A stretch of 64,000 bases of DNA, taken from the NCBI GenBank assembly GCA_048268245.1, contig JBLWVX010000004.1, forward strand, positions 32,001 through 96,000, given 5' to 3'. Under the pieces are notes generated by a model that had not been told where the DNA came from, ran no database searches, and saw nothing but the letters and a program-made list of their open reading frames with translations. A program made the translations under genes and the position numbers. Below are positions 1 through 64,000 of this stretch, piece by piece; the first letter of the stretch is position 1; every line of letters begins with the position of its first letter. The DNA is from Arcobacteraceae bacterium (GTDB lineage: Bacteria; Campylobacterota; Campylobacteria; Campylobacterales; Arcobacteraceae).

Positions 1-3
1 GCT

Positions 4-324
4 GTGATAAAAAGATCTACAAAAGATGTTGATATCTTAAAAATAAGAGATATAGTTTATAAAGCTTCAAATAAAAAGTTTTTTATTGACGATATAGCCT
101 TAGAGTTAACTCACTTAGAGCATGATTTGCTTTTAGAGTTTATGAAAAACAAAGATATTTTAATGACAAGAGAACATTTACTAAACTCTGTTTGGGAAGA
201 TTCCCTTGATAAAAAAATGAAAACTGTGAATGTTGCAGTAAAAAGACTAAAAGCAAAGATTGATCCTGATGGAGAAAAAAACTACATTAAATCAATCAGA
301 GGGGAAGGTTACATTTTTTGTTAA
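4..324 (+). CDS. OmpR/PhoB-family response regulator, C-terminal winged-helix part (gene begins before the window)
   Basis: LTHLEHDLL...LLNSVW...TVNVAVKRLKAKI...IKSIRGEGY winged-helix signature; overlaps the downstream kinase. Confidence 0.9.
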   Translation: MIKRSTKDVDILKIRDIVYKASNKKFFIDDIALELTHLEHDLLLEFMKNKDILMTREHLLNSVWEDSLDKKMKTVNVAVKRLKAKIDPDGEKNYIKSIRGEGYIFC

Positions 325-1694
325 AAATACATCAACTTTTTTTAAGAACCTTTAGTCTTATTTTTATAGCAATTCTAATTAGTTTAAGTATAGTTACTTA
401 TTTTTGGTCTAAAAATATCTATTTAGATCAAATTGAGAAAAATCTAATTCAAAATATTGATACCTTATCTATTGTATTAAATGATTTAGATAATGTAGAT
501 AATATTATCAAAGACTTACATTCACAAATTGATCTTAGAATTACTATAGTTGATGAAAAAGGAAATGTAATAGCTGAAAGTGACAAAAATAAAGAATTAT
601 TAGAAAATCATGCAAATAGAAAAGAGATTTTAGAAGCTAAAGATTTTGGAATTGGAAAAGTTATAAGATATTCTACTACAATGCACAAAGAACTACTTTA
701 CATAGCAAAAAAAGTTACTATCAATAAAAAAATATATTTTATTAGAATGTCTGACTACACAGATAATATTACAGACAATTTTATGAAATTATCACTTCAA
801 ATTTTTGCATTTATTAGTTTTTTTATAATTATTGCATTTCTTGCTTCTTATTTTATTAGTTTAAAAATCAAAGATGAAACTGAAAATATTTTAGATTTTT
901 TAACTCAACTTGCTTCTAAAAAAACTACTTCTGATTTACAATCAAATTTTACTTTGGAATTTTATAAAATCACGAAGATACTAAATAAAGTTGCTATAAA
1001 ACTTAAGAAAAAAGAGAAGCAAAAAGCTAAGCAAAATGCAAAGCTTAAAATAGCAAATAGACAAAAGGATGAAATAATCTCAGCCTTATCACATGAGTTT
1101 AAAAACCCTATTGCTATAATTTCAGGCTATAGTGAGACTATTTTAAATGATGAAGATATGCCACCAAGTATAAAAAGAAAGTTTTTAACAAAAATTCACT
1201 CTAATTCACTAAAAATGTCCGATATTATTGATAAATTAAGGCTTACTTTAAAACTTGAAGAAGGAAAACAAGAAATCATTTTAACTTCAACTTCAATGAG
1301 AAAATTAATTGAAGAAATAATATCAGATTTAAATGACAACTATAAAAACAGAGAAATAGAACTAATAGGTGATGATATTGAGTTAAAAGTAGATTCTACA
1401 TTAATTAGTATGGCTATTTCAAACCTAATAGAGAATGCTTTAAAATACTCAGAAGATAAAGTAAGTGTAGAAATAACTTCTGATTGCATCAAAATTATTG
1501 ATAGAGGTATAGGAATAGAAGAGAACGATTTAGAAAAAATCAGACAAAAATTTTACAGAGTTTCTAAAAATGGATGGAATAACTCTTTAGGGTTAGGTCT
1601 ATTTATCGTTCAATCTATCCTAAATTTACACTCATTTGAACTTGAAATAGACTCTATTCATAATAAAGGTTCAGAATTTTCAATAAAATTTTAA
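318..1694 (+). CDS. Sensor histidine kinase (PhoR-like)
   Basis: Two TM segments, H-box SHEFKNP, N-box NLIENALKY, DRGIGI and GLGLFIV G-boxes. Confidence 0.9.
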   Translation: MLKIHQLFLRTFSLIFIAILISLSIVTYFWSKNIYLDQIEKNLIQNIDTLSIVLNDLDNVDNIIKDLHSQIDLRITIVDEKGNVIAESDKNKELLENHANRKEILEAKDFGIGKVIRYSTTMHKELLYIAKKVTINKKIYFIRMSDYTDNITDNFMKLSLQIFAFISFFIIIAFLASYFISLKIKDETENILDFLTQLASKKTTSDLQSNFTLEFYKITKILNKVAIKLKKKEKQKAKQNAKLKIANRQKDEIISALSHEFKNPIAIISGYSETILNDEDMPPSIKRKFLTKIHSNSLKMSDIIDKLRLTLKLEEGKQEIILTSTSMRKLIEEIISDLNDNYKNREIELIGDDIELKVDSTLISMAISNLIENALKYSEDKVSVEITSDCIKIIDRGIGIEENDLEKIRQKFYRVSKNGWNNSLGLGLFIVQSILNLHSFELEIDSIHNKGSEFSIKF

Positions 1695-1770
1695 AATTTA
1701 CTTAATTTAAGTATTTTTTAAGTATCACTACACTATTATTCCACCTCATTAATAAAAGCGGAGAAAATAA

Positions 1771-2190
1771 ATGAAATTTACTCAAATGGCAAAAGCTAAC
1801 GAAATCGAAAGAGATTGGATAGTAGTAGACGCAGAAGGTAAGGTTTTTGGTAGAATCATTACTGAAGTTGCAACTATCTTAAGAGGTAAAAATAAACCTT
1901 GCTTTACACCACATGTTGATTGTGGAGATTACGTTGTAATCATTAACGCATCTAAAGCAAAATTTACAGGTGCTAAATTAGAAGATAAAAATTACTTCAC
2001 TCACTCAGGATACTTTGGTTCAACTAAGACTCACAAAATGTCTGATATGTTAAATAACAACCCTGAGAAGTTATATAAACTTGCAACTAGAGGTATGCTA
2101 CCAAAAACTACTCTAGGTAAAGCAATGTTAAAAAAATTAAAAGTATACGCAGGTTCAGAGCACCCTCACACTGCGCAAATTAAAGGATAA
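1771..2190 (+). CDS. rplM: 50S ribosomal protein L13
   Basis: [33 protein letters not shown] motifs; GGAG RBS. Confidence 0.99.
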
Positions 2191-2195
2191 GACTA

Positions 2196-2585
2196 ATGGC
2201 AAAAGTTTACGCAACAGGAAGAAGAAAAACAGCTGTAGCTAAAGTATGGTTAGAAAATGGTAACGGTCAACTTACAATCAACGGTCAATCTTTAGACGCA
2301 TGGTTAGGTGGACACGAAGCTATCAAAAAAAGAGTTATGCAACCATTAGAAGTATCTAAACAAGAAACTTCTGTAAACATCGTAGTTAAATCTTTAGGTG
2401 GTGGTTACTCTGCACAAGCTGATGCTATTAGACACGGAATTTCAAGAGCTCTAGTTGCTTATGATGAGCAATTCAGAACTATCTTAAAGCCTTACGGGTT
2501 ATTAACTAGAGACTCAAGAGCAGTAGAAAGAAAGAAATACGGAAGAAGAAAAGCGAGAAAAAGCGGTCAATTCTCAAAAAGATAA
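2196..2585 (+). CDS. rpsI: 30S ribosomal protein S9
   Basis: [20 protein letters not shown]-terminal QFSKR; follows rplM. Confidence 0.99.
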
Positions 2586-2625
2586 TCAATATTTTATCTT
2601 TTTATACTTTGTTTTTACAAAACAC

Positions 2626-2658
2626 AAAAGGAAGCAAGAGATTACTTCCTTTTTTTTT
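2626..2658 (+). terminator. Rho-independent terminator of rplM-rpsI
   Basis: AAAAGGAAG-loop-CTTCCTTTT stem followed by a T run. Confidence 0.8.
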
Positions 2659-2682
2659 ATCACAATTTTACTACAATACCTT

Positions 2683-4203
2683 ATGAAAAATCTAAAGCGT
2701 ATATTTACAATAACAACATTACTACTTATATTTACAACTACTGTATTTTCAAGTACTTTAAATATGTCAATTAGTTCAAGTCCAAGTAGACTAAATCCTA
2801 TTCTATCAAATGATACAGCTAGTTCAACAGTATCAGGTTGGCTTTTTAATGGTCTATTTAAATATGATAAGAATGGTAATCCAACAGTGGATTTAGCAAA
2901 ATCTTATGAGTTTAAAACTCCTACTCATTTGATTATCAACTTAAAAAAGAATGTTTTATGGCATGACAAAAAAAAGTTTACTTCAAAAGATGTGATTTTT
3001 ACATATGAGCAAATAATTTCACCAAAAGTTTTCACATCAATAAAATCAAATTTCAAACAAGTAAAAAGTGTAAAAGCCTTAGATGATTATACTATTGAGA
3101 TAATATATAAAAAGCCTTACTTTAAAGCTTTAGAGACTTGGATGGTTGGAATTTTGCCCTATCATCTTTTAAAAGATGAAAAAGATTTAATGACAAGCAA
3201 ATTCAACAAAAAACCAATAGGTACTGGTCCATATAAAATTGATGGGTTTGAAACAGGTGCAGATATTAAAATATATGCAAATAATGATTACTTTGATGGA
3301 CGACCAAAAATTGATGAAATTCATTTTAAATTTTTACCTGACACAAATACTTCATTTTTATTTTTAAAACAAAAAAAACTTGATTTAGGTAGTCTAACTC
3401 CTATTCAAATAGATAGGCAAATTGATGATAAATTTAAAGACAACTACAAAATTATTGAAAATCAAAGCTTCTCTTATTCATATTTAGGTTTTAATCTAAA
3501 TATTGAGAAATTTAAAAACAAAAAAATAAGAGAGGCCGTTTCCTTAGCAATTAATAAAGAGGAATTAGTTGATATACTCTTTTTTGGACATGGGCAAGTT
3601 TGTAATGGACCATTTTTACCTGGAAGTTTTGCATATAACAATGAAGTTAAAACAGTGAAACAAGATATAGAAAAATCCAAAGAGATTTTAAAATCACTTG
3701 GGTTTGATGAAAATAATCCTTTTACTTTTGAAGTAGTTACTAATACAGGAAATGACACTAGAATAAATGCAGCACAAATACTTCAATATCAATTAGCACA
3801 AGCAGGTATCAAGATGAAAATAAGAGTTATGGAATGGCAAGCTTTCTTAAACACAGTAGTTCATCCAAGAAACTATGAAGCTGTACTTTTAGGTTGGAGC
3901 TTAGCTTTAATGCCTGATGCTTATCCTCTATGGCATAGTGATTCAACAAAAGTTGGAAGATTTAATCTTGTTGGATATAAAAACAAAGAAGTAGACAACT
4001 TAATTGAAAAAGGTGCTCAAACTGTAAATAGAGAAGATTTAGGTAAAATATATAGAAAGATATTTAAAATAATAGCAGAAGACTTGCCTTATATATTCTT
4101 ATATATTCCCAACTCAATTACAGTTGTAAATAAAGATATTAAAAATGTAGAACCTGCTTTTATAGGAATAACACACAATCAAAAAGATTGGATAAAGGAA
4201 TAA
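2683..4203 (+). CDS. Peptide/nickel ABC transporter substrate-binding protein (family 5)
   Basis: Signal peptide; LNP, PIGTGPYK, IREAVSLAIN motifs. Confidence 0.9.
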   Translation: MKNLKRIFTITTLLLIFTTTVFSSTLNMSISSSPSRLNPILSNDTASSTVSGWLFNGLFKYDKNGNPTVDLAKSYEFKTPTHLIINLKKNVLWHDKKKFTSKDVIFTYEQIISPKVFTSIKSNFKQVKSVKALDDYTIEIIYKKPYFKALETWMVGILPYHLLKDEKDLMTSKFNKKPIGTGPYKIDGFETGADIKIYANNDYFDGRPKIDEIHFKFLPDTNTSFLFLKQKKLDLGSLTPIQIDRQIDDKFKDNYKIIENQSFSYSYLGFNLNIEKFKNKKIREAVSLAINKEELVDILFFGHGQVCNGPFLPGSFAYNNEVKTVKQDIEKSKEILKSLGFDENNPFTFEVVTNTGNDTRINAAQILQYQLAQAGIKMKIRVMEWQAFLNTVVHPRNYEAVLLGWSLALMPDAYPLWHSDSTKVGRFNLVGYKNKEVDNLIEKGAQTVNREDLGKIYRKIFKIIAEDLPYIFLYIPNSITVVNKDIKNVEPAFIGITHNQKDWIKE

Positions 4204-4210
4204 AATATAA

Positions 4211-4870
4211 ATGAATAAAGATACAATAATACTATTTGACTTAGATGGAACACTTATAGACTCAACAGATGCAATTATTTCATGTTTTTATCACTCATTT
4301 AAAGAATTAAATTTTGATTTTACAGGAACAACTGATGATATAAAAAATCTTATTGGTTATCCATTAGATGTTATGTATGTTAATCTTGGAGTTGAAGATA
4401 GTAAAAAATGGGATTTTGTTGATTCATACAAAAACCAATATAGACAAATTTCAAAAGAACAAACATATCTTTTAGAAAATGCAATTGAAGCAGTTGAATA
4501 TGCAGCATCATATGCAAGAGTTTCAGTTGTAACTACAAAAACAAGAATGTACACAATGCCTCTTTTAGAAAATCTAAATATTGATAAGCATTTTGAAATA
4601 GTTACAGGAAGAGAAAATGTTGAAAATCCAAAACCCCACCCTGAACCTATAAACATTACACTTAAACAAATGAATTATGATAAAAACTCTCATGATGTTT
4701 GGATGATTGGGGATACAAAACTTGATTTAATAGCAGCAAAAGAAGCTAATGTTAATAGTGTTGGTGTTTTATGTGGATATGGAAAGAAAGAAGAACTTTC
4801 TCTTTATACTGATTATATACATACTAATGCTTTTGAAGCAGTAAAATTTATAAAAGAGCGAAAAAATTAA
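4211..4870 (+). CDS. HAD-family hydrolase (phosphoglycolate phosphatase-like)
   Basis: FDLDGTLIDS motif I, KPHPEP, MIGDTKLD. Confidence 0.9.
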   Translation: MNKDTIILFDLDGTLIDSTDAIISCFYHSFKELNFDFTGTTDDIKNLIGYPLDVMYVNLGVEDSKKWDFVDSYKNQYRQISKEQTYLLENAIEAVEYAASYARVSVVTTKTRMYTMPLLENLNIDKHFEIVTGRENVENPKPHPEPINITLKQMNYDKNSHDVWMIGDTKLDLIAAKEANVNSVGVLCGYGKKEELSLYTDYIHTNAFEAVKFIKERKN

Positions 4871-5256
4871 TATTTTTCACTCTTTTAATATAGTTTTCTT
4901 AAATACTATCAACTTAATTTAAACTTTATTTTTAAAATTAGTACATATTTTCTACATAAACTTAAGTTATACTTCATATAATAGTTCAATGAAATAATAA
5001 TATTTAATAGTTTATTGAAAATGACTATAAAATAAGACTTTTCAAATTTTATAACATTTTTAATAACATCTAATTTATTATTTTTGAACTTTAATTTATA
5101 GTAAAATACTAGTGTTTAAAGGATTTAATAGTGTTTAGAAAAGTTACATATTAGGCTTAATGATTCTTTATGAAAGAACATTCTAAGTTAAAAGTATGTA
5201 TAATACAAAAGACTAATTAAATTTTTTAAGTCAAATTTAATATTTAAGGAGCCACT

Positions 5257-5820
5257 ATGTTAGAAATTAGATGGCATAGCCGAGCAGGTCAAGGTGCTGT
5301 TACTGGAGCAAAAGGACTTGGGTCGATTGTTGCACAATCTGGAAAAGAAGTTCAAGCGTTTGCTTTTTACGGTTCAGCAAAAAGAGGTGCGTCAATGACT
5401 GCCTACAATAGAATTGATGATAAAGTTATTTTAAATCACGAAAAATTTATGAGTCCTGACTATGTATTTATACTAGATCCAGGATTAGCATTTACTGATG
5501 ATTTTACTGCTAATGGTAAAGATACTACAAAATATATTATTACTACACACCTTAGCAAACAAGAGTTAATAGACTCAGTTCCTGAATTACAAGGGATTGA
5601 AGACAGAGTATACATTTTAGACTGTCTACAAATAGCTAGAGATACTATTGGTAGGGCTATTCCAAATACACCAATGCTTGGTGCATTTATGAAAGTTAGC
5701 GGAATGTATAAATTAGAGTTCTTTAAAGAGGCAATGCAAGGGGTATTAAAAAAATTACCTCAAAATATTATTGATGCTAATATGGTTGCAATCCAAAGAG
5801 CTTATGACGAAGTTCACTAA
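5257..5820 (+). CDS. porC: Pyruvate:ferredoxin/flavodoxin oxidoreductase gamma subunit
   Basis: EIRWHSRAGQGAVT, YGSAKRG, PNTPMLGA; AAGGAG RBS at 5246-5251. Confidence 0.95.
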   Translation: MLEIRWHSRAGQGAVTGAKGLGSIVAQSGKEVQAFAFYGSAKRGASMTAYNRIDDKVILNHEKFMSPDYVFILDPGLAFTDDFTANGKDTTKYIITTHLSKQELIDSVPELQGIEDRVYILDCLQIARDTIGRAIPNTPMLGAFMKVSGMYKLEFFKEAMQGVLKKLPQNIIDANMVAIQRAYDEVH

Positions 5821-5830
5821 AGGATAAAAT

Positions 5831-6244
5831 ATGAGTAAACCAATTAATGAAATGGGATGGGATGAGCTAGTACCAGGTGCTGCTTTATACACATTCGAGG
5901 GTGATGTTGATTACAATATTGCTGATATTCAACCAGAAGAAAGAAATTATTCTGAGACAAGTTCAAAAAGCATGTCAGTAGGAGATTGGAGAGTAATTAA
6001 ACCAGTATGGAACTCAGAAACATGTATTGATTGTCAAAACTGTTGGGTATTCTGTCCGGATACTTCAATCATTGCTAGAAACAAAGAGATGAAAGGTGTT
6101 GATTACGAACACTGTAAGGGATGTGGTTTATGTGTAAGTGTATGTCCTACAAATCCAAAATCTTTATTAATGTTCAACGAGTATGAAACTGTTGAAGATG
6201 CACTTGCTAAATGGCCAGAAAAGAAGAAAAGAGGTGAAAAGTAA
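5831..6244 (+). CDS. porD: Pyruvate oxidoreductase delta subunit (2x[4Fe-4S])
   Basis: GDWRVIKP, CIDCQNCWVFCP, CKGCGLCVSVCP. Confidence 0.95.
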   Translation: MSKPINEMGWDELVPGAALYTFEGDVDYNIADIQPEERNYSETSSKSMSVGDWRVIKPVWNSETCIDCQNCWVFCPDTSIIARNKEMKGVDYEHCKGCGLCVSVCPTNPKSLLMFNEYETVEDALAKWPEKKKRGEK

Positions 6245-7479
6245 TGAATAGTAGAAAAATGGAATTAAACGAAGTAGAAGTTTGGGATGGTAACATGGCA
6301 AACTCTCAGGCTCTTAGACAAGCTGACGTTGATGTAGTTGCTGCTTATCCTATTACTCCTTCAACTGCAACAGTTGAAAACTACGCTATGTTCCATGCAA
6401 ATGGATACGTTGATGGTGAAGTTATCATGGTTGAGTCTGAGCACGCTGCAATGTCAGGATGTATTGGGGCTGGTGCTGCTGGTGGTAGAGTTGCAACTGC
6501 AACTTCTTCTCAAGGTTTAGCATTTATGATTGAAACTTTATACCAAGCATCAGGTATGAGAATTCCCGTTGTATTATGTCTAGTAAATAGAGCTTTAGCT
6601 GCACCTTTAAATGTAAATGGAGACCACTCTGATTTATATTTAACAAGAGATTCAGGATGGGTATCGATTGACGCATTTAACCCTCAAGAAGCTTATGATA
6701 TGACTTTAATGTCATTTAAAATTTCTGAGCATCCAAGTGTTAGATTACCAGTAATATCTAACCAAGATGGATTTATAACTTCACATACAGCACAAAATGT
6801 GTCTCCTTTAAAAGATGAAGTTGCTGCAAAATTTGTTGGTGAATATACAAAAGTTAATGCATTATTAGACTTTGATAAACCTGTAACACATGGTGTACAA
6901 ACTGAGCAAGATTGGCACTTTGAGCACAAAGCAAAACAACACGCTGCATTAATGGCATCAAAAGATGTAGTAGAAGAAATTTTTGCTGAATTCAAAGAAT
7001 TAACTGGTAGAGAATATAAAGTAGTTGAATCTTACGGTATGGAAGATGCAGAGATTGCTATCGTATGTTTAGGTTCAACATATGAAACTGCTATGATTAC
7101 TATTGATCAATTAAGAGAAGAAGGCATTAAAGCTGGTGTTGTTGCACCTAGATTATTTAGACCATTCCCTCTTGAAGAAGTAGCACATGAGTTACAAAAG
7201 GTTAAAGCAGTTGCTTGTATGGATAGATCAGCTCCAGGTGGAACTGTTGGTGCATTATACAACGAAGTTTCTGGTGCATTATTCAATACACCTGCAAGAC
7301 CTTTAATGTCTAACTTAATCTATGGATTAGGTGGTAGAGATATGACAGTTGCAGGATTAAAAGATATCTTTAGAACATTAGATAAAGAAGCAAAAGATGG
7401 TAAATTATCAGGTAACATCCAAAGATTAATTGGTGTTAGAGGTCCTGAGTTAAGCTTCTACAATGTGGAAGGAAAATAA
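6244..7479 (+). CDS. porA: Pyruvate oxidoreductase alpha subunit
   Basis: AYPITPST, VESEHAAMS, ATSSQGL; TAATG coupling with porD. Confidence 0.96.
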   Translation: MNSRKMELNEVEVWDGNMANSQALRQADVDVVAAYPITPSTATVENYAMFHANGYVDGEVIMVESEHAAMSGCIGAGAAGGRVATATSSQGLAFMIETLYQASGMRIPVVLCLVNRALAAPLNVNGDHSDLYLTRDSGWVSIDAFNPQEAYDMTLMSFKISEHPSVRLPVISNQDGFITSHTAQNVSPLKDEVAAKFVGEYTKVNALLDFDKPVTHGVQTEQDWHFEHKAKQHAALMASKDVVEEIFAEFKELTGREYKVVESYGMEDAEIAIVCLGSTYETAMITIDQLREEGIKAGVVAPRLFRPFPLEEVAHELQKVKAVACMDRSAPGGTVGALYNEVSGALFNTPARPLMSNLIYGLGGRDMTVAGLKDIFRTLDKEAKDGKLSGNIQRLIGVRGPELSFYNVEGK

Positions 7480-7481
7480 AT

Positions 7482-8438
7482 ATGAGTACACAAAAAGTAA
7501 TTAAAAACTTAAAAACGTTTTCAACAGCAGCAGAGAGATTTGAAGGTTCACACCTTCTATGTCCTGGTTGTGCTCACTCTATTATCGTAAGAGAAGTTTT
7601 AAATGCAACTAATGATAACTTAGTTGTATCTGCTTCTACTGGATGTTTAGAAGTTTGTACAGCAATTTACCCTCATACTTCATGGGACTGTTCTTGGATT
7701 CACATCGGTTTTGAAAACTCTTCAACTGCAATGGCAGGTGTTGAGACTATGAACAAAGCTTTAAGAAACAAAGGTAGAATTGCAGCTGATGAGCCACAAC
7801 CAAAGTTTGTAACATTTGGTGGTGATGGTTCTACTTATGATATTGGTTTCCAATGGATTTCAGGTTGTTTTGAAAGAGGACATGATTTCATGTACGTTTG
7901 TTTAGATAATGAAGTATATGCAAATACAGGAGGGCAGAGATCATCTTCAACTCCTATTGGTTCTTCAACTACAACTGCTCCTGCTGGATCTCACTCTTAT
8001 GGTGAGAAAAGACAGAAGAAAGATATCGTATCTATTATGGCAGCTCACGGTGCTCCTTATGTTGCACAAGTTGCTCCAAATAAATGGAAAGATATGGTTA
8101 AGAAAATCCAAAGAGGATTTGATACAGAAGGTCCTGTATTTATCAACGCAATGTCTGCTTGTACAACTGAGTGGAAATTTGCACCAAATCAAACTATTGA
8201 AGTTTCTGATTTAGCAGTTGATTCATTAGTTTTCCCATTATATGAAATTATTGATGGTAGAGAATTAAACATCACTTATAGACCTAAAAACATTGTACCA
8301 GTAAGAGATTACTTAGGTGCACAGCCAAGATTTAAACACTTATTCAAACCAGAAAATGAATATTTAATTGAAGAATGGCAAAAAAGAATTGAAGAAAGAT
8401 GGGCATTCTTACAAAAAAGAGAAGAAATTAGAATGTAA
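7482..8438 (+). CDS. porB: Pyruvate oxidoreductase beta subunit (TPP-binding)
   Basis: LCPGCAH, GGDGSTYDIG, DNEVYANTGGQ. Confidence 0.96.
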   Translation: MSTQKVIKNLKTFSTAAERFEGSHLLCPGCAHSIIVREVLNATNDNLVVSASTGCLEVCTAIYPHTSWDCSWIHIGFENSSTAMAGVETMNKALRNKGRIAADEPQPKFVTFGGDGSTYDIGFQWISGCFERGHDFMYVCLDNEVYANTGGQRSSSTPIGSSTTTAPAGSHSYGEKRQKKDIVSIMAAHGAPYVAQVAPNKWKDMVKKIQRGFDTEGPVFINAMSACTTEWKFAPNQTIEVSDLAVDSLVFPLYEIIDGRELNITYRPKNIVPVRDYLGAQPRFKHLFKPENEYLIEEWQKRIEERWAFLQKREEIRM

Positions 8439-8445
8439 TTTTTCT

Positions 8446-8485
8446 ATGCTTGCTCTAGGAAGGCTCCTTTTTTCTAGAGCAGCAT
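8446..8485 (+). terminator. Hairpin, probable terminator after porB
   Basis: TGCTCTAG...CTAGAGCA inverted repeat just after the stop. Confidence 0.65.
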
Positions 8486-8620
8486 AATTTACAAATATTA
8501 TTATAATATTGACTTAATACTAGCATGAAATAATATAAACCTAAAAATCCAATTTCACTTCCTTTCTTTGGATTTTGGGTTTATATGATAAATCTTCCAA
8601 AATCACTATTTTTTTATTAC

Positions 8621-8655
8621 AATTTTATTTTTCTTACATTTTTTTCACCTAAACT
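8621..8655 (+). promoter_or_regulatory. Putative regulator box plus -10 upstream of tctC
   Basis: AATTTTATTTTTCTTACATTTT then TAAACT at 8650; 21/22 identical copy at 14565-14586 with the same spacing to a -10-like hexamer. Confidence 0.5.
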
Positions 8656-8684
8656 TAAAATATACAAAACAAAAAGGATAGAAA

Positions 8685-9656
8685 ATGAAAAATATAACTA
8701 CGAAATTTTGTAAAAGTTTAACAATTGCTGGATTACTGGTTGCAGGAAGTGTAACAGCAACACTTGCTTCTAGTGTTGATAAAGTACACTTTTTAATTCC
8801 AGGTGGAGCTGGTGGTGGTTGGGATGGAACTGCTAGAGGTGTTGGAGAGGCACTTAAGAATTCTAACCTAGTTAAAGAAACATCATTTGAAAACATGTCA
8901 GGTGGTGGAGGTGGTAAAGCCATCGCATATTTAATTGAAACTGCTAAAAAACAACAAGATACATTAATGGTTAATTCAACTCCTATTGTTATTAGATCAT
9001 TACAAGGTGTTTTCCCTCAATCATTTAGAGATTTAACTTTAGTTTCTTCTGTTGTTGCTGATTATGGTGCTTTAGTTGTAAAACCTGACTCTAAATATAA
9101 AACATGGGCAGATGTAAAAGCTGAGTTTGATAAAAATCCAAGAAAAGTAAAAATTGCTGGTGGAAGTTCAAGAGGATCTATGGATCACTTAGTTGCTGCA
9201 CAAATATTTAAAGCAGCAGGAGGGAACCCAACTAGTGTAAGATATGTAGCTTATGATGCAGGTGGAAAAGCTCTTGCAGGACTTTTAACTGGTGAAGTTG
9301 ATGTACTTTCAACAGGACTTGGAGAAGTTCTTGAAAAACATAAAAAAGGTGAAGTAAGAATTATTGGTATTACTTCAAATAAAGATATTGATGGAATTCC
9401 AAGCTTTAAAGGTATGGGTGTTGATGCATACTTTGCAAACTGGAGAGGATTCTTTGCTGCACCTAACTTACCACAAGAAAAAGTTGATGCTTTTGCAGCT
9501 ACTTTAGGAAAAATGTATGACACTAAAGAGTGGGAAAATGTAAGAAAAAGAAATGGATGGACTAACCTTTATCAACCAAAAGAAGAGTTTCAATCGTTCT
9601 TAGAAAAGCAAGAGAAAATCATCTCTTCACTTATGAAAGAAATGGGATTTCTATAG
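8685..9656 (+). CDS. tctC: Tripartite tricarboxylate transporter substrate-binding protein
   Basis: Signal peptide; PGGAGGGWDGTAR, ENMSGGGG, NWRGFFA. Confidence 0.92.
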   Translation: MKNITTKFCKSLTIAGLLVAGSVTATLASSVDKVHFLIPGGAGGGWDGTARGVGEALKNSNLVKETSFENMSGGGGGKAIAYLIETAKKQQDTLMVNSTPIVIRSLQGVFPQSFRDLTLVSSVVADYGALVVKPDSKYKTWADVKAEFDKNPRKVKIAGGSSRGSMDHLVAAQIFKAAGGNPTSVRYVAYDAGGKALAGLLTGEVDVLSTGLGEVLEKHKKGEVRIIGITSNKDIDGIPSFKGMGVDAYFANWRGFFAAPNLPQEKVDAFAATLGKMYDTKEWENVRKRNGWTNLYQPKEEFQSFLEKQEKIISSLMKEMGFL

Positions 9657-9698
9657 GATAAGTAGAGAGAAATCTCTACTTTGACGAAAGGATTTATT

Positions 9699-10184
9699 AT
9701 GACGAAAAATTCAATTGGAGCAATATTCTTTTTAGTTTTTTCATGTTTTTATTTTTACAATGTATTTAACATAAAAAAGATGCCAGGATCTCAGTTTGAA
9801 GTGATGACAGCCTCTACTTTTCCTTTTTATATAGGAGTTGCAGGAGTTGTTATATCAATACTAATCTTAATTTTATCAATAGTAAAAAAAGATGAAGATA
9901 TTTTATCTTTATCGTATTTAAAAACTTTAGATTTTAAAACAACTGCTTTATTTATTGTAGCAATGATTTTCTATGGGTTTACTATTAGAACTTTAGGGTT
10001 TATTATAGCAACTATTATTTTCTTAGGACTTGGGTTTTCAATACTAAAAGAGAGAAATTTAAAGAGAATATTTTTAATATCAGTGGGTGTATCAGTAGGT
10101 TTTTATCTGATACTAAACAATCTTTTAGGTGTATATATAGACCCAGGAATGATTTTTGATAGTTTAGCAGGAGGTGAATCATGA
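9699..10184 (+). CDS. tctB: Tripartite tricarboxylate transporter small membrane subunit (ATG at 9699 preferred to TTG at 9681)
   Basis: About 4-5 TM segments, FP motif, LGFIIAT; between tctC and tctA; AAGGA upstream of 9699. Confidence 0.85.
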   Translation: MTKNSIGAIFFLVFSCFYFYNVFNIKKMPGSQFEVMTASTFPFYIGVAGVVISILILILSIVKKDEDILSLSYLKTLDFKTTALFIVAMIFYGFTIRTLGFIIATIIFLGLGFSILKERNLKRIFLISVGVSVGFYLILNNLLGVYIDPGMIFDSLAGGES

Positions 10185-11701
10185 TGGATGGTATATTTCA
10201 AGGGGTAAGTACTGCCCTTTCAGGTTACAATATTTTTATGGTAGCAATTGGTTGTTTTGCAGGTACTTTTATTGGAATGCTTCCAGGTTTAGGACCTATT
10301 TCAGCTATTGCACTTATGATTCCTATCACTTATGGTATGGATCCAGCTTCTGGACTTATTTTAATTGCAGGTGTTTATTATGGTGCTATTTTTGGTGGTT
10401 CAACTTCATCAATTTTAATCAATGCCCCAGGTGTTGCAGGAACTGTTGCTAGTTCATTTGATGGTTATCCAATGGCTAAAAAAGGTCAAGCAGGTAAAGC
10501 CTTAGCAATTGCTGCTTATGCTTCTTTTACAGGTGGAACAATCGCTGCTGTATTTTTACTTATAGCAGCCCCAGCACTAGCAAGTGTAAGTTTAAGTTTC
10601 CAGTCATCTGATTACTTTGCTTTAATGGTATTAGGCTTAACTGCTGTTGCTGCTTTTGCAGGAAAAGGAAAGTTTTTAAAAGCTGCCATTATGACAATAT
10701 TTGGTCTTATGTTGGCAACTGTTGGAACAGATAGTGATTCAGGTATTGCTAGATTTACTTTTGGTAGATTAGATTTAATTGATGGTATTTCATTTTTACT
10801 TTTAGCTATGGCAGCCTTTGCTTTATCAGAAGCACTTATGAATGTACTTGAGAATAAAGAACCTAGTGATAAAGAAAAAGAAGAACTTAAAAAAGATATA
10901 GGCTCATTAAAACTTACAAAATCAGAAGTTAAGGAGATGGTTCCAACTGTTGGTAGATCTTCTGTTCTTGGTTTCTTTGTTGGAGTTCTTCCAGGAGCAG
11001 GTGCTACTATTGCTTCTTTTTTAGCTTATGGAATGGAAAGAAGTTTTGCAAAAGCAAAAGAAAAACTTACATTTGGAAAAGGAAATATAAAAGGTTTAGC
11101 AGCTCCTGAAAGTGCAAATAATGCTGCTTGTTCAGGTTCATTTGTACCTTTATTAACTTTAGGTATACCAGGGTCTGGTACAACTGCTATTATTTTAGGT
11201 GCGTTAATCTCTTATGGAATTCAACCAGGACCTACAATGTATGTGGATAACCCTGCCCTATTTTGGTCAGTAATTATCTCTATGTATATTGGAAATATTG
11301 TTCTTTTAATTTTAAATTTACCGTTAATTCCTTATATCGCTAAGTTATTAACATTACCAAGACAGCTGTTGTTACCACTTATTATATTCTTCTCATTAAT
11401 TGGGGTTTATTTAGTGACATTTAACAACTTTGATATTTATATGATGACTATCTTTGCTGTTGTTGCATTGTTTTTAAGACTTATTGATTACCCTATGGCA
11501 CCTATGATTTTAGGATTTATTTTAGGTGGAATGATGGAAGATAATCTTAGACGTGCACTTACTATTAGTGATGGTTCATTATCATTTTTATGGGAGAGAC
11601 CTATTACTTTAAGTATTTTGATAATTACTGTTTTAATTTTATTTATGCCAGTAATTAGTGAGTTTTTCGCTAAAATAAAAGAAAAAAGAAAAGAGGCTTA
11701 G
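10181..11701 (+). CDS. tctA: Tripartite tricarboxylate transporter large permease
   Basis: GMLPGLG, GGSTSSILINAPG, APESANNA, LTLGIPGS. Confidence 0.95.
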   Translation: MMDGIFQGVSTALSGYNIFMVAIGCFAGTFIGMLPGLGPISAIALMIPITYGMDPASGLILIAGVYYGAIFGGSTSSILINAPGVAGTVASSFDGYPMAKKGQAGKALAIAAYASFTGGTIAAVFLLIAAPALASVSLSFQSSDYFALMVLGLTAVAAFAGKGKFLKAAIMTIFGLMLATVGTDSDSGIARFTFGRLDLIDGISFLLLAMAAFALSEALMNVLENKEPSDKEKEELKKDIGSLKLTKSEVKEMVPTVGRSSVLGFFVGVLPGAGATIASFLAYGMERSFAKAKEKLTFGKGNIKGLAAPESANNAACSGSFVPLLTLGIPGSGTTAIILGALISYGIQPGPTMYVDNPALFWSVIISMYIGNIVLLILNLPLIPYIAKLLTLPRQLLLPLIIFFSLIGVYLVTFNNFDIYMMTIFAVVALFLRLIDYPMAPMILGFILGGMMEDNLRRALTISDGSLSFLWERPITLSILIITVLILFMPVISEFFAKIKEKRKEA

Positions 11702-11729
11702 AAGCTTCTTTTCTTTACATGGATTTATC

Positions 11730-12416
11730 ATGGAAAAGTTTAAAGAATACACAATACTATATATTGAAGATGATGAAGGTGTTCGAACTGTAAACTCAAG
11801 ATTTTTAACTCGAATGTTTTATAAACTTTATGAAGCAAAAAATGGAGAAGAAGGTTTTGAACTTTATAAAAAACATCAACCAGATATAATTCTAACAGAT
11901 ATAAATATGCCAAAACTAAATGGCATAGAACTTGCAAAAAAAATAAGAAAAACAGATAAGAATACAAAAATCATAATCTCTACAGCCTTTAGTGATAAAG
12001 ACTATTTATTGGAAGCTATTGAGCTTAGTCTAGAAAAATATATAATCAAACCACTCACAAGTAGAAACTTACTTCCGGCTCTTACAAAAGCAGTAGAAGC
12101 TTTAGAAAAAACAAAAGAAAAAAAGATATATCTTGATGAAAACTTCTACTTTGATAATACAACATCACTTTTTTATATGGATGATAAAGTTCTTAATTTA
12201 ACAAAAAAAGAGCTACTATTTTTAAAGCTTTTAGTTACAAACAAAAATAGAGTTGTAAACTATGAGGAGATTGAACAGTATGTTTGGGAAGATGAACCTA
12301 TGAGTTTAAATTCACTTCGTACTAGTATTGGATTTTTGAGGAAAAAGATTCCTTTTAATTGTATAAAAAACATATCAAATATGGGGTATAAACTAAATCT
12401 TGAAAAAAAACTATGA
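11730..12416 (+). CDS. OmpR-family response regulator, probably regulating tct
   Basis: YIEDD, DIILTDINMPKLNG, KP and C-terminal winged helix. Confidence 0.9.
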   Translation: MEKFKEYTILYIEDDEGVRTVNSRFLTRMFYKLYEAKNGEEGFELYKKHQPDIILTDINMPKLNGIELAKKIRKTDKNTKIIISTAFSDKDYLLEAIELSLEKYIIKPLTSRNLLPALTKAVEALEKTKEKKIYLDENFYFDNTTSLFYMDDKVLNLTKKELLFLKLLVTNKNRVVNYEEIEQYVWEDEPMSLNSLRTSIGFLRKKIPFNCIKNISNMGYKLNLEKKL

Positions 12417-14565
12417 GGAAAATGTAGAACAAAGAATCAAAAAAATCACGCTTCTTAGTTCTACTATTATCATATTACTTGTTGCTACTATTATAGGCTC
12501 AAATCTAATAAAAACAGAATATGACAACTTTAAAAGTCATATCAAAAACTTCAAAGACACTATAATAGATAGAGAGAAGTTCTACATAAAGACTGCCATA
12601 GAAAATTTAAGAAATGATATTGAGTTTGAGAGACTTTCTATTTTAAATAGTAAAAAACAAAGAATTAAAAATCAATCTATTATTGCCCATAACCTTGCCA
12701 CTTCTCTTTATGAAAACTCAAAAAACCTATCCAGAGAAGAACAAAAAAAGTTGATTATCTCTTCTATTAGACAAATATCTCAAAAACAAAATGACATTCA
12801 CTATTTTATCTATGATATAAATGGAAATTTACTTTTAAATACTGAAAACCCAAGAAATGAAGGAGTGAATTTTTTAGATTTTGAAGATATAAACGGTGTA
12901 AGGTTTATAAATGAGATGATTAATGCAAAGGAAAATAAACAAAACTATGTTGAATATTTTTGGTACAAACCAAACAAAAGAATCACTTATTCAAGACATA
13001 TAAAAGAGCTTGGTCTTATTATAGGTTCTGCTTCTTTTTTAGAGAGTAGAAAAGAGGAATTAAAAGAAAAACTTTTAAAAAAAATAATACTTCAAAACTT
13101 TAATGAAGAAGAGTTTTTATTTATATACAAGCTAAATAGCTTAAATAATATCACCACTAAAAGTAATTTACTTATTGAAAAAAATATACAAACCTCAAAA
13201 GATGAGCTTCAAGCAGTTGAAAAACTAATGATAAAATCAGACTACAAAGGAAATGACTACCTCATCTATGATAACAATCAAAAAGTTTTTTATGGAACTT
13301 TTCTTACAAATCTTAGATATTTTATGGCTGTGGGAGTTAAACTATCTCAAATCTATAATATCGTAGAAAAAGAAAGAGTAATATCTTTGGATAATATGTA
13401 TAAAAATATCATCAAACTTTTTATTATTATAACTATTATGACTATAGTATTTTTTATTTTTTCAATATACTTTACAAAAAAGATTGAACAGCTTTTTGAG
13501 AAATACAAAAGAAAAGTAATAAGAAATGAACAAAGATTTAGACTTCTTTTTAACCACACAAATGATGCTTTTATCATTTCAGAGTTATCAAAAGATTCTG
13601 CAAAAGTATCAAGCTTCAATGATACAGCACTTGAAGTTACTAAATATGAAAAAGATGAACTAGTAAATAAAGAGTTCTTTGAACTATTTGTAAATCTTGA
13701 TATGAAAGCCCTTGAAGAAGATAAATCACTATTTAAAACAGTAGAGCTTAAAACAAAAAAAGGAGATATAAAAACCATAGAATTAAATATCATCATATAC
13801 TCATATGACAATGAAAACCTTCTTTTCGCATCACTTCGAGATATAACTGAGAGAACCTTACTTAAAAAAGAGAATGAGAAACAAGAAAACCTACTAATTC
13901 AGCGTTCAAAAATGGCAGCTATGGGAGAGATGATAGGGAATATCGCCCATCAATGGAGACAGCCCCTATCTCAAATCTCAGGACTTTTCTTCGATATAGA
14001 ATCTGCATATGACTTTAAAGAGCTTAATAAAAACTATCTTACAAAAAGAGTAGATGAAGCAAACGATATACTTGAATATATGTCAAGAACTATTGATGAC
14101 TTTAGAAACTTCTTTAATCCAAACTCTATAAAAGAAGAGTTTAGTATACAAGAAGCAGTTACAAATGCTCTAAAGATAGTAAACTCAACTCTAAACTATC
14201 ATAATATACAAATAGATATACAAGTAAATCAAGACCTTAAAATAAATGGCTATAAAAATGAATATGCCCAAGCAGTAGTAAATATAATCTCAAATGCAAA
14301 AGATATTTTAATGGAGAGAAAAATACAAGACCCACTAATAAAGATCTATATAAGAGATAAAAACACTCTATGTATAGAAGATAATGCAGGTGGGGTAAAT
14401 AAAGAGATTATAGATAAAATATTTGACCCTTACTTTACTACTAAGTTTGACTATGGAACTGGTATTGGGCTATATATGACAAAACTTATTATAGAAGAGA
14501 AAATGAATGGAACTATAGAAGTTGAAAACTCTGAAAATGGTGCTATTTTTTGTATCGAAGTTTAA
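12400..14565 (+). CDS. Cache/PAS sensor histidine kinase
   Basis: TM-Cache-TM-PAS layout; IAHQWRQPL H-box, DNAGG, PYFTTK, GTGIGLY. Confidence 0.9.
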   Translation: MKKNYEENVEQRIKKITLLSSTIIILLVATIIGSNLIKTEYDNFKSHIKNFKDTIIDREKFYIKTAIENLRNDIEFERLSILNSKKQRIKNQSIIAHNLATSLYENSKNLSREEQKKLIISSIRQISQKQNDIHYFIYDINGNLLLNTENPRNEGVNFLDFEDINGVRFINEMINAKENKQNYVEYFWYKPNKRITYSRHIKELGLIIGSASFLESRKEELKEKLLKKIILQNFNEEEFLFIYKLNSLNNITTKSNLLIEKNIQTSKDELQAVEKLMIKSDYKGNDYLIYDNNQKVFYGTFLTNLRYFMAVGVKLSQIYNIVEKERVISLDNMYKNIIKLFIIITIMTIVFFIFSIYFTKKIEQLFEKYKRKVIRNEQRFRLLFNHTNDAFIISELSKDSAKVSSFNDTALEVTKYEKDELVNKEFFELFVNLDMKALEEDKSLFKTVELKTKKGDIKTIELNIIIYSYDNENLLFASLRDITERTLLKKENEKQENLLIQRSKMAAMGEMIGNIAHQWRQPLSQISGLFFDIESAYDFKELNKNYLTKRVDEANDILEYMSRTIDDFRNFFNPNSIKEEFSIQEAVTNALKIVNSTLNYHNIQIDIQVNQDLKINGYKNEYAQAVVNIISNAKDILMERKIQDPLIKIYIRDKNTLCIEDNAGGVNKEIIDKIFDPYFTTKFDYGTGIGLYMTKLIIEEKMNGTIEVENSENGAIFCIEV

Positions 14566-14599
14566 ATTTGATTTTTCTTACATTTTATTTTATTACTAT
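14565..14599 (+). promoter_or_regulatory. Second copy of the tctC-type regulator box plus -10
   Basis: AATTTGATTTTTCTTACATTTT then TACTAT at 14594. Confidence 0.5.
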
Positions 14600-14770
14600 T
14601 ACTTTATGAGTATTATAGAAGAGTAAGTATTTAACCTAATACCTCCAAATATACCTATCCTGTGACTAGGAATAAATACTTCAACCCATTTTTTTTGCTT
14701 CCTCCTTTTGGGAATTGAAGTTTTTATTTACTACAATTTCTATAATACTTTTATCTACAATAGGAACAGC

Positions 14771-15814
14771 ATGCCAAACTCACATAATTTATATAAGATG
14801 TTATTAGCTTTAGGAATTAGTGTTTGTGGTTCTATTGTATTTATTTATTTGGGTTTACCTTTGCCTTGGCTTTTAGGAGCTATCTTTGCTTCTTCTGTTG
14901 CTATGAGGTTTGAAAAACTTCCTATATTAAGCCCTAAGCCTTTTTCTACTCCTGCTAGAATACTTATAGGTCTTACTATAGGAAGTGCTTTTACTCCTGA
15001 GATATTGCAGTATATTGATGTATATTTTTATAGTTTACTTCTTGTGATACCTTTTACTATTTTAACTATTATTTGTGGGATGTATTACTATTATAGATTT
15101 CAAGGTTTTGATAAAAAGACTGCTTATCTAAGCTCCATGCCAGGTGGTGTAATAGAGATGGTAATCATAGCTGAAGAGATAAAAGCAAATATCTCAAAAA
15201 TCACTTTGGTTCAATCATCAAGGCTTTTCTTTATAGTAGTTACTTTACCTTTTGTAATACAGTATATCTTCAAAGTAGATATAAGTGGAAATAAGCTAAT
15301 CACACAACCAATAACTACTATAAATATCCCTGAGTTTTTAGCTTTGGTTTTTATAGGTGTAGCAGGTGGAGTAATAGCTAAAAAGATAAAACTATCAGCT
15401 GCATATCTAATAGGCCCTATGATAGCAAGTATAGCTGTTCACTCTACAGGAGTTATCACAACAACAGTACCTGATGAGTTTTTGAAGTTTGTACAAGTAG
15501 TATTTGGTACAATCATAGGGTTTACTTTTAGAGGTGTAAAGATGAAGACTATCATCTCAATACTAATAGGAACTTTTGGACATTTTATCATACTAGCTTT
15601 AATATCAAGTATCTTTATTAGTATCGCTTACTTTAGTTTTGGTTTTCCTATCATCTCTACAATCCTAGCATTTAGTCCAGGTGGACAAGCCGAACTAAAC
15701 CTAATAGCAATACTAGTAGGTGCAAATGTACCTTATATAACCCTACACCATATAGTAAGACTTTTTATAGTGATGAATATAGCACCTATTTTTGCTAAGA
15801 GGTTGAAAGATTAG
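14771..15814 (+). CDS. AbrB-family membrane protein (duplicated membrane domain, often next to tct genes)
   Basis: LPLPWLLG, SSMPGG and FSPGG repeated motifs; ATG at 14771 with AGGA RBS. Confidence 0.85.
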   Translation: MPNSHNLYKMLLALGISVCGSIVFIYLGLPLPWLLGAIFASSVAMRFEKLPILSPKPFSTPARILIGLTIGSAFTPEILQYIDVYFYSLLLVIPFTILTIICGMYYYYRFQGFDKKTAYLSSMPGGVIEMVIIAEEIKANISKITLVQSSRLFFIVVTLPFVIQYIFKVDISGNKLITQPITTINIPEFLALVFIGVAGGVIAKKIKLSAAYLIGPMIASIAVHSTGVITTTVPDEFLKFVQVVFGTIIGFTFRGVKMKTIISILIGTFGHFIILALISSIFISIAYFSFGFPIISTILAFSPGGQAELNLIAILVGANVPYITLHHIVRLFIVMNIAPIFAKRLKD

Positions 15815-15818
15815 ATTG

Positions 15819-16814
15819 TCATTTATTTATTTGGTAGTTAACTCTTTTTAATCTCTCTTTATATTTTTCTAAATAGAATACTTTACCTTCATCCGACAAA
15901 AAGGAAGCATTTATCAAATCTTCTACTTTAGTTATACTTGAATTTAGTTGAGTTAGGATTTTGTTAAATCTTTTTTCACTTATACCTAGATAAGTAGCAA
16001 ACAATTTAAAATCATAAAAAGTATAATATCCAACTTGTTCAAAAACATCTGAATAATCATCAAGCAAAGCTAATGCAGTATCTCCATATTTTTCATTTAC
16101 ATGAAATCTTGTATTTAACAAATCATAATTTGGAGTCAATCTATAATCAACACTATCTGGCAAACTATACAATGAAAAGTTCTTTAAATGAGCATCGCCA
16201 TTAGCTATGAGATAGTTAAGTAATATTCTTTTAAAAAAATCTTCTAATGTAACTATTGATGCAGGAACATTAAGCTTTATTGCATTTGCACAATCTAAAT
16301 AAGTTTTAGCTTCATATTTATAATCAGCACCATCTTTTGCAGAATTTACATCTAATATTGATGCAAAATCTTCTTGATCATATTTCGTCCCATCTTTTGT
16401 ATAATCGAACCTTTTTGTTATATATGCAAGTTCACCATCTCTAAAAGGTATAACTGCACAATTTGCAGTATCTATCTTAAAAATCTTTTTTGATATTAAC
16501 ATTGAAAGATGTTCATTTACAGCTACATCTTCTTGGTTTTTTATTTGATGACTCATAGGACCTGGTTTTAAAATATAACTTCCATTTGTAGCAGTTACTT
16601 TTAGTCTATTATCATTGAAAGTTAATGAAAGTTTATCTTGTACACCAGAAATTGACATTCTATGAGCTAATTCATTTCTTTGTATATAAAAATCTTTTTT
16701 ATCAAAATCTAATGGCTCAGGTATAACTCCTCCAAAGACCTCATCGATACATTTTTTACAATAAAATTGACTTTTTAGTTTTTTTTCTTCTAAGCAAGCA
16801 TAACATTTAGGCAT
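15819..16814 (-). CDS. HipA-family kinase toxin (HipT-like)
   Basis: SISGVQDK Gly-rich loop, NEHL, ITKRFD, QEDF, NGDAHLKNFS, TPNYDLL. Confidence 0.9.
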   Translation of the reverse strand: MPKCYACLEEKKLKSQFYCKKCIDEVFGGVIPEPLDFDKKDFYIQRNELAHRMSISGVQDKLSLTFNDNRLKVTATNGSYILKPGPMSHQIKNQEDVAVNEHLSMLISKKIFKIDTANCAVIPFRDGELAYITKRFDYTKDGTKYDQEDFASILDVNSAKDGADYKYEAKTYLDCANAIKLNVPASIVTLEDFFKRILLNYLIANGDAHLKNFSLYSLPDSVDYRLTPNYDLLNTRFHVNEKYGDTALALLDDYSDVFEQVGYYTFYDFKLFATYLGISEKRFNKILTQLNSSITKVEDLINASFLSDEGKVFYLEKYKERLKRVNYQINK

Positions 16815-17148
16815 TGTCTGTTCCTTTTATTACTTCTTTTATAGTAATTGAACCTATGGTATTTTCTTTTGCTGTTTTTAATAATCTACTAAAATCATCA
16901 TCTTTATCTAATCTTAACTGTTTACATTGAAGATCTTTCATATCACCCTCACAAAGCATATTTGAGAAAAAAGAGAATAAATAATCAGATACATACTCTT
17001 CTTCACGCAATTTTAGGTTTATACTTATAGATTTTGCATTATCACTGTTTAGATAACTCTTATCATATTTAAAATAGTATTTATTATCTTTATCTCTTTT
17101 TATAAGACCTACGAATTTATTATTGCGATACACTTTTCCTATTTGCAT
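16807..17148 (-). CDS. HipA N-terminal-domain protein (HipS-like antitoxin)
   Basis: YYFKYD..Y, SISINL, FFSNMLCEG, TIGSITI. Confidence 0.88.
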   Translation of the reverse strand: MQIGKVYRNNKFVGLIKRDKDNKYYFKYDKSYLNSDNAKSISINLKLREEEYVSDYLFSFFSNMLCEGDMKDLQCKQLRLDKDDDFSRLLKTAKENTIGSITIKEVIKGTDNA

Positions 17149-17360
17149 TAGTTAGTCCTTTTTATGATAACTAAATCGAGTGTTAATCCAAGAGGAATTA
17201 GAAGTTTTTCAACAGTCTTGATAGTTGGGTTAGCCTTTCCTGTTTCAATTCTTGATATTGTTGCTTCTGTTATACCACTGTATTCACTTAAATCTTCAAT
17301 ATTTAGTTTGAGTTCTTTTCTTCTTATTGCGATTTTTTTACCTATATCTTTTAATAACAT
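17148..17360 (-). CDS. XRE/HTH regulator (HipB-like)
   Basis: RRKELKLNIEDLSEYSGI..ATISRIETGKANPT; overlaps the hipS-like start. Confidence 0.88.
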   Translation of the reverse strand: MLLKDIGKKIAIRRKELKLNIEDLSEYSGITEATISRIETGKANPTIKTVEKLLIPLGLTLDLVIIKRTN

Positions 17361-17474
17361 GACTTTTCCCTACTAAACTTAATAGTAACTTTTATTTTAT
17401 ATTATAATATAATTTATCAGAATTTTTATTTAGATAAACTTAAAAATAGCTTTTATTTTATACTATAATATAAT

Positions 17475-18434
17475 CTAGATTAAATCCAACTCTTCACTTA
17501 TATCTTTGATTAGTTTTGAAAATGGCTTTTTTGATAGGTCTTCATTTTCTTCTATTAGGTTAAATATATCTTTTTTTATTTGTTGAAAAGGAATACCTGT
17601 TAAGTCTTGTAGCTCTTTTAATCTACTATCAGGATAAAGCTCTGCTTTTTCTATCATGTCATAAACTATATCTTTGTGGGCTTTGTATCTTTCATTTAAT
17701 TTAAAAACTTCTATATACTTTTCATACTCTTTTGAAAACTGCTCTTTCAATCTTATCTCAATATCATCTTTATCTTTTACATGTAAATTTTTACAGTTTT
17801 TATCTAAGTATAATTTGAACTTTACTTTTTCGTGAAATTTAAACTCTTCACTATTTGGAACAATAGTACTTATCATATTTTCACTACCTTTTACTTTTTT
17901 AGAGTTACAAGTGGCACATGAAGGAATAAGATTATAAAAAGACAAGGCTAAATATGGATAAGTTCCCTTATCATAAAAGTGGTCTAACTGAAAAGTAGAA
18001 GTGTATACACCTTTTTGTTTCTCAAAGTTTGTAATAAAATCTTTGTTGCAATAAAAGCAAGTTTTAAAATCAAAGTTATCTGTGAAAAATGGTGTGATTA
18101 CATCAGCTTGAAACTTAGCTTCGTATTTAAATAAATCTTTTACTTTTTTATATAAATTCTTTTTTTTCTTTTCTGTTAATCTAAAAATTTTATTCTCTAT
18201 ATCAGCTACTATATCTTTTAGACTATCACTCTTTGCTAATACAATATCTTCTAAACTGTAAGATTTAAATACATCCTTAAAAGTACCAGTAGTTTTTATA
18301 TATCTTTTATACCTATTTTCTAAAGACTCACCATTTTTACTATTAAACTTACTTTTATTTAAAGATGTGAAATACTCTTTTTTTATATCAAAATCTTTAT
18401 ATTTTAAATAGTTTTCATAATTTAGATTAGTCAT
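17475..18434 (-). CDS. HNH endonuclease (PtuB/Septu-like)
   Basis: CFYCN...LDHFYDKGTYPYLALSFYNLIPSCATCN Zn-HNH motif. Confidence 0.85.
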   Translation of the reverse strand: MTNLNYENYLKYKDFDIKKEYFTSLNKSKFNSKNGESLENRYKRYIKTTGTFKDVFKSYSLEDIVLAKSDSLKDIVADIENKIFRLTEKKKKNLYKKVKDLFKYEAKFQADVITPFFTDNFDFKTCFYCNKDFITNFEKQKGVYTSTFQLDHFYDKGTYPYLALSFYNLIPSCATCNSKKVKGSENMISTIVPNSEEFKFHEKVKFKLYLDKNCKNLHVKDKDDIEIRLKEQFSKEYEKYIEVFKLNERYKAHKDIVYDMIEKAELYPDSRLKELQDLTGIPFQQIKKDIFNLIEENEDLSKKPFSKLIKDISEELDLI

Positions 18435-20097
18435 TGTCTAAAAACTTTCTTACAGTATCTTCTCCAAACTCTTCAACTAACATTTTTAATTTTTTTTGTT
18501 TATAGTTTTCTTTATCAAATATCTCTTCAAGCTCATCTAAATAGTTTTTTATAACTTTTTGTAAAAATTGTTCTCCTATGATAGAAGCTATATAATCAAA
18601 CTCTTTTTTATTTAATTTATAATATTTTTCAACTCTTAAATGAACTTTTTCTTTTGAAAATATCTTATCTTTATACTTAGTTGTAAAATCATAAAACCTT
18701 TTTATTCGCTCAATCTTACTCTTTGCAAATTCACCCATAAGCCCATCTTTCATAAAAAAGCCATGAGAGAGTAAAGTATGAATATTTGCTCCAAAAGTAT
18801 TAAAATCTTTCATTTTGTCAGTTGCATTTATACAGTTTCCTGTTTCTTCATCTTTTTCTAAGAATATTACATTTTCTTTTGGAATATCTGAAAGAATAAA
18901 AGGTGAATGAGAAGATACAATAACATGTAAATTCTTTGCTAATTGATTTTCTTTTATAAAATTAAGAATAATCTTTAAAATTCGTTTTTGCCAATTTGGA
19001 TGAAGGTATAATTCGACTTCATCAAAAAGTAATAAATTATCTTTATTACTAAATCGACTTATCATTAAATCTATTTTTTGTAAATAAAACAAAATAGTTT
19101 TTTCACCTGAACTCAAACTTATACTTTTACCTTCATTTGTTTGAAAGGTTAATTCAAACTTATCTTCCAAATTTTTTGAAGATACTAATTTAAAAAAATT
19201 ATTAAACTGTTCAGTTCCTATAATTAAATTGTCATTTTCAACAATAGTAAGTATTTCATCAATAATATTAGGAATAGTTGAATCTATAACTCTTGTTTCA
19301 TCACCATTAGGAGTATTAGAAACTTTAATATTTTCCAAATCTTTTTTGATATATTTAACGTTAATACAATTTGGTTGGGTTATCTTAAATTCTTTAAAAA
19401 ATAATTTTTTATATTTATCATCTCTCAATAAATAACTTATTGCATATGTTTGTAAAAAGTTAAATTGAGAGAGTTGAAAATTTGAAAAAGTTTGATAGAA
19501 ATTTGTTCTATGATAATTATTTTTAATATCATTTTTTTCATATATACCATAATACTTAATAGGGTCTTTTGGACTTTCAGAATCATTTTTAATAATACCA
19601 TCTCGTTCTAAATGAGATATGTTTAAATAGTTAATATCAAAATGTTCTTCTAAAGCAACTTTGTAATTTCTTATGCCTTTATCAAGACTTCCATCTATTA
19701 CTCTTATTGGAATATTTTTTTCAACTGCTATATCTTTTTCTAATAGTTTAATATTATTCGAATAACAGATATTACTACTACCATCATTTAAAACATAAAA
19801 ATAGTTAAATTGTTCATTATTATTTAACCTTAATATATTTGAAAATATTTCAAATACACTACTCTTCCCACTACCATTCTCCCCAACAATAGCAGTTACA
19901 TTAATATTTTCAGGAAAGATACTTACATAGTCTTCATTTTTTTCTATTATAAGTTCACAATCATCTTCTAAAACTTCATTTCCATCTTTATCTTTTTCAT
20001 ATTCATCTTTAAACTCACACCTAAACCTAGGAGAGAAATTAAACCCTTGTCTTTTTATATTTTTATACTCTTCTACCCACAGATATACTAGTTCCAT
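18427..20097 (-). CDS. ABC-type ATPase (PtuA/Septu-like)
   Basis: Walker A GENGSGKS, signature LSSGE, Walker B LLLFDEVE..LHPNWQ, SSHSPF; 8-bp overlap with the HNH gene. Confidence 0.88.
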   Translation of the reverse strand: MELVYLWVEEYKNIKRQGFNFSPRFRCEFKDEYEKDKDGNEVLEDDCELIIEKNEDYVSIFPENINVTAIVGENGSGKSSVFEIFSNILRLNNNEQFNYFYVLNDGSSNICYSNNIKLLEKDIAVEKNIPIRVIDGSLDKGIRNYKVALEEHFDINYLNISHLERDGIIKNDSESPKDPIKYYGIYEKNDIKNNYHRTNFYQTFSNFQLSQFNFLQTYAISYLLRDDKYKKLFFKEFKITQPNCINVKYIKKDLENIKVSNTPNGDETRVIDSTIPNIIDEILTIVENDNLIIGTEQFNNFFKLVSSKNLEDKFELTFQTNEGKSISLSSGEKTILFYLQKIDLMISRFSNKDNLLLFDEVELYLHPNWQKRILKIILNFIKENQLAKNLHVIVSSHSPFILSDIPKENVIFLEKDEETGNCINATDKMKDFNTFGANIHTLLSHGFFMKDGLMGEFAKSKIERIKRFYDFTTKYKDKIFSKEKVHLRVEKYYKLNKKEFDYIASIIGEQFLQKVIKNYLDELEEIFDKENYKQKKLKMLVEEFGEDTVRKFLDND

Positions 20098-20262
20098 ATT
20101 TTACTTTCATTATTTTATATTATTTATATGATATTAAAAATGTTATTTAGTTTTGCTTTGTTTTTTTACTTTCATATTTTATACAGCTGTATATTTACTA
20201 AGCAGTTTTTTTCATATATGAAGTTTTTGTTTTGCTATACTAAAAATAAAACAAGGCTATTT

Positions 20263-20661
20263 ATGGGACTATTTGATATAAGTATAAAAAAAGAGTTACC
20301 CTCTACACTTTCAAAACATGAGTTTTTAGAAGAACTAAAAGTTTCACTTATTCAAGACAAAGAGTATGAAACAAAACTAGATAAAAGCTCACTTGAAATA
20401 GAAAAACTTCATCTTGATACACTTTTGAAGTATAACTGTAAAATCACTTTAGAAAAACAAAAAAAATCAACTTCATTTCATCTTGAAGGGCAGTTACATG
20501 ATACTTTGATACTTACTATTTTGATTATCTTAGCTATTTTACTTACTTATGGAATAGGTGTAGTATTAGTGATACTTTTCACATATTTTCAAAAGAAAAA
20601 AGCAACTAAGTATGTAAATGAGATTTTAGATAAGTATGAGCCTATAAAAAAATCAAATTAG
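20263..20661 (+). CDS. Hypothetical membrane protein (ATG at 20263 preferred)
   Basis: C-terminal hydrophobic hairpin; AAGG upstream of 20263. Confidence 0.65.
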
Positions 20662-20737
20662 CTACTACTTACAAAACTTTAGATACAATCACTCTTTAGA
20701 AAATCGAATAATTTATAATAAACAAAAAGGAAAAAAT

Positions 20738-21253
20738 ATGCCATTATTAGATAGTTTTAGAGTTGATCATACAATTATGCCAGCACCAGCAGTTAGAGTT
20801 GCAAAGACAATGAAGTCACCATCTGGTGATATTATCACTGTATTTGACTTAAGATTCTGTGTTCCAAATGAAAAGATGTTAGGAGAAAAAGGTATTCACA
20901 CATTAGAGCACCTTTTTGCAGGATTTATTAGAGAGCATTTAAACTCTGATACAGTTGAGATTATTGATGTATCTCCTATGGGTTGTAGAACTGGTTTTTA
21001 TATGAGTTTATTGGGTTCTCCATCAGAAGAGCAAGTTGGTAAAGCTTGGAGAGCAGCTATGGAAGATGTACTTAAAGTTGAAACTCAAAATGACATCCCA
21101 GAACTAAACGAATTCCAATGTGGCACATACAAAATGCACTCATTAGAAGAAGCAAAACAAATCGCACAAGATATTTTAGATAGCGAAATTGGTGTTATGT
21201 CAAACAAAGAGTTATTTTTATCAGAAGAGAAACTAAACTCACTAGGAAACTAA
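20738..21253 (+). CDS. luxS: S-ribosylhomocysteine lyase (AI-2 synthase)
   Basis: [34 protein letters not shown]. Confidence 0.99.
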
Positions 21254-21256
21254 GTT

Positions 21257-21700
21257 TTGAGTAAAAAGCTAGAGCTTTTCAAAGAGTTATTTGCTGATTA
21301 TCCAAATATAGCTATATTGCATGTGGATAACTCTTTGGATTTAGTTACAAATACCCTGGAGCAAGTAAGAGAAAAAAACGACGGAAATATCAAATATATC
21401 AAGTTTGAAGATGAAACCTCAGCAAGACTTAGAGCTACAGCTAGAGAGTATGAGTATGTAATCTTAGGAGATATTTTATCTTACTGTCCAAACAAAGATA
21501 AAATTTTGAAGCTTATGTATAAGGCTATTGAAAACTCAGGAAATATCATCATCTTAGAAAAAAAGACAAATGACAATCTTTATGAGCTTTTAGAGCTTAT
21601 AGAAAATACTGGTTTTCAAGCTGTAAACAACATCGATTTATTTGATGAATACAACACAATCACTGCAAAAAAAATGCACCATTGGGACAACGGACTATAA
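21257..21700 (+). CDS. Hypothetical protein, possible degenerate SAM-methyltransferase fold
   Basis: YEYVIL...LMYKAIENSGNIIILE resembles MTase strands; lies in the luxS gene run. Confidence 0.55.
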   Translation: MSKKLELFKELFADYPNIAILHVDNSLDLVTNTLEQVREKNDGNIKYIKFEDETSARLRATAREYEYVILGDILSYCPNKDKILKLMYKAIENSGNIIILEKKTNDNLYELLELIENTGFQAVNNIDLFDEYNTITAKKMHHWDNGL

Positions 21701-22440
21701 GTTTGCAAGAAATAGTAAAAACAATAGATGGGTCAAACACCCTTTATTCACCAAAATACAATCAGCACTATCACAATATAGATGATGGTGCTGTAAATGA
21801 AGCCCTATCAAAACATATCATCCCAACTTTACAGTTTCAAAAAAACAAAAAAGAGTTAAATATCTTAGATATTTGTTTTGGCTTAGGATACAACACATTT
21901 ACAACTTTGTACCATATCAAAAAAAACAATCTATCACATAAAGTAAATATCTACTCACCTGAACTTGATGGAGATTTAGTAAAGTCTTTAGAGAATTTCG
22001 AGTTTCCAAAAGAGTTTGATGAAATAAAACACATCATAAAAGAAGTTAGTATCAACAGTTTTTATGAAGATGAAGATATTAAAATAGAGGTATTTATAGG
22101 TGATGCAAGAGACTATATCAGAAGTTTTGAAGAAGAGTTTTTTGATATAGTTTACCAAGATGCTTTTTCTAGTGAGGTAAATATGGAGCTTTGGACAAAA
22201 GAGTATTTTGATGATATTTTTAGAATCTCAAAACAAGACTCTATTTTATCTACTTATGCTATAGCAACTCCAATAAGGTTATCACTTTATGAAGCTGGTT
22301 ACCTTATTTATCAACATATTCCAGTAAAAAGAAAGATTACTTTAGCTTTTAAACAAAGCCAAGAAAATATTGGAAAATACATAAATATGGAACTAAAAAA
22401 ACAAAGAAACAAAGAAGCAAAAGCTATTTATGATAAATAG
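21682..22440 (+). CDS. mnmD: MnmD/MnmC-type tRNA mnm5s2U34 methyltransferase
   Basis: TIDGSNTLYS..Y.QHYH, ILDICFGLGYN, GDAR, YQDAFS...ELW. Confidence 0.85.
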   Translation: MGQRTISLQEIVKTIDGSNTLYSPKYNQHYHNIDDGAVNEALSKHIIPTLQFQKNKKELNILDICFGLGYNTFTTLYHIKKNNLSHKVNIYSPELDGDLVKSLENFEFPKEFDEIKHIIKEVSINSFYEDEDIKIEVFIGDARDYIRSFEEEFFDIVYQDAFSSEVNMELWTKEYFDDIFRISKQDSILSTYAIATPIRLSLYEAGYLIYQHIPVKRKITLAFKQSQENIGKYINMELKKQRNKEAKAIYDK

Positions 22441-22455
22441 CTTTTGTTTTCAAAT

Positions 22456-23976
22456 TTAATCCACTTTTATTACAGCAGCACCACGTCTACTATCACAACC
22501 ACCATTTAGGTTTCCATCCACAGCTTGAACTCCACCAAAAAATACATTTAAATCATCAAAGTATTGAAGTTTATAGTGTTTTTCTAACTCATCTCTTATG
22601 GCTTGTGAACAATCAGGTTCCATACAAACACTTCCTTTTTCAAAGTGAATTCTAGGACTGTTTATACTCTCATGTAAGCTTTTTCCATAATCAAGATTGT
22701 TTATCATAGTTTGAGTTATGGCTGATCTTATTCTATTACTTCCTGCACTTCCAAGTATAAGTTCTGGTTTTCCATCTTTAAGTACTGCTGTTGGTGCCAT
22801 CATAGATGGAAGTCTAAGTCCTTCTTCCCATGCAAACCAACCATGAGGATTTAAGTCTTCTTCTCCCATCATATTATTTAGCATAATTCCAGAACTTGGT
22901 ATTACATGACCTGAACCTTCACCATTTGTAGTAGTAACTGATACAGCATTTCCAAGTTCATCTATAACTGATAAGTGCGTTGTATTTCCCCACAGATTAA
23001 GTCTTGAGTGCATAGTAGTACAGTAGTTTTTGATAAGTCTATCATTTTGTAAAATATCTTTTAGTTTTTCATCATGTAAAAACTCATCCACATGTTCACG
23101 TCTAAAATCACTTGTAGTATTAAAAGCTTCTATCATTCCTTTTACATACTCAAAACTTCTAAAATCTTTAAGGTCATATTTTTCAAGTATTTTCATAGTA
23201 AAAGCTATAAGTATTCCTCCTCCACTTGGTGGTGAGTTTGTAACTATTTCATAACCTTTATAGTTAAAATCAATTGGTTCTCTTTTTATACACTGATAGT
23301 TTTTTAAATCCTCTTTTAAAATAAGTCCATCATTCTCTTTCATGATTTTCTCTATCTCATCAGCAACTACACCTTCATAGAAAACTTTACTTCCTTCTTT
23401 TGCAAAGGCTTCTAAAAAGTCAGCATATGCAGGGTTCTTAAATAAGTGTGTTTCATCTATTAGATTTTTATCATCAATTCCATATACATCCATAGATGAT
23501 TTTGTTGATGTAAAAATAGGCTCTAACAGTTTTACAAAACTAGCTTGCATAGAAGATAGATATACACCTTGCCTTGCATACTTTACAGCTGGTTTAATTA
23601 TCTCACTTAAAGGAAGTGTTCCTTTATCTTTGTGTACTTGATAGATACCTTCAACAAGTCCAGGAATAGCAACACTACCAGCTCCTATATGAAACTCTTG
23701 AACGGCTGCTCCAAAATCTACATATATTGGATAAAACTCCGGCTCTTCCACTCTTTTTTTTGGAACTTGTACAAAAAAATCATAAAGTTCTGGCTTTTTA
23801 CCTTTTTCAAGGCCTAGAAGAAAGCCCCCTCCACCAAGACTTGTAAATAATGGCTCTGTTAAAGGAGCTGCTAACATTACAGCAAGTGCTGCATCATAAG
23901 CGTTTCCTCCTTGTTTTAATATATCAGCTCCTGCTTGTGCTGAGTTTGTATCTCCTGCTGAGACTACACCTTTCAT
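22456..23976 (-). CDS. ggt: Gamma-glutamyltransferase (no signal peptide)
   Basis: GGNAYDAA, SLGGGGF, catalytic TTHLSVID..GNAVSVTTT, PSMMAP, GSAGSNRI. Confidence 0.92.
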   Translation of the reverse strand: MKGVVSAGDTNSAQAGADILKQGGNAYDAALAVMLAAPLTEPLFTSLGGGGFLLGLEKGKKPELYDFFVQVPKKRVEEPEFYPIYVDFGAAVQEFHIGAGSVAIPGLVEGIYQVHKDKGTLPLSEIIKPAVKYARQGVYLSSMQASFVKLLEPIFTSTKSSMDVYGIDDKNLIDETHLFKNPAYADFLEAFAKEGSKVFYEGVVADEIEKIMKENDGLILKEDLKNYQCIKREPIDFNYKGYEIVTNSPPSGGGILIAFTMKILEKYDLKDFRSFEYVKGMIEAFNTTSDFRREHVDEFLHDEKLKDILQNDRLIKNYCTTMHSRLNLWGNTTHLSVIDELGNAVSVTTTNGEGSGHVIPSSGIMLNNMMGEEDLNPHGWFAWEEGLRLPSMMAPTAVLKDGKPELILGSAGSNRIRSAITQTMINNLDYGKSLHESINSPRIHFEKGSVCMEPDCSQAIRDELEKHYKLQYFDDLNVFFGGVQAVDGNLNGGCDSRRGAAVIKVD

Positions 23977-25049
23977 TTAACTACTCCTATTTTTTCTACT
24001 TCTTTTAAGTCATTTGTTTTTTCATAAATTTCTATCATATCTTGTGCAATTGAGTTTTTATTTACAATTTCTCTTGCCTTATCCATAAACTCATCACTAA
24101 TTATGTGATGTTCATATAGTTCATCAATAAGTTTGTGAATAACTTCTCTTATTGTTTTTTTCTGATTTTTACCTATAAAGTTTGCATTCATTGAGTATCT
24201 TGAGGCTTTCCACATATTTTGTTTTAAAACTTGCATAGGTTCAAAAGTTACTTCTTTTATTTGTGATAGTTTACATATCCCTCTAAACAATCCTATTATT
24301 ATCTCTAATCTATCAAAATCATTTATAGCATCACAAACTCTAAACTCGATAGTTTTAAAGCTTGGCTGAATTCTCACATCCCACCAAACATCTTTTTCAC
24401 TTTGTATTGCCTCTGATTTATAAAGTATGTTATATACATTTTTCATTTGCGTATAACTAGTAAAATATTCAGGAATAGAAGCTTTTGGAAGTCTATCAAA
24501 AACCTTTGTTCTATAAGAGTGAATACCCGTATCTTGACCATTTGAGTACACAGATGAAGCAGATAGTGCTACAAATATAGGCATATAGGTCAATGAAAAG
24601 TTATATGCTTTTAACGCCTTGTCAAAGTTCTTAAAGCCCACATGTACATGCAAACCACATATTGAGAAATCATCTAAAAGTATTTTGTGTTCATTTGATA
24701 GTTCTTGGTATCTTTTATTTGAAGATAATTCTAAATGGTCTTGTTTTAAAGCACTCGAACCGCTTGATTGAAGAAGTAAGTTTTTCTTTGAAGCTAAACT
24801 ATTTAATTCCAAAGTAATCTCTTTAAAGTATTTTATTAAATCTGATAAATTATTAAAGACAGGTGTATTTATTTCTAGCATACACTGTAAAAATTCAGAT
24901 GTAATATTATCTTTAAACTTAGCAGAAATATTTTGCTTGAAATAGTCATACTCATTTGCACAACTTAAATCATCAGCATTCAGAATTCTTAGTTCTAACT
25001 CTGCGCCCAACGTAAATACATATCCATTTGTAAATTTGTCGAAAATCAA
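23973..25049 (-). CDS. YbdK-family carboxylate-amine ligase (glutamate-cysteine ligase 2)
   Basis: FTLGAELE, LEINTP, GLHVHVG, WWDVR..P.FKTIEFRVCD. Confidence 0.9.
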   Translation of the reverse strand: MIFDKFTNGYVFTLGAELELRILNADDLSCANEYDYFKQNISAKFKDNITSEFLQCMLEINTPVFNNLSDLIKYFKEITLELNSLASKKNLLLQSSGSSALKQDHLELSSNKRYQELSNEHKILLDDFSICGLHVHVGFKNFDKALKAYNFSLTYMPIFVALSASSVYSNGQDTGIHSYRTKVFDRLPKASIPEYFTSYTQMKNVYNILYKSEAIQSEKDVWWDVRIQPSFKTIEFRVCDAINDFDRLEIIIGLFRGICKLSQIKEVTFEPMQVLKQNMWKASRYSMNANFIGKNQKKTIREVIHKLIDELYEHHIISDEFMDKAREIVNKNSIAQDMIEIYEKTNDLKEVEKIGVVK

Positions 25050-25123
25050 GTTGCACCAACTTTTTTAAAGAGATTTGTTGTAACATATATACTAACATAA
25101 AAATTATAAAAAGGTTACTTATC

Positions 25124-25366
25124 ATGTACAAAAATATAATATTTACTATCTTAGTATCTATAATTTTTAGTTCTTGTAGCTCTACAAAAGAGGTAAAGCT
25201 AGATAACAAATGCTATGAGCTTCCAAAAAGTGGTATGTGTAAAGCAATGTTCTCAAAATATTATTTTGATCAAAATGAAAAAAAATGTAAACAGTTTATT
25301 TGGGGAGGATGTGGAGGAAATATTCCTTTTGAATCTTTAAAAGAGTGTGAAGAAAAGTGTAAGTAA
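25124..25366 (+). CDS. BPTI/Kunitz-type protease-inhibitor lipoprotein
   Basis: Lipobox FSSC; six Kunitz cysteines, GMCKA, YYFD, FIWGGCGGN, F.SLKECEEKC. Confidence 0.9.
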   Translation: MYKNIIFTILVSIIFSSCSSTKEVKLDNKCYELPKSGMCKAMFSKYYFDQNEKKCKQFIWGGCGGNIPFESLKECEEKCK

Positions 25367-25376
25367 AACCTTACAC

Positions 25377-25871
25377 TTATTCACTTAAATTATCTAAAAT
25401 ATATCTTTCTAAATCTCTTTTTGAAACTTCATCTTTTAGTGATTTTTCAAAAATCTCTTCTATTTTTTTTGAATAATCTTCATATGAAAATAAAGGGAAG
25501 TGTAATTTCCATGATCTTTTAATAAGAAGTAAACTAATAGAGTCTCTCATTCTTGATCTAAAGAAATTAAACCCAATAAAAATTACAGCAGTAATCACCA
25601 TAGCACCCAAGATAGAAATATGTGAATCAATCTTAGCTAAGGTTTTATGAGTAAGTAGTGATATTGGAACTATTATAGATAAAACAATTCCCAAATAAAC
25701 TAAATAAGCTCTTGTAAGTCTGAGTCTAAAACCTAACTTTGCAGGGTCTACATGCATTCCCTCATTATATTGCCTATTTGCAATTAGTAAATCTCTTAAA
25801 AGTATTGGCTGTTTTGATGTAATATAAATATAGTCTAAAATTTTTTCTTTAAATGTTCTTTTTTTAGGCAT
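25377..25871 (-). CDS. Hypothetical membrane protein (2 TM)
   Basis: 164-aa ORF with two hydrophobic segments and GGAAAG RBS. Confidence 0.75.
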   Translation of the reverse strand: MPKKRTFKEKILDYIYITSKQPILLRDLLIANRQYNEGMHVDPAKLGFRLRLTRAYLVYLGIVLSIIVPISLLTHKTLAKIDSHISILGAMVITAVIFIGFNFFRSRMRDSISLLLIKRSWKLHFPLFSYEDYSKKIEEIFEKSLKDEVSKRDLERYILDNLSE

Positions 25872-26060
25872 AAACTTTCCCTATAAAATTTTATATTTAT
25901 TTTATCTAAAAAAATGATAATAATCGGTTAATCAAACAAAGTGAAAACTTTATAAATCACTTAATACCTATTGTTTCTTAATATTTCTAATATAAATAAA
26001 ATTTATATAAAAATTTAATCTAAATAACTATAAACTAGGCAAAATATTTTAGGCATTATA

Positions 26061-28601
26061 ATGAAAAAAACAGTTTTTATACTTTTTACTTTTTTTTATG
26101 CTTTTTTATATGCAAATGAAAAAAGCGAAATATCTATACAGTTTATGTGGCATGATCAGTTTCAATTTGCTGGATTTTATATGGCAAAAGAAAAAGGCTT
26201 TTATGAAAAAACTGGCTTAAATGTAGAGTTTCATAAATATACTTCACAAACCAACCTAGTAAATAGAGTACTTACAAAAAAATCTGATTTTGCAACAGGT
26301 TCAAGTTCACTTATAATTGATAAATCAAATGGTAAAGATATAGTTCTACTTGGTTCTATTTTTCAATCTTCTCCAATGATGCTTTTAGCTTTGAAAAACT
26401 CAAACATCACTAGTTTTGAAGATATTAAAAACAAAAGAATCATGACAATAAAAAACAAACAAAGATTTGCCACTTTACAAGCAATGCTAACAAGTAAAAA
26501 TATATCGATGAATGATATTGTTTTTTTAGATCATAGCTTTAATATTAAAGATTTGATAAACAAAAAAACTGACTTGATGTTAGCATATACTACAAATGAA
26601 CCTTTCTTATTAAAAGAGTTAGGTTATGAAACAATAAGTTTTAATCCAAAAGATTATGGTTTTGATTTTTATGAAGAGTTGATTTTTACATCAAAAGAGT
26701 TTGCTACAAAAAACCCAACTACTGTTAAAAACTTTTATGATGCTAGTATAAAAGGATGGGAATATGCCTTTGATAATATTAATGAAACTGCAAAACTTAT
26801 TTTTGAGAAATATAATCCTCAAAACAAAAGCTTAGAGAGTCTTCTTTTTGAAGCAAAACAAATGAAAAAGCTTGTTTATACAAAAGATAAGAAAATAGGA
26901 ACTATCACTAGAGAAAAAATAACATTAATTGAGAACACTTATAGAATTATGGGTTTACTTAACAAACCTTTAAATATTGATAAGTTAATTTATAAAGAAC
27001 ATATAAAAAGTAAAAACACCCTTTCTCAAAAAGAAATTCAACTTTTAAAAAAGATGAAAACTATAAAAATGTGTATTGATCCTAGTTGGATGCCCTTTGA
27101 AAAAATCCAAAAGGGCAAGCATATAGGTATTTCAGCTGATTTTATAAAACTTATAGAAAAGAAAATAGATACAAAAATAGAACTAGTTCCAACAACAAAT
27201 TGGAGTGAATCTTTAGGGTTTGTTAAAAAAAGATTATGTGATATTATTTCTTTGATTATGCCAACAGAAGATAGAAAACTATTTTTAGACTTTACAACAC
27301 CATATTTAGAAGTACCTATAGTTGTTGCATCTAAACTTAATAACCCTTTTATAAATACAAAAACTGATTTAAAAGGAGAAAAATTAGCTATTGTAAAAGG
27401 TTATGCCTATGCAAAAAAATTAAAATACCAATACCCTTATTTAAATCTCATTGAAGTAGAAAATATAAAAGAGGGATTTGAAAAAATAGAAAATGATGAA
27501 GTTTATGGAGTTATAGGTAGCCTTGGAACAGTTGGATACCATATACAAAAAGAGTATATAGGTCAACTAAAAATTAGTGGTAAGTTTGATGAAAAATGGA
27601 GTTTAAGTATAGGAACAAGAAATGATATTCCTGAACTTAAAACAATATTTGAAAAAGCAATAAATAGTATAGAAGAGAGTAAAAAACAATCTATTTTAAA
27701 TAATTGGATTTCAGTTAACTATGAAAGAAGTTTTAACTATAATCTTTTATATAAAATCATTGCTGCTATTTTTATAATAATATTTTTAGTTTTCTTAAGT
27801 TACAGACAAATTCTTCTTAAAAATTTAAATGAAAAGCTAAAAAAAAAAGTTGCCCTTGAAATAGAAAAAAACAATGAACAAAACCAACTAATGAACCAGC
27901 AAGCAAAACTTGCAGCTATGGGTGAAATGATGGGAAATATTGCTCACCAATGGAGGCAACCTTTATCTTTAATTACCATAACAGCCACAGGTATGAAGTT
28001 TAAAAAAGAACTAAATATCTTAGATGATAAAGAGTTTAATGATTGTATTGATCAAATCGTTACTTCTACAAAATACTTATCAAATACTATAGATGATTTT
28101 AGAAACTTTTTAAATAGAAATAAACCTGCTTTTACATTTAAAACAAAACAGTTAGTTTCTAAAACTCTAAATCTAATAAATGCTCAATTTAAAAACAACG
28201 ATATTGAAATAATTTTAAATGTAGATGATGTAAAAATAACAACTCATGAAAATGAACTTATTCAAGTTTTAATAAATATCTTAAATAATGCAAAAGATGC
28301 CCTTGAAGATAAAGATTATGAAAAACTAATTTTAATAAATATTTATGAAGAAAGAAATAGTGTTTTTATACAAATACAAGATAATGCAAAAGGAATTGAT
28401 GAAAATATTATTTCAAAAATTTTTGAACCATACTTTACCACAAAACACCAAACACAAGGGACAGGTATTGGTTTATATATGAGTAAACAAATGGTACATA
28501 AAACTATGAAAGGAAATCTAAAAGTAGAAAATAAAAACTTCACACATAAACAAAAAGAGTATAAAGGTGCTTTATTTACAATACAGTTAAATAAAAACTA
28601 A
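26061..28601 (+). CDS. Sensor histidine kinase with NMT1/THI5-like and family-3 periplasmic binding domains
   Basis: W.DQFQFAGFYMAKEKGFY; CIDPSWMPFE; IAHQWRQPL; PYFTTK..GTGIGLY. Confidence 0.9.
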   Translation: MKKTVFILFTFFYAFLYANEKSEISIQFMWHDQFQFAGFYMAKEKGFYEKTGLNVEFHKYTSQTNLVNRVLTKKSDFATGSSSLIIDKSNGKDIVLLGSIFQSSPMMLLALKNSNITSFEDIKNKRIMTIKNKQRFATLQAMLTSKNISMNDIVFLDHSFNIKDLINKKTDLMLAYTTNEPFLLKELGYETISFNPKDYGFDFYEELIFTSKEFATKNPTTVKNFYDASIKGWEYAFDNINETAKLIFEKYNPQNKSLESLLFEAKQMKKLVYTKDKKIGTITREKITLIENTYRIMGLLNKPLNIDKLIYKEHIKSKNTLSQKEIQLLKKMKTIKMCIDPSWMPFEKIQKGKHIGISADFIKLIEKKIDTKIELVPTTNWSESLGFVKKRLCDIISLIMPTEDRKLFLDFTTPYLEVPIVVASKLNNPFINTKTDLKGEKLAIVKGYAYAKKLKYQYPYLNLIEVENIKEGFEKIENDEVYGVIGSLGTVGYHIQKEYIGQLKISGKFDEKWSLSIGTRNDIPELKTIFEKAINSIEESKKQSILNNWISVNYERSFNYNLLYKIIAAIFIIIFLVFLSYRQILLKNLNEKLKKKVALEIEKNNEQNQLMNQQAKLAAMGEMMGNIAHQWRQPLSLITITATGMKFKKELNILDDKEFNDCIDQIVTSTKYLSNTIDDFRNFLNRNKPAFTFKTKQLVSKTLNLINAQFKNNDIEIILNVDDVKITTHENELIQVLINILNNAKDALEDKDYEKLILINIYEERNSVFIQIQDNAKGIDENIISKIFEPYFTTKHQTQGTGIGLYMSKQMVHKTMKGNLKVENKNFTHKQKEYKGALFTIQLNKN

Positions 28602-28606
28602 TATTT

Positions 28607-30721
28607 TTAAAAATCACTCTCTTTTAAAAGTGTTGCTAAGACTTTTATATAGGCTTTTTCTATAATACTTTGAGGTTTTGACTTTACCACTAATACACCT
28701 TTTTGCCTATAAGAAAAGCTCTTTTGCAAACTTGTAGGTTTAGCAAAAACTTTATAATAAGCTTTTTGGCTTACTATATTTTCATTTCCATCTTTACTTG
28801 AAGCAATACTTCCTTTATATAAAGAGCTTAACTCTTCAAACTCTATATTTGGCAAAGAGAATGTAGAAATATTTAAAATAATAGTATCCATCTTTTCAAG
28901 GGCATTATCTAACAAAAGTTTGCCTTTTTTACTTTTTTTTATATATGAATAATCCTCTTCTTTGCAATAAGCTATTACCTCAAAAGAGTTTGGATTATAT
29001 ATAGTAAATAAAGGTTGTTTTTTATTTACCCATGTACTTTTTTGTAAGTTTTCATTTAGAGATACTATTCCAGTAAAAGGGGCTTTTATTTGAAGATTTT
29101 TTATATCTTTTCTTAATGACTCTTTTTGCTTCTCAAGTTTTAATAACTGTTCTTCCAAAACAAGCCTATTATCTAAAAGTTTTTTAGCTCCTGCCATACT
29201 ACTTAACCTAAGGTTTAGAAGCTTTATTTTTTTATTTATTTGGCTTAATTCAAAAGTTTTTTTGGGAGATGATAAGATAGCTAAAATTTCCCCTTGTTTT
29301 ACTTCTTTTTGCTCTTTTATATATATTTCTTTGATAAAAGCTTCATTTTTTGCATAAATTTGATTAAATTGTTTTGCTTCTAAAACAGCTGGCATAGAAA
29401 CTTTACTATTCCAAGGATAGATTAAAAAGCCTAAAAATAAAACAAACAAAATAAAACTTGTAATATTTCTCATATTTAAACTCACCTCATTAAACTTTTT
29501 AAACCAAATTTTTAACTCATTATAAATTGGCATTAAAATAAACCAAACAATCTCAACTATAAATAGAATAATACCCAAAACTTTAAATGCAAAGAAATAA
29601 ACAAGCAATGCAATACCTAAAAAAAGAAAAAATCTATATATCCAAGTTGCTATTGCATAAATGATAAAAAACCTTTGTTTATATAAAGGTAAATATTCAG
29701 GAGGATTTATATTCAAACCTAATACATATTTTCTTAAAAACCATCTAGCCATTGCAAAACTTCTTGGCTGTAGATTTTTTGTATTTGTAGCATCACTTAA
29801 AGCATAATAACCATCAAACCTAAGAAAAGGACTTATATTAATAAGTATTGATGTAATCCAACTTGTTGTAGCAATTATAAAAACTATAGTTTTTAAAACT
29901 CCATCAGGTAAAAAAACCCAAAGAAAAGTAGCTATTAAAGCTAAGTATAGCTCTGTTTTTACACCAGCTAAGACTATTTGAAGTCTTTTATACTTTGATT
30001 TTAGTTTCCAAGAATCAGTTGTATCTGTATACATAACAGGAAATAAAACCAAAAAGGCAACACCCATAGTAGGAACTCTTACACCATTTCTTTTTGCTGT
30101 GAAAGCATGACCTAATTCATGCAAAATTTTTACAAAAATGATTGATAAAATATAGTAAAACATACCTTGCATAGAAAAAAGATATGAAAAAGTATTTATA
30201 AACTCTTCATAATTTCTAAGGGCAAATAAAATCCCAATAAATCCTAAAAATAGAACCAAACTCTTATAAAAAGAGCTATAAAAAAAACTAACTTTTGATA
30301 GATTTTTCTCTAAAAACTTATCACTTCTAAATAGTGGTATTTTTATAAAAAGATAGTTTTTTAAAAGCCATTTAAAAGGTGAGTTTTTTATTTTTTTATA
30401 CTCTTCATAAAGTTGCTTTACATCTTTTGAATTATTTGCTTGTAAAAGAGAGTTTTTTCTTAGAAACTCAATAAAAATATCCAAAGAGTTTCCATCAATT
30501 TCATAATCATTTTTTTGTAAAAAATCCAAAAATCTTTCTATTTCTTGATTGTTTTGCCAAAAATTTAAAAGTTTAAAAGCATCATAGGATATATTAAAAT
30601 ATTTATCTTGCAAAGGGTCAAAAATAAGCCAGTTTTTCTCCCCCGTTTCACTAGGCATTGCCTCTAAAAGTTTTAGGTCTTGCCTTAGAGAAGGAAGTAG
30701 TTTTTGCTTATTATTTAGCAT
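28607..30721 (-). CDS. M50 (site-2) metalloprotease fused to a HlyD-like adaptor domain
   Basis: HELGH (HExxH), NISPFLRFDGYY (NxxPxxxxDG), several TMs, C-terminal VKQGEILAIL lipoyl-like segment, coiled coil and IKAPFTG. Confidence 0.88.
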   Translation of the reverse strand: MLNNKQKLLPSLRQDLKLLEAMPSETGEKNWLIFDPLQDKYFNISYDAFKLLNFWQNNQEIERFLDFLQKNDYEIDGNSLDIFIEFLRKNSLLQANNSKDVKQLYEEYKKIKNSPFKWLLKNYLFIKIPLFRSDKFLEKNLSKVSFFYSSFYKSLVLFLGFIGILFALRNYEEFINTFSYLFSMQGMFYYILSIIFVKILHELGHAFTAKRNGVRVPTMGVAFLVLFPVMYTDTTDSWKLKSKYKRLQIVLAGVKTELYLALIATFLWVFLPDGVLKTIVFIIATTSWITSILINISPFLRFDGYYALSDATNTKNLQPRSFAMARWFLRKYVLGLNINPPEYLPLYKQRFFIIYAIATWIYRFFLFLGIALLVYFFAFKVLGIILFIVEIVWFILMPIYNELKIWFKKFNEVSLNMRNITSFILFVLFLGFLIYPWNSKVSMPAVLEAKQFNQIYAKNEAFIKEIYIKEQKEVKQGEILAILSSPKKTFELSQINKKIKLLNLRLSSMAGAKKLLDNRLVLEEQLLKLEKQKESLRKDIKNLQIKAPFTGIVSLNENLQKSTWVNKKQPLFTIYNPNSFEVIAYCKEEDYSYIKKSKKGKLLLDNALEKMDTIILNISTFSLPNIEFEELSSLYKGSIASSKDGNENIVSQKAYYKVFAKPTSLQKSFSYRQKGVLVVKSKPQSIIEKAYIKVLATLLKESDF

Positions 30722-30724
30722 AAA

Positions 30725-32062
30725 CTACCAACCTATATACTGTCTTAGTGAAGTTATAGGCTTTTTAAATAAATAGAAAAATAGTGTTACTTCTTGTGAA
30801 TATATCTTTGCAGTTCCTCTTAATCCAATATTTGGTATCTCTTGGCTCTTTTCATTTTCAAAAGAGGCTATTATTTCATATGATAAAACATTTTGATTAC
30901 TAAGTTGGGGCTTATAAGAAATATATTTAACCTTTGCATCCCATGAATTTAAAGGGTCATTATCAAAGAAAGCTTTTACTTTTGAATTTTTCTCTATAAA
31001 AATAGCATCACTTACAGATAGCATTATTTTAAGTTCTACACTCTTTTTATCAGCTAAATAAAGAATTTTTTCACCTATAATTACAGGTTTTCCTTTCCAT
31101 TCATTTGGACTATGAACTATTACTATTGCATCTTTTTTTGCATAAATCTTTGTTCTTTCCAACTGCTGCTTTGCATACTCTAAAGCTGTTTTTTTAAGCT
31201 CAACTTGTGTTTTTAACTCTGCAATTTTTCTTTTTTGATTTATATCATAAAAACTTGCTTGAGATGAAGTGTGTAATTGAGCTTTTGCAATATCTAAAGT
31301 TTTTTTAGCTACTTCGTACTCATTTTTATAAAAAGTGTCATCTAAAACTACTAATAATTCACCTTTTTTTACCTCATCATTTGGCTTCACTTCTATTTTC
31401 TTTACTGCTGCTTCCAAAGGTGAAGTTACAATAAAAGGATTTTTTGGTATTACTTCAAGAGGTGCAAGAACTGAAAGTTTAACAGGAATAAACATAACTA
31501 AAACAAGCAGTATAAAAACGTATTTAAAATAGCCACTAAAAAACATTGATTTTTTAATTTTACTTCTAAAACTATTTTTTGTCATCGCATATAAAAAATA
31601 AGCATATGAAGAACTAAGATGAGCTATCACTTCTAAATGTTTCTTTTCATAAGTTTCATCATTTAATAAAATCATATAATACTGTATAGAAGCATCATTT
31701 TTTTCTACTTTTATTGGAATAAAAAGAAGATGTTTATAAGAGTACTCATCTAAAACCTTTTTTTCATAAGTATCTAGTTGTTTTTGCGTATCTATTTCAT
31801 GTAGTGTATCACTATTTTTTAAGGCTTTTGTTGCAATAGACTCTAAAGTTTGTACAAAAATAGAGTTTGTATTTATAGTTGCCACATCTGAAATAGCCTC
31901 TACTTTTAGGTTTTGTTTTGAATCAATACAAAAAAATAAAACTGCTTTATATGGTACTAATTTTCTAGTTTCATTTACAATTGTATATCTTAATTCTTCA
32001 TAACTTTGAGTATTTCTACAATTATGCTCTATTTGAAGAAGATCAGCTACATTTAATTTCAA
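30725..32062 (-). CDS. HlyD-family membrane-fusion protein with N-terminal GAF-like region
   Basis: N-terminal ~165-aa soluble domain, one TM, VKPNDEVKKGELLVVLD, coiled coil, GLRGTAKIY. Confidence 0.82.
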   Translation of the reverse strand: MKLNVADLLQIEHNCRNTQSYEELRYTIVNETRKLVPYKAVLFFCIDSKQNLKVEAISDVATINTNSIFVQTLESIATKALKNSDTLHEIDTQKQLDTYEKKVLDEYSYKHLLFIPIKVEKNDASIQYYMILLNDETYEKKHLEVIAHLSSSYAYFLYAMTKNSFRSKIKKSMFFSGYFKYVFILLVLVMFIPVKLSVLAPLEVIPKNPFIVTSPLEAAVKKIEVKPNDEVKKGELLVVLDDTFYKNEYEVAKKTLDIAKAQLHTSSQASFYDINQKRKIAELKTQVELKKTALEYAKQQLERTKIYAKKDAIVIVHSPNEWKGKPVIIGEKILYLADKKSVELKIMLSVSDAIFIEKNSKVKAFFDNDPLNSWDAKVKYISYKPQLSNQNVLSYEIIASFENEKSQEIPNIGLRGTAKIYSQEVTLFFYLFKKPITSLRQYIGW

Positions 32063-32071
32063 AGTTAATCC

Positions 32072-35000
32072 TTATGTATCTTTACTTGAAAATAATTGCG
32101 CTAAATTTTTACCATAAGTCTGCATTTGATTACTTTGACTTGTAACTTGTGATGAGAAATCATTATTTATATGAGATGAAGTAATTTCTATAGCTTCTTC
32201 TTTTAATGCTGATATATCTATTTTTATATTTAATATTCTAATTTTATTATCAAAATCATAGGCTTTTATACTAAACTCCATATTATCTTTCAATAAACCT
32301 TTTAATAAACCTGTTTTTTCATCAAATACCATGGTGATAGGGAGTTTATCTCCATTTACCATTAAAACTTCATATGCTCTTGCTTGTTTTATATCTACAA
32401 TTTTTAATTGCATATAATCACTTACATAAGAGAAATCTTCTATTGTAAGACCTAAAGTCTCATATGCTTCTTTTTGTTGAACTTGAAAGTCAACTTCTCC
32501 TCTTGTTCCTAAAGTAATATCAATAGATTTTAAAATATTAAACTTATTGATATTTGTAAAGACCTGTGTTTCATCTACTGTTTTAAAATCAGTATATCCT
32601 TTAGCTAAAGTATCTAACTTTTGAAAGTCTTGATTAAACTTACTATTTTCTTGTTCTTCAATTGTATTACTTTTTATAACTCCAATTTGTTCAACTTTTT
32701 GTGAGTTGTCAGATATTTCAACCTTATCTACTTGTATAGGTGGTTCTACTTCTTTAGGAGGTTCAAATTCTGGAACTACTACCTTTGGAGGTCCTAAAAC
32801 ATCAATTTGATAAGTTCTTGAAGCTAAAGCTTGCATAGAAGAGGAGTCATAAGTAGTGATTGTAACTTCAAATATTCCTATTTCAAGTGGTCTTCCACTT
32901 ATCAAACCAGTAATTAGGTCATAATTTATTCCCGTGGGAAGTCCTGTTGCTTCATATACTAAATTATCACTCTTATCAACATCTGTAAATAAAAATGAAA
33001 TCTCTTGTGAATAATCTTGTCCATAAGTTATTATTGAGTCAATATTATCATTTGATACTATTGGTGCATCATTTTGCCCACCAATATCTATAGTAATAGT
33101 TTGCATGTCTTTTTGGTTTTGACTATCTGCTATTTCTATATTATATGTGATTTTTATTAACTCATTTTCAGCTAAAAAGTCAAGTTGGGCTTCACTTATA
33201 GTATAATCCCAAGTAATTGTTCCACTACTAGTTCCCTCACCTACACTTGAAATACTAAATGCATTTAATAAATCAATTTCTTGTTGAGTAGTTAAGTTAA
33301 ATATTGTAACACCATCCGCTCTATAGGCTGTAATTGAATCAAAATAGTCATTTATACTAATATTATCACTTAAATCTAAATCATTAAAATTAATTGTTCC
33401 AGTATCATTATAAGTTGAACTCTCTTGAATAGTTCCTGCAATATCTGAACCAGTTATAGTAGGAGTATCATTTGCTCCTTGTATTACTATTTTAACATCT
33501 TGTGTTGAAGTTTGTCCATCATTATCAGTTACAGTTATTGTAAATATTGCTGTTACTGTTTCACCTTGAGCTAAAAAATTTATATCCCCTTCACTTATAC
33601 TATAATCCCAGGTAATTGTTCCAGTGTTTGTATTTGAGGAGAGATTAGTTATTGAAAAAGCATTTTCTATTGCATCTCTTTGAGTAGTACTTAAAGTAAA
33701 ATCTTGGTTATTACTATCCTTAGCAATTACATCTTTTACATCAAAACTTCCAAAGGGTTTATCATCTTTATCTATATCAGAAAAATCAATAGAGCCACTA
33801 TCACTTAAAGTTGAGCCTTCTTGTATCTGACCTTCTACATCTACAGCAGTTATTAAAGGAACATCATTTTCACCTACTATTAATATAGTGATATCTTGAG
33901 TTGAAAACTCACCTTGGGCATCTTGTACTCTTATTTGAAAAGTTAAAGTAACCTCATCTCCTTGACTTAAAAAGTCCAATTGACTTTCTGTTAGAGAGTA
34001 GTCCCATTGAATCTCTGAACTGTTTGAATTAGGAGTTAATTGAGTAATAGAAAAAGCATTTTCTAAAATAGCTTGATTTGAACCACTTATGCTAATTGTA
34101 TTACCAGTTGAATCAACTGCTTGAATATTAGTTAGACTTTCACTTATACTTGGTTGGTCTGTTTTATCTATATCACTAAAGCTAATCTTTCCACTATCAC
34201 TTAATGTTGAGCCCTCAGATACTCTACCCTCATCATCTATAACCTGAATAGTTGGCTTATCATTTGTTCCTTTTATCTGTATTGTAATATCTTGTTGTCT
34301 TGTTCCACCATTATTATCATTTACTTCTATGGTAAAAACAGCTGTTATTACTTCTGCTGTTCCCAAAAATTCAATATCACTTTGAGAGATTGTAAAATCC
34401 CAATTTATAGAGCCAGTATTGCTATTTGGATTTGCATTTGTAAAAGAAAAGGCATCTAAAATAACTTGTTCTTCTTGTGAACTTAAGTTATAACCATTTA
34501 AACTTGTGCTTACTAAAGAAGCAGATATTTTATCTGTTGTATCTTCATCTACAAAAGTTATTACTCCATTTTGAGAAACTACACCTTTATCAACAATTTC
34601 ACCTGTACTAGTAGAACTATTTACACTAACAGTATCGTTTACACCTTGTATGTTGATAGTAATTACTTGATTAACACTTGCTCCACTATTATCAGTTATT
34701 TGGATTGTATACTTTACTATTACACTTTCATTATTGGCCAAGAAATCAAGCTTATTATTAGATATTGCATAACTCCAAGAAAAAGTTCCTGTATTTGAAT
34801 TTATACTACTGTTAGTAAAATCAAAACTGTTGATTATCTCATTTTGCTGAGTTTGAGTTAAAGAAAGAGGAGTTACTCCATCACTTTCATAAGCTTCAAA
34901 ACTATTTGATATATAACTTGCAGATAAAGTATCATTCAAGTCCTTATCGCTTACATCAATATCTCCAGAAGCACTAATTGTTCCATTTTCAACTAAATTT

Positions 35001-36487
35001 GAGTTATCATCTGCATTATCAATAATAGGAGTATCATTAACTCCAATTATTTCTAAAACTGTTTTAGAAATATTACTATCGTTTACGCCATCATTAACTT
35101 TCCAAGATAATGTCCTTTGATTAAAAGCTGTTTCAGGAGAATCATTTGTTGAGTAAAATCTTATTGCTTTTAAAGCATTTTTATACTGTTCAACAGTAGC
35201 AGTACCACTAAGATTTAGAACACCCGATGATGAATCATATGAAGATAATATATTTCCATAAAGTGTATTATCATCATTGTTAAACTCCAGCATATCACCA
35301 CTTGTAAAGCCACTTGTTATTGAGATTTGAGCACTTTGTAAATCTGCTCCATCGTCAGTTAAAATCACTAGATTTACTAATTCAGAAGATGGACCATCTT
35401 CTGTATATGTAAATGTAGTTATATCCATACCACCCAACTTAATCTCAGCAACTTCTCCTGCACCACCACCTCTAATTTTATTAAATTCAACTCGATAGTA
35501 TCTAAATACTTCCGTATTGGAGAACTCTACTTTAACTTCTTCCCCTCTATTTGTACTAGGGTTTATATCCATAGAAACAATTAAGTTACTACTAAAGTCT
35601 GACCTATCATTTGAACCATAAATAGCAAATTTAATTGGATCTAAATCATCAGAACCAGTTGATGTAGTAATAGCAAAAGAGTTTACTATATAAGGATTTA
35701 AAGCATCAAAATCAAAACTTGTTCCTGAGCCTAAAGGAAAAGAAAAAGAAGTATTTACATCATTGTCAAAAGCGAAAGATGCGCTATTGTCTGAAAAGTC
35801 ACTTGCTGGAATTGAATCATAATTTGTTGAAGTTGAGAGATATGGAGCATCATTTGCTAAAAGGGTTTCATAGTTATCAATACTAATAGCCTGACTCTCA
35901 ATAACTCCACTTTTATACTCTAAGTTCCAATCACCATTTAAAAGTTTATCACCTGTCAAGTCATCTGATGCTGCTACATCTGCACTTGTTAAAGATGAGA
36001 TTTTATCCACGAAATCTTTACCTTGATTGTTTTGACCAATAGAACATCCATAAAGTAAAATATCAGCTTCTTTACTTAAACTATTTGAAATATTTTTTAA
36101 AGTTTGTTCATAATCTTGAATATTTTGTGAGTTTATACTTCCACTTGAAAAAAGTAATTCTCCCTCTTTACCATGGGATATTATATGTAAAGTATCAATA
36201 TCATTTTTATCTTCTAAAATAGTCTCAATTTGCTCTAAGACATCACTTTTGTCATCTAATATATATACTTCCGTATTTTCATCAAGTTGCTTTAATATCT
36301 CTTCTTTATTTTCAACTTGACTATCTATAAATACTATTTCTTTACTTTTATTTTCTTGTGGGGTAGTATCAGGTGTGTCATTGTTTTCAAAGCTATTATT
36401 ATCTAAAACATCAACAGCAGTTGTAACTGCTGCTCCATCAAATAAAACTCTAGGTTCTAAGGCACTTATTAGTGGATTTCGTTTCAT
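32072..36487 (-). CDS. Large secreted/adhesin-like protein: LEPRxLF leader, DUF4347, discoidin-like domain, VCBS/cadherin-like repeats, Ig-like C-terminus
   Basis: ALEPRVLFDG; IVFIDSQV..LHIISHG..ILLYGC..ADVAASDDLTG..GDWNLE (DUF4347); five GxNDxP repeats; GLPTGINYD..TGLISGRP. Confidence 0.88.
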   Translation of the reverse strand: MKRNPLISALEPRVLFDGAAVTTAVDVLDNNSFENNDTPDTTPQENKSKEIVFIDSQVENKEEILKQLDENTEVYILDDKSDVLEQIETILEDKNDIDTLHIISHGKEGELLFSSGSINSQNIQDYEQTLKNISNSLSKEADILLYGCSIGQNNQGKDFVDKISSLTSADVAASDDLTGDKLLNGDWNLEYKSGVIESQAISIDNYETLLANDAPYLSTSTNYDSIPASDFSDNSASFAFDNDVNTSFSFPLGSGTSFDFDALNPYIVNSFAITTSTGSDDLDPIKFAIYGSNDRSDFSSNLIVSMDINPSTNRGEEVKVEFSNTEVFRYYRVEFNKIRGGGAGEVAEIKLGGMDITTFTYTEDGPSSELVNLVILTDDGADLQSAQISITSGFTSGDMLEFNNDDNTLYGNILSSYDSSSGVLNLSGTATVEQYKNALKAIRFYSTNDSPETAFNQRTLSWKVNDGVNDSNISKTVLEIIGVNDTPIIDNADDNSNLVENGTISASGDIDVSDKDLNDTLSASYISNSFEAYESDGVTPLSLTQTQQNEIINSFDFTNSSINSNTGTFSWSYAISNNKLDFLANNESVIVKYTIQITDNSGASVNQVITINIQGVNDTVSVNSSTSTGEIVDKGVVSQNGVITFVDEDTTDKISASLVSTSLNGYNLSSQEEQVILDAFSFTNANPNSNTGSINWDFTISQSDIEFLGTAEVITAVFTIEVNDNNGGTRQQDITIQIKGTNDKPTIQVIDDEGRVSEGSTLSDSGKISFSDIDKTDQPSISESLTNIQAVDSTGNTISISGSNQAILENAFSITQLTPNSNSSEIQWDYSLTESQLDFLSQGDEVTLTFQIRVQDAQGEFSTQDITILIVGENDVPLITAVDVEGQIQEGSTLSDSGSIDFSDIDKDDKPFGSFDVKDVIAKDSNNQDFTLSTTQRDAIENAFSITNLSSNTNTGTITWDYSISEGDINFLAQGETVTAIFTITVTDNDGQTSTQDVKIVIQGANDTPTITGSDIAGTIQESSTYNDTGTINFNDLDLSDNISINDYFDSITAYRADGVTIFNLTTQQEIDLLNAFSISSVGEGTSSGTITWDYTISEAQLDFLAENELIKITYNIEIADSQNQKDMQTITIDIGGQNDAPIVSNDNIDSIITYGQDYSQEISFLFTDVDKSDNLVYEATGLPTGINYDLITGLISGRPLEIGIFEVTITTYDSSSMQALASRTYQIDVLGPPKVVVPEFEPPKEVEPPIQVDKVEISDNSQKVEQIGVIKSNTIEEQENSKFNQDFQKLDTLAKGYTDFKTVDETQVFTNINKFNILKSIDITLGTRGEVDFQVQQKEAYETLGLTIEDFSYVSDYMQLKIVDIKQARAYEVLMVNGDKLPITMVFDEKTGLLKGLLKDNMEFSIKAYDFDNKIRILNIKIDISALKEEAIEITSSHINNDFSSQVTSQSNQMQTYGKNLAQLFSSKDT
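33080..35044 (-). repeat. Five tandem ~130-aa VCBS/cadherin-like coding repeats
   Basis: GxND(x)P starts near 35044, 34645, 34270, 33874, 33478, 33079 (periods ~375-399 nt); each has F.D.D..D, W.Y.I....LDFL and TI...D..G motifs. Confidence 0.85.
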
Positions 36488-36496
36488 ATTAAGCCT

Positions 36497-37219
36497 TTAT
36501 TTTTGCTCATTAATCTGAAATATTGCTGTTGCACTCATTCCTGGTATTATTTTATCATAAGGTTTTTCTAATGATACTCTAACTAAAACAGTCTGACTAA
36601 TAGGGTCAACTACAGAACCTATTTCTTTTACTACTGCATTTATAGATGTTTGAGTTTCATCCACATTTAAAACAACTCTCATATCTTTTTTTAGAACTGA
36701 TAACCATGTTGAAGGAACAAAAGTTTTTGCTTCCAAACTCTCTGTTGAAATTATCTCTAATATCTGCTCATTTGGCTTTACACTTTGATGTTGAGAAACT
36801 TCTCTACTTACTACTCTTCCATTGTAAGGGGCATAAATATCACATCTTTTTACATTTATAGAAGCTATTTTATACTCTGCTTCTTGCTTTCTAAACTCTT
36901 CTCTTGCAATATCAACTTCAAACTTTCCAATTGATTTAAAGCTTTCTAGTTTTTTATTCTTTTTATATTTTAAATATGCAATATTTTTTTCAATAGCTGC
37001 TTTTGCTTTTTGAGCTTTATAAATATCACAATTTAGTTTTACTAAAAGGTCACCTTTTTTAAAAGAATCTCCTTCTATTTTTTTTAAATACGTAATATTT
37101 CCAGCTAATTCACTTGATAAAATAGTTTTATCATAAGAAGTAATAACAGCCCTTGAACTAATCTCATCTTGTGCAAAAATATATGTGATTAAAAATCCTA
37201 TTAAAAATATCTTTTTCAT
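36497..37219 (-). CDS. RND/HlyD-type periplasmic adaptor with signal peptide
   Basis: EGDSFKKGDLLV, IYAPYNGRV, VDPISQT, PGMSA. Confidence 0.85.
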   Translation of the reverse strand: MKKIFLIGFLITYIFAQDEISSRAVITSYDKTILSSELAGNITYLKKIEGDSFKKGDLLVKLNCDIYKAQKAKAAIEKNIAYLKYKKNKKLESFKSIGKFEVDIAREEFRKQEAEYKIASINVKRCDIYAPYNGRVVSREVSQHQSVKPNEQILEIISTESLEAKTFVPSTWLSVLKKDMRVVLNVDETQTSINAVVKEIGSVVDPISQTVLVRVSLEKPYDKIIPGMSATAIFQINEQK

Positions 37220-37222
37220 TCT

Positions 37223-39178
37223 CTACTCTTTTATATCCATCACTAAATTACTAATATATCCAAAAGATGTTTTATACCAAACATCTTTATTGTTGGATAT
37301 TATCTCTTCAATATTTATTTCTTGGTTTTTAGGAAGTAAGAAAAGAACAGGGCTTTGCCAGTTTGCTTGGGATCTAATATTTGCATTTTTAAAAGCTATT
37401 CCTTTAAAAATAGTTTTTTTTATCTCTTTTTTACTTGCTAGACTTAAGTTATCTTCTTTTTCATCTTTTATAAATACAGCACTTTTATAAATAAATCCAA
37501 GTGGTGTCTCTATCCATTTTCCATATTTATTTTCAAACTCTCTTAAAACTTTAACTTTTCTATTTTTTAGTAAAACAACACTGTACATACTATCTTTATG
37601 AGGTTCTTTTCTTAGATATACATTTTGTGTTGTTTGTGCAGTTTTTACTAACTTTTCAAGTTTAGCTTTTTTAATTTCTTCTTTTTTCTTTTGGATTTTT
37701 TTAGGCTCTTTTACTTTTATAACACTATTTTTTTCTAAAGTCTCTTTTCCTATATCCTCATAAGTTCCTATTGAAGCAAAAACTCTACCATAGCTATTTT
37801 GTACATTTGCATAAGATGAAGAGTGTCTAAGCAAAGCTAAGATATAGTTTAGTTTCTCTTTTATATAAATCAACCTACTGTTCATATTTAGTTTATTTGT
37901 AACTTCTGTTAATTTATAAATCTCTTGAGCTACATCTAAATACTTTTTTGAAAGTTTATACTCTTTTTTTGATTGTTCAAAATCTGCAAGGGATAAATGA
38001 ACCTGTGATAATACTGCCATTGAAATAGCAAGTTTTTGCTCTTTAGCAAGGGCTATTTTTGTTTTTGCTATTTTTTGACTTGTATTTGCTTTAAAGATAT
38101 TTAATAAATTCCAAGAGATAGTTGCACCATATGAGGTCCAATTGTTATTTAATAAATAGTCATTATTATCATAAGAAATACCACTGTTTAATTTAATTCC
38201 TGGAAGCATTTGCAAGATTGCTCTTGTAGTTTCTTTATGAGAAATTCTTTGTTTATATCTACTCTCTAAAATCTCTGGTCTATTCTCTAAAGCCATTATT
38301 TCCATTTGTTTTAAACCAAGATTTAATTTTGGAAGTTCATAATCAGTCTTTATTTCTTGGGCTAAAGTAAAATGTGTTCCAGCTTTTAAACCCATAAGTT
38401 CAGCTAACTCAACCTTAGCATTCATAAGATTTCTTTCTAAAGATTGAAGAGATCTTAATACTTCAAGTAAATCCCTTTGATATGCCAAAGACTCCATTGG
38501 TGAGTTGATTCTAAGTTTTTTAATCTTATTTGAGTCGTTTAAAGCTACTTGAACATCTTTCATCATAGGAACAATTTTTTTAAGTAAAGCTTGAGCTGAT
38601 GCAGCTTTATAGTAAGTTCTTCTTACTTCTTGTACTATATTGTGAATTACTTTTCTCTCATTTTGTTTTGCCATTAAGTATTTATCAGCTTGTTGTTGAG
38701 CTTTTACATAAGATAATCCAAAATCCAAAACATTCCAACTAAAAGAGATATCTGCATCAATTTTTTCTTTGTCTTGAGATACCGAGTATGATGGTTCACC
38801 AGTTATTGGCTCAGGGTTACCATTACTAAAAGAAGTACTAGCAGATGCAGCGTACTCATCTCTTTTTGAGTATCCTGCACTTGTAGTTAGATTTGGTAAC
38901 ATATCATAATATACTAAATCAATTTGTTGTTTTGCTAAGGCTGTTTGCATTAACTTGATTTTATTTCTTACATTATTTTTTAAGGCTTTATCTATTGCTT
39001 CATCTATGGTAATAGGTTTTGTAATAACAGGGGAAATTCTATTTATTAGTTTTAAATCTTGATTAGCTTTTAGGGATATTTCTTCTTTACTTAGAGGCTG
39101 GGGAGTTACTGTACATCCACTTATAAAAAAAGTAATTAATAGTAAAAGTAGTGTTGATTTTTTCTTTAAAAACCCCAT
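37223..39178 (-). CDS. TolC-family outer-membrane channel lipoprotein with two C-terminal SH3b-like domains
   Basis: Lipobox ISGC; AIDKALKNN, SWNVLDFG, ALENRPE, ISWNLL; tails NVYLRKEP..W...GFI and NANIRSQA..WYKT..GYI. Confidence 0.87.
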   Translation of the reverse strand: MGFLKKKSTLLLLLITFFISGCTVTPQPLSKEEISLKANQDLKLINRISPVITKPITIDEAIDKALKNNVRNKIKLMQTALAKQQIDLVYYDMLPNLTTSAGYSKRDEYAASASTSFSNGNPEPITGEPSYSVSQDKEKIDADISFSWNVLDFGLSYVKAQQQADKYLMAKQNERKVIHNIVQEVRRTYYKAASAQALLKKIVPMMKDVQVALNDSNKIKKLRINSPMESLAYQRDLLEVLRSLQSLERNLMNAKVELAELMGLKAGTHFTLAQEIKTDYELPKLNLGLKQMEIMALENRPEILESRYKQRISHKETTRAILQMLPGIKLNSGISYDNNDYLLNNNWTSYGATISWNLLNIFKANTSQKIAKTKIALAKEQKLAISMAVLSQVHLSLADFEQSKKEYKLSKKYLDVAQEIYKLTEVTNKLNMNSRLIYIKEKLNYILALLRHSSSYANVQNSYGRVFASIGTYEDIGKETLEKNSVIKVKEPKKIQKKKEEIKKAKLEKLVKTAQTTQNVYLRKEPHKDSMYSVVLLKNRKVKVLREFENKYGKWIETPLGFIYKSAVFIKDEKEDNLSLASKKEIKKTIFKGIAFKNANIRSQANWQSPVLFLLPKNQEINIEEIISNNKDVWYKTSFGYISNLVMDIKE

Positions 39179-39271
39179 TTAAAACCCCATGATGTAATTA
39201 TTTTATATATTTTGCCCTATATAAACTTAAATCCCTATCTAGTGGGGTTTTAGCAAGTTATTTTATACTTT

Positions 39272-39292
39272 AAAAAGTAGTAAAACTACTTT
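39272..39292 (-). terminator. Hairpin after metH
   Basis: AAAAGTAGT-AAA-ACTACTTTT directly after the metH stop. Confidence 0.6.
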
Positions 39293-42200
39293 TTAAATAT
39301 TATAATATTTTGCGTCGTGGTGAGGAACTACTATTGCACAAGTAGTTTGTTCTGGATGCATTTGGAATGTCTCAGATAATTCAATCCCAAACTTTTCAGG
39401 ATCTAGTAAATCAAAGATATCTCTATTCATAGCTAAATCAGGACAAGCTGCATATCCAGGAGAATATCTACAACCTACATATTGCTTCATTTGAACATCA
39501 TTTAATGTTGGTCCTTCTTTTGGAACAATATCTAAATCAAGTCTAATTTGCTTATGTAAAACCTCAGCTAAAGCCTCAGCAAGCTCTACTCCAAGCCCAT
39601 GAATTTGATAATACTTATTAAATTCACCTTTGTTGTAATACTCTCTTTCATAATCAGCAACTTTAAGACCTGCACTTGCAAGGGTAAATCCAACTACATC
39701 TAATCTATCATTTGCAAAATAATCAGCAATACATCTAAAAGGTTTTCTTTTTTGTCTTGGGAACTCTAAAACTTTTATTGCTTCATCTAATGATGGCTTA
39801 TTATTTCTAGCTTCTTCTTCTGAGTTGAATAAGTACTTTTTATCAAAAATATAAAGCTTATTATCATGAGACATACAAGGGTAATACTCATAAATAGCGA
39901 TTGGATCAAAGATATTTTTATCAAGTAATTCTTCTTTTAACTCTTCATATAAAGGCTTAACAACTTCTTCTTCATGCTTAATAAAATCAGTACTTTTTTG
40001 TTTTCCTCTTTTATATCCCCATCTTTGTCTAAATAAAACTCTATGATTAATCCATTTAAATACTAACTCTTTATCTACTTCATCACCAGTTTTTGCAACT
40101 CTATCCCAAAGTGGAGGGAAAGTAAACTCTGTAGGTTCTGGAAGTTCTATCTCTTCATACGGAGGAATTTCAACTTCTTCTTTTGCAACCCTATCACTTG
40201 TATCAATTTCTTCAATTAAATCAGCTGCTAAAGCAGTATTATCTAAATCACCCTCTTCAATTCTTTGCATAGAAACAACTCCATCAAAGGCATCTCTACA
40301 ATAGAATATTGGACCATCATAAATAGGTCTACAATAATCATTTACAAAACCTTTTGTAAGTGCAGCTCCTCCTAAAAGGACAGGAATATCTATTCCTTCT
40401 TTTTGAAGTGTTTCTAGATTTTCTTTCATTACAGCAGTTGATTTTACAAGTAATCCACTCATTCCAATAGCTTGAGCTTTATTCTCTTTTACTGCAATAA
40501 TAAAGTCATTTAAATCAGCTTTAATACCAATATTGATTACTTTGAATCCATTGTTTGAAAGAATAATATCAACTAGGTTTTTACCAACATCATGAACATC
40601 ACCTTTTACAGTTCCAAGTACAAGTACAGTTTCACTAGCTTTTTCTTTTTTAGGTAAATATGGATTTAAGCTATCAACTGTAGCTTTCATAGTTTCAGCA
40701 CTTTGAAGTACAAATGGTAACTGCATTTGACCTGAACCAAATAACTCACCAATAATTTTCATACCATCAATAAGCCATTCATTTACTATAATCTCTGGAT
40801 TAACATCATGTCTTAGCTCTTCTACAAGTGGTAACATTCTATCTTTATCACCATCTAATAAAAGTTTTTTAACTTTCTCAACTGGCTCTAATTTTTGGTA
40901 CTCTTCATCACTTTGCTCTTCCATATCTCCCACATTTGCAAAGTGGTCTATAAAGGCAAATAATGGGTCACCATTTTCTTGATTATTAAAGATTAAATCA
41001 TCACAAGCTTTTCTATCTTCATCAGAAATTTTATTCAGAGGTAAAATATGTTTTACATTTACAATTGCTGTTGTAAGTCCTGCTTTTACACAATGGTCTA
41101 AATAAATTGAGTTTAAGTAAATTCTAGCTTTTTGATCCAGTCCAAAAGAGATATTTGAAAGTCCTAAAGTAGTTCCTACTTCTGGGTGTCTTATTTGGAA
41201 CTCTTTAATAGCTTCAAGTGTTTCAACACCAGCTGTTCTATACTCTTCATCCCCTGAACCAATAGTAAATGTAAGCATATCAAATACTAAATCTTCTGGA
41301 TTAAATCCATGTCTATTTACACATAAATCATAAATTCTCTCTGCTACTTCTAACTTTCGCTCTAATGTTTTAGCCATACCAATTTCATCAATAACTAAAC
41401 AAACAAGAGCTGCACCAAACTTTTTAGCTAATCTACAAATCTCATCAAATTTGTCTTCACCATCTTCAAGGTTAACTGAGTTGATAATAGGTCTTCCACC
41501 TATTTGTTTAAGTGCTGCTTCAAGTGCTGGAATTTGTGTTGAGTCAGGCATTAAAGGAAGTGACACTTTTTGAGAGTAAAGTCCCACAACTTTATCCATA
41601 TCTTCTCTTTCATCACGTCCTGCGAATCCAACTGATACATCAATTACATGTGCCCCTGCTCTTACTTGCTGTTGACCAACTGTTAAAGTTCCTTCATAAT
41701 TATTTGCTTTTAGTAATTCTCTAAAGGCTTTCGAACCTGTAGCATTTGATCGCTCACCTATTAAAAGTGGTGCTGGGTCTTGTTTTAGAGGAACTACATT
41801 AAATAAACTTGCTAATGAAGCTTTTAAAAATCCGCTAGGTTTCTTTGGTATTATACCTTCAATATCTGCAACTAATGCTTTGATATGTTCAGGAGTAGTA
41901 CCACAACAACCACCCAAGAATGAAACTCCATTAAACTCTAAGAACTCTTTTGTTAATTCTGTAAACTCTTTAGGTTGCATTGGATAGTAAGTTTTTCCAC
42001 CTTTATTTTGTGGAAGCCCAGCATTTGCATGAACAGAAATAGGGAACTTACAAATCTCACTTAATGTTTTTACATGTTTATGTACTTGTTTTGGTCCAGT
42101 ACCACAGTTAAATCCAAGTGATAATATATTAAATGGCTCTAAGATAGCTGCAATTGTCATAGCGTCTGTTCCTATAAGCATCGTACCACTAAGCTCAATA

Positions 42201-42772
42201 GTTACAGATACCATAATTGGAATATTTGGTGCCACATCATTTAAAGCATGTAAACCTGCTTTAATTTGTAAGGGATCTTGACAAGTTTCAAGTAAGAACA
42301 CATCAGTTCCACCATCAGCCAGTCCTTGTGCCATAACTTTATAACCTTCATACATTTCATCATAAGTTATATGTCCAAGTGATGGTAACTTTGTTCCAGG
42401 TCCAATTGATCCTAATACATATCTTGGTTTTTGAGGTGTACTAAACTTATCACAAGAATCTTTTACAAGTTTTGCTCCAAGTCTTGATAATTCATATGAT
42501 GTTTGAGGAATTTGATATTCATCCAATACCCATGGCATAGAACCAAAAGTATTTGTTGAAATCAAATCAGCCCCAGCTTCTAAATAATCATCATGAATCT
42601 TTTCTAAAACATGAGGAGCAGTCAAGTTTAAAAGTTCATTACAACCTTCTAGATTGATTCCCTCATATTCCCACTCTTTATCTTTAATCTCTGCTAATTG
42701 AAGCTGTGTTCCCATAGCTCCATCAATAACTAGCACTCTTTCATTTATTATACTTTTTATTTCTTCTATCAT
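39293..42772 (-). CDS. metH: Cobalamin-dependent methionine synthase
   Basis: DGAMGTQLQ, GGCCGTTPEHI, IGERSNATGSKAF, GDVHDVGKNLV, RYSPGYAACPDL. Confidence 0.98.
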   Translation of the reverse strand: MIEEIKSIINERVLVIDGAMGTQLQLAEIKDKEWEYEGINLEGCNELLNLTAPHVLEKIHDDYLEAGADLISTNTFGSMPWVLDEYQIPQTSYELSRLGAKLVKDSCDKFSTPQKPRYVLGSIGPGTKLPSLGHITYDEMYEGYKVMAQGLADGGTDVFLLETCQDPLQIKAGLHALNDVAPNIPIMVSVTIELSGTMLIGTDAMTIAAILEPFNILSLGFNCGTGPKQVHKHVKTLSEICKFPISVHANAGLPQNKGGKTYYPMQPKEFTELTKEFLEFNGVSFLGGCCGTTPEHIKALVADIEGIIPKKPSGFLKASLASLFNVVPLKQDPAPLLIGERSNATGSKAFRELLKANNYEGTLTVGQQQVRAGAHVIDVSVGFAGRDEREDMDKVVGLYSQKVSLPLMPDSTQIPALEAALKQIGGRPIINSVNLEDGEDKFDEICRLAKKFGAALVCLVIDEIGMAKTLERKLEVAERIYDLCVNRHGFNPEDLVFDMLTFTIGSGDEEYRTAGVETLEAIKEFQIRHPEVGTTLGLSNISFGLDQKARIYLNSIYLDHCVKAGLTTAIVNVKHILPLNKISDEDRKACDDLIFNNQENGDPLFAFIDHFANVGDMEEQSDEEYQKLEPVEKVKKLLLDGDKDRMLPLVEELRHDVNPEIIVNEWLIDGMKIIGELFGSGQMQLPFVLQSAETMKATVDSLNPYLPKKEKASETVLVLGTVKGDVHDVGKNLVDIILSNNGFKVINIGIKADLNDFIIAVKENKAQAIGMSGLLVKSTAVMKENLETLQKEGIDIPVLLGGAALTKGFVNDYCRPIYDGPIFYCRDAFDGVVSMQRIEEGDLDNTALAADLIEEIDTSDRVAKEEVEIPPYEEIELPEPTEFTFPPLWDRVAKTGDEVDKELVFKWINHRVLFRQRWGYKRGKQKSTDFIKHEEEVVKPLYEELKEELLDKNIFDPIAIYEYYPCMSHDNKLYIFDKKYLFNSEEEARNNKPSLDEAIKVLEFPRQKRKPFRCIADYFANDRLDVVGFTLASAGLKVADYEREYYNKGEFNKYYQIHGLGVELAEALAEVLHKQIRLDLDIVPKEGPTLNDVQMKQYVGCRYSPGYAACPDLAMNRDIFDLLDPEKFGIELSETFQMHPEQTTCAIVVPHHDAKYYNI

Positions 42773-42859
42773 ATTTTTTACTCTTATTTGAAAATCTTAT
42801 AATTATTATATATTTAAGTTATAATATACCAAGTTATAACTTAGGGAAAAATTTCTCTT

Positions 42860-43456
42860 TTAGTTTTCTACAACTACTCTAATTACTGAAGCTTCACCTT
42901 GATGACCTTTACCTTCATCTAAAATAGTAACCACTTCATTTATTTCACTTTGACATAAAGCAAAGCCTTTTTTAAAATCATCTACTGTGTAAAGTAAATC
43001 TTTATCTTTTGGTCCACCACTATTATAATTTAGCTGATTTACAGAAAAAAACTCCCCAACAAAAATTCCATCAGGTTTTAGTGAATCCTGTATTTTTTCA
43101 AAAAGCTTAGCTCTATCTTCTTTATACATATGTAAATAAGAAGCAACAATTACATCGTATTGTTCTTTTACTTCCCACTCATTTAAATCAGCACAAATAG
43201 TTTCTATATTTACACCCTCTTCTAAAGCTCTAAAATGAAGTTTTGATATTCCAATATCAGAAGCATCTATTGCTGTAACTTCCATACCTCTTTTTGCTAA
43301 AAAGATTGCATTTCTTCCTTCACCCTCACCTAAGCATAAAACTTTTCCATTCCTAGGAAAAGATTTTACTTTTGAAGCAATAAAACTATTTGGTTTTATA
43401 CCATAAAGGTAACCTTCTCTTGAAAATTTACCATTCCAAAACTCTTGTTGACTCAT
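42860..43456 (-). CDS. Class I SAM-dependent methyltransferase (TehB-like)
   Basis: VLCLGEGEGRNAIFLA, LKPDG, SGGPKD. Confidence 0.88.
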   Translation of the reverse strand: MSQQEFWNGKFSREGYLYGIKPNSFIASKVKSFPRNGKVLCLGEGEGRNAIFLAKRGMEVTAIDASDIGISKLHFRALEEGVNIETICADLNEWEVKEQYDVIVASYLHMYKEDRAKLFEKIQDSLKPDGIFVGEFFSVNQLNYNSGGPKDKDLLYTVDDFKKGFALCQSEINEVVTILDEGKGHQGEASVIRVVVEN

Positions 43457-44148
43457 TTTTTAGAATCCTTTTTTACACTACAATTTGTTGTTATTCTATC
43501 AATTAAAGTTATATACCATTTTCCATCATCTAATTTGTTTAAATAAAATACAATTTCAGGTGTTAAAATAACTTTGTATGACATAAGCTCAATCATTTTT
43601 GCTTTATGAAAATCCTCTTTTTTAAAAGAATCTTTTTTAATCATATTTTTCTCTTCCATAAACTTTTTTAATTTTGCATTTGTATTAGTACTTAAAAAAA
43701 GTCCATCATTTGTCCATCCATAATAAGCATCATTATAAGGACTACAATTAAAAGTAGAATCAGCTTCAATTATTGGTAAGTTTATAGCTTTTTTAGGAAC
43801 TCTTGATATAAGATGTGAAAATTCTTCAACCTTTATAGTATCTTCTTCAACTACATTATGAAACATTTTCTGAAAAGAAAAATTTTCAAATCCATCTACT
43901 TTATATAAATTATATAAACCGAATTTTTGGTTTATAAATTTACTATTTAAAAGCTGCAGATTATTTTGAGACATTGCTTTTACTATCTCATGAACTGTCT
44001 TTAAAAGTTCATCAGAAACTACAGGTCTTTCGTAAACAAACTCTTTTTCTTTTGGTTGAACCATTTTATTAAAGTCCTTAACTGAACAACCTGTAATAAC
44101 TAGTATAGTAAATGTACCTAAAACAATATTTTTTATAAATCTACTCAT
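43453..44148 (-). CDS. Hypothetical lipoprotein
   Basis: Lipobox ITGC; 4-bp overlap with the methyltransferase. Confidence 0.75.
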   Translation of the reverse strand: MSRFIKNIVLGTFTILVITGCSVKDFNKMVQPKEKEFVYERPVVSDELLKTVHEIVKAMSQNNLQLLNSKFINQKFGLYNLYKVDGFENFSFQKMFHNVVEEDTIKVEEFSHLISRVPKKAINLPIIEADSTFNCSPYNDAYYGWTNDGLFLSTNTNAKLKKFMEEKNMIKKDSFKKEDFHKAKMIELMSYKVILTPEIVFYLNKLDDGKWYITLIDRITTNCSVKKDSKK

Positions 44149-44299
44149 CTAAAAAACTAATCCTAAAATTTTTTTGATAATATACCATAAGTAACTATTC
44201 AAAGCCCTAAAAGGAATTTAACATCTAAACTATGACCTAAATTTAATAATATCTTAGCTAGAATATTCATTAAAAATTAAATCATTAGGAATTTATAAG

Positions 44300-45220
44300 A
44301 TGACTGAAGCAAAATATATATGGATGGATGGAGAATTTGTAAATTGGCATGATGCGAAAGTACATGTTCTTTCGCATACTCTTCACTATGGAAATGGTGC
44401 TATTGAAGGTACTAAAGCATATAAAACTCATGATGGAAGATGTGCTATTTTTAAACTTGAAGAGCACACAAAAAGACTTATAAACTCAGCTAAAATGACA
44501 CTAATTGATGTTCCATTTAGTGCTGAGGAATTAAATAAAGCACAAATTGAATTATTACAAAAAAATGAATTAACTGAAGGTGCTTATATTAGACCACTTG
44601 TTTACTTAGGATATGGAGTTATGGGTCTTTACCATAAACAAGCTCCTGTAAATGTTTCTATTTCTGCATGGGAATGGGGAGCATATTTAGGTGAAGAAGG
44701 TATGAAAAAAGGTGTAAGAGTAAAAATTGCATCTATGACTAGAAACTCAAATACATCAGGTATGGGTAAAGCAAAAGCAGTAGCAAACTACTTGAACTCT
44801 CAAATGGCAAAAGGTGAAGCTGTTGAGTGTGGTTATGATGAAGCTTTATTAAGAGATGACCAAGGTTATATCGCAGAAGCTTCTGGTGCTTGTTTCTTTA
44901 TTGTAAGAGATGGAGAAATTATCACTCCACCAAATGACAATTCACTAGAATCAATTACACAAGCTACAGTTATTGATTTAGCAAAAGACTTAGGATATAC
45001 AGTAACAAGAAGAAGATTAACAAGAGAAGAAGTATATATTGCTGATGAAGCATTCTTTACAGGAACTGCTGTTGAAGTTACTCCCATTAGAGATATTGAT
45101 GCAAGAATTATAGGTTCTGGTTCAAGAGGTCCAATTACTGAAGTATTACAAAAAGCATACTTTGATGTAGTTCAAGGTAGAAATGAAAAATATACTAAGT
45201 ATTTAACATACATTAACTAA
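44300..45220 (+). CDS. ilvE: Branched-chain amino acid aminotransferase
   Basis: HTLHYGNGAIEG, AYIRPL, GKAKAVANY, FFTGTAVEVTPI. Confidence 0.97.
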   Translation: MTEAKYIWMDGEFVNWHDAKVHVLSHTLHYGNGAIEGTKAYKTHDGRCAIFKLEEHTKRLINSAKMTLIDVPFSAEELNKAQIELLQKNELTEGAYIRPLVYLGYGVMGLYHKQAPVNVSISAWEWGAYLGEEGMKKGVRVKIASMTRNSNTSGMGKAKAVANYLNSQMAKGEAVECGYDEALLRDDQGYIAEASGACFFIVRDGEIITPPNDNSLESITQATVIDLAKDLGYTVTRRRLTREEVYIADEAFFTGTAVEVTPIRDIDARIIGSGSRGPITEVLQKAYFDVVQGRNEKYTKYLTYIN

Positions 45221-45257
45221 TCTTAGTTAATATTTTAAAAATAAAATAAGGGAAAAA

Positions 45258-46340
45258 ATGCCAATAGACAACGACTATTTTAAAAACAGACAACAGAATA
45301 ATGGTGGTGGTTCTAACAACAACGGTGGTGGAAACTATCAACCACCTTTTGAGCCACCAGAATTTTTCAAAAACTTTGGTAAAAAAGCAGGATTTATTTA
45401 TGTAATTATCATAATTATAGCTGCATTATTTATCTTTAAACCATTTGTGATTATTGAATCAGGTCAAGTAGGTATTAAAGTTACTACAGGTAAATATGAA
45501 GATAGACCATTAACTCCTGGTTTCCATTTATACATTCCAGTATTCCAAAAAGTTATTGTAGTTGATACAAAAGTAAGACTTATTAACTATAGAAGTGTTG
45601 AGCAAATGGGTGGTTTTGACCAAAGTATTAGATCAAACCCAGCAATTAATATCTTAGATGCTAGAGGTTTACCTGTTTCTATTGAATTAACTGTTCAATA
45701 TAGATTAACAGCAGATGGAGCTCCAACTACTATTGCTACATGGGGTCTTGGATGGGAAGACAAAATTGTTGATCCAGTTGTAAGAAATATTGTAAGAAAT
45801 ATTGTAGGTGGATTTAACGCAGAGGAATTACCAACAAGAAGAAATGAGATTGCTACATTAATTGAAAATGGTATTAGAACTCAAGTTGAAGCTTTAGAAG
45901 GTACACCTGTAAGTGTAGAATCTGTTCAATTAAGAGAAATCGTATTACCTGAAAAAATTAAAGAACAAATTGAAAGAGTTCAAATTGCGAACCAAGAATC
46001 TGAAAGAGTTAGATACGAAGTTTTAAGAGCAAAACAAGAAGCTGAGAAAAAAGCTGCACTTGCAAAAGGTGAGGCTGACAAAAACAGAATTGAAGCCCAA
46101 GGTAGAGCAGATGCTGTAACTATTGAAGCGAAAGCTCAATCAGAAGCAAATAAAGTTATTGCTAAATCATTAACTAATGAATTACTTCAAATGCAACAAA
46201 TTCAAGTTCAAGGAAAATTCAACGACGCACTTAGAGAAAATAAAGATGCTAAAATTTTCTTAACTCCTGGTGGTTCAACTCCAAATATCTGGGTTGATAC
46301 TAAAGACAAATCAAGAGATACTGCAATTAACGGTAAATAA
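45258..46340 (+). CDS. SPFH/prohibitin-family membrane protein
   Basis: One TM, PGFHLYIP, VQLREIVLP, AE-rich coiled coil. Confidence 0.92.
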   Translation: MPIDNDYFKNRQQNNGGGSNNNGGGNYQPPFEPPEFFKNFGKKAGFIYVIIIIIAALFIFKPFVIIESGQVGIKVTTGKYEDRPLTPGFHLYIPVFQKVIVVDTKVRLINYRSVEQMGGFDQSIRSNPAINILDARGLPVSIELTVQYRLTADGAPTTIATWGLGWEDKIVDPVVRNIVRNIVGGFNAEELPTRRNEIATLIENGIRTQVEALEGTPVSVESVQLREIVLPEKIKEQIERVQIANQESERVRYEVLRAKQEAEKKAALAKGEADKNRIEAQGRADAVTIEAKAQSEANKVIAKSLTNELLQMQQIQVQGKFNDALRENKDAKIFLTPGGSTPNIWVDTKDKSRDTAINGK

Positions 46341-46364
46341 TAAAGTAGGGTTTCCCCTACTTTA
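46341..46364 (+). terminator. Rho-independent terminator
   Basis: TAAAGTAGGG-TTTC-CCCTACTTTA. Confidence 0.75.
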
Positions 46365-46384
46365 TATTTAGATAAAGTAATCAT

Positions 46385-46675
46385 ATGAAAAAAACTAACT
46401 TACTTTTAATACTATCTTTTTTACTTATTTCAATTAGTTATGCACAAGAAAAACAAGAAGAGAGTGTTAAGAATAAAAATGAAATTAACTTAGATATACC
46501 ACTTGAAGAAGATAGATATTCAAAATATAAAGAAGAAAAATACTCAGAACCTCCATCAGTAGAAGAAGTAGAAAAACTTAAAGAAAAAGATATTGAAATT
46601 GGTGGAGATATTGAAGTTGATAAAGTTACAAAAGAAGTAGAAAAACTAAAACTTGATATCAGTAAAAAATTTTAA
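46385..46675 (+). CDS. Hypothetical exported protein
   Basis: Signal peptide ending SYA; acidic mature part with C-terminal Phe. Confidence 0.7.
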   Translation: MKKTNLLLILSFLLISISYAQEKQEESVKNKNEINLDIPLEEDRYSKYKEEKYSEPPSVEEVEKLKEKDIEIGGDIEVDKVTKEVEKLKLDISKKF

Positions 46676-46683
46676 GGGCAAAA

Positions 46684-47364
46684 ATGGAAGCAATAGAAAA
46701 AATTGATTGGGAAAAAACTAATGGTTTAATTCCTGTAGTTACACAAGATGCAACAACAAATGAAGTGTTGATGCTAGCTTATATGGATAAAGAAGCATTA
46801 AAATTAACTATCAGCACAAACTACGCTCACTACTTTAGTAGAACAAAACAAAGAATTTGGAAAAAAGGTGAAAGCTCAAATCACACACAAGAAATAGTGA
46901 ATATTATGCTTGACTGTGATAATGACACTCTTTTATTAAAAGTAAATCAAGAAGGTGTAGCTTGTCACACAGGAAGAAAATCTTGTTTCTTCACTGATTT
47001 ACAAACAAACGAAGAAGTGTCAAAAGTAGAAGTTGATACAACTGCTGCTTATGGTGTAATAGATACTTTATATCATACAATACTTGATAGAAAAAATGAT
47101 GACCCAAGTAAATCATACACTTCAAAACTTTTAAATGGTGAGCAAAACTCTATGCTTAAAAAAATCGTAGAAGAATCAGGTGAATTTACATTTGCAATAA
47201 AAGATGATGATGAAGAAGAAATTATCTACGAAGCAGCAGATATTACATATCATGTTTTAGTTGCCCTTGCTTCAAAAAATATAAGCCCTGATAGAGTTAA
47301 ACAAGAGTTAGCTAGAAGATTTGGAATGTCAGGAATCGAAGAAAAAAACTCAAGAACTAAATAA
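46684..47364 (+). CDS. hisIE: Bifunctional phosphoribosyl-AMP cyclohydrolase / phosphoribosyl-ATP pyrophosphatase
   Basis: WKKGESS, DCDNDTLL, ACHTGRKSCF, SYTSKLL, YEAAD..YH. Confidence 0.97.
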   Translation: MEAIEKIDWEKTNGLIPVVTQDATTNEVLMLAYMDKEALKLTISTNYAHYFSRTKQRIWKKGESSNHTQEIVNIMLDCDNDTLLLKVNQEGVACHTGRKSCFFTDLQTNEEVSKVEVDTTAAYGVIDTLYHTILDRKNDDPSKSYTSKLLNGEQNSMLKKIVEESGEFTFAIKDDDEEEIIYEAADITYHVLVALASKNISPDRVKQELARRFGMSGIEEKNSRTK

Positions 47365-47441
47365 TTTTAAGTTTCAAGTGCAATTAATGCAACTAAGTTG
47401 CACTTAAACTTTAAAAGCTATAATTTCCAAAAGGAGTTATT

Positions 47442-47699
47442 ATGGCTAATCACTGTCAATACTGCTCTAAAAAAATACCTATTTCAAAGGTTTTTTGCTC
47501 AAAAGAGTGTAAAGAAAACTATTTTGAAAAAGCAATTATTAATATTCCTAAACCTTTTGTAAAAAAACTATATTTTTTTTGTAATGAAGAAGAAAAAGAA
47601 GCAGAAATCTTAAAGTTTTGCGAAAGACATAACTGGAAAGAACAGCTAGTAAAACAGAAAATTGAAGAAATTTATTTAGAGTATTTTAAATGTGGATAA
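47442..47699 (+). CDS. Small Zn-ribbon protein (DUF2116-like)
   Basis: HCQYCSKKIP....FCSKEC; AAGGAG RBS. Confidence 0.75.
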   Translation: MANHCQYCSKKIPISKVFCSKECKENYFEKAIINIPKPFVKKLYFFCNEEEKEAEILKFCERHNWKEQLVKQKIEEIYLEYFKCG

Positions 47700-47724
47700 A
47701 AAGTAGCAATGCTACTTTTTATCT
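47696..47724. terminator. Bidirectional terminator between convergent genes
   Basis: GATAAAAAGTAGC-AAT-GCTACTTTTTATC perfect inverted repeat. Confidence 0.8.
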
Positions 47725-47731
47725 TTTTGTC

Positions 47732-48916
47732 TTAGTGACAACCACATCCTGTACCACAACTACCACCAGATGATTGTTGAGTTTGTTGTGCAGAACTAGC
47801 ACTTGCAGCTGTTGTTGAACAAGCACTTACACCTGGAGGTGTAGTTGGTTGAATATCTGCATTTGATCTATCATCATCTACGCTATCTAAGAAAGCAATT
47901 ACTTTTGATGCTGCTTCCATATATCTTTTTGCAGATATTGATTCAGGGTTAAAGTAAGTAATTGGTTTACCACCATCTCCACCTTCTCTAATTGCTGGTT
48001 CAATTGGTAAGTTACCTAATACTTGAGTATTGTATTGATCAGCTAAATCTTCACAAGTTCCCATTCCAAAAATATCTGATTCTGTTTCACATGATGGACA
48101 AATAAATCCACTCATATTTTCAACAATACCAGCTACAGGAATATGTAACTTTTGGAACATATCTAAAGATCTTCTTGAATCATCAAGTGCAACATGCTGT
48201 GGAGTTGTTACATTAATACCAGCTGCAACTGGAACACTTTGAGCAAGTGTTAATTGAGCATCACCAGTACCAGGAGGCATATCAATGAAAAGAATATCTA
48301 ACTCTTCCCATAAAATATCTCTTAACAGTTGTTGGATAGCTTTCATAATCATAGCCCCTCTCCAAATAACTGCTTGACCTTCATCCATTAATACACCCAT
48401 TGACATTACATCAACACCATATGCATTAAGTGGTCTTGCTTTTTCACCGATAACTTCTACTTCTTTTCCTTGTAATCCCATCATTCTTGGAATATTTGGA
48501 CCATAAATATCAGCATCAAGAATACCTACTTTTTTACCTTGCATAGAAGCTGCAACAGCTAAGTTTACTGTAGTAGTTGATTTACCAACTCCACCTTTAC
48601 CAGAACTTACCATTACAATTTTTTTAATCTGTGGAGCGATGTTTTTACCACTTACAGAGTTAGAGTTTTGTTTTGGAACTTGTGGCTTATTGAACCCAAG
48701 TCTTACTTCAAGTCCAATAGCATTGATACAGGCATGAATATCTTTTCTTAATTGATCTTCAACCTCTTGAGCACTAGATGTAATATCTAATACAATTGAA
48801 GCAGTGTTTCCTTCTAATTGAACATCTTTTACGAACCCAAAGTCCATAATAGATTTTTCAAATCCAGGATACTTAACCTTTTCAAGTTCTTTTTTAATAT
48901 CTTCTATATTTGCCAT
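47732..48916 (-). CDS. mrp: Mrp/ApbC (NBP35) Fe-S carrier ATPase
   Basis: SGKGGVGKST, DADIYGPN, IDMPPGTGD, ENMSGFICPSC. Confidence 0.95.
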   Translation of the reverse strand: MANIEDIKKELEKVKYPGFEKSIMDFGFVKDVQLEGNTASIVLDITSSAQEVEDQLRKDIHACINAIGLEVRLGFNKPQVPKQNSNSVSGKNIAPQIKKIVMVSSGKGGVGKSTTTVNLAVAASMQGKKVGILDADIYGPNIPRMMGLQGKEVEVIGEKARPLNAYGVDVMSMGVLMDEGQAVIWRGAMIMKAIQQLLRDILWEELDILFIDMPPGTGDAQLTLAQSVPVAAGINVTTPQHVALDDSRRSLDMFQKLHIPVAGIVENMSGFICPSCETESDIFGMGTCEDLADQYNTQVLGNLPIEPAIREGGDGGKPITYFNPESISAKRYMEAASKVIAFLDSVDDDRSNADIQPTTPPGVSACSTTAASASSAQQTQQSSGGSCGTGCGCH

Positions 48917-49155
48917 AGAAAAATCCTTTTTATAAAGTTTTATATTTAAATTTTTTGTATTATAATTGAAATAGGATAATTTTTGTCTTAATTAAACTAA
49001 ATTTTCTATTTTTTTGTAAAAAGTAAAGGTTTATTTACTTTTTTAAACAGTGATATTTTATCAAAAGTTTATGAAATACATAGAATTTTAAAGGCTTTAG
49101 ATTTATTGTTTTTTATAATTTTGATTTTTGGAAATAGTTTTGAAAGTTTAAAATA

Positions 49156-49196
49156 AAAAAAGCACCCTTCAAATTATTTTGAAAGATGCTTTTTTA
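49156..49196 (-). terminator. Probable terminator downstream of thiC
   Basis: AAAAAAGCA..TTCAAA/TTTGAA..TGCTTTTTT hairpin. Confidence 0.65.
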
Positions 49197-49207
49197 TTAG
49201 GTGATTT

Positions 49208-50848
<1,641 letters not shown>

Positions 50849-50942
50849 TTATAAAACCTTAATCCAAGCAATTAATTTCCATTTATTATTTGTATAAGTT
50901 TCTTTTCTATATAATAATCAAAGAAAAAATAATGGGATAATT

Positions 50943-51764
50943 ATGAAAAATAAAGTAAAAAAGCAAATTGATTCATTACCACCATTACCCAATAGTATTA
51001 TAGAACTAGAAGAGTTTAAAAAAGTAAAAAACTCTTCTCCTGATGAATTGATAAAAATAATTGAGAAAGATCCCCTGTTAGTAGCAAATATACTAAAAGT
51101 AGCAAACTCTTCAATGTTTGGTTTTAGAAGTAGTGTAGATACTTTAAGTAGAGCTATAAACTTACTTGGCATAAACTTTACTATTTCATTAGCAATGGGC
51201 TCAATTGTTCAAAATACAGTAAAATGTAACCTTTTGGCCTATAGCATTTCAACGGATGAATTTATAAACTTAAGTGCTTTATCTACAAAAATTATAAATG
51301 AATGGATTTCAAAAATAGACAATGACTTAAAAGATAATTTATTAATGCCTGCGTTTTTACAAGAAACAGGTAAATTTATCATTGCTAAAATAATTGAACA
51401 AGAAAATAAAATTGATGACTTCAAAGAAGCTTTAAATAAAGAGAATGATATTTCAACAGTTGAGATAAACTTTACAGGCTTTACGACAGCTAAAATTACT
51501 GCTAACTTATTTAAACATTGGGGGCTAACTCACAATATCATATATTCAATAGGGTTTGTTGATGATATAAATAATGCTTCTAGTGAATATAAGAAAAAAG
51601 CACAAATTCTAAAAATCACAAAAGAGCTTGCTAACTTCAAAGCTCCTTTGAGTGATTCATCTATTGAAATGGCAAATAAATTGTCAAAATCTTATGGATT
51701 TGATGAAAAACAACTAAATAATTCAATTCAATCAATAAAAGATCAAATTCTAAATAATTCTTAA
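50943..51764 (+). CDS. HDOD-domain protein
   Basis: SLPPLP, IEKDPLLVANILKVANS..FG, AINLLG, KHWGL. Confidence 0.9.
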   Translation: MKNKVKKQIDSLPPLPNSIIELEEFKKVKNSSPDELIKIIEKDPLLVANILKVANSSMFGFRSSVDTLSRAINLLGINFTISLAMGSIVQNTVKCNLLAYSISTDEFINLSALSTKIINEWISKIDNDLKDNLLMPAFLQETGKFIIAKIIEQENKIDDFKEALNKENDISTVEINFTGFTTAKITANLFKHWGLTHNIIYSIGFVDDINNASSEYKKKAQILKITKELANFKAPLSDSSIEMANKLSKSYGFDEKQLNNSIQSIKDQILNNS

Positions 51765-51822
51765 CTTTTCATAAGTAACATTAGATTATAATATGTAACT
51801 TTTTTACACAAAGGGGATATTA

Positions 51823-52941
51823 GTGTCTGACGTTGCTTTAATTGTACTATGCGCTGGTAATTCTACTAGATTTCAACATAAAGCAAAAAAACAGTGGCTT
51901 AGAATTGAAAATGAACCACTATGGCTAAATGTGACTAAACGATTATCAGGTTTTGCTCAATTTGAGAAGATTATTGTTACTGCCCACAAAAATGAAATCG
52001 GGTATATGCAAAACTTTAATGATGACTACACGTACGTAACAGGCGGCGACACAAGACAAGAATCTATGGCAAACTCTCTAAAAGAAGTTACCTCTAAATA
52101 TGTAATGGTGACTGACGTTGCAAGAGCTTGCGTTCCTAAGAGTGTAATTGATAATCTACTCAACGAAAAAGGTGTAAAAGATTGTATAGTTCCTGTTCTA
52201 GATGTTTCTGATACAGTAATATACAATGAAGATACAATAAATAGAGATAATGTAAAACTTATCCAAACTCCTCAACTCTCAAAAACTGACATCTTAAAAA
52301 AAGCCTTAGATACAATAACTGAATTTACTGATGATAGCTCTGCTATAAAAGCAATAAATGGTTCTATTAAATATGTAAAGGGAAGTATTGAAAGCAAAAA
52401 ACTAACTCATGGTGATGAAATAAATGACTTACCAGCTTTAAAAGCAGCATCAAATAACTTCTTTACAGGAACTGGTATAGATATTCATCAATTTGAAGAT
52501 GGTAAAAAGATGTATTTAGGTGGTGTTGAGATCCCTTGTGAATATGGTTTTAAAGCTCATAGTGATGGAGATGTATTAATTCATTCAGTAATAGATGCAC
52601 TATTAGGTGCAGCTGGTGCTGGAGATATAGGAGAATTTTTTCCTGATACTGACCCAAAATATAAAGGTGCTGATTCAAAACTATTACTTCAAGAGATTGT
52701 AGAGTTTATTTATAATGTTGGCTATGAAATAGTAAATATAGACCTTACTATATTAGCTCAACAACCTAAAATTAATCCTTTCAAAAAAGATATTAAAAAA
52801 CAATTATCAAAAATTTTAGCCCTTGAAAAGCAATTTATCAATATAAAAGCAACTACTGGGGAGAAAATGGGATTTGTTGGTAGAAAAGAAGGTGTGGCAG
52901 TTCAAAGTATTGCTACATTAAAATACTATAAATGGAAGTAA
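51823..52941 (+). CDS. ispDF: Bifunctional IspD/IspF
   Basis: CAGNSTRF, GGDTRQES, IQTPQ, GIDIHQF, AHSDGDV..H, DIGEFFPD, KATTGE. Confidence 0.97.
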   Translation: MSDVALIVLCAGNSTRFQHKAKKQWLRIENEPLWLNVTKRLSGFAQFEKIIVTAHKNEIGYMQNFNDDYTYVTGGDTRQESMANSLKEVTSKYVMVTDVARACVPKSVIDNLLNEKGVKDCIVPVLDVSDTVIYNEDTINRDNVKLIQTPQLSKTDILKKALDTITEFTDDSSAIKAINGSIKYVKGSIESKKLTHGDEINDLPALKAASNNFFTGTGIDIHQFEDGKKMYLGGVEIPCEYGFKAHSDGDVLIHSVIDALLGAAGAGDIGEFFPDTDPKYKGADSKLLLQEIVEFIYNVGYEIVNIDLTILAQQPKINPFKKDIKKQLSKILALEKQFINIKATTGEKMGFVGRKEGVAVQSIATLKYYKWK

Positions 52942-52944
52942 AAT

Positions 52945-53835
52945 ATGAATATTTTAATTATTGAAAATGAGATTTATTTAGCACAAAAAGTAGTTTCTAG
53001 ACTACTTGATGATGGACACAGTTGTGATTATATTGAATCACCAAATATTGATAACTTATCAAAAGATTATGACATAGTACTTTTATCAACTTCACTTCCA
53101 TCAAGTTTATGTAAAAATATAATCAAAAAATATAAAGAAAACTCTATTATTCTTCTTTTAGTTTCATATATTTCAGATGAAACAGTTACAAACCCTATAA
53201 AAGATGGTGCAAAAGATTATATTATGAAACCATTTTTAATGGATGAACTTGTAAGAAAAATTTATCACTATAAAGAGTGTAGAAGTTTAAAAAGAGAACT
53301 ACAGACACTAAGAGAATACGTTGATTTTATTATGGACGAAGTTGATACAACTGATACGTTCTTGCCTCCATCATTCCCTACTTTAGTTGAATCAAACTCA
53401 CAAAAATGTGCAGATAAACTTGTATTTAAATTATCAAGAAGACTTGATATGCCAATCTCATTTATCTCACTAAATTGTGCAAATTGGCAAAAGAAACTAA
53501 ATGCATTAGATGATAAAGGTATTATATATCTTACTGAGTACCACAGTTTAAAAAGAACTGCAAAAGATAATCTTATTAAATTGATAGAGCATAAAAACTG
53601 TGTGATTTCATCACTTGAAAGTGAAGAAGACTTCCCATACAGAAAAATAGAGTTTAACAATGAGAATTTACTTATGAGTACTACAAATATCATGACTATA
53701 AATGACTATGTAAAACTTATGGTTCTATCATACCAATCAAAATACCCAGATACAGAACTATCTAAAAAACTTGGTATTTCAAGAAAATCTCTTTGGGAAA
53801 AGAGAAAAAAACTTGGTATAGAAAAAAAGAAATAA
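52945..53835 (+). CDS. Atypical orphan response regulator (HP1021/Cj1608-like)
   Basis: Receiver IIENE...DIVLLS (Ser at the phospho-Asp position), YIMKPF, C-terminal Fis-type HTH LSKKLGISRKSLWEKRKK; follows ispDF. Confidence 0.8.
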   Translation: MNILIIENEIYLAQKVVSRLLDDGHSCDYIESPNIDNLSKDYDIVLLSTSLPSSLCKNIIKKYKENSIILLLVSYISDETVTNPIKDGAKDYIMKPFLMDELVRKIYHYKECRSLKRELQTLREYVDFIMDEVDTTDTFLPPSFPTLVESNSQKCADKLVFKLSRRLDMPISFISLNCANWQKKLNALDDKGIIYLTEYHSLKRTAKDNLIKLIEHKNCVISSLESEEDFPYRKIEFNNENLLMSTTNIMTINDYVKLMVLSYQSKYPDTELSKKLGISRKSLWEKRKKLGIEKKK

Positions 53836-53843
53836 GGTAAATT

Positions 53844-54317
53844 ATGAATTTAAGAAAGTTTTTCCTAACAGTTGGATATTCAGGTTTATCTCCAAAAGCT
53901 CCTGGAACAGTAGGTTCATTTGTAGCTTTAATCTTAGCAATTGGTATACTACAAGTATTTGATGTTTCAACTCTATTTTTATTAGGCTTATTTGTTACTG
54001 TGATTGCAGTAAAACAAATAGATATATATGAAAAAGAAGTAGGTGAGCATGATAGTAAAGAAATAGTAATTGATGAGCTTGCAGGAATGTGGATAGCACT
54101 ATCAATTTGTAAACCAACAGAATCAAACCTTCTTATTATGGCAGCCTTAGCCTTTATATTCTTTAGAATATTTGATATATGGAAACCTTCAATTATTGGA
54201 AGAATCGATGAAAAAGTAAAAGGTGGATGGGGAGTTATGGGTGATGATGTAATCGCCGGAATTGCAGGTGGTATCTCAGCCTCAGCAGTTTACTACTTAG
54301 TTACACAATTTATTTAA
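53844..54317 (+). CDS. pgpA: Phosphatidylglycerophosphatase A
   Basis: PKAPGTVGS, EIVIDELAG, FRIFDIWKP, GVMGDD. Confidence 0.96.
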   Translation: MNLRKFFLTVGYSGLSPKAPGTVGSFVALILAIGILQVFDVSTLFLLGLFVTVIAVKQIDIYEKEVGEHDSKEIVIDELAGMWIALSICKPTESNLLIMAALAFIFFRIFDIWKPSIIGRIDEKVKGGWGVMGDDVIAGIAGGISASAVYYLVTQFI

Positions 54318-54358
54318 ATAAAAGCTCGTTAGTCTAAATTAGACTAACAATGCTTTAT
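54318..54358. terminator. Hairpin after pgpA
   Basis: GTTAGTCT-AAATT-AGACTAAC stem extended by AAAGC/GCTTT. Confidence 0.65.
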
Positions 54359-54412
54359 TACTACATATATTTTCTATTTATTAACAGATTTAAAAAGTTT
54401 TTATTCGTGATT

Positions 54413-54600
54413 AAAATAGTGAAAAAGTTCACTGTTTTGTTGAAGTTCAAGGCAAAATTTGGAATTTATGAGGAGCGTACATATAGTATGGAAGTAGGGG
54501 AAAACTTGTGCCCATAAGGCACAAGGCAAACTTCACGCGTAACTTGAAGTTTTCAACGCAGAAATTGCGTAAAATAGGTAAACTATTTTACGATTTTTGC
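54413..54600. repeat. GC-richer multi-hairpin intergenic element overlapping the carA stop
   Basis: Hairpins AAAATAGTGAA/TTCACTGTTTT, CTTGTGCC/GGCACAAG, CGTAAAATAG/CTATTTTACG; only one copy in this window. Confidence 0.5.
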
Positions 54601-55707
54601 GAATTCGTCAAAGATATATTTCGACTCATGTGGCCCTGGAGATGCCTCTGGGTGATGTTGTACTGAGAAGATATCTTTATTTTTATATTTTACACCTTCT
54701 ATAGTTCCATCAAATAAGTTTTTATGAGTAATCTCAGCAATTTGCTCAATTGAATCTGGAACATTATAGTTATGGTTTTGTGCAGTAATTTCTACAACCA
54801 TTGTTTTAGGGTTTGCAACTGGATGATTTCCACCGTGTTGTCCAAATGGTAATTTATATGTATCATGCCCATGAGCAATTGATAACATTTGGTGTCCTAA
54901 ACAAATAGCAAACATCGGAATACCTGCTCCAATTAGTTTTTGTACTTCTTTTTTCTCTTCTGTTAAAGTAAGTGGATCACCTGGTCCATTTGATAAGAAA
55001 ATACCACCGATTTCTTTAGCTTCAAATCTAGCTATTAAATCATCAGCTTTAAACGTTGATGGAACAACTTCAACTTCTAATCCTGATTGAACTAATTCAT
55101 TTAAGATATTTCTTTTTACACCAAAGTCAACAACAACGATTTTTTTATCACTCATTACAGCTTTATTGTAAGCTTTTGATTCATGATTCCAAGCTCCACT
55201 TTTGTGAATATAAGGCTCTTTTGTAGATACTTGTTCTATATAGTTAATATCTTCAATTCTTGGACTTTCACTTAGTTTTTTAGCTAATTCATCTTTATCA
55301 GAAATTTCAGTTGAAGCAATCATCATCATTGCACCTTCATCTCTAATCATTTTAGTTAAGTATCTTGTATCAATTGCTGTAATACCTAAAACATTATGCT
55401 CTTTTAAAAGTGAATCTAAATCACCTTGCGCTCTATAGTTTGAGTATTTATGATGATAGTTTCTAACTAATACACCTTTACAGTATGCTGTTTTACTTTC
55501 CATATCATCTTCATTTACACCAACATTTCCAATTTCTGGCATTGTAAATGTTACAAACTGTCCTGCGTATGATGGATCAGTAATGATTTCTTGGTAACCT
55601 GTTAATGACGTATTAAATACTACTTCTCCAACAGATGTACCAGTTGCACCAAAAGATTTTGCTTCTAAAAATGTTCCGTTTTCTAAGTAAATCCAAACTT
55701 TTTGCAT
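54583..55707 (-). CDS. carA: Carbamoyl-phosphate synthase small subunit
   Basis: GEVVFNT.LTGYQE..TDPSY, LSNGPGDP, AICLGHQ, QHHPEASPGP. Confidence 0.98.
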   Translation of the reverse strand: MQKVWIYLENGTFLEAKSFGATGTSVGEVVFNTSLTGYQEIITDPSYAGQFVTFTMPEIGNVGVNEDDMESKTAYCKGVLVRNYHHKYSNYRAQGDLDSLLKEHNVLGITAIDTRYLTKMIRDEGAMMMIASTEISDKDELAKKLSESPRIEDINYIEQVSTKEPYIHKSGAWNHESKAYNKAVMSDKKIVVVDFGVKRNILNELVQSGLEVEVVPSTFKADDLIARFEAKEIGGIFLSNGPGDPLTLTEEKKEVQKLIGAGIPMFAICLGHQMLSIAHGHDTYKLPFGQHGGNHPVANPKTMVVEITAQNHNYNVPDSIEQIAEITHKNLFDGTIEGVKYKNKDIFSVQHHPEASPGPHESKYIFDEFAKIVK

Positions 55708-55708
55708 C

Positions 55709-56260
55709 TTATATTAACCCTCTTTTAATTAATTCTTCTTCATATAGTCTATGATAAACTAAATCATAATCCTCAGTCCCTGGTATTAACTTTCTTTTAT
55801 AGTTTTTAAGCTTAGCTAATACCATTGAGTCTGCTTCTTCAAAACCTTTCATAAACTCATCGATTGATGAGAAAATGATATTTTTAACTTGATTGTCAGA
55901 GCAAGTATAATGAATATAATCCTCTTCCCATAAAAAGTCTAAAACTTGATGGGCAATATCAGAGAATCTATCTTCATTATTTAAAATAACACCAAAATCA
56001 TTTGCTAATCTTTTTTTAGTCATCCAAAAAAGTTGCCTTCTATCAGCATTTAACATTTCAATTTCTTCATCTTGTCCATCAAGAATATCATCAACTTTTT
56101 CGTCTAATTCAAACTCTTTTTCTATATCAGCATCCATGATTCTTTCTATTTGTGCTTCTATAGCATTTTTATCTTTTCTTACCTCTACGAAATCACAATT
56201 AATGATGTCTCTTGTAATTCTTCTAGAGATATATGGTGTATGATGTAATTTGATTCTCAT
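55709..56260 (-). CDS. DUF507-family protein
   Basis: KLKNYKRKLIPGTEDYDLVY..LYEEEL; between purA and carA. Confidence 0.85.
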   Translation of the reverse strand: MRIKLHHTPYISRRITRDIINCDFVEVRKDKNAIEAQIERIMDADIEKEFELDEKVDDILDGQDEEIEMLNADRRQLFWMTKKRLANDFGVILNNEDRFSDIAHQVLDFLWEEDYIHYTCSDNQVKNIIFSSIDEFMKGFEEADSMVLAKLKNYKRKLIPGTEDYDLVYHRLYEEELIKRGLI

Positions 56261-56264
56261 CGTA

Positions 56265-57518
<1,254 letters not shown>

Positions 57519-57524
57519 TTAATC

Positions 57525-58370
57525 CTAATCCTCTAAAATTTTTAATAAACTATCTGTGTATAGGGCAAAACCTAATGAACAAGTACCTTCACTTGAATAC
57601 ATACCACCCTTACATACTGTTAAATTATCGCTAATTACTCTATAATAAACACCATTGTAATACTTTAATGAACCATAATATAATGGAGCAATTACTGTAT
57701 TGTTGTAGTTAACTTCACTTGCTTTTTCAAGTAGTTTTTCTAACTCTGCTTTTATTGATATTGGAACTATTGAAATTACATTTTTTAAATCTTCAATATT
57801 TTTCACTTTAATAAGTTCATTTAGCCATTTACAATCTAATTTAAACAGTGATGCTATTTCACCATTTTTAAATAAATCAATATCAATATTTAATTCACTT
57901 GCTACAAGTTTTGGAATATTGATATTTGATATTTGGAAAACTGGTTCTAAATCTAATGCTTTTAAAATGTCTGCTGTTAAGTTCATAACATCAGAAATAT
58001 TATCATGACCTATCCATTCACAACCTATTTGATACTCTTCATTTGATGGATAAGTAAACACTGGCTGAACATAAAACCATTTTTTATGATCTGTTGTTCT
58101 TCCTAATCTTTTTGAGATAATTCTTACTACATCTAAAGTAGAATCAGCTCTTAAAGATACTTGTTCATTATCCTCATCCGAAAACTTAATAAGCTTTTTT
58201 TCATCAGCAATTGACTGATGTTGTGAGTATGAAAAGTTAGGTGTTAGAATCTCTTCAAAACCATTTTTGTCCAATATTTCACAAACTTTATTTTCTAAAG
58301 TTCTTTTAGCTTTAGCAGCCTTTGCAAAATATAATCTACTTCCCTTTGGTATTTCGTGTTCAAAAACCAT
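57525..58370 (-). CDS. hisZ: ATP phosphoribosyltransferase regulatory subunit
   Basis: HEIPKG, EILTP, LRADST, EYQIGCE, YYNG, GGMY; upstream of purA. Confidence 0.85.
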   Translation of the reverse strand: MVFEHEIPKGSRLYFAKAAKAKRTLENKVCEILDKNGFEEILTPNFSYSQHQSIADEKKLIKFSDEDNEQVSLRADSTLDVVRIISKRLGRTTDHKKWFYVQPVFTYPSNEEYQIGCEWIGHDNISDVMNLTADILKALDLEPVFQISNINIPKLVASELNIDIDLFKNGEIASLFKLDCKWLNELIKVKNIEDLKNVISIVPISIKAELEKLLEKASEVNYNNTVIAPLYYGSLKYYNGVYYRVISDNLTVCKGGMYSSEGTCSLGFALYTDSLLKILED

Positions 58371-58375
58371 AACTG

Positions 58376-59485
58376 CTAGTTTCCTTTAAACATTTGTTCA
58401 AGGAAAACTCTATTTGCAGTTCCATCAAATGTTCTTAAATTTAGTTCATCCATAGCAAGTTCAATTGCATTTACAGCCCAAGCTGCCTCGTAATCTTCAA
58501 CTAATCCCATATGATTAACTCTAAAGATTAATTTTTTGATATGGTCTTGTCCACCTGCGATATTTACATTATATTTAGTTTTTAAAACTTTTCTTATTTC
58601 TGGTGCATGCTCTGTATAAACAGTTGTCATAGCATTAGCAGGACTTTGAGGGAATATCTCACATCCAATTGCTTTTAAAGCTTCTCTTGAAGCCTTTGCT
58701 CTTAATGCTGTTTTTTCATATAAAGCATCATATCCACCATTTTCTTTTATATGTGATAAAATCTCTTTTAATCCAATGATTAAAGTCGTAGCTGCTGTCC
58801 ATGCTGTAGTATTTGTTCTTTGTTTTTTAATCTCAGTTGCTAAATTAAAGTAAAAGCCTCTTGCTTTACTTTCTACTTTTTCAACTGCTGCATTTGATAA
58901 ACCAATTACTGCTAAACCTGGTGGTAACATTAAAGCTTTTTGACTTCCTGTAATAACTGCATCTAAATTTGAAGTATCAATTTTTTCAACACCAATTGCA
59001 GTAATTCCATCAGCTACAACTGTGATATCTTTATTTATTTTTTTAACTTCTTGTGCAATTTGCTCAACAGGGTGTCTTAATCCCCCTGCACTTTCACATA
59101 GTTGAATAAAAACGGCATCTATTTCACTGTCATTTTTAACAGCTTCAACTACTGCTTCAACACTTACAGGTACATTCCATTCATTTTTAATTTCAGTATA
59201 ATCAATATCAAAAGCTTTACAGATTTTTCCGAATCTCTCACCAAACTTCCCTGAGTTTACAGTAAGAGCTTTTTTATGAGTTAAGTTTGTAACACAAGCT
59301 TCCATAGCTCCTGAACCACTTGATGCAAGCATTACAACCTCATCCATTCCATATAATTCAAATAGTAATTCTCTAGTTTCAGCAAATATTGCTTCAAACT
59401 CTGGCGTTCTATGGTGAATAGTTACATCAGCCATCGCCTTTCTTACAAATTCTGGTACTGGAGTAGGACCTGGAGTTAATAGCAT
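58376..59485 (-). CDS. Class V PLP aminotransferase (alanine-glyoxylate/serine-pyruvate family)
   Basis: MLLTPGPTPVP, SGSGAMEA, GSQKALMLPPGL, AGGQD, RVNHMG. Confidence 0.93.
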   Translation of the reverse strand: MLLTPGPTPVPEFVRKAMADVTIHHRTPEFEAIFAETRELLFELYGMDEVVMLASSGSGAMEACVTNLTHKKALTVNSGKFGERFGKICKAFDIDYTEIKNEWNVPVSVEAVVEAVKNDSEIDAVFIQLCESAGGLRHPVEQIAQEVKKINKDITVVADGITAIGVEKIDTSNLDAVITGSQKALMLPPGLAVIGLSNAAVEKVESKARGFYFNLATEIKKQRTNTTAWTAATTLIIGLKEILSHIKENGGYDALYEKTALRAKASREALKAIGCEIFPQSPANAMTTVYTEHAPEIRKVLKTKYNVNIAGGQDHIKKLIFRVNHMGLVEDYEAAWAVNAIELAMDELNLRTFDGTANRVFLEQMFKGN

Positions 59486-59602
59486 TTCATATTCCTTAAT
59501 TTTCTTTCTTTATAGCAAAACATGATATTTTAGCTAATAATTTATTATTAAACGGTTAAGCAAATAAAATAACAAATTTTATTGAAAAACTGTTATTTTC
59601 TC

Positions 59603-59631
59603 TTGACAAATAAATTTTTTTCTTGTAGAAT
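59603..59631 (+). promoter_or_regulatory. Sigma70-type promoter for the Lys/Ala-rich ORF
   Basis: TTGACA (59603-59608), 17 bp, TAGAAT (59626-59631). Confidence 0.7.
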
Positions 59632-59700
59632 CTCTATAATTTATTACTTTTATACAGAAGTAATAGTAAAAAACCATAATAATAACAAAGGAAATAACAA

Positions 59701-59889
59701 ATGGCAAAAGAATTAAAAGAAAAAAAAGTTGCAAAAATAGCTAAGAAAGCTACTAAAAAAGTTGTATCTAAGAAAAAAGACGTAAAAGCAGTTGCTAAAA
59801 AAGTTACTAAAAAAGTTTTAAAATTAAAACCTACTAAAGTAAAACAAGCTAAAAAAGCTGCTAAAAAAGTTGCTAAAAAAGCTGCATAA
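59701..59889 (+). CDS. Histone H1-like Lys/Ala-rich basic miniprotein
   Basis: 27 of 62 residues are Lys, in (V/A)AKK repeats; own promoter, AAGGA RBS and terminator. Confidence 0.8.
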   Translation: MAKELKEKKVAKIAKKATKKVVSKKKDVKAVAKKVTKKVLKLKPTKVKQAKKAAKKVAKKAA

Positions 59890-59915
59890 TTAAGCACTTT
59901 TTTAATACCCTTCTT

Positions 59916-59948
59916 AAAAAGGTAGTACATTTGTACTACCTTTTTTTA
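59916..59948 (+). terminator. Rho-independent terminator
   Basis: AAAAAGGTAGTAC-ATTT-GTACTACCTTTTTTTT. Confidence 0.88.
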
Positions 59949-60009
59949 TACCCTTTTAACACTAAATAAACTAAAATATTCAATTAAATTTAATACAAAG
60001 ACATACATC

Positions 60010-60633
60010 ATGGAACTAAATGTTTGGATTACATTACTTCTTGCTTCAATTGCTATTTCTATATCACCAGGAGCAGGTGCTGTTGTATCAATGAATCATG
60101 GGATTAAATACGGATTAAAAAAGTCATATCCTGCTATTTTTGGATTACAAGCTGGATTATTAGCTCAAACTTTCATAGTTGTTATTGGTCTTGGTGCTCT
60201 TATTGCAAAATCTGTAATGCTTTTTAATATAATCAAATGGATTGGTGTTGCTTACTTAGTCTATTTAGGTCTTTCAAAATTTTTGGAAAAAGTTGAAGTA
60301 ATTGATCATGAAAATCATCTAAATAACTACAATGCAAAGAAATCTTTTATTAGTGCCACATTAATAAATCTTACAAATGCAAAAGCTACAGTTTTTTTAG
60401 TAGCATTTATTCCCCAGTTTTTAAATCCAAATGAGTCTTTATGGCTTCAATTTGCAATAATCGGTCTTACTTTATGTATAATTGATATTTTTGTAATGAC
60501 AGGATATTCAGGGCTTGCTTCTAAATTGAAATTTTTAATAAAAGATGTAAAAGCTATGAAAATTCAAAATAGAATTACAGGAAGTTTTCTAATTTTAGCT
60601 GCTATTTTTATGTCAACAGCAAAAAAATCTTAA
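60010..60633 (+). CDS. RhtB/LysE-family amino-acid exporter
   Basis: ISPGAGAV, KWIGVAYLVYLG, NLTNAKA..F.VAFIPQF. Confidence 0.9.
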   Translation: MELNVWITLLLASIAISISPGAGAVVSMNHGIKYGLKKSYPAIFGLQAGLLAQTFIVVIGLGALIAKSVMLFNIIKWIGVAYLVYLGLSKFLEKVEVIDHENHLNNYNAKKSFISATLINLTNAKATVFLVAFIPQFLNPNESLWLQFAIIGLTLCIIDIFVMTGYSGLASKLKFLIKDVKAMKIQNRITGSFLILAAIFMSTAKKS

Positions 60634-60718
60634 ATTTTCAAAATTTATCTAAAGGGCTTAAAATAGTACTTTAGATAAAAACAAACTATTAGTTGATACT
60701 TACTTTTTATAAATACTC

Positions 60719-60748
60719 TTGACAAATAGTACTAATTAGTACTATAAT
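60719..60748 (+). promoter_or_regulatory. marR promoter with a perfect 20-bp palindromic operator
   Basis: TTGACA (60719), 18 bp, TATAAT (60743); ATAGTACTAATTAGTACTAT at 60726-60745 fills the spacer. Confidence 0.85.
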
Positions 60749-60767
60749 TTCAAAAGGAGTTAAAAAC

Positions 60768-61220
60768 ATGAATACGCAATCAATTAAAAGTTATGGAAAA
60801 AGAACAGATAAATCTATGAAAACTATTGTTAGAATAGAGAAATTTAGAACCAAATTTCATAATAAACTAATTGACTACTTGAATGGTTTTGACTTGACGT
60901 TTAATCAGTTTAAAGTACTAGAAGTGCTTTATCATAGAGGTGATTTAAATATTAGTTCAATTACAAAACTTACTATGAGTACACCTGGTAATATTACAGT
61001 TGTTGTAAAAAACCTAAAAAGAGATGGATGGATTACAGCGATAAAAGACCCAGAAGATAGTAGAGCTTCAATTTTAACTATCACTCAAAAAGGGATTAAA
61101 ATAATTGAAGAGTTATTTCCAGATCACGCAAGAAATGTGTATAAACTATTAGAAGTTTTAAGTGATGATGAATTAGATACTTTATATGAACTTCTAAATA
61201 AAGTTTATAAAGCAAATTAA
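60768..61220 (+). CDS. MarR-family transcriptional regulator
   Basis: LTFNQFKVLEVL, GNITVVVKNLKRDGWI, DPEDSR, ITQKG. Confidence 0.93.
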   Translation: MNTQSIKSYGKRTDKSMKTIVRIEKFRTKFHNKLIDYLNGFDLTFNQFKVLEVLYHRGDLNISSITKLTMSTPGNITVVVKNLKRDGWITAIKDPEDSRASILTITQKGIKIIEELFPDHARNVYKLLEVLSDDELDTLYELLNKVYKAN

Positions 61221-61234
61221 AAAATTTTAAACTA

Positions 61235-61254
61235 TTAGTACTAACTAGTAGCAA
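61235..61254 (+). promoter_or_regulatory. Second, degenerate MarR operator upstream of yceI
   Basis: TAGTACTAACTAGTAGCA versus TAGTACTAATTAGTACTA. Confidence 0.65.
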
Positions 61255-61293
61255 AAAATATCTATAAAATTATATAAAAAAAGGACAAATAAA

Positions 61294-61863
61294 ATGACAA
61301 AATTAGTAAAATTAGGATTAGCTTCAATTTTAAGTGCAGGAGCATTATACGCAGGAACATACAATGTAGATACAAGCCACTCAAATGTAGGATTTAAAGT
61401 AAAACATATGATGATTTCAAACGTAACTGGGAAATTTGATACATTTAATGGTTCATTTGATTATGATGAAAAAACAAATACATTAAAATCATTAAGTGGT
61501 GTAGTTGAAGTAAAATCAATCAATACTGCAAACGAAAAAAGAGATAAACACTTAAAAGATAGTGATTTCTTTGCAGCTGATAAATACCCTCAAATTAAAT
61601 TTGATTTAAATAAAGTAGAAGATGATAAAGCTTATGGAAAATTAACAATGAGAGGTGTTACTAAAGATGTTGTTTTAGATGTTGAAACAAATGGAACAAT
61701 TAAAGATCCTTGGGGAAATACTAGAGCTGGTTTAGTCCTTGAAGGAAAAGTTAATAGAATGGATTATGGAATTAAATATAACTCTGTTTTAGAAGCAGGT
61801 GGTGTTGCAGTTGGTGAAAAAGTAAAGCTAATTGTTGAACTAGAAGGTATCTTAAAAAAATAA
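61294..61863 (+). CDS. yceI: YceI-family periplasmic isoprenoid/quinone-binding protein
   Basis: Signal peptide; VDTSHSNVGFKVKH, RDKHLKDSDFF, LTMRGVTK, DPWGN. Confidence 0.93.
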   Translation: MTKLVKLGLASILSAGALYAGTYNVDTSHSNVGFKVKHMMISNVTGKFDTFNGSFDYDEKTNTLKSLSGVVEVKSINTANEKRDKHLKDSDFFAADKYPQIKFDLNKVEDDKAYGKLTMRGVTKDVVLDVETNGTIKDPWGNTRAGLVLEGKVNRMDYGIKYNSVLEAGGVAVGEKVKLIVELEGILKK

Positions 61864-61872
61864 GGATATATT

Positions 61873-62652
61873 ATGTACCCATCACTATTTATTTCACATG
61901 GAGCACCAAATATAATATTAGGTAATTCCTTTTCAAAAAAAAATATAAAAAAGTTTACAAAAACTCTTAAGAAACCAAAATATATTATTATCTTTTCAGC
62001 TCATTATATAACCAATGACTTAAAGATTTTGGATTATGAAAAACCTGAACTATTGTATGATTTTTATGGATTTGAAAAAGAGTTATATTCGTATAAATAC
62101 GAAATAAATAGTGATAAACTTTGTTCTCTTAAAGTTTTGAAGCATTTAAATTCCCATAATTTAAATGCTTCCATACACAAAGGTAAAAATAGTTTTGATC
62201 ATGGAGTATGGACAACCTTATCTATGATGTATGAAAAATTAGATATTCCTGTTATTCAAATAAGTCTACCTAGAAGTTTTAGTGATGAACAACTAATAAA
62301 CTTAGGAGAAATACTAAAAGAGTTAAAAGATGAAGCCATGATAATTACTAGTGGAGGATTAACTCACAACTTAGCGAATATGAGTGCAAATCCTGCTGTA
62401 AAAAAATATGCAAAAGATTTTAATGATTATATATATGATGCTATAACTAATGGTAAAAAACAAGAGTTATTAAAAAGTAGAAATGAACCTACTTTTTATA
62501 TGAATCATCCTACTGATGAACACTTTTTACCACTATTTATTGCATTTGGTAGTGCTAATAATAAAAAAGGAACTTCATTTAATAGTGAGATTGTTTATTC
62601 AAATATCTCAATGGAATGTTTTGCTTTTGATATAAAGGATTTGAAATGTTAA
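61873..62652 (+). CDS. DODA/YgiD-type extradiol dioxygenase
   Basis: LFISHGAP, SAHY, YDFYGF, FDHGVW, SGGLTHNL, HPTDEHFLPL. Confidence 0.92.
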   Translation: MYPSLFISHGAPNIILGNSFSKKNIKKFTKTLKKPKYIIIFSAHYITNDLKILDYEKPELLYDFYGFEKELYSYKYEINSDKLCSLKVLKHLNSHNLNASIHKGKNSFDHGVWTTLSMMYEKLDIPVIQISLPRSFSDEQLINLGEILKELKDEAMIITSGGLTHNLANMSANPAVKKYAKDFNDYIYDAITNGKKQELLKSRNEPTFYMNHPTDEHFLPLFIAFGSANNKKGTSFNSEIVYSNISMECFAFDIKDLKC

Positions 62653-63350
62653 AAAAATTACCAAAAGAAAATATGGGAACTTCAAACCTTGGATGGCTAG
62701 AGAGTAGATTTCACTTCTCTTTTGCTGAATATAGAAATCCTGAAAATATAAACTTTGGCGTTTTAAGAGTATTAAATGATGATATTGTTCATCCACAAAG
62801 TGGCTTTGATATGCACCCACATGAAAACATGGAAATCATCTCTTATGTAGTTGATGGAGAGATTACACATAAAGACTCTATGGGTAATCAAGAGACTCTA
62901 AAAAAAGGAGAAGTTCAATATCTAAGTGCAGGTGATGGTATTTTTCATAGTGAGCACAATCTTCATAGAAGTAAAGATTTAAGACTCTTACAAATATGGG
63001 TTTATCCTCCAAAAAGAGGACTTCCTAGACTTTATGGTTCTCATAAATTTACAAAAGAAGAAAGAGAAAACAAACTTTTAAATATAGTATCTTCACAAGA
63101 TGGAAATGCAAAAATAAAAATCTATCAAGATGTACAGTTTTATGTAAGTGAACTTGAAAAAAATAAAAGCATAAAGTTTGATATAACCGAGAATAAACAA
63201 GTTTATTTTGTTTTGATTGAAGGAATAGCTTTAATAAATGGTATTGAATTAAACCATGGAGATGCTATGGAAATTACAAAAGAGAGCAATCTTGAAATCA
63301 AGGCTACTGAGAACTCACACTTTCTTTTTATTGAAATGAAAGAAGAGTAA
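62646..63350 (+). CDS. Pirin-family protein (YhhW-like)
   Basis: GWLESRFHFSF, LRVLNDD, HPHENMEI, HKDSMGN, HSEHN. Confidence 0.94.
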   Translation: MLKKLPKENMGTSNLGWLESRFHFSFAEYRNPENINFGVLRVLNDDIVHPQSGFDMHPHENMEIISYVVDGEITHKDSMGNQETLKKGEVQYLSAGDGIFHSEHNLHRSKDLRLLQIWVYPPKRGLPRLYGSHKFTKEERENKLLNIVSSQDGNAKIKIYQDVQFYVSELEKNKSIKFDITENKQVYFVLIEGIALINGIELNHGDAMEITKESNLEIKATENSHFLFIEMKEE

Positions 63351-63365
63351 AACTCCTCTTTTCTA

Positions 63366-63980
63366 TTAAGATAAAATCTCTTCTACAGTGATATAATCAC
63401 CTACTCTACCTGTCATTTTCTCTACATCAGTATTTACTGGTAGTGTTTTTTTACCAGGAACCCATCCAGCAGGACAAACTTCTCCAGTTTTTTCTGCATA
63501 TTGCCATGCTTTCACTTGTCTCAAAAACTCATTTACATTTCTTCCAACCATCGGAGCTTGAACTTCTTGAGCAACTACTGTTCCTTCTGGATTAATTAAA
63601 AATCTTCCTCTAAGAGCAATACCCTCTTCTTCAATCATAACACCAAATGCTCTACTAACAGTACCTGTTGGGTCAGCTCCTATTGTTAATTTTAATCCTT
63701 CTAATAAAGGTTCTGTTTCAACAAACCTTTTATGTGAAAACTTTGTATCTGTAGAAACAGCTAAAATTTCAACACCTAACTCTTGAAACTCATCATATTT
63801 TGCATTCATTGCAGCAATTTCAGTTGGACACACAAATGTAAAGTCAGCTGGATAGAAACAAACTACATGCCATTTACCTTTATAATCATCACTTTTTACT
63901 TCTACATAATGTCCTGATTTTGAATCATATGCATCCATCTTAAACTCTGGGGCTTTTCTTAAAACTAAACTTGAACTCAT
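63366..63980 (-). CDS. 2-Cys peroxiredoxin (AhpC/TSA family)
   Basis: FYPADFTFVCPTE, GEVCPAGW. Confidence 0.95.
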   Translation of the reverse strand: MSSSLVLRKAPEFKMDAYDSKSGHYVEVKSDDYKGKWHVVCFYPADFTFVCPTEIAAMNAKYDEFQELGVEILAVSTDTKFSHKRFVETEPLLEGLKLTIGADPTGTVSRAFGVMIEEEGIALRGRFLINPEGTVVAQEVQAPMVGRNVNEFLRQVKAWQYAEKTGEVCPAGWVPGKKTLPVNTDVEKMTGRVGDYITVEEILS

Positions 63981-64000
63981 TTTATTTTCCTTTTTATTGT

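Follow-up and report, generated by a model that had tools for sequence, protein, structure and literature searches.

A conserved five-gene set that probably exports a giant tagged protein without the usual ABC pump

Type I secretion systems (T1SS) for giant adhesins and RTX proteins include HlyB-HlyD-TolC and, with LapA, LapB-LapC-LapE. The colicin V type system, CvaAB-TolC, combines a peptidase-containing ABC transporter with TolC. YydH-type peptide proteases are leader-dependent intramembrane site-2 proteases (S2P), and SpoIVFB removes the N-terminal pro-sequence from cytoplasmic pro-sigmaK.

The locus described here, part of a 64,000-nucleotide stretch of DNA (the window), shares parts with each of these systems. 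As in a T1SS, a TolC-family duct and HlyD-family adaptors, whose fold matches MacA, EmrA and HlyD, lie beside a giant repeat protein that has no Sec signal. Unlike a T1SS, the locus has no ABC transporter, three different adaptors instead of one, a putative signal that is a conserved N-terminal tag rather than a C-terminal sequence, no RTX repeats, and an S2P protease with a RiPP-recognition element (RRE) as the inner-membrane component. As in CvaAB-TolC, a leader-recognising protease appears to be built into the inner-membrane part of the exporter, with an adaptor and TolC completing the route; the protease is however a zinc S2P with an RRE rather than a C39 cysteine protease, the ABC domain is absent and the cargo is giant. 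The M50 core and the N-terminal region can be aligned with the daptide protease (NF041824) over residues 25-395, but the score of 141.3 bits is far under that family's cut-off of 300. The S2P fold (Z 9.8) and the logic of pro-sequence removal recall SpoIVFB and pro-sigmaK. Unlike the daptide, YydH and SpoIVFB proteases, the protein carries a fused periplasmic adaptor and has a genetic link to TolC, and its presumed substrate has 1,000 to >3,000 residues, whereas those systems act on a peptide or a sigma factor.

A related locus was described in silico by Kamneva, Poudel and Ward in 2015 (PLoS One; PMC4452313). Their "type I secretion-related" locus encodes a secondary SecA_DEAD protein, proposed as the ATPase, and like the present one it has GAF-HlyD, Peptidase_M50 with HlyD, HlyD/biotin-lipoyl and sometimes OEP proteins, without an ABC transporter; their proposal, too, makes the M50 protein the component in the membrane (PMC4452313). 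The secondary SecA_DEAD gene that defines their locus is absent here, and in sections 16-17 of their paper no cargo, tag or RRE domain is mentioned. The original prediction, which rated this the best candidate for an undescribed system, has to be qualified to that extent, a SecA_DEAD/GAF-HlyD/M50/HlyD relative being on record (PMC4452313).

The five genes and their products

Five minus-strand open reading frames, of 651, 240, 1471, 445 and 704 aa in gene order, form one co-oriented block with intergenic gaps of 3, 9, 9 and 3 bp. Upstream, on the same strand, lies metH (39293..42772), and a convergent histidine kinase gene (26061..28601) marks the downstream border. Motif scans found no Walker-type GxxxxGK[ST], LSGG[QE] or GGxGxD RTX motif in any of the five proteins, and Pfam and NCBIfam gave no match among them to ABC_tran or another NTPase family. 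A Kyte-Doolittle scan found no hydrophobic N-terminal segment in the cargo. The gene order and spacing, the lack of ATPase motifs and a cargo with neither RTX repeats nor a Sec signal had all been read from the letters beforehand, and the present calls agree, coordinates included.

The 704-aa protein (28607..30721, minus strand) is a fusion of an RRE, an M50 site-2 protease and an adaptor. It matches Peptidase_M50 (44.3 bits, cut-off 27.2) and HlyD_3/HlyD_D23. By hydrophobicity and its AlphaFold model (pLDDT 85.3) it is the sole polytopic inner-membrane protein of the set, which supports the inner-membrane role first assigned to it. It has more than 7242 homologues; clustering at 50% identity (E<=1e-30) gives 3119 clusters.

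Residues 6-96 of the fusion (30434..30706, minus strand) form three strands followed by three helices in the predicted model. VIA-align matches this region to lasso B1 with its leader (6jx3_B; Z 8.9, rmsd 3.0, 82 residues aligned), PqqD (5sxy; Z 8.6, rmsd 2.6, 85 aligned), TbiB1 (5v1u; Z 8.6) and other RiPP enzymes, and Foldseek finds TbiB1 (5v1v_A) with probability 1.00 and a TM-score of 0.69 on the target. Sequence support is weak: the PqqD-family match NF050069 (E 6e-4) is under its cut-off, PqqD is matched by 2 of 36 members at E about 0.015, and no RRE came up in a PDB profile search. Judged by its predicted fold, this region is a PqqD-like RRE, a new finding here and a plausible cargo receptor that the original prediction overlooked.

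The M50/S2P membrane domain follows at about residues 125-435 (29417..30349, minus strand), with the S2P core at residues 182-314 by fold comparison. VIA-align matches it to RseP (7w6z, Z 10.6), SpoIVFB (8vjl, Z 9.8) and mjS2P (3b4r, Z 9.1). The two motifs named in the original prediction are located, HELGH at residues 201-205 and NISPFLRFDG at 295-304; H201, E202, H205, N295, P298, D303 and G304 are invariant in alignments of 32 and of 33 sequences. R363 and E390 are membrane-embedded and also invariant. The C-terminal domain (residues 438-704; 28610..29410, minus strand) is a periplasmic adaptor (MFP) with a short alpha-hairpin. Foldseek matches it to MacA (3fpp, E 1.2e-12), EmrA, AcrA and MexA, and its profile matches MFP chains in the PDB.

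The 445-aa protein (30725..32062, minus strand; HlyD_3, 32.9 bits) has a GAF-like cytoplasmic domain (residues 1-170; 31553..32062), one transmembrane segment (hydrophobic residues 172-206) and a periplasmic adaptor. The "GAF-like" label holds through the orthologues: Pfam GAF is matched by 10 of 33 orthologous N-domains (best E 2.8e-7) and GAF_2 by 6, and the N-domain of the locus's own protein matches neither model. GAF clusters also surfaced as a lead for this N-domain in a feature search.

The 651-aa protein (37223..39178, minus strand) is a TolC/NodT-type outer-membrane factor matching Pfam OEP in two stretches (135.3 bits); it scores under the cut-offs of both outer_NodT and type_I_sec_TolC in NCBIfam. 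Its N-terminus is of the lipoprotein type, with a lipobox-like ISGC (…FFISGC) read off the translation. A C-terminal extension, roughly residues 500-651 (37226..37681), carries two bacterial SH3 (SH3_3) stretches, which score 30.4 bits with the tail alone (cut-off 27) and 25.5 bits with the whole protein. The small periplasmic adaptor (240 aa; 36497..37219, minus strand) matches HlyD_3 (62.9 bits) and HlyD_D23 (52 bits) and exceeds the cut-off of RND_mfp TIGR01730 (115.6 bits versus 94.9). Its N-terminus resembles a signal peptide, and it contains no cysteine.

The 1471-aa repeat protein (32072..36487, minus strand), the presumed cargo, consists of a LEPR-XLL tag, an acidic linker, a DUF4347 domain, a discoidin-like segment, VCBS/cadherin-like repeats (five VCBS stretches), a He_PIG match and a C-terminal tail, according to Pfam and NCBIfam. 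It is the only DUF4347 protein of the genome and the only ORF above 400 aa with an LExRxx[FL]D[GA]A tag. The tag, ALEPRVLFDGAAVTTAVD, spans residues 9-26 (36410..36463) with LEPR starting at residue 10, and matches NF012209 at 19.2 bits (cut-off 17). Across 27 aligned cargo N-termini L10, E11, R13, D17 and A19 are invariant. The consensus, ALExRxxFDGAA, includes a conserved di-alanine, and L[ED]xR occurs near the N-terminus in 27 of 29 DUF4347-type neighbours. The tag is also present on a Pseudomonas cargo without a DUF4347 match and on an E. coli plasmid cargo. The DUF4347 domain (residues 51-201; 35885..36337; PF14252, 171.9 bits) has an invariant cysteine in a YGC motif and a nearly invariant histidine in 27 sequences.

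The tail (32075..32158) has a hydrophobic-[STND]-x-[QK]-hydrophobic motif, here FSSQV, 28 residues before the end. This motif is loosely conserved and was defined post hoc. Of 37 cargos, 22 have it in their final 48 residues, usually 20-35 residues before the end, compared with a mean of 1.4 and a maximum of 5 of 37 in random internal windows. Given this tail, the N-terminal tag may not be the sole signal, or may not be the export signal.

Recurrence of the gene set

The neighbourhoods of 80 loci from other species were compared; ranked best among 570 confirmed stretches, these are the query's closest relatives and do not sample the family at random. They come from Proteobacteria including SAR11, Nitrospirota, Desulfobacterota, Planctomycetota and E. 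coli plasmids. In 67 of 70 loci the gene directly upstream of the fusion encodes the GAF-adaptor, the small adaptor has a homologue in 52 of the 66 with enough upstream DNA, and a TolC homologue is present in 44 of the 57 whose upstream DNA extends for 4.5 kb or more. Of the 33 loci with full flanks, 32 have an ORF that is at least 900 aa long or contains DUF4347. An ABC nucleotide-binding domain is found inside none of the 80 modules; ABC domains occur within 10 kb on either side at 14 loci, always outside the module. No SecA-like ORF was seen in 82 related loci. Clustering all ORFs of the 80 loci, with two example members judged per cluster, gave no further recurrent family besides shadow ORFs.

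Synteny is kept in another Campylobacterota genus (L086), in an Azospirillum plasmid, in E. coli IncF plasmids, where the module lies between IS elements, and the module is found in 1.3-Mb SAR11 genomes. In a phylum sample the M50-adaptor occurs in 2 of 201 genomes, and DUF4347 is above cut-off in the same two. Among 151 genomes from the family of a Pseudomonas, relatives and hence not independent, 51 have both, 11 the M50-adaptor only, 1 DUF4347 only and 88 neither. Because the gene set recurs in other genomes, the five-gene arrangement is more than chance; it has been conserved as a module and did not arise by accident at this one site. Both the absence of ABC genes from the modules of M50-HlyD fusions and the fusions' co-occurrence with LEPRxLL/DUF4347 cargo, which the original prediction had proposed to look for, are thus observed, the latter in 51 of the 52 DUF4347-positive genomes of the family sample.

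Proposed export route and alternatives

The five genes most probably encode a dedicated machine for leader-guided, TolC-dependent export and processing of a giant protein (probability about 65%). The cargo, which lacks a Sec signal, would be synthesised in the cytoplasm, and its N-terminal tag, ALEPRVLFDGAA, would be bound by the cytoplasmic RRE of the 704-aa protein, in the way that RiPP enzymes bind leader peptides. The S2P domain, with its catalytic residues all conserved, would clip the tag, or hold it and clip it later. Three adaptors (the one at the C-terminus of the fusion, the GAF-anchored one and the small soluble one) would form a periplasmic conduit to the TolC-type lipoprotein, through which the polypeptide would reach the cell surface, with the GAF-like domain probably acting as gate or regulator of the machine. 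Energy might come from the proton-motive force acting via R363/E390, from an extracellular folding ratchet or from the housekeeping SecA. We know of no S2P protease that forms a protein-conducting pore. The parts, their folds, the conserved gene set, the absence of ABC and SecA-like genes from this subfamily and the genome-wide co-occurrence with tagged giant proteins are observed; tag-RRE binding, tag cleavage, passage through the M50/adaptor assembly, the threading direction and the way the machine is powered are inferred.

Modelling residues 1-440 of the fusion in complex with residues 1-60 of the cargo lends weak support to tag-RRE binding. The model reached an ipSAE of 0.47 (runs 0.44-0.53), compared with 0.00 for the best of three controls; the runs share at least 47% of their contacts, the partner has a pLDDT of at least 38, and no contacts are reported. 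Of 157 solved complexes used as a benchmark, 116 reach the mark, as do 2 of 215 mismatched pairs, but only 18 of the 157, together with both passing mismatches, lie at or below 0.60; these counts are only a rough guide here since own alignments were used.

The five genes have no NTPase, and it is possible, if rather less likely, that the module is only the receptor, protease and periplasmic/outer-membrane conduit, with an unlinked motor powering the inner-membrane crossing. This motor would be either the housekeeping SecA, in place of the dedicated SecA-like ATPase that the sister subfamily carries, or one of the genome's two canonical T1SS ABC transporters. Sister loci carry the secondary SecA_DEAD gene, the proposed ATPase (PMC4452313), near a divergent M50 gene: a second SecA adjoins only this divergent subfamily (E about 1e-65, versus about 1e-160), in 3 of the 151 genomes, 1-2 kb from the M50 match (G207, G255, G353). 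By analogy, an ATPase may be needed for translocation here too. In the present genome SecA_DEAD occurs once, in an 878-aa frame that is presumably the housekeeping SecA, and two canonical OEP/C39-ABC/HlyD clusters lie elsewhere, whose transporters could in principle serve the cargo. Against an unlinked motor, no ATPase gene travels with this subfamily, even in the IS-flanked E. coli plasmid and SAR11 copies, a single SecA_DEAD match is found in 59 of the 62 M50-adaptor-positive genomes of the 151-genome sample, and the cargo has neither a Sec-type signal nor RTX repeats. The canonical clusters have their own ducts, and one lies beside its own adhesin, of the LapA/Calx-beta kind, so that the M50 module, with a duct and adaptors to itself, counts as a distinct system. 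The original reading survives in its conserved ABC-less module, its cargo partner and its M50 membrane component. Its "self-contained" machine stays a hypothesis, in view of the sister subfamily's ATPase and the two T1SS clusters.

An unlikely reading is that the module is a retention-and-release device, not an exporter, with the cargo threaded C-terminus first by its tail and the tag held by the RRE until the M50 domain cuts it, freeing the adhesin under GAF control, a logic analogous to LapD/LapG-LapA. In LapA, LapG acts at a di-alanine. The di-alanine in the tag, the folded DUF4347 domain directly after it, the tail motif and the GAF sensor domain fused to an adaptor would all fit, but the motif is post hoc and missing in 15 of 37 cargos, an inner-membrane translocator not otherwise provided by the locus would still be required, and in RiPP systems the pairing of an RRE with a protease serves maturation rather than tethering.

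Processing or export of a small leader-bearing peptide (RiPP/bacteriocin), or a signalling protease or efflux pump, with the giant gene unrelated, is very improbable: in NCBIfam the fusion scores best against the daptide intramembrane metalloprotease and its homologues are named "putative peptide zinc metalloprotease", but that match is far under its cut-off, neither a RiPP maturase nor a gene for a small precursor recurs among the 80 loci, and tagged giant genes recur beside the module and co-occur with it genome-wide.

Operon anatomy and the M50 fusion

The module is probably an envelope exporter of the TolC/adaptor kind, with no known precedent for its inner-membrane component or for the way it would recognize its cargo. 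Its five genes form a minus-strand operon as originally predicted, with the ORFs at exactly the predicted coordinates and gaps of 3, 9, 9 and 3 bp between them. metH lies upstream on the same strand and a histidine kinase gene lies downstream in convergent orientation. Gene 1 encodes a 651-aa TolC-family protein (OEP, 135.3 bits) with a lipobox-like ISGC near the N-terminus. Its C-terminal extension of ~150 aa (37226-37681, minus strand), possibly a cell-wall tether, carries two SH3_3 stretches, which score 30.4 bits in a scan of the tail by itself. Gene 2 encodes a 240-aa small adaptor with a signal-peptide-like start and matches to HlyD_3, HlyD_D23 and, above the cut-off, RND_mfp. Gene 3 encodes the 1471-aa cargo (32072-36487, minus strand), which contains DUF4347, five VCBS stretches and He_PIG. 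Gene 4 encodes a 445-aa GAF-like adaptor made up of an N-terminal domain, one hydrophobic segment (residues 172-206) and the adaptor part. Gene 5 encodes the 704-aa M50 fusion (28607-30721, minus strand), where Peptidase_M50 is followed by an adaptor. Pfam HlyD_3/HlyD_D23 matches occur in three of the five proteins. The N-domain of the 445-aa protein itself has no GAF match in Pfam or NCBIfam; the GAF assignment comes from its orthologues, since 10 of 33 orthologous N-domains match Pfam GAF.

The motifs quoted in the original prediction, HELGH and NISPFLRFDG, are present at residues 201 and 295 of the fusion, and the claimed absence of Walker A, LSGGQ and GGxGxD holds for all five proteins, the cargo having no GGxGxD repeats. 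In addition, none of the five matches an NTPase family.

The AlphaFold model of the 704-aa fusion is confident, with a pLDDT of 85.3. Since Foldseek on the full-length model revealed the adaptor alone, residues 1-440 were folded separately, again with confidence (pLDDT 86.9, pTM 0.81). By structure search the C-terminal part has a periplasmic adaptor fold (MacA 3fpp, E 1.2e-12; also EmrA, AcrA and MexA). Residues 182-314 superimpose on site-2 proteases (S2Ps), with an RseP orthologue, 7w6z, at Z 10.6 (rmsd 3.2, 131 aligned), SpoIVFB with pro-sigmaK at Z 9.8 and the M. jannaschii S2P (mjS2P) at Z 9.1. The protein thus has the family match (PF02163, 44.3 bits vs a threshold of 27.2), the zinc-site motifs and the S2P core fold of a Peptidase M50. 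Alignments of 32 and 33 homologues show no variation at the zinc-site residues H201, E202, H205, N295, P298, D303 and G304. Also invariant in the same alignments are the charged residues R363, K380, E390 and E402, located on two long hydrophobic helices beyond the S2P core (residues 346-408; 29498-29686, minus strand). These helices are candidates for proton coupling or for lining the path. Membership of the daptide protease family NF041824 was considered and rejected; the fusion scores 141.3 bits over residues 25-395, under the cut-off of 300.

The N-terminal residues 6-96 form a small domain of strands (17-21, 30-35 and 40-45) followed by helices (46-53, 61-70 and 77-89). It superimposes on a lasso-peptide B1 protein with leader, 6jx3_B (Z 8.9, rmsd 3.0, 82 aligned of 85), on PqqD, 5sxy (Z 8.6, rmsd 2.6, 85 of 94 aligned), and on TbiB1, 5v1u (Z 8.6), values to be read knowing that Z 7-8 is common for a best match. 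Further matches are to the RiPP recognition element (RRE) parts of PbtF, a cyanobactin heterocyclase (LynD-type), CteB, TbtB, MccB, MibB and NisB. Foldseek returned the same RRE set with probabilities of 0.98-1.00 and weak E-values. The domain is assigned as an RRE because many unrelated RiPP enzymes match through this same small domain over nearly its full length. The signal in sequence profiles is faint. The NF050069 PqqD-family model gives E 6e-4 and 19.7 bits, far under its cut-off of 110, and Pfam PqqD PF05402 matches 2 of 36 orthologues (best E 0.015). Compared as a profile with PDB sequences, the alignment of the RRE region matched no RRE and gave chance-level PREX1 matches only. The structural assignment of this domain had been missed in the original prediction. 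As modeled, the fusion is an RRE, then an S2P, then an adaptor, with the RRE predicted on the cytoplasmic side and the adaptor in the periplasm.

A promoter scan of the region was uninformative in this AT-rich DNA (60 sites vs 62.3±8.2 in shuffles). Terminator-like sites number 8 vs 2.6±1.9 in shuffles, and none lies at the operon end. The convergent neighbor (26061-28601, plus strand) codes for a histidine kinase of 846 aa, whose two periplasmic solute-binding domains are NMT1/THI5-like and SBP_bac_3. The gene ends 5 bp from the M50-adaptor stop, and no association of such a kinase with the module was seen in the other loci.

Conservation of the module

The M50-adaptor family is large, with more than 7242 matching proteins in the set of scored candidates, and the 50%-identity cluster representatives include 11356 with E<=0.001 and 3119 with E<=1e-30. 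The best 150 representatives are almost all ~700 aa and match end to end. Loci were compared in the best 80 of 570 confirmed stretches (600 scanned), one genome per species. They come from at least five phyla, with sources in Campylobacterota, in Alpha-, Beta- and Gammaproteobacteria (including several Pelagibacteraceae), in Nitrospirota (including Nitrospira defluvii), in Desulfobacterota and in a Scalindua.

The ORFs of these loci were classified by profiles built from the window's proteins. A GAF-type adaptor lies directly upstream of the M50 fusion in 67 of the 70 loci with at least 1.5 kb upstream, the small adaptor is found in 52 of 66 related loci, and a TolC homologue in 44 of the 57 loci with at least 4.5 kb upstream. 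Where TolC was missed, the flank is mostly filled by a cargo gene of several kilobases. Of the 33 loci with full flanks, 32 have a DUF4347 ORF or an ORF of 900 aa or longer. Sixteen ABC proteins encoded in the window's genome served to build the ABC nucleotide-binding-domain profile, which, as a positive control, finds 46 ORFs there; inside the module it finds none in any of the 80 loci. The lack of an ABC gene noted in the original prediction extends to all 80 best-matching modules, in which TolC, adaptors and large cargo recur. ABC domains lie within ±10 kb in 14 of the 80 loci, all of them 183 bp to 9 kb outside the module; nine of these 14 loci have them on the opposite strand. Clustering of all ORFs revealed no further recurrent family in the 80 loci; the remainder are scattered ABC ATPases and shadow ORFs, which overlap module genes in other frames, as judged from two example members per cluster.

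Individual loci show the same arrangement. A locus from a second Campylobacterota genus (L086) has a gene order identical to the window, and an Azospirillum plasmid is annotated with a DUF4347 protein, TolC, an RND adaptor, HlyD and HlyD consecutively. The E. coli IncFIA/FIB plasmid NZ_CP081687.1 (loci L002 and L083) encodes TolC, three adaptors and an Ig-like protein of 4459 aa that bears the tag, flanked by IS5-like ISKpn26 and IS1 elements. Of 5426 complete E. coli genomes, 24 carry the module, and 21 of its 25 places there are plasmid-borne. Given this distribution, the E. coli module is mobile.

The M50-adaptor and DUF4347 also occur together across genomes. Two of 201 sampled genomes of the window's phylum, its own genome and one other (G131), have the M50-adaptor (E<=1e-20); the same two have DUF4347 above the cut-off, and a third has a sub-threshold match. 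A second sample consisted of 151 genomes from the family of a module-bearing Pseudomonas. Both proteins are present in 51 and both absent from 88, with 11 having the M50-adaptor alone and one DUF4347 alone, counts to which a p-value would add no weight since relatives are not independent. The sole DUF4347-only genome is 1.7 Mb. Copy number and coordinates track as well; a pair of M50-adaptors in a genome is often accompanied by a pair of DUF4347 genes at a distance of a few kilobases. At least some of the M50-only genomes have a module type whose cargo is tagged and lacks DUF4347.

The cargo tag and the proposed export logic

The cargo N-terminus reads MKRNPLISALEPRVLFDGAAV. Residues 9-26 match the LEPR-XLL model NF012209 with 19.2 bits against a cut-off of 17, a score reached only when the first 60 residues are scanned alone. 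L[ED]xR is found near the start of 27 of 29 neighboring ORFs with a DUF4347-type N-terminus, the two exceptions being one MEPRYLL and one fragment. In an alignment of 27 cargo N-termini, L10, E11, R13, D17 and A19 are invariant; a variable acidic linker comes after the consensus, ALExRIMFDGAAVATA. The tag is also present on a 3099-aa Pseudomonas cargo without a DUF4347 match and on the 4459-aa 'Ig-like' protein of the E. coli plasmid; thus the tag, not DUF4347, is the common feature of the cargos. A hairpin with a 9-bp stem and a T-rich run (36413-36434, minus strand) lies within the codons for the AAVTTAV stretch of the tag and could be a by-product of Ala/Val/Thr codons.

DUF4347 (PF14252; 35885-36337, minus strand) scores 171.9 bits vs a threshold of 24.6 and is present in a single copy in the genome. 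Across 27 sequences the Cys of its YGC motif never varies and the His of IDAIH hardly does, a pattern reminiscent of a Cys-His pair. A Cys-His protease was considered on conservation, by which the neighboring 'SHG' His is replaced in 4 of the 27. A solved small DUF4347 protein, PDB 9qpe chain G, is an Hcp-loaded T6SS cargo of P. aeruginosa, so DUF4347 also travels another secretion route. Behind DUF4347, cargo residues 232-349 (35441-35794, minus strand) form a discoidin-like (F5/8 type C) segment with 27.5 bits, just below the Pfam cut-off of 28.2, and may serve as a head that binds carbohydrate or a surface.

On the likeliest reading the parts make up a machine guided by the leader, with tag binding, cleavage, inner-membrane route, threading direction and energy source all putative. 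The cytoplasmic RRE of the fusion would be positioned to bind the invariant tag, and the S2P active site beside it would be positioned to cut the tag. The three adaptors and the TolC lipoprotein would form the path outward, with the GAF-like domain as a putative regulatory input. Modeling fusion residues 1-440 together with cargo residues 1-60 yielded an ipSAE of 0.47 (range 0.44-0.53 over three runs), against 0.00 for the highest of three controls; contact agreement between runs was at least 47% and the partner pLDDT at least 38. In the calibration, 116 of 157 solved complexes came up to the ipSAE mark, as did 2 of 215 mismatches; 18 of the 157 and both of these mismatches did so at 0.60 or under, counts that hold roughly for a model built on our own alignments. 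The complex model therefore points weakly to binding of the tag by the fusion.

The C-terminal tail of the cargo (32075-32158, minus strand) was compared with the C-termini of 36 other cargos and is loosely conserved. A motif chosen post hoc, hydrophobic-[STND]-x-[QK]-hydrophobic, occurs in the last 48 residues of 22 of the 37 tails vs 1.4 of 37 random internal windows. It lies mostly 20-35 residues from the end and is followed by an amphipathic stretch ending about ...LLxxL. The simple picture of an N-terminal export signal is complicated by this loose motif on many cargos and by the folded DUF4347 domain directly behind the tag. Both features keep a rival alive, a LapA-like logic where the cargo would be exported C-terminus first, retained by its N-terminus and released by regulated proteolysis, although the 22 of 37 count carries the post hoc choice of the motif with it.

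Energy source and relation to known secretion systems

Like type I secretion, the module combines adaptors and TolC with a giant protein lacking a Sec signal. It has, however, no ABC_tran or ABC_membrane match, and because the ABC transporter, the defining component of a T1SS, is absent, it does not belong to that class. According to a review abstract (PMC8277102), characterized TolC-dependent machines all have an energized ABC, RND or MFS transporter in the inner membrane. In the module, an intramembrane protease with a leader-binding domain takes the position of the energized transporter, and the window's subfamily has no ATPase. Literature searches found no experimental work on the module, no account of DUF4347 or LEPR-XLL that appeared mechanistic (including passages of PMC13723633 and PMC8262886), and no paper combining peptidase M50 with TolC and HlyD, or site-2 protease either with HlyD and a type I secretion adhesin or with TolC and a periplasmic adaptor. 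In two papers that matched M50 along with HlyD and TolC, 'M50' was residue M507 or part of a DOI string; for PqqD combined with HlyD, TolC or adhesin, no paper with PqqD was among the matches listed.

The nearest described loci are those of Kamneva, Poudel and Ward (2015), who reported in silico that secondary SecA_DEAD proteins occur in conserved loci with GAF-HlyD, a weakly recognizable Peptidase_M50 with HlyD domains, HlyD/biotin-lipoyl proteins, sometimes OEP, and no ABC (PMC4452313). They proposed that the SecA-like protein supplies the ATPase and that the M50 protein might form the pore, and the passages describing these loci identify no cargo, tag or RRE (PMC4452313). The window likewise has GAF-HlyD, M50(-HlyD) and HlyD/biotin-lipoyl proteins together without ABC, but it lacks the secondary SecA_DEAD and therefore falls outside the SecA_DEAD-linked locus type. 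Its genome has one SecA_DEAD match, in an 878-aa frame. With this SecA as the phmmer query, no SecA-like ORF was found in any of 82 loci. Of five other carrier genomes, four contain a single SecA_DEAD above the cut-off; Nitrospira defluvii has a second, far from the locus. Among the 151 genomes, an intact second SecA_DEAD is found only in three (G207, G255 and G353), each 1-2 kb from a divergent M50 match with E about 1e-65 vs about 1e-160 for the window type. The three SecA_DEAD matches of another sampled genome (G332) look like pieces of a split SecA. Since the intact second SecA_DEAD of these 151 genomes lies beside the divergent M50 subfamily, there are two sister module types, and the window's is the commoner one, without a dedicated ATPase.

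There is a substantial chance that the module is a new class of secretion system. The fuller reading, to which we give roughly one chance in three, is a distinct double-membrane secretion class of S2P-adaptor, adaptors and TolC where RiPP-type leader recognition would select giant proteins of the surface through a universal tag at their N-terminus, with no dedicated NTPase and the drive supplied by proton-motive force via the R363/E390 helices or by folding outside. Genes that adjoin the module are among the largest of several ecologically important groups (SAR11, Nitrospira, Azospirillum, pseudomonads). An ATPase-free class, if true, would export the LEPR-XLL giants of thousands of species, among them SAR11, Nitrospira, pseudomonads and Azospirillum, and those of some E. 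coli plasmids. If the module does export LEPR-XLL proteins, many genes annotated merely 'HlyD family' or 'site-2 protease' would gain a function, and a sequence tag would predict surface giants. There would also be a clear question, by what means a chain thousands of residues long passes the inner membrane, which is testable directly by genetics in cultivable hosts.

An unlinked motor could instead drive translocation, either the housekeeping SecA or one of two C39-ABC/HlyD/OEP clusters elsewhere in the genome. These canonical T1SS clusters, each with OEP, a C39-like ABC and HlyD, lie on the short contigs C52 (locus L084) and C56 (locus L085), one of them beside a LapA/Calx-beta protein. The LapA/Calx-beta repeat gene at the end of that cluster is cut by the contig end, and the assembly therefore probably broke inside giant adhesin genes.
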